A stretch of 27,681 nt of DNA, taken from NCBI GenBank assembly GCA_043753995.1, contig JAYUVP010000099.1:1-27681 (forward strand). Reading direction: 5' to 3'. Position 1 is the stretch's first letter, and the number at the start of each line of letters is the position of its first letter. The position numbers and the translations under genes were made by a program. Below, one piece after another: positions 1-27,681 of this stretch. This stretch comes from Fibrobacterota bacterium. GTDB lineage: Bacteria; Fibrobacterota; Fibrobacteria; UBA11236. Under the pieces are notes generated by a model. It ran no database searches, was not told where the DNA came from, and worked only from the letters and a program-made list of their open reading frames with translations.

Positions 1-1
1 A

Positions 2-77
2 TGGCTCCGCCTCCCCCGGCCTCGGCCCGCCTTGCTCCGGCGCTCGGTCGGCCTCGCCCTCCCCTCCGGCGAGGAGG
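2..77. repeat. Dispersed GC-rich intergenic repeat, copy 1 (REP/MITE-like)
   Basis: Ungapped match of 64/76 nt (counted by hand) to 26921..26996, same orientation. It may extend beyond the window start. Confidence 0.85.
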
Positions 78-103
78 TGAGAGGCCTGATTTTCCGCGAG
101 GCT

Positions 104-2176
104 TTACTCCAAGGCCTGGAAAAGAACTTCGGCCTTAAGGAGAGCTTCGCGCCACTCGTCTTCTTCTTCAGAATCGATGACGATGGCTCCGCCGCAACCG
201 GCATGATACGTCTCCCCTTGCCGCAGCAAGGTGCGTATGGTCATGGCGAGAGTGAATGCTCCATTTTGCGAGAGCGTACCGAAAGCCCCGGAATAGTGGC
301 CTCGGGGACGCTTTTCGAGATGGCGCAGCAAATCCATGCTGCGTGACTTGGGGGCACCGGTCATGGAGCCACCGGGAAAGCAGGCCTTGATGGCGGCGGC
401 CATGCCCAGGCCTGATCGCAAGCTTCCCTGCACTTCACTGACCATTTGCCATACGCGGGGATGCGGCTCGACGGCGCGCAGCGACGTCACTTGCACGCTA
501 CTTGGGCGACACACCCGCCCCAAGTCATTCCGCACCAAATCGACTATCATCAGGTTTTCCGCCAAGTCTTTGGGACTCGTGGCGAGATCGCCACGAAGAG
601 CCTGATCGGTTGCTGGGTCGGTGCCACGACGGCGCGTTCCCTTGATGGGCCGGCTTCGCAGTTGCCCATCCGAGTTTCCGGAAAGAAAAAGTTCGGGAGA
701 AGAAGAAAGCAGAGCCGACTCGCCTCTTCTCCAAAAAGCGGCAAAAGGCGCGGGATTGAGGCGGCGCAAGCGGCCATAAGCGGTCTGCGCATGCATGGTA
801 CTTCGTCGCGATGCGGTGAGGGTGAGGCAGGCTTCATAGGTGTCGCCGGCGCGAAGGGCTGCCTGCAAGGAATGAAAGGCCTCACCGTATAGGTCGCGAC
901 TCAGGCTGAATTTCCATTCCGCAAGCGAAGGGGGAAACGGCACCGCTACGGGGCTGGCTCCGGCGGGCTCGCCTGCCAAGGCGATTTCGGCTTTCTCAAA
1001 CCAGGTTTGCGCAGCTTTGCGATCACCATAATAGACGGCCTGCCAACCTTGACCATCGGGGTTCAGGGTCCATTCGATTTGCGGAATCAGGAATTCGCCG
1101 ATCACGGTATCGGCGTCGAGGACCCAGGAGGCTGAGGCGTCTTGGCAAATCGCTCCCAATTCATAAGCGAAATAGCCTATCCAATCCGGGGCATTGGCGG
1201 CGTCCTCACGCCGCCAAGCTTCCAGGGTTTCCAAGGGCGGACAGGTGAAATGCTTGGCTTGGGTATCCGCCTGGCTATGCCAAGAAAGCCCATCGGCGCG
1301 CATTTCTATCCAAGCTTCGGCGCAACCCAGGCTTGTTTTCGCCCAACCTACCGGCGCGCCTTCGCCGCCCGAGCTTGGCGCGGGATCCAGCCAAAAAGTA
1401 TTGGGATGATGGGAAAACAAGGTCGCGAAAACGTGCTCCGGGGCATAGCCGGCAAAACCACGGGCATGACGCTCGCGTGGATGCTCCGGGCAAGGAGGTA
1501 TTTCAGGCGTTACGGTATTGTCCAGGTGACCTAGCTGTTTTTTCGCGGCCCGCCCGGGTGCATGCGCGGGGGCGACCGGCTTGCCGGTCGAGGCCTGGGC
1601 TAAGTCCAGGAAATTGCGCGCCAGGGCCCGGCCTTCCGAGGTGCCTATGCTTTCGGGATGAAATTGCAGGCCATGCCAAGGCCGGTCGTGGAAGGCCAAA
1701 GCCATGACGGCCTGGTCTTCCTCGGCATGCGCCGTGATTTGAAAGCGACTGGGCGCAGCTTCGGACGAAACGATAAGAGAGTGATAGCGCACCGCTGCGA
1801 ACCCCTGGGGCAATCCGGCGAAGAGTCCCGTGCCTTGGTGGCGAATGCAACTACTTCGGCCATGCCAGGGCCGGGGCAAAGCCTCAATGCGGCCGCCCGC
1901 AGCCAGGGCCATGCCTTGGTGGCCAAGGCAGACACCGAGCATGGGCCGGCTGGGATGCGATTTCAAAAAGCTTAACGTGGCGCCGAAATCTTCAGGCTTG
2001 GCGGGATGCCCCGGCCCGGGAGAAAGAATGGCCGCATCCCAATCCGCAGAGGGGAGGGCAAGTAAGGCTTCCGATTCCGCCGGCAATAAAAGCGGCTCCT
2101 CGCCGCTGGCTTCCCAAAACAATTGCTTGAGCAGATCGCTGTAGGAGTCGCGGTGGTCGATGAGAAGCAGGCGCAT
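104..2176 (-). CDS. pabAB: Fused aminodeoxychorismate synthase (glutamine amidotransferase + chorismate-binding domain)
   Basis: N-terminal GATase motifs SPGPGHP, GVCLGHQ, RYHSL and QFHPES. C-terminal chorismate-binding motifs SSPELFL, RPIKGT, AENLMIVDLVRNDL and FPGGSMTGAPK. The PIKGT and GDTYEACLT motifs favour PabB over TrpE. Confidence 0.88.
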   Translation of the reverse strand: MRLLLIDHRDSYSDLLKQLFWEASGEEPLLLPAESEALLALPSADWDAAILSPGPGHPAKPEDFGATLSFLKSHPSRPMLGVCLGHQGMALAAGGRIEALPRPWHGRSSCIRHQGTGLFAGLPQGFAAVRYHSLIVSSEAAPSRFQITAHAEEDQAVMALAFHDRPWHGLQFHPESIGTSEGRALARNFLDLAQASTGKPVAPAHAPGRAAKKQLGHLDNTVTPEIPPCPEHPRERHARGFAGYAPEHVFATLFSHHPNTFWLDPAPSSGGEGAPVGWAKTSLGCAEAWIEMRADGLSWHSQADTQAKHFTCPPLETLEAWRREDAANAPDWIGYFAYELGAICQDASASWVLDADTVIGEFLIPQIEWTLNPDGQGWQAVYYGDRKAAQTWFEKAEIALAGEPAGASPVAVPFPPSLAEWKFSLSRDLYGEAFHSLQAALRAGDTYEACLTLTASRRSTMHAQTAYGRLRRLNPAPFAAFWRRGESALLSSSPELFLSGNSDGQLRSRPIKGTRRRGTDPATDQALRGDLATSPKDLAENLMIVDLVRNDLGRVCRPSSVQVTSLRAVEPHPRVWQMVSEVQGSLRSGLGMAAAIKACFPGGSMTGAPKSRSMDLLRHLEKRPRGHYSGAFGTLSQNGAFTLAMTIRTLLRQGETYHAGCGGAIVIDSEEEDEWREALLKAEVLFQALE

Positions 2177-2247
2177 GCTTTAGGGGGTTAAGAGGCAGGG
2201 GTGAAGTTGTTTTTAGTCTTGTCCTCGCAAAGTTACCTCGTGAGCCC

Positions 2248-3099
2248 ATGTATTTTGCAGTGTCTATGTCCTCTTTGATTTTGGTTTTAGGGTTGCTCTT
2301 GCCTGCGGGCCTCGTGGTTGCGAAATCGAGTGCTATCGATTTGCCGGAAAGCGGCGGCAAGGCCGTGGTGCAATTGAAAGCCGAACGCGAGGCGGTTTTG
2401 CTATTGGGCGGAGTGCTGGCGCAGGTTAGCGGAGCTTGGCGCTTTCATGAAATGCCCGCCAATGATCCCCAGGCTTGGCATCGCGAAGATTTATGGCCGG
2501 TCGATCGCTGGGCCGCCGGGCTTTATTCGCCCCTGGCTTCGGATATTTCCGATGTGGCGGTCCTTCCCGTCGTCCTCGCCTTACCCATGATGGATGCCTT
2601 CATGGCTTTGGGCGGCGAGGCGAAGTGGGGACCGGTCTTTGCCGATGGGCTTGTGCTTGCGGAAGCCTTGGTTTGGGCCTCGGCCTTGAATTTGGCGGTG
2701 CGCTCCCTGCGTTGGCATCCGCGGCCGCTGATGTTTTCCGAAGACGCGCCCATGGAGACGCGCACCGCGCCTGAAGTGGGCGGAAGTTTTTATTCAGGAC
2801 ATGCTAATGCGGCTTTCGTGGGCGCGGCTTTATTTGGGGCCATTTTTCCCCGGCGATTTCCGGAATGGAATCCCGCTTGGGTATGGGGCGGCGGATTAGC
2901 TGCCGCTTCCGGTGTGGCGGTTCTGCGCGTGACGGCGGGCAAGCACTATCCCACCGACGTCGTGGTCGGCGCTGCAGCGGGAACCCTGTTCGGATTGCTT
3001 TTTGCCCATATCCACAAGGGTAACGAACGGGTGACCCCAGGCGCGGGGCGCATCGAGCCCACCATTCCCACGGGACTGAAATGGACCGTGACTTTTTGA
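2248..3099 (+). CDS. PAP2-family phosphatase, membrane-associated
   Basis: PAP2 motifs RWHPRP, SFYSGH and RVTAGKHYPTDV, plus hydrophobic segments and an N-terminal signal or TM segment. Confidence 0.85.
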   Translation: MYFAVSMSSLILVLGLLLPAGLVVAKSSAIDLPESGGKAVVQLKAEREAVLLLGGVLAQVSGAWRFHEMPANDPQAWHREDLWPVDRWAAGLYSPLASDISDVAVLPVVLALPMMDAFMALGGEAKWGPVFADGLVLAEALVWASALNLAVRSLRWHPRPLMFSEDAPMETRTAPEVGGSFYSGHANAAFVGAALFGAIFPRRFPEWNPAWVWGGGLAAASGVAVLRVTAGKHYPTDVVVGAAAGTLFGLLFAHIHKGNERVTPGAGRIEPTIPTGLKWTVTF

Positions 3100-3114
3100 G
3101 ACCTGAAATCGGCT

Positions 3115-5841
3115 TTAAGTGCCTGGTTTATTGGAGCCCATTTCGCGAATCCAGCGCGAAGCGTCTTCGGGCATGAGAGGCTTGGAAAAGAAATAGCCTT
3201 GGCCGAAAGGCGTTTCCAGGTGTCTCAGGCGATCCCATTGTTCTTGCGTTTCGACGCCTTCGGCGGTGACATCCATGCCGAGATTTTTGGCCATGGCATT
3301 GATGGCTTTCACGATTTCGTCATTCTTCACGTCTTGTTCCAGCTTCATCACGAAGCTGCGATCGATTTTCAAGTTGTGAAATGGAAAGCGATGCAGGTAA
3401 GAAAGCGAACTGTATCCCGTGCCGAAATCGTCCAGGCTAAGTTGAAACCCCTTGGCTTGTAAATCCTTGAGCATGGTGGTGGCGACATCGGGATTGCGAA
3501 TGATGGCGCTTTCGGTGACTTCCAGCTTTAGGTTTTCCGGGCGTATGCCCGCGTCCAGGCAAATGCGCTCGATTTCCACGGCCAAAACCAAGCCTTCGAA
3601 TTGTCGCCCGGAAATATTGACGCTCATGCTCAATTGCTTGTCGTCCTTCAATAGGACTTGCCATTCGCGTAATTGCCGGCAGGCTTCTTCCAGTACCCAG
3701 CGGCCGAGGGGAATGATAAAGCCCGTTTCTTCGGCAATGGGAATGAATTCCATGGGTGGAACCACACCCCGCTCGGGATGCCGCCAGCGCACCAAGGCTT
3801 CGAAGCCGGTCAACTGTCCATTGATGAGTTCGACGATGGGCTGATAGACAAGGAAGAATTCCCTACGCTCCAGGGCTTTGCGCAAATCATTTTCGAGATG
3901 CAGGCGATGCACGGCGCGCGTATGCATGGAAGGATCGAAAACCGAGTGCCGGGCGCGACCTTCGTTTTTGGCCTGATGCATGGCGGTGTCGGCATCGCGA
4001 ATCACTTCATCGGGGGTGCCGAGATCGGGAGTCGCTTGCACGATGCCAATGCTGACCGAAGCATAGACTTCGGAGGTTTGAATTTTGAAAGGCACTTCGA
4101 ACTGGCCTTGGATGGCCTCAGCGAGGGTGATGGCGGCATTGACATCAGGGATGTCTTCCAGCAATATCCCGAATTCATCCCCTCCCAATCGCGCCAAGGT
4201 GGCGCCGGGAGGCAAAAGCGTTTCGATTCTTTGGGTGACGGAAAGCAAAAGTTTGTCGCCTTGCGCATGGCCCATGCCGTCATTCAAGGTCTTGAAGCGG
4301 TCGAGGTCGAGAAGCAATAGGCAGGAGCCAGGCGAGGTCTGCCGCCTTTTGCGGTCGAGGGCGCGATCGAGGCGTTCCAGTAGCAAGGTGCGATTGGGTA
4401 GGCCGGTTAGCGCATCATGCAAGGCATCATGCACCAATTGCGCTTCCATTTGCTTGCGATGGGAAATATCGATGATAGAACCTTCAAGTCCCAGCCCCTT
4501 ACCTTTGCTGTCTTGAACGGAGCGGGCATTGAGGGAAAGCCAAATCAGGGATCCGTCGCGTCGGCTCGCTTGCCCCTCGAAATTCATCACCTTGCCATCA
4601 CGCTCCATAAGACGCAAAATGTCTTGGCGACGGATGGGGTCGATGAAAAATTCGGCCGCATTGCGGCCTTCCTCCATCATGGCCTTGGGCGAATCGAAGC
4701 CGAAGGTGATGGCCAAGGCTGGATTCACGGTGATGATATTTCCCGAAATCGTCGATTGGAAAATACCTTCGACCGCATTTTCAAAAAGACTGCGATAGCG
4801 TTCGCTGACGGCATGAAAGGCTTGATCGGTGCGTTTGCGTTCGAGCGTATTAATCAGCAATTCGCCGGCTATCCGCAATAGGGCAATGACGTCTTCCGGC
4901 CAGTTTTTTTCGCGCCGAACGGCATCAAAGCCAAGAAAGCCGCGCACGCTACCGCGATGCTCCAGGGGGACGATGATGAGGCTTTGGATTTCTTCGCGTA
5001 ACCATTCCTGTTTTTCCGCTAAGGCCGCCAAGGGGATTTGATCGACCTTGGGCACATGGATGACCTTCATGGCATGCAATTGTTCCATGAACCACGGAAA
5101 TTTCGCAGTCGGCACGGCTTGCAGGTTCTGAATTTCCGAGGTAATGCCCTCGGAGCACCACTCGTGCGTATTGGACATGGATGTGGCGTCGGGGGTCAAT
5201 TGAAAGATATAGCTGCGATCCGCGTCGGCGAAGGCACCGAGTGATTTCAAGGCGTAGTTAATGCCATTGTCGACCTTGTCGCCTTGAAGATTCAGGAAAT
5301 GTGTCGAAAGGGAAAGGATCAAGGATTCGATTCGCTTGCGATAATCTAGGGATTTTTCAACCTTTATGGATCTCGTGACGTCTTGCAGAATGGCAATGCC
5401 ATTATCTGGGTAGCTCGGTACCACGCCACCGTATTGCAATTCAAGGTTGACTTCGTTTTCACTGCCGGAATGCAATTGCAGGCTGAAAGGTTTTTTCTTC
5501 GCTTCGCATTCGGCAAGGTTTACTTTCCACTCTTTCAGGCTGAATCCTGCTAAATCGCAGAGTGGAATGCCGATAGGATTCGCCAAAGGCAAAGCCAATA
5601 GGCTTTCCGATGCGGCATTGAGATAAAGAAGCTTTGAGCTATGGTTTTCAAAGACGATGACGGGATAAGCGGCAAGCCCAAACCAAGTATGCAACAAGTC
5701 GGAAAGCGCTCCGCAAGGCTTGTCCGAGGAAACCGCCGGCTTGGCCGACCAGTCTTTGGGAAAAGACGGGTTAGCCTGAGACTCGGTCCGTCTGGACTTA
5801 GGAGCTTTTCCTGAGTTTGGGCTTCCGGTTTTGCGGATCAC
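3115..5841 (-). CDS. PAS/GAF/PAS-GGDEF-EAL c-di-GMP turnover protein
   Basis: GAF-like segment (ADRSYIF...THEWC...SLIIVPL...GFLGFD), PAS (RYRSLFENAVEGIF...DISHRKQME), HDALTGLPNR, RLGGDEF, FEALVRW, DDFGTGYSS and AEGVET. GTG start with a GGAGAG-rich RBS. Confidence 0.95.
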   Translation of the reverse strand: MIRKTGSPNSGKAPKSRRTESQANPSFPKDWSAKPAVSSDKPCGALSDLLHTWFGLAAYPVIVFENHSSKLLYLNAASESLLALPLANPIGIPLCDLAGFSLKEWKVNLAECEAKKKPFSLQLHSGSENEVNLELQYGGVVPSYPDNGIAILQDVTRSIKVEKSLDYRKRIESLILSLSTHFLNLQGDKVDNGINYALKSLGAFADADRSYIFQLTPDATSMSNTHEWCSEGITSEIQNLQAVPTAKFPWFMEQLHAMKVIHVPKVDQIPLAALAEKQEWLREEIQSLIIVPLEHRGSVRGFLGFDAVRREKNWPEDVIALLRIAGELLINTLERKRTDQAFHAVSERYRSLFENAVEGIFQSTISGNIITVNPALAITFGFDSPKAMMEEGRNAAEFFIDPIRRQDILRLMERDGKVMNFEGQASRRDGSLIWLSLNARSVQDSKGKGLGLEGSIIDISHRKQMEAQLVHDALHDALTGLPNRTLLLERLDRALDRKRRQTSPGSCLLLLDLDRFKTLNDGMGHAQGDKLLLSVTQRIETLLPPGATLARLGGDEFGILLEDIPDVNAAITLAEAIQGQFEVPFKIQTSEVYASVSIGIVQATPDLGTPDEVIRDADTAMHQAKNEGRARHSVFDPSMHTRAVHRLHLENDLRKALERREFFLVYQPIVELINGQLTGFEALVRWRHPERGVVPPMEFIPIAEETGFIIPLGRWVLEEACRQLREWQVLLKDDKQLSMSVNISGRQFEGLVLAVEIERICLDAGIRPENLKLEVTESAIIRNPDVATTMLKDLQAKGFQLSLDDFGTGYSSLSYLHRFPFHNLKIDRSFVMKLEQDVKNDEIVKAINAMAKNLGMDVTAEGVETQEQWDRLRHLETPFGQGYFFSKPLMPEDASRWIREMGSNKPGT

Positions 5842-5948
5842 TTACCCTCTCTCCGGCAGGTTAGAATACCGATGTCGCCCATGGAAGCATGGACCGACCC
5901 ACCTTCACTTTAGGTCCTGGCGAATAACGAGGACAAGGCTATCACAAA

Positions 5949-5979
5949 TAAAAAAGGCCCGGATAAGCCGGGCCTTTTT
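5949..5979 (-). terminator. Intrinsic terminator downstream of flagellin 6001..6855 (possibly bidirectional)
   Basis: AAAAAGGCCCGG-ataag-CCGGGCCTTTTT hairpin flanked by A/T runs. Confidence 0.85.
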
Positions 5980-6000
5980 GAGTTGATTTGGATTTTAGGG

Positions 6001-6855
6001 TTAACCGCCGATGAGGGACAGCACGCTTTGCGGAACCTGGTTGGCTTGCGACAACATGGATGTGGCGCTTTGCGACAGGATTTGCGAGCGGGTGAATTCG
6101 GTCGTTTCCGATGCGAAGTCCACGTCGCGAATGCGGCTCTCGGCATCCTGGGTATTGTAAATCTGATTATTCAAATTGCTGATGGCGAATTCAAGGCGGT
6201 TCACATAAGCACCCATGTCGGAACGCATGGTATTCACCGACTTGATGGCGACATCAATGACGGACAGCGCGCTGAGTGCGGCGGAATTGGTGGACACCGA
6301 GGTGGTTCCCGTCTGCATGCCCAAGGCGCCGAGCGTCATGGCATTGATGGTCACACTGATGCGATCGACTGAGGCATTGCTGCCCGCGCCGATATGCAGC
6401 ACCGAAGAAGAACCGCCAGCAACGCCAAAGCTTCCATCCGCTCCGTCGAGCAGGGTCATGCCATTGTAACTGGCCGAGCTACTGATACGCGTGATTTCAT
6501 TCATCAAAGCGCCGAATTCCTTGTCGGTATAGGAGCGCTCCGTAGTGGTCATGGTGTCGGTGGCGCTCTGAATGGCCAACTCGCGCATACGCTGAAGAAT
6601 TTGGGTGATTTCTCCAGTGGCACCTTCGGCGATTTGAATCAGGGCGATACCATCTTCGGCATTCATCTTGGCGCGGCCCATGCCACGGATTTTGCTACGA
6701 AGCGACTCGGAAACCGAGAGGCCGGCAGCATCGTCCGAGGCGCGGTTGATGCGCAAGCCTGTCGACAGTTTCTCCAGGGATTTGGAAAGGGCTTTGTTTT
6801 GGGTTCCTAGCGAACCCTGCCCGATCATGGCTGAAATATTGTGATTAATACGCAT
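6001..6855 (-). CDS. fliC: Flagellin, short 284 aa (copy D)
   Basis: MRINHN start, LEKLSTGLRINRASDDAAGL, LQRMRELAIQS, and C-terminal ESRIRDVDFA...SMLSQANQVPQSVLSL. Confidence 0.97.
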   Translation of the reverse strand: MRINHNISAMIGQGSLGTQNKALSKSLEKLSTGLRINRASDDAAGLSVSESLRSKIRGMGRAKMNAEDGIALIQIAEGATGEITQILQRMRELAIQSATDTMTTTERSYTDKEFGALMNEITRISSSASYNGMTLLDGADGSFGVAGGSSSVLHIGAGSNASVDRISVTINAMTLGALGMQTGTTSVSTNSAALSALSVIDVAIKSVNTMRSDMGAYVNRLEFAISNLNNQIYNTQDAESRIRDVDFASETTEFTRSQILSQSATSMLSQANQVPQSVLSLIGG

Positions 6856-6861
6856 GGGAAA

Positions 6862-6898
6862 AAACCTCCGTGTTTACACGCACCCTGGCGTCCTTGCC
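6862..6898 (-). promoter_or_regulatory. Two GGA-loop hairpins (CsrA/RsmA-type sites); the second overlaps the RBS
   Basis: Minus strand reads GGCAAGGACGCC (6887-6898) and AAACACGGAGGTTT (6862-6875). Confidence 0.75.
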
Positions 6899-6926
6899 GA
6901 GGTGTCCGGGTTACCGGTACCGAAAT

Positions 6927-6954
6927 TCATCGGAAGCTTGAAAGCGATTCTTTA
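6927..6954 (-). promoter_or_regulatory. Sigma-28 (FliA)-like promoter
   Basis: Minus strand TAAA-N16-TCCGATGA, against consensus TAAA-N15/16-GCCGATAA. Confidence 0.75.
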
Positions 6955-7064
6955 GGATTTTTTAAAACTTTCGCCGCAACTCGCACATGAGGAATTTGAG
7001 AAGGTTTTGCTTGAAGCCTTGGCTTCCCATCCTGTAATGGGTGCAACTTGGGGGGAGCACCAAC

Positions 7065-7095
7065 AAAAAAAAGCCGGACCCGAAGGTCCGGCTTT
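7065..7095 (-). terminator. Intrinsic terminator downstream of flagellin 7146..7997
   Basis: AAAGCCGGACC-cgaa-GGTCCGGCTTT, followed by a T run on the minus strand. Confidence 0.85.
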
Positions 7096-7145
7096 GGAAG
7101 GATGCGAAAAGGCCCGCGGCCAAGAAACCGCGACGAGCTTTAGGC

Positions 7146-7997
7146 TTAGCTGAGCAAGGAAAGCACGCTTTGCGGCACTTGATTGGCTTGCGCCAACATC
7201 GATGTCGCACTCTGGGAGAGAATCTGAGAACGCGTGAACTCGGTGGTTTCCGAGGCGAAATCCACGTCGCGAATGCGGCTTTCGGCGTCCTGAGTGTTGT
7301 AGATCTGATTGTTCAAATTGCTGATGGCGAATTCGAGGCGGTTCACGTAGGCACCCATGTCGGAGCGCATGGTATTCACCGACTTAATGGCCGTGTCGAT
7401 GACCGACAAGGCCGACAAGGCTCCAGAGCTGGTAGACACCGAAGTGGTTCCCGTCTGCATGCCCAAGGCGCCCAGAGTCATGGCATTGATGGTCACGCTG
7501 ATGCGATCGACGGTGGCATTGCTGCCCGCGCCGATATGCAAAACCGAGGCCGCTCCGCCTGAAGCTCCGAAACTGCTTGCCTCGCCGTCCAGCAAGGTCA
7601 TGCCATTGTAGCTGGCCGAATTGCTGATGCGAGTGATTTCATTCATCAGCGACCCGAACTCCTTGTCCGTGTAAGACCGTTCGGTGGTGGTCATGGTGTC
7701 GGTGGAACTTTGAATGGCCAGTTCGCGCATGCGCTGCAAGATGTTATTGATCTCCGAAGTGGCACCTTCGGCGATTTGAATGAGCGCAATGCCGTCCTCG
7801 GCATTCATCTTGGCGCGGCCCATGCCGCGGATTTTGCTGCGCAGCGACTCGGAAACCGAGAGGCCGGCGGCATCGTCCGAAGCGCGGTTGATGCGCAACC
7901 CGGTCGAAAGCTTCTCAAGGGACTTGGACAGGGATTTCTGCTGGGTGGCCAGCGATCCTTGTCCAATCATGGATGAAATGTTGTGATTAATACGCAT
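7146..7997 (-). CDS. fliC: Flagellin, short 283 aa (copy C)
   Basis: Same flagellin N- and C-terminal signatures. Near-identical to its neighbours. Confidence 0.97.
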   Translation of the reverse strand: MRINHNISSMIGQGSLATQQKSLSKSLEKLSTGLRINRASDDAAGLSVSESLRSKIRGMGRAKMNAEDGIALIQIAEGATSEINNILQRMRELAIQSSTDTMTTTERSYTDKEFGSLMNEITRISNSASYNGMTLLDGEASSFGASGGAASVLHIGAGSNATVDRISVTINAMTLGALGMQTGTTSVSTSSGALSALSVIDTAIKSVNTMRSDMGAYVNRLEFAISNLNNQIYNTQDAESRIRDVDFASETTEFTRSQILSQSATSMLAQANQVPQSVLSLLS

Positions 7998-8005
7998 GGT
8001 TCGAA

Positions 8006-8042
8006 AACCTCCATGTTGAACACACCACGGCGTCCTTGCCGT
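8006..8042 (-). promoter_or_regulatory. Two GGA-loop hairpins (CsrA-type sites)
   Basis: Minus strand ACGGCAAGGACGCCGT (8027-8042) and AACATGGAGGTT (8006-8017, RBS). Confidence 0.75.
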
Positions 8043-8067
8043 AGTGCAGGTGTTACCCGTCTCCTGT

Positions 8068-8094
8068 ATTTCGGAGAATTCCAGGAAATGTTTA
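8068..8094 (-). promoter_or_regulatory. Sigma-28-like promoter
   Basis: Minus strand TAAA-N15-TCCGAAAT. Confidence 0.65.
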
Positions 8095-8171
8095 AGAGCT
8101 TCTTGAAGTTTACCGGTAAAGTTCGCGTCAGGTATTTGAGGAGGTTGGGAAGGATAAGCAAAGCAAAGCTC

Positions 8172-8204
8172 AAAAAAGAAAAGCCGGGCGAAATGCCCGG
8201 CTTA
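8172..8204 (-). terminator. Intrinsic terminator downstream of flagellin 8258..9112
   Basis: AAGCCGGGC-gaaat-GCCCGGCTT, followed by a T-rich tail on the minus strand. Confidence 0.8.
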
Positions 8205-8257
8205 AAGCCTGGAACAGGGCCATCCCGTTCTGGGGATGCCCGGGGCTGGCTATTTCC

Positions 8258-9112
8258 TCAACGTCCGATGAGCGACAACACGCTTTGCGGCACCTGATTG
8301 GCTTGGGCCAACATGGAGGTGGCGCTTTGCGACAGGATTTGTGAGCGCGTAAACTCGGTGGTCTCCGAAGCGAAGTCCACATCGCGAATGCGGCTCTCGG
8401 CATCCTGGGTGTTGTAGATCTGGTTGTTGAGGTTGCTGATCGCGAATTCGAGGCGGTTCACGTAAGCACCCATATCCGATCGCATGGTGTTCACAGATTT
8501 AATGGCATTATCGATGATAGAGAGTGCCGTAAGGGCTCCGGCACTGGTCGAAACCGTGGTCGTGCCCGATGTCATGCCCAGGGACCCCAGAGTCATGGCA
8601 TTGATGGTCACGCTCAGGCGATCGACCGTGGCGCTGCTGCCCGATCCGATATGCAAGACCGAGGACTGGCCGCCGCTGACGCCGAAACTGCCTTGGGCGC
8701 CGTCGAGCAAGGTCATACCGTTATAACTCGCCGAGGAACTGATGCGGGTTATTTCGTTCATGAGCTGCCCGAATTCCTTGTCGGTATAGGAGCGCTCGGT
8801 GGTGGTCATGGTGTCGGTGGCGCTTTGTATCGCAAGCTCACGCATGCGCTGCAGCACGTTATTGATTTCCGAGGTGGCGCCTTCCGCGATTTGCAAAAGG
8901 GCGATTCCGTCTTCGGCATTCATCTTGGCGCGGCCCATGCCGCGGATTTTGCTGCGCAGCGACTCGGATACCGAGAGGCCGGCGGCATCGTCCGAGGCGC
9001 GGTTGATACGCAAGCCCGTCGATAGCTTCTCCAATGACTTGGACAAGGAGCGGTTCTGCGTTTGCAGTGCCCCCTGGCCAATCATGGAAGAAATATTGTG
9101 ATTAATACGCAT
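8258..9112 (-). CDS. fliC: Flagellin, short 284 aa (copy B)
   Basis: Flagellin N- and C-terminal signatures. Confidence 0.97.
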   Translation of the reverse strand: MRINHNISSMIGQGALQTQNRSLSKSLEKLSTGLRINRASDDAAGLSVSESLRSKIRGMGRAKMNAEDGIALLQIAEGATSEINNVLQRMRELAIQSATDTMTTTERSYTDKEFGQLMNEITRISSSASYNGMTLLDGAQGSFGVSGGQSSVLHIGSGSSATVDRLSVTINAMTLGSLGMTSGTTTVSTSAGALTALSIIDNAIKSVNTMRSDMGAYVNRLEFAISNLNNQIYNTQDAESRIRDVDFASETTEFTRSQILSQSATSMLAQANQVPQSVLSLIGR

Positions 9113-9117
9113 GGAAA

Positions 9118-9154
9118 GAAACCTCCGTGTTTCGCACCCTACGTCCTTGCAGGG
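9118..9154 (-). promoter_or_regulatory. Two GGA-loop hairpins (CsrA-type sites)
   Basis: Minus strand CCCTGCAAGGACGTAGGG (9137-9154) and GAAACACGGAGGTTTC (9118-9133, RBS). Confidence 0.75.
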
Positions 9155-9179
9155 CTAGACCGGACGACCCGGTACTCCT

Positions 9180-9206
9180 TTATCGGTTTCTTAAAGTGTT
9201 TCTTTA
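9180..9206 (-). promoter_or_regulatory. Sigma-28-like promoter
   Basis: Minus strand TAAA-N15-ACCGATAA, the closest match to consensus of the four. Confidence 0.8.
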
Positions 9207-9280
9207 ACTTTAGCTTTAGGGTTTGCTTCAAGTAGTTCTGCTTTTATAGGCAGTCACCCCTTCTTTTTCCAAATGGCCCC

Positions 9281-9318
9281 AAAAAGCAAAAGGCCGAAGG
9301 GTTTCCCCCTCGGCCTTG
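9281..9318 (-). terminator. Intrinsic terminator downstream of flagellin 9364..10218
   Basis: AAGGCCGAAGGG...CCCCTCGGCCTT hairpin with TTTTGCTTTTT tail on the minus strand. Confidence 0.75.
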
Positions 9319-9363
9319 CTGACGACACCGTGCCGAGCATCCCCGGCGGCGGCATCCTTTTTA

Positions 9364-10218
9364 TTAACCCTGGATGAGGGACAATACGCTTTGAGGGACT
9401 TGATTGGCTTGGGACAACATCGAAGTGGCGCTCTGTGACAGGATTTGTGAGCGGGTGAATTCGGTGGTTTCCGTGGCAAAATCCACGTCGCGAATGCGGC
9501 TCTCGGCATCCTGGGTATTGAAGACCTGATTGTTCAGGTTGGCGATGGCGAAATCGAGGCGGTTCACATAGGCACCCATGTCGGAGCGCATGGTGTTCAC
9601 CGACTTGATGGCATTGTCGATGATAGACAGTGCCGACAGTGCCGAGGTATTGGTCGAAACCGATGTGGTGCCCGCGGTCATGCCCAAAGCACCCAAGGTC
9701 ATGGCATTGATGGTGATGCTGATGCGATCGATGGCTGCGCTGCTGCCCGCACCGATATGCAATACCGACGACTGGCCGCCACTGACGCCAAAGCTGCTAG
9801 ACCCGCCGTCGAGCAAGGTCATGCCATTGTAGCTGGCCGAGCTGCTGATGCGGGTGATTTCATTTTGCAGCTGCTGGAATTCCTTGTCGATAAAGGACCG
9901 TTCCGTGGTCGTCATGGTGTCGGTCGCGCTCTGAATGCAGAGTTCGCGCATGCGCTGCAGGATATTATTGATTTCCCCCGTGGCACCTTCGGCGATTTGA
10001 ATGAGCGCGATGCCGTCTTCGGCATTCATCTTGGCGCGGCTCATGCCGCGTATCTTGCTGCGCAGCGACTCGGAAACCGAGAGACCGGCGGCGTCGTCCG
10101 AAGCGCGGTTAATGCGCATACCGGTTGACAGCTTTTCCAGAGACTTGGAAAGGGAACGATTTTGTGTGGCTAACGATCCCGCGCCTATCATGGCCGAGAC
10201 ATTATGGTTGATTCTCAT
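9364..10218 (-). CDS. fliC: Flagellin, short 284 aa (copy A, most divergent)
   Basis: Flagellin signatures, with copy-specific changes such as RELCIQS, EFQQLQNE and NRLDFAIANL. Confidence 0.97.
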   Translation of the reverse strand: MRINHNVSAMIGAGSLATQNRSLSKSLEKLSTGMRINRASDDAAGLSVSESLRSKIRGMSRAKMNAEDGIALIQIAEGATGEINNILQRMRELCIQSATDTMTTTERSFIDKEFQQLQNEITRISSSASYNGMTLLDGGSSSFGVSGGQSSVLHIGAGSSAAIDRISITINAMTLGALGMTAGTTSVSTNTSALSALSIIDNAIKSVNTMRSDMGAYVNRLDFAIANLNNQVFNTQDAESRIRDVDFATETTEFTRSQILSQSATSMLSQANQVPQSVLSLIQG

Positions 10219-10222
10219 GCGA

Positions 10223-10260
10223 GCACCTCCGTGTTTGCGATTGGCCCTGCTTCCTTGCAG
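10223..10260 (-). promoter_or_regulatory. Two GGA-loop hairpins (CsrA-type sites)
   Basis: Minus strand CTGCAAGGAAGCAG (10247-10260) and ACACGGAGGTGC (10223-10234, RBS). Confidence 0.7.
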
Positions 10261-10308
10261 AGCGAGACCGGTGGGACTTACCGATCCGCCATTCGCGTTA
10301 CAGTTTTT

Positions 10309-10335
10309 TCATCGGATCATTTTTTGCCGGGGTTA
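10309..10335 (-). promoter_or_regulatory. Sigma-28-like promoter
   Basis: Minus strand TAAC-N15-TCCGATGA. Confidence 0.6.
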
Positions 10336-10443
10336 AGGACTTTTTTTCCATCAAAGCAAAGTTTTGTTACAGGAAAACTTGAAGCTAACGGCGAAGTTAA
10401 AGCGGCACCTGGAGTAACGTCTGAGAGACGTCTCGCGCGGGCT

Positions 10444-11211
10444 TCAGGGAAGGATGCCGAAGCCTATTTTCAGGCCCATGGTCTCGGTCTCGGCCTTCTG
10501 GAGGTTCACGCCACCACGGCGAATGTCTAAGGAATGCCAATGCCAAAAAGGTTGCAGGTTCAAGGTGTATCGCCCGTACCAGGCGCGCAGCCAAGTGTCC
10601 CCTTCGATGCGCAATCCTTGGCCTTCGATGATTTGCGCGTGGCCATCCGGCAGGAGATAGGCATCATAGGTCACTGCAGGCGATAGGCGAATCCATCGCC
10701 CCAAATCGAGTTTCAGGCGCATCACCACTCCGCCTCCGAGAATATCGACCTTTTGCAAGCCCTTGTTTTGTGGGGTGCTAGTGACACTGAGACGACGCCA
10801 ATCGAAATCGAAACCTAATCCGGCGTCGAAAATGCCGCCCATCCCCTGATGGAGCAGGAATAAGCCCTTGTTCAAGGTCAACCAGGCATGGTCGCGGCCA
10901 GTCCTAGCCTCTTGGTCCACCCAATTGCCAAAAGACCAATTCCAAAGGCCAAGCGAGGTGAAGTCAAGTTCAAGAGAGCCGAAATGGGTTTGGCTTACGT
11001 CGCTCATGGTGAAAAAGGCGGGTTCCAGCGTGAAACGTGATGAATATCCCGAAGCGGCGGGAGTGGCTCTACCATGGCCCAAGCCAATAAAGTGAAAGGC
11101 CAGGGCGGAGTTGACCGTTTCGATAGCGAAGGATGAGCTAGCCAGGGCTAGGGTGAAAACCCCGATGGCCGAGGCGAAGCGGTGGTGAAACCGGAAAAAA
11201 GGATTGGCCAA
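10444..11211 (-). CDS. Hypothetical exported protein, possible outer-membrane beta-barrel
   Basis: Signal peptide ending SSFA. Alternating hydrophobic/aromatic strands (FDAGLGFDFDW, YTLNLQPFWHW, GLKIGFG). TTG start with GAGGA RBS. Confidence 0.6.
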   Translation of the reverse strand: MANPFFRFHHRFASAIGVFTLALASSSFAIETVNSALAFHFIGLGHGRATPAASGYSSRFTLEPAFFTMSDVSQTHFGSLELDFTSLGLWNWSFGNWVDQEARTGRDHAWLTLNKGLFLLHQGMGGIFDAGLGFDFDWRRLSVTSTPQNKGLQKVDILGGGVVMRLKLDLGRWIRLSPAVTYDAYLLPDGHAQIIEGQGLRIEGDTWLRAWYGRYTLNLQPFWHWHSLDIRRGGVNLQKAETETMGLKIGFGILP

Positions 11212-11333
11212 GGGCTATTTCCTCTACGCAAATAAAATCGTCTACACCGATAGCGAAATCGCGGCGAGATGGGTCGCCATCCCGCCGAAGGGAATAGCCG
11301 AAGGTAGAAGTTATTCGCGCCGGAGCTCTTGGG

Positions 11334-13022
11334 TCATGGCGCAGCTTGTAGCAATTGGCCATTGACCCTTTGGCTTTCATAAGCCGCCCGTATCCATTCG
11401 GGGCTGCGCTTCACCCAATGCATGGCCACTTCATCCATGTCGCCGATAAAGTTGAAGGTGGTCTTCTGATTGCCATGCCTGCCCAGAGTGATATGCGAGG
11501 CTTGGTTATAGCCGATCTGGGTCGAAACCTTGGTTTCGATAACCTGTTTGCCATCGGCGAATATTGTCAGGTTGGAGCCGTCAAAAGTGACACCCACATG
11601 ATGCCAGGTCCCGTCTTTGAAATTCAAATCTGTCGAGGTCAAAGGATACCAGGCAACACTGCTGTCGGTGCGATTGACCGGGGGCCAAACAAAGGTGTGG
11701 AGCTGGCCATTGGGCATAAGGCGCAATCCGAAATTGTCTCCCATGCTTATGATTTCGCCGCCATTGGGACCCACCCCAGTGCAGCGAATCCAGGCTGTCA
11801 GGGTGAAAGCGCGGTCAGGCTTTTGTTTGGGCCGCAGGGTTGGGATTTCGATGTAATCACTATCGGCAAAAGATTTGCCATAGCCTATGACTCCCGCCCG
11901 GCCAGTATTCCGGATGAGATCATTGCCATCCGCATGCAAAGGCGTGGCGTCGCGATACAGGCCGACATGCGCGACACCTGGATTTTCTTCATTGAGATGC
12001 CAAACGCCTCCGTAGCCGTCGGCGGTGTCGAACACCGTTGGATACTTGGGTAAAGTCGCTTCGGGACGGCCATAATGGACAAAGAGGCTGTGGCCGGAAT
12101 GATTGGGTCGCAAGGTGTCGAGACGTACCCACAATACGCCAAGGCCAGCGACTGGGTCGAATTGTTCTATGGTAAAGGGCAAAACCTGCCCTTCGGAAGT
12201 CGTCACACGCAAGTCACCTCCGTCTGGGCGGGCGGACTTGAAATCAAAAGAGGGCGATGCCAAGCGTAGGGGTAGGCTAAAGCCGACCAGAGCTTGCTTC
12301 AAGCCCATGCCAGTGCTATCCGCCACGATTTTATAGCGTAAGGAATGGGACCAGGAGGAAAAGGCTCCGACTTGACCTTGGGTTGCCTTGGCTACTTGCA
12401 CGGATTCGGCCAGCAAGGTCCGCCTAATCGGTTGTCCAAGAACCTTGGAAGGAGCCGCCAAGTAAACCTTAGGCAATATGCCGGAGGGAATGCCGAAGAG
12501 AACGATGCGTCGCGCCTGGCGCGCCTCTTCGTTAATGGGTGCAAAAGCCGAAGTGCCGGGTGCATAGACATAGCTGCCGGTCTCAAAGGCGAGGCTGTCC
12601 TCTAATTGCACGGCTAAGGAGCCAGGGGAATGCAAAACCTCGGCGGCAAGTTTCATCTTGGACGCTCCCAGCTTCAGGGAGTGGAAAAGCGCGGATAGGC
12701 CTCGCAGACCGGAACGAGCTTCCAAACTCCAGGTTCCTTCGGGGAGAGAATCAAAGGCGAACCAGCCCTCGGCATCACTGACGGTTTTCTGATGGCGTGA
12801 TAAAACGGAATCGTGCGAGGCATCGTGTTCCGGATCATAGGCGGTCACCTGGGCCGAAGCGATGGGCTGGCCGCTTTCATCCAGCAGGCGTCCGAGTATG
12901 CGGGCATTGCCGGTTTCGGTGGCATCACCCCCGTCGGCTAGGTTGCCTGTGCTGCGATCGGAGAGGCAGCTCATGGCCATCAGAGATAGGACGGCAACGA
13001 GACCTTGAAGTAAGGATTTCAT
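11334..13022 (-). CDS. Lipoprotein with carboxypeptidase-regulatory-like, DUF2341 and LamG/concanavalin-like domains
   Basis: Lipobox AMSC followed by GGDATETGN. GRLLDESGQPIASAQV...DAEGWFAFDSLPEGTW (CarboxypepD_reg-like). FDFKSARPDGGDLRV...LWVRL (DUF2341). WHHVGVTFDG...FIGDMDEV (LamG). Start overlaps the upstream stop (ATGA). Confidence 0.8.
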   Translation of the reverse strand: MKSLLQGLVAVLSLMAMSCLSDRSTGNLADGGDATETGNARILGRLLDESGQPIASAQVTAYDPEHDASHDSVLSRHQKTVSDAEGWFAFDSLPEGTWSLEARSGLRGLSALFHSLKLGASKMKLAAEVLHSPGSLAVQLEDSLAFETGSYVYAPGTSAFAPINEEARQARRIVLFGIPSGILPKVYLAAPSKVLGQPIRRTLLAESVQVAKATQGQVGAFSSWSHSLRYKIVADSTGMGLKQALVGFSLPLRLASPSFDFKSARPDGGDLRVTTSEGQVLPFTIEQFDPVAGLGVLWVRLDTLRPNHSGHSLFVHYGRPEATLPKYPTVFDTADGYGGVWHLNEENPGVAHVGLYRDATPLHADGNDLIRNTGRAGVIGYGKSFADSDYIEIPTLRPKQKPDRAFTLTAWIRCTGVGPNGGEIISMGDNFGLRLMPNGQLHTFVWPPVNRTDSSVAWYPLTSTDLNFKDGTWHHVGVTFDGSNLTIFADGKQVIETKVSTQIGYNQASHITLGRHGNQKTTFNFIGDMDEVAMHWVKRSPEWIRAAYESQRVNGQLLQAAP

Positions 13023-13864
13023 GCCATCTCCTGCTTTTTCACCGGAGGCTGGCTTAAGGGGAAGAATTGAATATTGAGTTGCATCACGCGATCGGCATCA
13101 TCACTTAAGCGAGCAATTTCGAGTATTTCCTTGCGGAATTCCTGAATGCGCAATTTGATGCGTTCGGCATCCTTGGCTTGTATGCCTATGGTCATGGCGG
13201 AAATGTCGCGCTCTTCCTTGGGAAATCGATCGTAAACGTCTTCGGCTAGACGGGAAACTTCTCGGTGATAATTGGCCACATGCAAGGAGGCCACCTCATC
13301 TCCCGTGCTGACTATGGGTGCGGTTTGACTCCACGATCCATCTTCTTGCTTGGAGATGAGACCCAGCTTCAAAAGCATTTGCACCGAGGCCTTGGCATCC
13401 TTGGCCGGGATGGGGGGTATCAAGTTTTCGGCCAAGTAGGTATAATCTTCGCCCCAGGGGATTTTGGAAACCAAGGAGCGAATGGCCGGGTGATACCACT
13501 TGGTGTAATAGTCGTATTGCTCTTCCGTGAGGCGGGCGATTTTGAGTCGGCGCTTTTGCGCCAGCATGCGCTGAAAATGAATGTCCTTGGACGTTGCGGT
13601 GCGTGCCTGGGTAAAGGCCACCATGTTTTCAAAATATTCACGCTCGGTTTTACTGAGGCCAATCCCTTTGGCGATTTGATTGGCCGATTCGACGGTAAGA
13701 TTTTTGGTGCCACGCATCAGATGTAAAAGCCAAGCCGTGGAATTCATCCCGGTTTCGCGGGCAAAATCGCGATGGGTATAACCTGTCGTTTCCTTGCGAA
13801 TACGATAATAGTCGCGCAAAAAATCGCGATAATTGGTGTAGTCGAAAACCGCAATGAGAAGCAT
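13019..13864 (-). CDS. TIGR02147-family protein (HTH + DUF4423-like), putative DNA-binding regulator
   Basis: VFDYTNYRDFLRDYY, HTH-like THRDFARETGMNS...GTKNL, YYTKWYHPAIRSL, ERDISAMT, and QLNIQFFPLS. ATG at 13864 chosen for its AAAGG RBS; the ORF track starts at 13870. Confidence 0.88.
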   Translation of the reverse strand: MLLIAVFDYTNYRDFLRDYYRIRKETTGYTHRDFARETGMNSTAWLLHLMRGTKNLTVESANQIAKGIGLSKTEREYFENMVAFTQARTATSKDIHFQRMLAQKRRLKIARLTEEQYDYYTKWYHPAIRSLVSKIPWGEDYTYLAENLIPPIPAKDAKASVQMLLKLGLISKQEDGSWSQTAPIVSTGDEVASLHVANYHREVSRLAEDVYDRFPKEERDISAMTIGIQAKDAERIKLRIQEFRKEILEIARLSDDADRVMQLNIQFFPLSQPPVKKQEMA

Positions 13865-13887
13865 GGTCAACCTTTGAAGTGAAATCT

Positions 13888-13915
13888 AACATAGAGGTAA
13901 ACGGATGAAAGTCAA
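13888..13915 (-). promoter_or_regulatory. Putative sigma-70-type promoter for the TIGR02147-lipoprotein operon
   Basis: Minus strand TTGACT-N16-TATGTT. The -35 lies inside the inverted repeat AAAGTC-aatc-GACTTT (13908-13923). Confidence 0.45.
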
Positions 13916-14089
13916 TCGACTTTGGGTGAAAGCCTCATAATTCCTCTTTTTATCCCCAATGTGCTCAAAATGGCCTTGGGCTAGCCATCCCTTTCCTTTG
14001 CCTAACTTGCAGCTATCTCCTAGGACGGGTAAACGATTTTAAGGACCAAAAAAGGGCCATAAACTCCATATTCCGACTGCCTTTTAGAC

Positions 14090-14121
14090 AAAAAAAAGGG
14101 AAGAGAACTTTTTCTCTTCCC
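14090..14121 (-). terminator. Intrinsic terminator of the PEP-CTERM gene
   Basis: GGGAAGAGAA-cttt-TTCTCTTCCC, followed by an 8-T run on the minus strand. Confidence 0.8.
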
Positions 14122-14158
14122 GGATGGCCATCAGCGACGACGGAGTTTTGCGAAAAAA

Positions 14159-14740
14159 TTAAGCCAAGCGGCGACGCAGGCCAAAGGCAAAGGTCAGCAG
14201 TCCCAGCCCAAAGAGTGCCAAAGTACCGGGTTCGGGTACGGCGGCGGCGGTGGCGGGTCTTTCAACGATATAGCCTTCGATATTACCTAGGAGACCTTCG
14301 TCATTCCAATCCAGCGAAGCATTGCCATGACCTAAGCCCCAAATGGCCAGGTATTGTTCGCTGCCCGGGCCATAGTGGTCATTGGGCTCGGTCGGTGCCC
14401 AGTTGGTATAGGAGAAGGATTCTCCGCCCACCCAATGCCAATTGGCAGTAGCGTTTCGGGTGCCTTGATTTTGATAACCACCCAACCAATACTCCCCATA
14501 GCCACCGAAAGAGGTAATGAGGCCGGCGATGAAGTTTTGCTCGGCGGCGCTGGTGATGGTCGCCAAGCTCCATCCGGTTTCACCGGAAGTCTGGTAAGCG
14601 TCCGTCCAGGAGATACTCCGAGCGGTGATGATGTCATATTGGTGGTTATTGGCGGTATTGAGTATGGGTGCGGCATGAATGGCGCTAGCCAGCAAGGCGG
14701 CTAAGCCAAAGGTTTTTGTGAGGGTGATGGACGAAATCAT
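14159..14740 (-). CDS. PEP-CTERM sorting-domain protein with a C-type lectin domain
   Basis: Signal peptide. CTL motifs LATITSAAEQNFI, YWLGG, YTNWAPTEPND and WND. C-terminal VPEPGTLALFGLGL...RRR. Confidence 0.92.
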   Translation of the reverse strand: MISSITLTKTFGLAALLASAIHAAPILNTANNHQYDIITARSISWTDAYQTSGETGWSLATITSAAEQNFIAGLITSFGGYGEYWLGGYQNQGTRNATANWHWVGGESFSYTNWAPTEPNDHYGPGSEQYLAIWGLGHGNASLDWNDEGLLGNIEGYIVERPATAAAVPEPGTLALFGLGLLTFAFGLRRRLA

Positions 14741-14808
14741 AGGTTCTCCTGCGGGTCAATTCTCGGGGATAGGCCCGGTTTTTCCGCTGTTGTTTGCAGG
14801 AGATAATG

Positions 14809-14823
14809 GCAATAGGCATGCCT
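14809..14823 (-). promoter_or_regulatory. Sigma-54 (-24/-12) promoter
   Basis: Minus strand AGGCATGCCTATTGC (GG-N10-GC). Confidence 0.75.
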
Positions 14824-14897
14824 TGACGGCGATCAGAAAGTTTCTGGGTTTATAGGGGCAAATTTCCGGTGGTATTCGAGGCTCTGGAGAAGCTTGA

Positions 14898-14933
14898 AGT
14901 CGAAGCTTCACGCAATTGTCGAAGGGCTTTACA
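14898..14933 (-). promoter_or_regulatory. Enhancer-binding-protein sites (PrsR-type TGT-N11-ACA) plus a degenerate tandem copy
   Basis: Minus strand TGTAAAGCCCTTCGACA (14917-14933) and TGCGTGAAGCTTCGACT (14898-14914), about 75-110 bp upstream of the sigma-54 site. Confidence 0.7.
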
Positions 14934-15009
14934 AGAAGTTCGGGCTAAATGAGGACTTATTTCCCAAAATCCTCATTTCCCCGTTGACGCAAAACACGTT
15001 AAAAGGAAG

Positions 15010-16857
15010 TCAAATGCCTGCTTTCGCCTTGGCTTGATTGAGCAGGCTTTCGGCGGCCTGCAAATAAGCTTGGTTCTGGCGCGTCACATCGGCGTTACCC
15101 TGGGCATCAATCCATTCGACATAAAACCGGAATTTCGGTTCAGTTCCCGAGGCACGCAGCAAAAGCCAGCTGCCGTCTTCTAGAACCACTTTCAAGCCGT
15201 CCAAGGTGATGACTTGGGCCACGCGGCGGGGCTTGCCGTCGACGCTCAAGCTGGAGCCCGCAATGACTAGGCCCTCGGTCAAAGCTTTCATGACCTGACC
15301 TTTGAGTTTTTGCCAAGCTTCGACGCTAACGCCGGAAAGTTCGACACCGCCCTTGGCGGGATAAAACCGGCCATAATTTTTTTCGATGTCAGAGCGCAAT
15401 TCGCTGAGATTGCAGCCGGTTTCGGCCATGACTTGCAAGGCGGCCAAAAAACCAGCCAAGGCGCATTTCTCCAGGGTATGGCCCAAAAAGGAAATGCCAT
15501 CGCTTTCCTCAAAGGCCATCAGGGCCTTACCGCTGCCTAAGTAAGGCCGAAAATGCTTGAAGCCTACGGAGGTTTCAAAAACCGTTCGGCCTTGCTTGCG
15601 GGCTATGGCCGCGGCCAACCCCGAGCTGGGAACCGTGGTGGCCAAGCCGCCTGGCAAATCCTGATCGACAAAGTGGGCAAAGGCTATGGGCGCAAAGGCA
15701 TTCATGTCGATATCGGCTGCGGCATCGCCGAAGCGAATACGGTCGGCGTCGGGATCAAGAGCTACGGCGAGGGTCAGTGGCCGATGGGAGGCCTTGAGTT
15801 TGGCGATAAGGGGTTTTTGATTGGCGGCGCTGGGTTCGGGTTTCACACCATGAAAGGAATAGTCTTCATTCGTGTTAAGGCGGGCGAGGGCGCCGGCCTC
15901 TTCCAATTCAGCTATCAAGTCTTCACCTAATAAAGACTCGACATAACCTCGCGCCGATCCATGCATGAAGTCGATGGCAATGAGCAAATCATCCTTACGA
16001 CCGCGCAAAAAATCACGAATATGGGCGAGCTGAAAGACTTGCGACTTCTCCGCCACGAATTGGGTGAATAATGTTTTGCCATCCACGAGTTCACGAGCCG
16101 AGGCAGATGCGGCTGGCGCCGGTAAGAAAGCGGCACCTTGCATGAAGGCATTGGCGCCTTGCTCAATGCGCGAGGTCCATTCGACATCGGCGGGACCTCC
16201 GTCGGCTGGATTGAACTTGATGCCGGCATAATCCATGGGATTATGCGAAGGCGTGAAATTGATGGATCCGGCCACGCCAAGCAGACGCACCAGGGCCGAT
16301 CCCACCCCGGTAGGACACATGCCCGCGTCCAGCAATCGAAATCCTTGCGCAATCAATTCGTCGGCGGCGGCGGCGAGAAAGGCATCGCCTAAATACCGAT
16401 TGTCGCGGAAAATAAGCACCCCGGCTTTTTTCACTGCTTCGACATCGGCCAGGCTATTGGCTTTGGCATATTCGGCGGTGGCCATGACTTGGCCGATGGC
16501 CCTCACGGTTTTGCGCACATTGGTGACCGTGAAGCCTTCGCCTATGGCTTCGCGCCAACCCGAGGTACCGAAAACCACCAGGGTAGTGGCCGGGGAGGTT
16601 TGGGCCAAGCTGCCTTGAAATTCGCGGATGGCGGTAATGGCCGCGAAGGCGGCCTTGGCATCGCCGTCATTACGCCCCTCGCCATTGACCCAAGCTCCGA
16701 TGGCCTTGGCGGCCTCCCACAGTTGTGGCTCGCCGTTGGCCGGCTTGAGCCAGGAGTCCACGGTGGCGACCTGGGTCCCCATCTTCTTGGCAAGAGCAGA
16801 CCACAAAGGCGCAAAATCGACGGAGAGAAAACGCTGGCGGGTTTCAGTTAGACTCAT
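15010..16857 (-). CDS. Phosphoglucomutase/phosphomannomutase family protein
   Basis: FGTSGWR, TPSHNP (phosphoserine loop), DPDADR (metal loop), FEESDG and RASGTEP. The start is uncertain (16857 or 16917). Confidence 0.92.
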   Translation of the reverse strand: MSLTETRQRFLSVDFAPLWSALAKKMGTQVATVDSWLKPANGEPQLWEAAKAIGAWVNGEGRNDGDAKAAFAAITAIREFQGSLAQTSPATTLVVFGTSGWREAIGEGFTVTNVRKTVRAIGQVMATAEYAKANSLADVEAVKKAGVLIFRDNRYLGDAFLAAAADELIAQGFRLLDAGMCPTGVGSALVRLLGVAGSINFTPSHNPMDYAGIKFNPADGGPADVEWTSRIEQGANAFMQGAAFLPAPAASASARELVDGKTLFTQFVAEKSQVFQLAHIRDFLRGRKDDLLIAIDFMHGSARGYVESLLGEDLIAELEEAGALARLNTNEDYSFHGVKPEPSAANQKPLIAKLKASHRPLTLAVALDPDADRIRFGDAAADIDMNAFAPIAFAHFVDQDLPGGLATTVPSSGLAAAIARKQGRTVFETSVGFKHFRPYLGSGKALMAFEESDGISFLGHTLEKCALAGFLAALQVMAETGCNLSELRSDIEKNYGRFYPAKGGVELSGVSVEAWQKLKGQVMKALTEGLVIAGSSLSVDGKPRRVAQVITLDGLKVVLEDGSWLLLRASGTEPKFRFYVEWIDAQGNADVTRQNQAYLQAAESLLNQAKAKAGI

Positions 16858-17015
16858 GCCCGCCAAAGTAGGAAGTCCGAGGATTTTACCGGGCCTAGAG
16901 CCGCGCTCAAACCTCATTTGCCGCGCCCTGGCTGCCTTTTTCCACCCACACTAGCCCGGATCGCGATAGATTGAGCCGAGATTGAGTTCCATTCAGCAGG
17001 CTTAAGGAGTGGGTA

Positions 17016-18473
17016 ATGTCCAAGGTTTACCGGCGATTGCCGATGGCGAGATTCCTGCGCTTCGCGTCGTGCTTTTCACTCATGGGTTGGGCCACCCAAG
17101 CCGGGCCAGTCGAGGATTTAGGGACTTGGCTTAAACTCGATCGGGCATCACGTCCGGACATTCAGACCCAATCCTTCGCTGGAGCGGCATTGACCGCCTC
17201 CGAATGCGAGGCCGCCCGCGCGCTGATTTTGGCCGAGCGCAAGGCCTATGTCCAAAGCGCCTGGAGCACGCAATGGACGGGCAAGCGCTTGGTCTTCGGT
17301 ACTTTGCAAATGCCTTTCGACTATCGCGTGCGCGGAGTCAAGCCGGCGGGGGGATATGACCTTTACATCTCCATGCATGGCGGGGGCGAGGCGGCGGCTT
17401 CGGTCAATGATCAGCAATGGCAAAATCAAATCTCCTTGTATCAGCCGCCGGGAGTATATCTCGCGCCGCGCGCTCCCACCGATTCCTGGAATATGTGGCA
17501 TCGCGATCACATCGACGCCTTCTTCGATCGCCTTATTCATTTGGCGGTGGCCATGCAAGACGTGAATCCGAACCGGGTCTATGTCATGGGCTATTCTGCC
17601 GGAGGCGATGGAGCCTATCAATTAGTGCCTCGCATGGCCGATCGATGGGCAGCTGGCGCCATGATGGCGGGCTACCCGAACAATGCTTCTCCCGTCAACT
17701 TGCGTAACATAGGCATGACCTTGCATGTCGGTGGCCTGGACGCATCCTATGACCGGAATACCCTTGTGGTGAATTTCGGAAAGCAAATCCAAAAGCTGCA
17801 AGACGCCGACCCTGGTTTTTACAAGTATCAGGTGAAGGTATATCCCGACAAGCCGCATTGGATGGATTTGCTCGATGCCGAGGCCTTGCCCTGGATGGCT
17901 GCTTTTACCCGGCAGCCTCATCCTAAGAAAGTGGTCTGGCAGCAGGATACCGCGGTGGGATCGCCGATTTCCTTAACGGATCCCAAGGTCAAGGAACCGC
18001 CCACGCAATGGCGCTTCTATTGGCTGGGCCGTCCTGACCGCAAAATTGCACCGCGACAGGCCATGTTAACCGCTGAGATACGCGGTCAAGAAGTGCGTAT
18101 TGAAAAGAGCAATCTCGATTCCGTGGAGATTGGGTTGAACGATTCCCTGCTCGACCTATCTCTTCCGGTATCCGTTTTCTGGAAAGGCAATAAAGTCTTT
18201 GAAGGCTTACTTGCGCGAACCGCGGGAGCCTTGTTTCAGAGCTGCGATTTGCGTGGCGATCGCGATATGATTTATCCCGTGCGGGTGGTCGTGAGCGCCC
18301 AGGGGTTGGTATCGGTGGGGATTGTAAGTCGCATCCCCCGCTTGGGCAATACACCGAAATCGAGGGCATTTTTTTCGCCCTCATCGAATGGCACCGTACC
18401 CTTATTTGAGGAGTCAGAACCTGACTCCTGGCTTGATCTTCGCGGGAGAAAACAAATCCGGAATTTTCCCTAA
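17016..18473 (+). CDS. Secreted alpha/beta hydrolase (esterase/peptidase-like) with a Fibrobacterota-type C-terminal tail
   Basis: AAGGAG RBS and signal-like N-terminus. LYISMHGGG, GYSAGG nucleophile elbow, GGLD and KPHWM. C-terminal WLDLRGRK. Confidence 0.75.
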   Translation: MSKVYRRLPMARFLRFASCFSLMGWATQAGPVEDLGTWLKLDRASRPDIQTQSFAGAALTASECEAARALILAERKAYVQSAWSTQWTGKRLVFGTLQMPFDYRVRGVKPAGGYDLYISMHGGGEAAASVNDQQWQNQISLYQPPGVYLAPRAPTDSWNMWHRDHIDAFFDRLIHLAVAMQDVNPNRVYVMGYSAGGDGAYQLVPRMADRWAAGAMMAGYPNNASPVNLRNIGMTLHVGGLDASYDRNTLVVNFGKQIQKLQDADPGFYKYQVKVYPDKPHWMDLLDAEALPWMAAFTRQPHPKKVVWQQDTAVGSPISLTDPKVKEPPTQWRFYWLGRPDRKIAPRQAMLTAEIRGQEVRIEKSNLDSVEIGLNDSLLDLSLPVSVFWKGNKVFEGLLARTAGALFQSCDLRGDRDMIYPVRVVVSAQGLVSVGIVSRIPRLGNTPKSRAFFSPSSNGTVPLFEESEPDSWLDLRGRKQIRNFP

Positions 18474-18490
18474 ATCGGTTTTCGCGACTC

Positions 18491-18523
18491 AAAAAGGTGT
18501 GCATCCTGAATGCAATGCACACC
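18491..18523 (-). terminator. Terminator between convergent genes
   Basis: GGTGTGCAT...ATGCACACC inverted repeat with a 5-T tail on the minus strand. Confidence 0.65.
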
Positions 18524-18533
18524 GTGATAAATA

Positions 18534-20846
18534 TTACAATCCGGCAGCCACGGAAACCGTGCCTTTGATCAAATCGCCCTTCATGCCGCGAAAGAGGTAG
18601 AGGTAAACGGGAGCCTTGAGGCCATCGGCTTTGGGCTGAGACCATTTGCCTTGGGCTGCATCATAGCTCGTCTGGAAGGCCAATTGACCATTGGGTTCAA
18701 ACAGGGAAAGCACACCGGAACCCAATTGCTGATTATTGTGAAGGGTGAAACCTTGACCTTGCACCAAGAATTTCAGGTCGCTGCGGGGTTGAGCCAGATT
18801 TGGCCGAATTAATTTCGTAGGAGGAAGAATATTCGGGCTGCAGGGTTTGGTTGCAGCCGAGGTAAGGGTCGATGCGGTAAAGGCTGTGGTGGCATAAGCG
18901 TCAACGTTCGCATAGTTCGACCAAATTGCAGTAGCATTGGCAGGCTTACTGGTGATTTCCGACCAAGCCACCAAGCCTTGCAAACGAACATGGCCATGAG
19001 GGTCATTGACCGAGCAGGCATCGCTAATGGCCTGAGCGCTGGCTGCCGTACGGGGCATGGCTTTGAGCGCGTTTTCACGTACGCACCAGGCGGGGTGAAT
19101 GAGCAAGCCCTTCAAGAGGGGATCCCACTTGGTTGGGTTACCCGACGCTTCGAACTGCCCCAATCCCTGTAAGGTCCAAATCGCATGGGTTACGGCGGGG
19201 TCATTGCCCACAGCATCGACGTAGCGACTGTTGGTCAAAATGTTTTCGAGCAGGGTCCCCAATTCGGCGGAAAAACCCTTGGCGATCAGCATCCTTTGGG
19301 CGGTCAAACGCCATAGGAAATTGGGATTGCTCAAAGTGGCGACAAGTTGCGCCACCGTGGCCGTGGTCAAATTAAGAATGGGTTCGCGCGTGTCATTCTC
19401 AGGCGTAACCCGGTAAATACGATAGCTGTTTTTCACGCGTAGCTTATTTTTCCAAGCACCGCTAATCTTGTCATCAGGGCCAGCAGGATTGTGTAAAAAG
19501 AGGTAGTTGTTCCAATCCAATACCCAAACCGCGCCATCGGGACCGGTTTTGGCCAATATTGGGGCAACCCAAGCATCCGTTGAGGCAATGAGATTTGAAT
19601 GTTCAGGACCGGGCATACGCACTGCTTTCCAGGTGCTGCCGATTAGGGTGTCCTTGGTGGTGACGACTAGACTGTCTTGATTGCAAAGTTTACTCGCGCC
19701 TTCGCAAGAGAAAGCAAATCGATTCCAGTATTTTGGCGGGAAGAGCCGCGAAGTATAAAATTGTAGCCCGGAAACAGCTGTCGTTTTCGACATCCAAATA
19801 TTATTTGTTTTTTTCGACGTGCCTTCCCATAAATAGCGATCACCCGTGATGGGGTAGAATTTATCCTTATTGTTTGTGCTTGTAGGATCAATTCGAATAT
19901 CAATGGAAGGTTGGCCACGACGAAGTGAATGATTGATATGAGGCGAGGTGGTGGCACCCGATTGGAAGATTTGCCCATCTTCCATTTGGCCAATACCCCA
20001 GGCATTGTAAGGTCCTGAACTTGTGAATTGTTGAAAGGTTTTGGTGCCATTTCCAATGGAGGGGTGTTTAAAGCGCCAAACCTTGCCTTGGCTACAATTA
20101 ATCCCCTCCACGGTGCAACTATTATAGCCTGTATGCCCATAAACCCAATTGTCGAGGCCATACATAAGGCTACTGATACTGCCATGGGTATCATGATTGC
20201 CATTGCCGCCTCCCATACCTGAAAACAAAATTTGGGGCTCGCCAGCGACATCATTGTTGTTTGGGAAAAAAACCACATAGGGTACCATGGTCACCACCAC
20301 GCCACCCGTCACCACCTCAATGCTCTGCGGTAAATTGAGACCGTCCTTGAAAACGGTCACCTTGTCCATGATGCGATCGCCGTCGGTGTCTTCCAAAATC
20401 AAAATACGGTCCTGACCTCCAACGAATTTTTGATCCGTTATGCTATTCGATGCGGCACGAATAATACTTGGATAGCTGCGCGGTTCAACCAACCACATGC
20501 GGCCGCGCTCATCAAATGAAAAATGCATGGGATAGGCAATGCCGCCGGTGCTTTTCTCCGTAGCCCAAACTTCGGCCTTTAGGCCAAGAGGAGTTTGAAT
20601 GCAATGGATGGATTGTTCCGGCGTGATTTGTTTTTGAATAGTTCCGGTGGGATAAGTTGAAGGAGGTTGGGGGACATCACCATCATTTCGTCCACCGAAT
20701 TGACTCCAATTATCGGCAGGATCTGCCTGCTCCCGCAACGCGGTCAAATCAGGACATGTGCCTCCTCGATTGACCAGCGGCGTCGCTGAATATCCATAGG
20801 TCCAGCTTAAGCCTAGGACGAGGGCGATTTCGGACTGGAATTTCAT
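18534..20846 (-). CDS. Secreted PVC-type 'membrane-bound dehydrogenase'-like beta-propeller + HEAT-repeat protein with a T9SS-like C-terminal domain
   Basis: FDERGRMWLVE, DRILILEDTDGD, YGLDNWVYG, TGPDGAVWVLDW and LSNPNFLWRLTAQRML are typical of the TIGR02604-like N-terminal region. HEAT-like repeats follow. No CxxCH is seen. Confidence 0.7.
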   Translation of the reverse strand: MKFQSEIALVLGLSWTYGYSATPLVNRGGTCPDLTALREQADPADNWSQFGGRNDGDVPQPPSTYPTGTIQKQITPEQSIHCIQTPLGLKAEVWATEKSTGGIAYPMHFSFDERGRMWLVEPRSYPSIIRAASNSITDQKFVGGQDRILILEDTDGDRIMDKVTVFKDGLNLPQSIEVVTGGVVVTMVPYVVFFPNNNDVAGEPQILFSGMGGGNGNHDTHGSISSLMYGLDNWVYGHTGYNSCTVEGINCSQGKVWRFKHPSIGNGTKTFQQFTSSGPYNAWGIGQMEDGQIFQSGATTSPHINHSLRRGQPSIDIRIDPTSTNNKDKFYPITGDRYLWEGTSKKTNNIWMSKTTAVSGLQFYTSRLFPPKYWNRFAFSCEGASKLCNQDSLVVTTKDTLIGSTWKAVRMPGPEHSNLIASTDAWVAPILAKTGPDGAVWVLDWNNYLFLHNPAGPDDKISGAWKNKLRVKNSYRIYRVTPENDTREPILNLTTATVAQLVATLSNPNFLWRLTAQRMLIAKGFSAELGTLLENILTNSRYVDAVGNDPAVTHAIWTLQGLGQFEASGNPTKWDPLLKGLLIHPAWCVRENALKAMPRTAASAQAISDACSVNDPHGHVRLQGLVAWSEITSKPANATAIWSNYANVDAYATTAFTASTLTSAATKPCSPNILPPTKLIRPNLAQPRSDLKFLVQGQGFTLHNNQQLGSGVLSLFEPNGQLAFQTSYDAAQGKWSQPKADGLKAPVYLYLFRGMKGDLIKGTVSVAAGL

Positions 20847-20894
20847 GCTTTTCCCCTATTCCATTCGGTTTACTGCACATAGGGTAACTGAGAA

Positions 20895-21048
20895 GGTGGG
20901 GACAAAACTGGACCATAATGCGATTTAGGTTGGATTTTGTGTCCTCACCTGTCCAACTAAAAAACAGTCTTTAAACTGGAATAAAGGGAAATATTCCCGG
21001 TAAGGCTTAAAAACGGGACTAAAAATAATGGAATCTTTGTCCTCACTT
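20895..21048. promoter_or_regulatory. Repeated operator-like motif ARGTGRGGACAMA (3 copies) in a divergent promoter region
   Basis: AGGTGGGGACAAA (+, 20895-20907), TGTGTCCTCACCT (20938-20950, inverted) and TTTGTCCTCACTT (21036-21048, inverted). Confidence 0.6.
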
Positions 21049-21098
21049 GGTTCGAATTGCCTATGCGAGAAGTGACCTCTCCGTTTATACTTCTAGCT

Positions 21099-22076
21099 AT
21101 GCAAACCGAATTGCCTGGCGACTCGGATGCCCAAGTCAAGAAGGGCAAGGCGCCGCGCATTCTGCAATACTTGGACTATCGCGATTTTCTTCGCGATTAC
21201 TGCGAGTATCGCAAGTCTATGGACCCGCGTTTTTCGCAACGGGCCTTCGCCAGGGAAGCCGGATTGCCGCCGAGTTGTTCCAGTCTGCTTCCCAGTGTGA
21301 TAAAGGGGCGGCGTAACTTGAGCGCCAATCTCCGCATCAAATTCGCAAAGGCCGTGGGTCTTTCCGAGCGTGATTTCCGCTATCTGGATTTGCTGGTGCA
21401 ATTCAATCAGGCCAAGGGCATGATTGAGAAAAATCATTATTTCGCCCAGCTGGCGAAATTCCGCAGTTCACGCGCGCGAATTGTGGGTGAAGGGCAATAC
21501 CGATATTACAGCAAATGGTATTACTCGGCGGTATGGACTTATTTTAGCATTGATCAAAATCAAAGGCATCCCGCCATCATCGCCTCGCGCATTTTCCCTA
21601 GCCTTAGTGTACCCCAGGTGGAAGAAAGCATTCGACTTTTGCTGACCCTCGGGCTCATCCGAAAAACCGCTTCAGGTTATTCGACCACGGATAAGCATTT
21701 GTATACAGAAAAAGACTTGCGGGCTTTAGCTACCAGGCAGCATTTGCATGAAATGAATGACACAGCCATGCAAGTCTTGGAGTCGGTGCCGACCGATCGC
21801 CGCCAATACAATGCCCTTATGTTTTCCGTATCCGACGCGGGATTTCAGGCGGTAAAGGATCGAATACGGTCATTCCAGGAGGAGTTGCGTGAGATTGTGG
21901 ATGGCGATAGCCGCGAAGACCGTATTTACTCCTTAACCATGCAACTTTTCCCGAATAGCCAATGGGAAGGAGAGCCGGGCCAAGGCATTATATTAGCGAA
22001 GTCCCCAGGTGAAAGTGGTGCAAGCGTCAAGCCGAAATCCCCAAGCAAGAGAATCCTTCCCGGTGGGAACAAGTGA
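21099..22076 (+). CDS. TIGR02147-family protein (HTH + DUF4423-like), putative DNA-binding regulator
   Basis: ILQYLDYRDFLRDY, FSQRAFAREAGL...KGRRNLS, YYSKWYYSAV, and YSLTMQLFP. The start is uncertain (21057, 21063 or 21099); TATACT lies 7 nt before ATG 21099. Confidence 0.88.
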   Translation: MQTELPGDSDAQVKKGKAPRILQYLDYRDFLRDYCEYRKSMDPRFSQRAFAREAGLPPSCSSLLPSVIKGRRNLSANLRIKFAKAVGLSERDFRYLDLLVQFNQAKGMIEKNHYFAQLAKFRSSRARIVGEGQYRYYSKWYYSAVWTYFSIDQNQRHPAIIASRIFPSLSVPQVEESIRLLLTLGLIRKTASGYSTTDKHLYTEKDLRALATRQHLHEMNDTAMQVLESVPTDRRQYNALMFSVSDAGFQAVKDRIRSFQEELREIVDGDSREDRIYSLTMQLFPNSQWEGEPGQGIILAKSPGESGASVKPKSPSKRILPGGNK

Positions 22077-23491
22077 GCCTTTCTTTCTTCTCGCTTCGGT
22101 TCTTTCCAATGCCTTTTGCTTGCCAACCCATTCGATTAAGTCTCGACATTCTGGCTTTATCGGTGAGCCTTCTGCTTGGCTGCTCTGGAAATACCACGGG
22201 CGTAGATAATCCTGGTTTAAGCGAATTGCCCGTGAGTTTTCATGATTCGAACGACGAATTGGCCTTGGTTCAGGGAGATTTGGAGATATACGGCCAAGAG
22301 CAAAACCCGGCTATTCATCCCGAGCCACTTATCAGGATTCCGGTTCAGAATGCCATTGAGACCAAAATTACAGCCAATGACTTTCAGCACATCGAAACCG
22401 AAATAGTTCGCTCCAAGCTTGGCTCTAGTAATATAAGCGACCTTTTCCAGTCGGCGTATTTCAACCCAGCCTATTATTCAAGCGACAGTCTCTTGCGATT
22501 CAATGTTTTATTTCGTGATTCCTCCAATTCCGGCGATTTGGTTTTCGGATTGATTTATGATGCGATTCACAAAACATTTCGTTTTGAAAATGGCCCTCGC
22601 CAGACGCAATTGAAAATTCAACTTAAATCGATGGTAGCCTATACCGCTCCCTTAACCCGAGACGAAAGCCTGGGGGAATTGGGTCGGGTATATATTCCGG
22701 GATCGCCATTTCAAGCCACGGTTGTGGATAGTCAATTCACCTTTCCTAGCTTGCCGATAGGTCAATTCCCTTTGCGTTTTCTGAATGGGAGAGGCCAGAT
22801 TTTCGCCGTTCGCGAACCTATGAATACCCAACAGGCCCGACTATTCACCATGGCCCCGAAACTTGTCGCGCAAATCGATAGTTCGTTTTTGGCCATTGCT
22901 TATTCGGTTCAGGCAGGAGAAGATCGAAGTCTTTCTGTTTTCGATACCGCCTCTTTTTGGGGGTTTTTGTCGGGAGTGCAATCCAGTGATGCACGTCTTT
23001 CGGTGCGTTGGCGATGTCTTACCAAGGCAGCGGGAAAATCCATTTGGATTGAAAATCCAACGGGTTTGAATTCTCGCTTCCATTTTCAAAATACGGGAAC
23101 GTATAGGATGGAATTGGCGGTCACCCTTGCCGCCCAAACACGCCAGGATACCTTAGCGATTGAGGTGAATGTGGCTTCCAATGACAATGCGCAAAAATTC
23201 ATTTTCCCTCAGCCCGGTGGAATCATGACCATGGGGCAGGAAGGCACGGTTCAATGGGAGTCCTCGGTTGAGGGGCTGGTTCGCCTGGAATATTCTCTGG
23301 CGGAGAATAATTTCAGTACCTGGAAAACCCTCCAGGACAGCGTTTCCATCCTCAAAGGTTGGCCATCCTATGCCTGGACGCCGCCGGTTTTAGGCACGGA
23401 TTCCCTGAATGTCATGCTTCGAGTGATGACCATTCCCATGGATTCAATACTCGTGCAAACTGCGGAGCCCTTTATTTTGGCGCCTCCCTGA
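22073..23491 (+). CDS. Lipoprotein with a PKD/Ig-like domain
   Basis: Lipobox LLGC followed by SGNTTGVDNP. VYIPGS...LPIG segment. VQAGEDRSL...GTYRMELAV (PKD-like). GTG start overlaps the upstream stop (GTGA); alternative ATG at 22109. Confidence 0.75.
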   Translation: MSLSFFSLRFFPMPFACQPIRLSLDILALSVSLLLGCSGNTTGVDNPGLSELPVSFHDSNDELALVQGDLEIYGQEQNPAIHPEPLIRIPVQNAIETKITANDFQHIETEIVRSKLGSSNISDLFQSAYFNPAYYSSDSLLRFNVLFRDSSNSGDLVFGLIYDAIHKTFRFENGPRQTQLKIQLKSMVAYTAPLTRDESLGELGRVYIPGSPFQATVVDSQFTFPSLPIGQFPLRFLNGRGQIFAVREPMNTQQARLFTMAPKLVAQIDSSFLAIAYSVQAGEDRSLSVFDTASFWGFLSGVQSSDARLSVRWRCLTKAAGKSIWIENPTGLNSRFHFQNTGTYRMELAVTLAAQTRQDTLAIEVNVASNDNAQKFIFPQPGGIMTMGQEGTVQWESSVEGLVRLEYSLAENNFSTWKTLQDSVSILKGWPSYAWTPPVLGTDSLNVMLRVMTIPMDSILVQTAEPFILAPP

Positions 23492-24015
23492 TGCGTCTGG
23501 AGCCCCTTACCGGAGATAAGCTCCCTGCTGTGCGCGAACTCATTGCCACGGGTGTGCTGGAATTATATGGTGACTTGGATTTCCTACCCAAGACCTTGCC
23601 GGCACTGCTTGAGTATTATCGAAAGACTGGCTATTTAAGTGACCTGGATGACTTTGAATCCACCTATGCCTCTTCTCAAGGGGTATTCTATGTGTTACTA
23701 GTGGGTGAAACCGTGATCGGTTGCGGTGGACTAAGACGTCTTTCGGAATTCGACGCTGAATTGACAAGGCTTTGGTTGTCCCAAGAACGAAGAGGGCAAG
23801 GGTGCGGGCGGCGCCTCCTTGACGCCTTGCTGCATCACGCCGAAGCCCTCGGTTATGCGCGAATTTTCCTGGACACCTCGACACGTTGCGGCGATGCCCT
23901 GCGGCTTTTCCGCCGCAACGGCTTTCGCGATTGCGACCCCTATAAGCAAAGCATCGGCGATGTTTTTCTCTGTCGAGAAATGAAAGGCGCAGCTAACAAC
24001 ACCTCGGCCGCTTAA
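23491..24015 (+). CDS. GNAT-family N-acetyltransferase
   Basis: IGCGGLR, AELTRLWL, RRGQGCGRRLL (acetyl-CoA motif A) and ALRLFRRNGF. The ATG overlaps the lipoprotein stop (TGATG). Confidence 0.9.
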   Translation: MRLEPLTGDKLPAVRELIATGVLELYGDLDFLPKTLPALLEYYRKTGYLSDLDDFESTYASSQGVFYVLLVGETVIGCGGLRRLSEFDAELTRLWLSQERRGQGCGRRLLDALLHHAEALGYARIFLDTSTRCGDALRLFRRNGFRDCDPYKQSIGDVFLCREMKGAANNTSAA

Positions 24016-24051
24016 AGCAAGGCTCATTAGCTGGCCATTCCCAAGGATTCA

Positions 24052-24094
24052 GCTTTAGTACAAGTCGAGATGATGTTTAACTAGGTACTAAAGC
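24052..24094. terminator. Hairpin downstream of the orphan ORF (terminator or recombination-related)
   Basis: Perfect 10-bp inverted repeat GCTTTAGTAC / GTACTAAAGC, with further internal pairing. Confidence 0.45.
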
Positions 24095-24115
24095 AAAGGT
24101 TGTCGAGACCAATTC

Positions 24116-24358
24116 TCATATTGACTTGAGCGCAGCCTGCACGTCATTGATTAAGGATACCAGTTCGGCCTGACTCATCACTGAAACATTAGCCGTGCTC
24201 TGCGATCCAGGTGTGATAACTAAGGACAGCTTGTTCAAATGATCGATAAATGACGTCACAATAATAGATACCGATTGATTGAGTAGAATATCTCGTTGAT
24301 CCTGGGCGGACATGCCTGCGGTGGGGATTTGTGGAAGCGCAAATGTAACGGATTCCAT
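24116..24358 (-). CDS. Small orphan protein (about 80 aa)
   Basis: GGAG RBS upstream of ATG 24358. It fills the insert between the direct repeats. No recognisable family. Confidence 0.55.
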   Translation of the reverse strand: MESVTFALPQIPTAGMSAQDQRDILLNQSVSIIVTSFIDHLNKLSLVITPGSQSTANVSVMSQAELVSLINDVQAALKSI

Positions 24359-24489
24359 TTCGGTAACTCCAATAATCGGGAAGCGGAATTGCAAAGCCGA
24401 CTTGGAGTATTTGACAGTATGGCCATGATTTGGGTAACCGCAGAATTTTCGGGAAAAAAGTCGGCTACACCCACGCTATACTAAACTGG

Positions 24490-26847
24490 TTAACAACACC
24501 TCGGCTGCTTAAAGCGTTCTTCCTGGGCCTTGGCCCAGGCCTTGCCTGCCGTCTCTGGATTTGCGGCGTTGGCCAGGTCAGGTGCCAGGCCTAGGCCCTC
24601 GGTGCTCTGCGTTTCGCAATGCATTAAACCATGCACCTTGCCTCGCCCAGTTTCGGATCCGCCCGCACCCGACATCGACACTTTCCCCGCCTCCACTTGC
24701 CCGCCCACCACGCTGCGTACCAGGGCGAAGAGCAGCATGCCATGCGCTGCGAGCCTACCGAAAAAGCCAGGCGCAGCGGGGGGTTCACGCATTTCTTCGT
24801 CGCTGAGCCATACCGGCGTGCTTTCACGCAAGTCACGCGGGGAAGTGCCGCGCAACATGCCGACCCAGCGTCGAATCGAAGCAAGCAGAAGAATCACCAC
24901 AAGCATTAAAAATACTCCGCAGACCACGGCGTCAAGTTGAAGGTTGAAGACCGTGCGTTGGGTGGCCACGATTTTTTCGGTAGGCACCGATCCTGCCGCC
25001 AAATCATTTTTCAATTTCCCGGCCAGCGATAAAAAGCCGATCTTGGGGCTGGGATGGGCGATCTTTTGCAAAGCCGCGGTGAAGGTGACCGTGCCCAGCC
25101 AAAGCAATGGCAGGACCGTCACCCACAAGTGACGGGTCTTGCCCATTTTGATGAGCAAGGTGGTGCACAAGCAGAGCGCCACCAAGGCCAGCAATTGATT
25201 GGCAATGCCGAATAGCGGCCATAAGGAATTAATGCCTCCGAGCGGATCGAGGACGCCTTGCACGAGAAAGTATCCCCAGGCCGAAACCAAGAGGGCACTG
25301 GCGAATAGGTTGGCCCGCGTCGAGCGCGTATCGGCGAGCCTCGCGCTAAAAAGCCCGAGCACGGCTTGCAGGAGAAAACGTCCGACGCGAGTGCCGGCAT
25401 CGACCGTGGTCAGAATGAAAAGCGCTTCGAACATGATGGCGAAGTGATACCAAAGCCCCATCATGCCTTCGCCGCCGAATACACGGGAAAAGATTTGGGC
25501 CATGCCGAGCGCCAGGGTAGGAGCTCCGCCCGCGCGTCCGAACAAGGTCGATTCGCCTGTCACTTGCGCGAGATGCCCCATGGTTTCCACGGTCACCGGA
25601 AATCCCCAACTGCTAATGGTGGCAACGGCGGCTGCCGGTGTGGCGCCCACCACGGCGGCCGGAGCATTCATCGCGAAATAGACGCCGGGCTGTAAGGTGC
25701 AGGCGGCGATCAAGGCCATGATAGCGACGCTGGATTCAAGCAACATGCTGCCATAGCCCACTTGCCGCGCATGGCGTTCACGCGCGATGATCTTGGGGGT
25801 GGTGCCCGAGCTGATCAGGCTGTGAAAACCCGAAATGGCTCCACAGGCAATGGTGATAAAACAGAAAGGAAAAACCTTGCCCGAAAATATCGGGCCCGTG
25901 CCATCGATGAATTGCGTAAGCGGCGGCAAGGCGAGATCCGGCAAGGTGACGAGAATGCCAATGGCCAAGAGGCCGATAGTGCCCAGCTTCATGAAGGTGC
26001 TTAGATAATCGCGCGGGGCCAGGAGCATCCACACGGGCAAGGCCGAAGCCAAGAGGCCATAGGCTATGATGCACCACGCGAGAGTGAGGGGCTTGAAATT
26101 GAAAACCGGTCCCCAAGTCGGCGAATGATAAACCCATTGGCCGCCCCATACCGCCAGTAACAGCAAGGCTACCCCCATGACCGACACTTCGAGCACCTTA
26201 TGCGGACGCAAGAAGCGCAAATAGCCCCCCATGAAAAGCGCTATCGGCAAGGTGGCCGCGATAGTGAAGGCTCCCCAAGGGCTCCCTGCGAGGGCTTTCA
26301 CCACCACCAAGCCCAGTACCGCGATGAGGATGACCATGATGCCGAGTATGGCCACCAAGGCCACCACGCCCGCGACCGTGCCCACTTCTTCTCGCACCAT
26401 TTCACCCAGGGATTTGCCACTGCGCCGCATCGAGGCGAAGAGAATGAAAAAGTCTTGCACCGCGCCGCCGAGCACCACCCCGATGAGTATCCACAAGAGA
26501 CCAGGCAAATAGCCGAATTGCGCTGCCAGCACCGGACCCACCAAAGGCCCCGGCCCCGATATCGCCGCGAAGTGGTGACCGAAGACAATCCACTTATGCG
26601 TCTTCACGAAATCCTTGCCGTCTTCGTGCACATGGGCCGGAGTGGCGCGCCTGTCGTCCAAGGTGAGCAAGCTCGCGGCTATCCATTTCGAATAAAAACG
26701 ATACGCAATGGAATAAGTGCAAGCCGCTGCGACCAGTATCCACACCGCATTCAATGGCTCTTGTCGCGCCAGGGCAATAAAGGCATAGGCAGTTCCGCCG
26801 AGCACCGCCAAGCTTGCCCAGAATACGATGGCTAAGAGTCGTCGCAT
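24490..26847 (-). CDS. cstA: Carbon starvation protein A family transporter with a C-terminal YbdD/YjiX-like extension
   Basis: FGHHFAAISGPGPLVGPVLAAQFGYLPG, APRDYLSTFMK, ITIACGAISGFHSL, and LWPLFGIANQLL. ATG 26847 has a GAGGA RBS. Confidence 0.95.
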   Translation of the reverse strand: MRRLLAIVFWASLAVLGGTAYAFIALARQEPLNAVWILVAAACTYSIAYRFYSKWIAASLLTLDDRRATPAHVHEDGKDFVKTHKWIVFGHHFAAISGPGPLVGPVLAAQFGYLPGLLWILIGVVLGGAVQDFFILFASMRRSGKSLGEMVREEVGTVAGVVALVAILGIMVILIAVLGLVVVKALAGSPWGAFTIAATLPIALFMGGYLRFLRPHKVLEVSVMGVALLLLAVWGGQWVYHSPTWGPVFNFKPLTLAWCIIAYGLLASALPVWMLLAPRDYLSTFMKLGTIGLLAIGILVTLPDLALPPLTQFIDGTGPIFSGKVFPFCFITIACGAISGFHSLISSGTTPKIIARERHARQVGYGSMLLESSVAIMALIAACTLQPGVYFAMNAPAAVVGATPAAAVATISSWGFPVTVETMGHLAQVTGESTLFGRAGGAPTLALGMAQIFSRVFGGEGMMGLWYHFAIMFEALFILTTVDAGTRVGRFLLQAVLGLFSARLADTRSTRANLFASALLVSAWGYFLVQGVLDPLGGINSLWPLFGIANQLLALVALCLCTTLLIKMGKTRHLWVTVLPLLWLGTVTFTAALQKIAHPSPKIGFLSLAGKLKNDLAAGSVPTEKIVATQRTVFNLQLDAVVCGVFLMLVVILLLASIRRWVGMLRGTSPRDLRESTPVWLSDEEMREPPAAPGFFGRLAAHGMLLFALVRSVVGGQVEAGKVSMSGAGGSETGRGKVHGLMHCETQSTEGLGLAPDLANAANPETAGKAWAKAQEERFKQPRCC

Positions 26848-26920
26848 AAATCCTCGCAAAAAAACCTCACGCGAGCGCGCAAGGCTTGGCAAAAATAGGC
26901 TTTATCGGGAATCTCGGGGG

Positions 26921-26996
26921 TGGCTCCGCCTCCCCCGACCTCGGCCCGTATTGCCCAGGGGCCTTGTCGGCCTCGCCCGTCCCTCCGGCGAAGAGG
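26921..26996. repeat. Dispersed GC-rich intergenic repeat, copy 2
   Basis: 64/76 ungapped identity to 2..77. Confidence 0.85.
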
Positions 26997-27179
26997 CAGG
27001 GTTCGGAGAAAAGTGGGTGGGAGCGCTACGAAAGTCCTAGGTAACATCGGCGTTTCCCTGGGCAGGCGCCAGGTGGACAGCAAAAACGGAGGGAATTGGA
27101 GATTATGCAATCGGGTGGTAACGTCGGCATCGCGACATCGGAATTAAGTTCCTCTTTGACCCTATCGGAGAATACAAGC

Positions 27180-27656
27180 ATGACACCCAAGAACACCATC
27201 TGCCTTTGGTTCGATAAAGACGCGCAAGAGGCCGCAACCTTTTACGCCGCCAACTTTCCGGATAGTAAGGTGGGCGCCATTTACAAGGCGCCGAGTGATT
27301 TTCCCGGCGGCAAGGAGGGCGATATTCTTACCGTGGAGTTCACGGTTTTCGGCATTCCTTGCCTTGGTTTGAACGGGGGTTCGGCCTTTAAGCAAAGCGA
27401 GGCCTTTTCTTTTCAAATCGCGACAGATAATCAAGAAGAGACGGATCGCTACTGGAATGCCATCGTCGACAATGGCGGTGAAGAAAGTGCCTGCGGTTGG
27501 TGCAAGGACCGCTGGGGTCTCTCTTGGCAAATTACCCCGCGAACGCTCACCGAGGCCATGGCCGCAGGAGGGAGTGAAGCCAAACGCGCCTTTGAGGTAA
27601 TGATGACCATGGGCAAAATCGATGTCGCCGCCATAGACGCAGCCCGCCGCGGCTGA
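27180..27656 (+). CDS. VOC/PhnB-like protein (3-demethylubiquinone-9 3-methyltransferase-like family)
   Basis: ICLWFD, LNGGSAF, QEETDRYWNAI, CGWCKDRWGLSWQI. GGAG RBS before ATG 27180. Confidence 0.9.
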   Translation: MTPKNTICLWFDKDAQEAATFYAANFPDSKVGAIYKAPSDFPGGKEGDILTVEFTVFGIPCLGLNGGSAFKQSEAFSFQIATDNQEETDRYWNAIVDNGGEESACGWCKDRWGLSWQITPRTLTEAMAAGGSEAKRAFEVMMTMGKIDVAAIDAARRG

Positions 27657-27681
27657 GGGCACTACTTCGGCCGGAATGCGG

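What the first reader, a model, noticed from the sequence alone, without database searches (positions are those of the whole stretch)
11334..23491. Two coupled 'TIGR02147 regulator + lipoprotein' modules: candidate uncharacterised envelope-linked regulatory system
Seen in the sequence: a TIGR02147-like HTH gene occurs twice, and each time a lipoprotein gene follows with a 4-bp overlap (ATGA at 13019-13022, GTGA at 22073-22076). Both lipoproteins have a short Gly/Thr/acidic-Asn motif just after the lipid-anchored Cys (GGDATETGN; GNTTGVDN). They also share an internal segment, VYAPGTS...IPSG vs VYIPGSP...LPIG, and then diverge into different C-terminal domains (DUF2341+LamG vs PKD-like). Known: TIGR02147 is a large paralogous family of Fibrobacter with no established function. 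Inference: a modular pair in which a conserved lipoprotein N-region and a variable sensing or binding C-domain are dedicated to a cognate DNA-binding protein, possibly controlling neighbouring secreted proteins.
Basis: partly seen in the sequence, partly recalled or inferred. Interest (0 to 1): 0.78.

Follow-up and report, generated by a model that had tools for sequence, protein, structure and literature searches.

The report
Coupled regulator and lipoprotein gene pairs
The window holds two copies of a widespread but unstudied two-gene unit, in which a DNA-binding protein gene is followed by a gene for a lipid-anchored envelope protein with a short signature sequence seen only in such pairs, so it may link the cell envelope to gene control in a new way.

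Summary
Both HTH genes are full-length TIGR02147/DUF4423 proteins. Each is followed by an overlapping gene for a signal-peptide-plus-Cys protein.

I examined 90 complete TIGR02147 genes in 80 public loci plus the window. Of these, 84 are followed on the same strand by such a gene, 5 are not, and 1 lies at a contig end. After the Cys, the partners carry a linear motif, [AG]-G-x(0-3)-[ST]-E-T-[GT]-N-[PA].

A strict form of this motif occurs in 47 of 84 partners. It occurs in 1 of 739 other genes, and that one sits at a contig end. The partner type changes across phyla, from LamG lectin-like to LRR, propeller, CHB_HEX_C and serpin, yet the pairing and motif persist.

The two window lipoproteins share a homologous N-terminal region (hhalign probability 96.4%). 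No third gene is conserved. No paper in the library describes the pairing.

The best reading is an autoregulated two-gene operon: an XRE-HTH plus winged-helix regulator with a modular envelope binding protein. What reads the motif is open. Direct recognition by the regulator has only weak model support. The "PKD-like" label for lipoprotein 2 is not confirmed.

The parts
13019..13870 (-). Regulator 1 (REG1). TIGR02147/DUF4423 protein with an XRE-type HTH followed by a winged-helix-like domain. The ORF runs from TTG 13870, and ATG 13864 is the likelier start.
   Evidence: TIGR02147 294.5 bits. DUF4423 116.6 bits and HTH_31 24.8 bits. AlphaFold model pLDDT 73. Fold matches to HigA/C.Esp1396I HTH and to MarR-like/4g6q winged helix.
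11334..13022 (-). Lipoprotein 1 (LIPO1), 562 aa. Order of parts: signal peptide, Cys19, disordered tether with motif, two beta-sandwiches, DUF2341, ConA-like/LamG domain.
   Evidence: Pfam CarboxypepD_reg 42-104, DUF2341 267-323, Laminin_G_3 387-544. Model pLDDT 85.6 with residues 20-37 below 50. Fold matches to ConA-like lectin jelly rolls.
13019..13022 (-). ATGA, a 4-base overlap of the REG1 stop with the LIPO1 start. AGGAGA lies 5 nt upstream.
   Evidence: Sequence. A start codon at -4 occurs in 45 of 84 module pairs against 48 of 398 other same-strand neighbour pairs.
12966..13022 (-). LIPO1 signal peptide ending in Cys19 (LMAMSC).
   Evidence: Lipobox regex positive. Cys19 is invariant in 24 of 24 aligned partners.
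12906..12932 (-). LIPO1 tether motif GGDATETGN (residues 31-39).
   Evidence: Alignment. Motif HMM 14.1 bits. E36 is nearly invariant. The region is disordered in the model.
12480..12575 (-). LIPO1 YVYAPGTS...IPSG segment (residues 150-181), the first strands of the second beta-sandwich.
   Evidence: G156 and P179 are invariant. Segment HMM 44.5 bits. Strand 151-153 in the model.
13888..13915 (-). Sigma-70-like promoter TTGACT-16-TATGTT in front of REG1, with a GTTTACC word in the spacer.
   Evidence: where the number of such sites in the region is no higher than in shuffles. The aligned orthologous upstream regions show TTGACA-like and TATCTT boxes and TTGTTTACC.
14098..14121 (-). Terminator-like hairpin plus T-run after the upstream PEP-CTERM gene. 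It marks the 5' boundary of module 1.
   Evidence: 10-pair stem and T8; I3.
21057..22076 (+). Regulator 2 (REG2). TIGR02147/DUF4423 protein. The family match begins at residue 34, so the true start is probably ATG 21063 or 21099.
   Evidence: TIGR02147 223 bits. DUF4423 107.2 bits. Sister to the regulators of the CHB_HEX_C-type partners, SH-aLRT 99.
22073..23491 (+). Lipoprotein 2 (LIPO2), 472 aa from GTG 22073, or 460 aa from ATG 22109. Its N-terminal half is homologous to other partners. Its C-terminal half has no family match.
   Evidence: No Pfam family.
22073..22076 (+). GTGA, a possible 4-base overlap of the REG2 stop with the LIPO2 start.
   Evidence: The start is supported by the P0277 alignment. 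The source record uses ATG 22109.
22184..22213 (+). LIPO2 post-Cys motif SGNTTGVDNP (residues 38-47), a variant of the tether motif.
   Evidence: G39, N46 and P47 are invariant and C37 nearly invariant in 10 aligned relatives. It aligns with the TETGN motif in hhalign. The motif HMM did not detect it.
22685..22771 (+). LIPO2 VYIPGSP...LPIGQFP segment (residues 205-233).
   Evidence: Segment HMM 9.6 bits, E 0.083. G210, F222, P228 and G230 are invariant. Aligned with YVYIPGT.
20931..21049 (+). Two 21-nt direct repeats, TGGAnTyTTTGTCCTCACyTG (20931-20951 and 21029-21049), upstream of REG2. An inverted copy lies at 20896-20906. This is a candidate operator specific to this window.
   Evidence: TTGTCCYCAC occurs twice in the window against 0.07 expected. 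It is absent upstream of the related regulators.

Best explanation
Each module is a two-gene operon found widely in Fibrobacterota. It also occurs in Bdellovibrionota and Myxococcota, and in other MAGs whose record titles name other groups.

The first gene encodes a cytoplasmic DNA-binding protein of about 280 aa, with an XRE-type HTH followed by a winged-helix DUF4423 domain. It most likely binds its own promoter and sets transcription of the operon.

The second gene is usually translationally coupled through a 4-base stop/start overlap. It encodes an exported, Cys-anchored lipoprotein. That protein has a disordered tether carrying the motif [AG]-G-x(0-3)-[ST]-E-T-[GT]-N-[PA], then one or two transthyretin-like beta-sandwich spacers, then an exchangeable C-terminal ligand-binding domain. 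In module 1 that domain is a ConA/LamG lectin-like domain. In module 2 it is an unassigned beta-rich domain.

The cassette duplicates as a unit and swaps its C-terminal domain, giving each cell many regulator-plus-binder pairs. The tether motif is the family's functional handle. I think it is most likely read in the envelope as a sorting, docking or processing signal.

Shown here: family membership, the pairing, the overlap enrichment, the motif and its restriction to these operons, the domain modularity, and the predicted folds. Inferred: DNA binding and autoregulation, lipidation and location, ligand binding, and what reads the motif.
For: Pairing. Of 90 complete TIGR02147 genes, 84 have a same-strand partner directly downstream, 73 found by motif HMM and 11 more on inspection. 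Five have none and 1 cannot be assessed. The pairing holds for all 10 regulators in the 9 loci whose record titles are not Fibrobacterota (L013, L014, L016, L043, L063 with two, L068, L069, L073, L076).

Motif specificity. The motif HMM was run against all 4157 ORFs of at least 70 aa. Every hit of 7 bits or more lies directly downstream of a TIGR02147 gene, apart from one tandem second copy in the same operon. The strict core occurs in 47 of 84 partners against 1 of 739 other genes, and that one is at a contig end.

Selection level. Codons at the motif vary synonymously, so selection acts on the peptide.

Coupling. A start codon at -4 occurs in 45 of 84 module pairs against 48 of 398 controls, odds ratio 8.4.

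Modularity. Among 82 partners, 24 have Laminin_G_3 (25 have DUF2341), 4 LRR, 5 NHL, 2 Kelch, 2 Reg_prop, 5 CHB_HEX_C_1, 2 serpin and 1 beta-helix, and 13 have no family. CarboxypepD_reg is listed in 53 of 82.

Homology of the two window lipoproteins. The N-terminal regions align at hhalign probability 96.4%.

Regulator fold. XRE HTH plus MarR-like winged helix.

Tether. It is disordered, with pLDDT below 50 at residues 20-37 in a model of mean 85.6.

Transcription signals. A promoter-like site and an upstream terminator frame module 1. TTGTTTAC words are enriched upstream of regulators, 13 of 90 against 14 of 837.

Co-divergence. Partner type clusters on the regulator tree.
Against: Nothing here is experimental. 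DNA binding, autoregulation, lipidation and location are all inferred.

They include orthologous groups and several loci per MAG, so the counts and P values are not independent samples.

Gene calls are my own ORF rules. Eleven partners were accepted by eye. The motif HMM was trained on partners, so its sensitivity is circular, although its specificity is not.

Many lipoboxes are atypical at position -1 (H, N, R, K, Q, E). One relative of LIPO2 (P0280) has no Cys.

Five regulators lack a partner. The promoter and terminator scans are not above shuffles for the region. No shared operator was found across the family.

If the motif were an ordinary envelope sorting signal, it should also appear on lipoproteins outside these operons. 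It does not, and the sorting reading does not explain that.
Confidence: 0.65

Rival explanations
1. Export-coupled self-sensing. The regulator binds the tether motif of its own lipoprotein before the protein is exported, helped by translation from the same mRNA. Alternatively it binds a peptide released from the lipoprotein and re-imported. Either way, transcription would track the export, maturation or turnover of the lipoprotein without any membrane-spanning transducer.
For: The motif is the only feature besides signal peptide and Cys that all partner types share, serpins and short proteins included. It is confined to TIGR02147 operons. The 4-base overlaps are enriched. The motif lies in a disordered tether, as expected of a linear recognition motif.

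Complex prediction was run on REG1 (24-row alignment) with LIPO1 residues 19-60, and its verdict was weak support. The score was 0.49 (runs 0.47, 0.49, 0.55) and the best of 3 controls was 0.00. In calibration, the mark was reached by 116 of 157 solved complexes and 2 of 215 mismatched pairs. At 0.60 or under, however, it was reached by only 18 of those 157 and by both mismatches that passed. The runs agree in at least 52% of contacts, and the partner pLDDT was 41-43. The tool states that such a pass is more often wrong than right unless the guess was likely beforehand.
Against: The mature lipoprotein and the regulator sit in different compartments. The motif is similar among paralogs in one genome, for example the SETTN types, which would invite cross-talk. 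The regulator's C-terminal domain is a winged helix, not a known peptide-binding fold. No oligopeptide importer or protease is conserved nearby. The model gave no interface, and the partner's fold confidence is low.
Confidence: 0.22
2. RRNPP-like peptide signalling. The pair would be a Gram-negative analogue of Rap-Phr, PlcR-PapR or PrgX, in which an XRE-HTH receptor senses a secreted peptide encoded by the overlapping downstream gene. The properties of those systems given here are recalled, not taken from a call.
For: The gene order is an XRE-type HTH regulator followed by an overlapping gene for an exported product carrying a short conserved peptide.
Against: The fold search gave no support for a TPR-type receptor. 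PrgX ranked 27th at probability 0.13 and TM about 0.15, whereas the C-terminal half matches winged-helix proteins. The partners are proteins of 200-740 aa with binding domains, not small pro-peptides. The motif is conserved across paralogs, rather than diversified as a specificity-carrying signal would be.
Confidence: 0.05
3. Plain adjacency. The lipoprotein is simply the regulator's co-inherited neighbour, and the motif is a neutral relic of common descent with no function tied to the regulator.
For: Most partners are homologous to one another: 54 fall in one BLAST cluster. Co-duplication alone would give the clustering seen on the tree.
Against: The motif survives where the rest of the protein has been replaced, as in the serpin, LRR, propeller and short proteins, and across phyla. 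Meanwhile synonymous sites vary freely. The pairing holds in 84 of 89 assessable cases.
Confidence: 0.06
4. Mobile-element or defence module, such as a phage-type repressor with a superinfection-exclusion lipoprotein, or an HTH antitoxin with a toxin.
For: The N-terminal HTH resembles HigA antitoxins and R-M control proteins in fold. There is a weak PADLOC 'control protein' hit at 17.4 bits, E 0.00096.
Against: No PADLOC or PHROGs family matches either lipoprotein, beyond LamG-type similarity to phage fibre proteins, and no PHROGs family matches the regulators. No phage or mobile genes recur nearby. Several chromosomal paralogs occur per genome, in syntenic housekeeping contexts.
Confidence: 0.02

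Closest known systems
TIGR02147 (NCBIfam 'Fsuc_second') / Pfam DUF4423 family of uncharacterised proteins
   Same: Both regulators are full-length members. The family is very large, with 19838 clusters at 50% identity at E<=0.001 and 14336 at E<=1e-10.
   Different: The family is defined by the regulator alone. The obligate downstream lipoprotein and its tether motif are not part of any model I could find. NCBIfam gave no family above cut-off for 30 partners. No paper in the library mentions the pairing.
Bacteroidota lipoprotein export signal (LES), Lauber et al. 2016, PMC5080379 (abstract read)
   Same: Both are short linear motifs containing an acidic residue, placed in the N-terminal tether after the lipidated Cys of lipoproteins, and both occur in the FCB group of phyla. 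The LES directs surface exposure.
   Different: The LES is K-(D/E)2 or Q-A-(D/E)2 close to the Cys, and it occurs on many surface lipoproteins whatever their neighbours. This motif is G-G-x-x-T-E-T-G-N, lies 1 to about 15 residues from the Cys, and was seen only in TIGR02147 operons.
RRNPP regulators with cognate secreted peptides (Rap-Phr, PlcR-PapR, PrgX with lipoprotein-derived pheromones). The properties given here are recalled, not taken from a call.
   Same: A cytoplasmic XRE-HTH regulator gene is followed, often with overlap, by a gene for an exported product that feeds back on the regulator.
   Different: There is no TPR domain. The partner is a large lipoprotein. The conserved peptide lies after the Cys, not in the signal peptide or at a pro-peptide C-terminus. 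The organisms are diderm.
Polysaccharide-utilisation-type loci of Bacteroidota: a local regulator with surface glycan-binding lipoproteins (recalled)
   Same: Paralogous expansion of local-regulator-plus-surface-binding-lipoprotein units. Partners carry lectin-like or carbohydrate-binding-type domains (LamG, CHB_HEX_C, beta-helix).
   Different: No SusC-type TonB-dependent transporter, SusD, hybrid two-component or ECF sigma/anti-sigma gene is conserved nearby. The regulator type is different.
Outer-membrane lipoprotein sensors NlpE-Cpx and RcsF-Rcs (recalled)
   Same: A lipoprotein is tied to a transcriptional response to the state of the envelope.
   Different: Those systems signal through inner-membrane histidine kinases. 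No membrane transducer is conserved in these cassettes.

Membership tests
TIGR02147 family (NCBIfam) | Whole-protein score above the curated cut-off (50 bits) with full-length coverage of the 272-position model. | tested here: met
   REG1 scores 294.5 bits over model positions 3-271. REG2 scores 223 bits over positions 3-272.
DUF4423 (Pfam PF14394) | Score above the gathering cut-off of 30 bits. | tested here: met
   116.6 and 107.2 bits.
XRE-type helix-turn-helix DNA-binding proteins | HTH domain recognised by sequence or fold, and DNA binding. | tested here: inconclusive
   HTH_31 scores 24.8 bits, below its cut-off of 27, and only in REG1. The fold matches HigA and C.Esp1396I at probability 0.92-0.98, but the Foldseek E-values are above 0.1. 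DNA binding cannot be tested here.
Bacterial lipoproteins (signal peptidase II substrates) | N-terminal signal peptide ending in a lipobox with an invariant Cys, and lipid modification. | tested here: met
   A PROSITE-like lipobox regex is positive for both, at Cys19 and Cys37. The Cys is invariant in 24 of 24 sequences and nearly invariant in 10. Lipidation itself cannot be tested. Many relatives have atypical residues at -1.
CarboxypepD_reg (PF13620) transthyretin-like beta-sandwich | Score above the gathering cut-off of 32.3 bits. | tested here: met
   LIPO1 scores 37.5 bits at residues 42-104. LIPO2 has no hit by sequence, and its N-terminal half aligns with the LIPO1 family only by profile.
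DUF2341 + Laminin_G_3 (ConA-like lectin) architecture | Both domains above their cut-offs (23.4 and 27.6 bits). | tested here: met
   LIPO1 scores 31.1 and 75.5 bits. The fold matches ConA-like jelly rolls. Sugar binding was not tested.
   No PKD hit even at E<=10, only Ig_CFAP65_7th at 12.5 bits, E 0.13. The best PDB sequence match has E 0.083.
RRNPP quorum-sensing regulators | An HTH followed by a TPR-like peptide-binding domain, with a small secreted pro-peptide partner. | tested here: not met
   The C-terminal half matches winged-helix proteins. PrgX has probability 0.13. The partners are 200-740 aa.
Bacteroidota LES-bearing surface lipoproteins | K-(D/E)2 or Q-A-(D/E)2 next to the lipidated Cys (abstract of PMC5080379). 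| tested here: not met
   The post-Cys sequences LSDRSTGNLADGGDATETGN and SGNTTGVDNP have no such run.

The most novel reading that the evidence does not exclude
TIGR02147 proteins are receptors for the tether motif of their own translationally coupled lipoprotein. This would be a one-component, export- or maturation-coupled switch in which a cytoplasmic XRE/winged-helix regulator reads a GTETGN-type linear motif. The motif could be read on the not-yet-exported precursor or on a released fragment. The cell would then adjust transcription of each surface binder to its delivery or turnover without any membrane transducer. Because the regulator family spans about 20,000 clusters at 50% identity, this would be a large, unrecognised class of envelope-to-DNA signalling.
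Probability: 0.22. Interest if true: 0.85.

Novelty: new variant of a known kind. Interest (0 to 1): 0.7.

Why it matters
TIGR02147/DUF4423 is one of the large protein families with no assigned function. It has 19838 clusters at 50% identity, and only one passing table entry in the searched literature.

This work gives the family a concrete, testable genetic context: an almost obligate partner and a diagnostic peptide motif. It also turns dozens of "hypothetical lipoproteins" per Fibrobacterota genome into one modular family of envelope binders. Each has its own regulator and an exchangeable ligand-binding head (lectin-like, LRR, propeller, chitobiase-C, serpin).

That bears on how fibre-degrading Fibrobacterota and predatory or social Bdellovibrionota and Myxococcota recognise surfaces and polymers. 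If the regulator reads the motif directly, the pair would be a new signalling principle.

Tried and rejected
1. DNA or RNA element hypothesis for the motif. Rejected, because codons at the core vary synonymously: GAA 30 and GAG 19, AAC 26 and AAT 19, and Ser encoded by both TCN and AGC. This was seen in the 49 of 84 partners that match the strict core.

2. Pairwise BLASTP of the two lipoproteins. Not significant (E 0.056). I replaced it with profile methods.

3. A conserved third gene, such as a transducer, importer or protease. None found. The commonest family at any neighbouring position, other than the partners, occurs 5 times or fewer.

4. Fused or longer forms of the regulator. None among 5144 candidates of 497-2000 aa, which the tool itself describes as weak evidence.

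5. RRNPP-like fold. No support. A PDB sequence search with the regulator profile found nothing below E 0.2.

6. A named family for the partners. No NCBIfam model was above cut-off for 30 partners. The best was a sub-threshold hit to TIGR04134 at 22.5 bits, cut-off 39.8.

7. Defence or phage libraries. Nothing relevant.

8. A shared operator. The TTGTTTAC enrichment comes mainly from the REG1 group. The repeat upstream of REG2 is not found upstream of related regulators.

9. The 'PKD-like' label for LIPO2. Not supported.

10. My first greedy gene calls scored 12 regulators as having an opposite-strand neighbour. Seven of these were artefacts of antisense ORFs and were corrected by the motif HMM, and two more on inspection.

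11. In the tree labelling, one partner was mislabelled: the L056 partner is Kelch but was marked 'other'. This does not change the conclusion.

Full report
**What is in the window**

The 27.7-kb window looks like a Fibrobacterota genome. The closest relatives of regulator 1 are named Fibrobacteres or Fibrobacteria MAG proteins, at 52-74% identity.

Its genes, in order, are listed below.

| Coordinates | Strand | Gene |
|---|---|---|
| 104-2176 | - | PabB-like synthase |
| 2248-3099 | + | PAP2 phosphatase |
| 3115-5841 | - | GAF-PAS-GGDEF-EAL protein |
| 6001-10218 | - | four tandem flagellin genes |
| 10444-11211 | - | unassigned secreted-looking protein |
| 11334-13022 | - | lipoprotein 1 (LIPO1) |
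| 13019-13870 | - | regulator 1 (REG1) |
| 14159-14740 | - | PEP-CTERM C-type-lectin protein |
| 15010-16917 | - | phosphohexomutase |
| 17016-18473 | + | esterase-like protein |
| 18534-20846 | - | DUF7133 / PVC-type haem protein |
| 21057-22076 | + | regulator 2 (REG2) |
| 22073-23491 | + | lipoprotein 2 (LIPO2) |
| 23359-24015 | + | GNAT acetyltransferase ORF |
| 24490-26892 | - | CstA |

**Checking the observation**

- **Regulators.** Both are full-length TIGR02147 proteins, scoring 294.5 and 223 bits against a cut-off of 50. Both carry DUF4423, at 116.6 and 107.2 bits. They are 30% identical to each other.
- **Module 1 junction.** It reads AGGAGA-N5-ATGA, with the regulator's TGA inside the lipoprotein's ATG-A.
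- **Module 2 junction.** It reads GTGA. The window's own record in the protein collection is 460 aa, which implies a start at ATG 22109. However, a 50%-identical homolog begins 'MSLFRL', aligned with the GTG-start N-terminus. The overlap is therefore plausible but not certain.
- **LIPO1.** It has a signal peptide ending in Cys19, then GGDATETGN at residues 31-39.
- **LIPO2.** It has LLLGC37 followed directly by SGNTTGVDNP.
- **Homology of the two lipoproteins.** BLASTP finds nothing significant between them (E 0.056). Profiles built from their relatives do align, over signal peptide, Cys, motif, an '..NP' segment and the YVYIPGT...P.G segment. The hhalign probability is 96.4% and E is 1.2e-9.
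- **C-terminal domains.** DUF2341 and Laminin_G_3 are confirmed for LIPO1. 'PKD-like' for LIPO2 is not confirmed.

**Is it more than chance?**

I aligned REG1 and REG2 with six relatives of REG1 and scanned one genome per species. Of these, 498 were confirmed, and the best 80 loci were kept with 10-kb flanks.

About 11 of the 80 are REG1 orthologs at 51-58% identity. The rest are paralogs at 31-41% identity. They come from Fibrobacteria, Chitinivibrionales and Fibrobacter. They also come from MAGs titled Polyangiaceae, Persicimonas, Pseudobdellovibrionaceae, Nitrospirales, Pseudomonadota and 'delta proteobacterium'.

Using my own ORF rules and an HMM of the regulators, I found 95 TIGR02147 ORFs. 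Ninety of them were complete and scored at least 150 bits.

The downstream proteins align well from the Cys onwards. The pattern is C, then 0-12 residues, then [AG]-G-x(0-3)-[ST]-E-T-[GT]-N-[PA].

I built an HMM of this stretch and searched all 4157 ORFs of at least 70 aa in the 1.17 Mb. Every hit of 7 bits or more was an ORF directly downstream of a TIGR02147 gene, with one exception. That exception is a second, tandemly duplicated copy within the same operon (L044).

The tally for the 90 regulators:

| Outcome | Number |
|---|---|
| Partner found by motif HMM | 73 |
| Signal peptide, Cys and a recognisable variant found on inspection (LIPO2 is one of these) | 11 |
| No partner (L020, L039, L062, L071, L079) | 5 |
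| Not assessable (111 nt from a contig end) | 1 |

A transparent regular expression gives the same picture:

| Motif form | Partners (of 84) | Other genes (of 739) |
|---|---|---|
| Strict core [ST]E[TAVIQ][GTQ][ND] within 28 residues of a signal-peptide Cys | 47 | 1 |
| Looser form | 61 | 2 |

The single strict background case, L028_7246_8901, lies 41 nt from a contig end, so its upstream gene cannot be seen.

A start codon overlapping the upstream stop by 4 bases is present in 45 of 84 module pairs. In other same-strand neighbour pairs it is present in 48 of 398, giving an odds ratio of 8.4.

These samples are phylogenetically related, so the P values overstate independence. Even so, the pairing holds for all 10 regulators in the 9 loci whose titles are not Fibrobacterota.

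**Anatomy of the partners**

Pfam results for 82 partners:

| Domain | Partners |
|---|---|
| CarboxypepD_reg-type beta-sandwich after the motif (E<=0.001, often below the gathering score) | 53 |
| Laminin_G_3 (DUF2341 in 25) | 24 |
| NHL / propeller | 5 |
| CHB_HEX_C_1 + Fn3_assoc | 5 |
| LRR | 4 |
| Kelch | 2 |
| Reg_prop | 2 |
| Serpin (Polyangiaceae) | 2 |
| Beta-helix | 1 |
| Big_5 | 1 |
| DUF4382 | 1 |
| No family | 13 |

It recurs in partners that were not used to build its HMM. Among these are the five CHB_HEX_C partners, which are the closest relatives of module 2 and score 14-23 bits.

The AlphaFold model of LIPO1 is confident, with mean pLDDT 85.6. Residues 20-37, covering the tether and most of the motif, are an exception and fall below 50. 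The C-terminal part matches ConA-like lectin jelly rolls found in sialidases, a GH43 arabinanase, a Bacteroides carbohydrate-binding protein and the receptor-binding domains of clostridial neurotoxins. This is a resemblance of fold only, with TM about 0.3 normalised to the query.

Codons at the motif vary synonymously, so selection acts on the peptide and not on a DNA or RNA element.

**The regulator**

The model has mean pLDDT 73, from 8 sequences. It shows an N-terminal helical HTH and then a helix-helix-hairpin unit at residues 143-182.

Foldseek finds nothing at E<=0.001. The N-terminal part aligns with XRE-type HTH proteins such as HigA, GraA and C.Esp1396I, at probability 0.92-0.98. The rest aligns with winged-helix proteins: 4g6q at probability 0.99 and TM 0.51, and MarR-family proteins.

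PrgX appears only at rank 27, with probability 0.13. No longer, fused forms of the regulator were found.

The family is very large: 19838 representatives at 50% identity at E<=0.001.

**Context**

No gene family recurs beside the pair.

- Module 1 orthologs keep a local synteny of regulator, lipoprotein, one or two variable genes and then flagellins.
- Relatives of module 2 sit back-to-back with a second module (L048, L050, L054, L059, L078).
- On a tree of 84 regulators, partner architecture is clustered. It needs 21 changes, against a shuffled mean of 39.3, and 0 of 200 shuffles were as low. That is still far more than the minimum of 7, so the C-terminal head is swapped often.
- REG2 is sister to the CHB_HEX_C clade (SH-aLRT 99), yet its partner has a different C-terminus. 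One label in that analysis was mis-transcribed: the Kelch partner of L056 was marked 'other'.
- A sigma-70-like promoter (13915-13888) lies in front of module 1, and a strong terminator-like hairpin (14121-14098) lies upstream of it. The scan as a whole is not above shuffles.
- REG1 orthologs share TTGACA-like and TATCTT boxes and a TTGTTTACC word. TGTTTAC occurs upstream of 13 of 90 regulators, against 14 of 837 other genes.

**How it most likely works**

Shown:

- A conserved two-gene cassette.
- Overlap-type coupling between the two genes.
- A disordered tether motif restricted to these operons.
- A conserved N-terminal scaffold with an exchangeable C-terminal head.
- A regulator with two DNA-binding-type folds.

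Inferred:

- The regulator binds its own promoter and controls a bicistronic mRNA.
- The partner is exported, lipidated and displayed in the envelope, where its head binds a polymer or surface ligand.
- The cassette multiplies by duplication and head exchange.

The open step is what reads the motif. My leading reading, at about 0.45, is that it is read in the envelope as a sorting, docking or processing signal. That fits its position in the tether and the precedent of the Bacteroidota LES (abstract of PMC5080379). It does not explain why no other lipoprotein-like gene in the sampled flanks carries the motif.

The alternative is that the regulator itself reads the motif on the precursor or on a fragment. 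That would explain both the exclusivity and the translational coupling.

One complex prediction tested this, using REG1 with LIPO1 residues 19-60, both supplied as alignments. The verdict was weak support:

- The score was 0.49, and the best of 3 controls was 0.00.
- In calibration, the mark was reached by 116 of 157 solved complexes and 2 of 215 mismatches.
- At 0.60 or under, it was reached by only 18 of those 157 and by both mismatches that passed.
- The runs agree in at least 52% of contacts, and the partner pLDDT was 41-43.

The tool states that such a pass is more often wrong than right unless the guess was likely beforehand. I put this alternative reading at about 0.22.

**Comparison with what is known, and novelty**

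The regulators are members of TIGR02147/DUF4423, and the family itself is known but uncharacterised. I found nothing in print on the pairing or the motif:

- A search for TIGR02147 or DUF4423 returned one paper. It only lists a DUF4423 protein, Bd3700, in a proteomics table. I read that passage only.
- A search for CHP02147, IPR011873, PF14394, Fsuc_second or IPR025537 returned nothing.
- Searches for the motif strings returned only irrelevant hits.

The library does not cover most subscription journals. The TIGRFAMs/InterPro free-text description of TIGR02147 could not be read here, so a remark on neighbours there cannot be excluded.

The system resembles RRNPP cassettes in gene order, LES-bearing lipoproteins in motif placement, and PUL-type regulator-plus-binder units in logic. 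It fails the defining features of each of these (see the membership tests). I rate it a new variant of a known kind, namely a local regulator with a co-transcribed envelope protein. If the regulator reads the tether, it would be categorically new.

**Limits**

- The loci are the top 80 of at least 498 and are not independent.
- The gene calls and signal-peptide/lipobox rules are simple and my own.
- Eleven partners were accepted by eye.
- There are no experiments.
- The C-terminal fold of LIPO2 stayed unchecked.

Noticed in passing
window 6001-10218 (-); also L001 17186-20356, L005 4447-8679, L008 6722-7576: Four tandem flagellin genes of 283-284 aa lie just downstream of module 1. Flagellin genes also follow the module in orthologous loci. 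From recall, cultured Fibrobacter are described as non-flagellated, so this lineage of Fibrobacterota appears to be motile.
   Followed up: partly
window 10444-11211 (-): An unassigned 255-aa protein with a signal-peptide-like N-terminus sits between LIPO1 and the flagellins. It has no Pfam, NCBIfam, PADLOC or PHROGs match. It did not cluster with the gene at the same position in orthologous loci.
   Followed up: partly
window 14159-14740 (-) and 14098-14121 (-): A small PEP-CTERM protein with a C-type lectin domain lies upstream of module 1. It is followed by a strong hairpin plus T8 terminator-like site. The PEP-CTERM tag implies an exosortase system in this genome.
   Followed up: no
window 20896-21049: Three copies of a TTTGTCC(T/C)CAC word lie upstream of REG2, two direct (inside 21-nt repeats 98 nt apart) and one inverted. 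The 10-mer occurs twice in the window against 0.07 expected. It is not found upstream of related regulators in other genomes.
   Followed up: yes
L001, L002, L006, L009 and L011 upstream of the regulator; window 13888-13915: REG1 orthologs share TTGACA-like and TATCTT promoter boxes, followed by TTGTTTACC(AAA). L009 also carries a perfect palindrome, GTTTACCATGGTAAAC, further upstream. These are candidate operators.
   Followed up: partly
partners in L012, L023, L027, L033, L034, L037, L049, L056, L058, L065, L066, L074: Many partner signal peptides end in a Cys preceded by H, N, K, R, Q or E at position -1. These residues are atypical for the classical lipobox. Either the lipobox rules of these phyla are relaxed or some partners are processed differently.
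   Followed up: no
L043 10828-12405 and L068 10672-12399: In two Polyangiaceae MAGs the partner of the TIGR02147 gene is a full-length serpin (Pfam 327.7 and 293 bits). It has a lipoprotein-type signal peptide and the GTETDNP motif.
   Followed up: partly
L044 10828-13931: After the regulator there is a tandem duplication of a two-gene unit. Each unit is a motif lipoprotein followed by a protein of about 280 aa. The two ~280-aa proteins are 44% identical to each other and share a near-identical C-terminal ~80 residues.
   Followed up: partly
L035, L048, L050, L054, L059, L078: Two regulator-lipoprotein modules sit back-to-back, divergently transcribed and 0.4-1.3 kb apart. The arrangement is conserved across five MAGs for the relatives of window module 2.
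   Followed up: partly
L072 9983-12425: The regulator matches the family profile only to position 221, and its ORF overlaps the partner ORF by 239 nt. This suggests a frameshift or assembly error.
   Followed up: no
window 23359-24015 (+): The GNAT acetyltransferase ORF overlaps the 3' end of LIPO2 by 133 nt if read from its first start codon. The family match begins at residue 77, so the real start is probably downstream of the LIPO2 stop.
   Followed up: no
L035 6666-8831 (-): One partner ends in a fibro-slime domain (TIGR02148, 62 bits against a cut-off of 45). This links the module to another Fibrobacter-expanded domain family.
   Followed up: no
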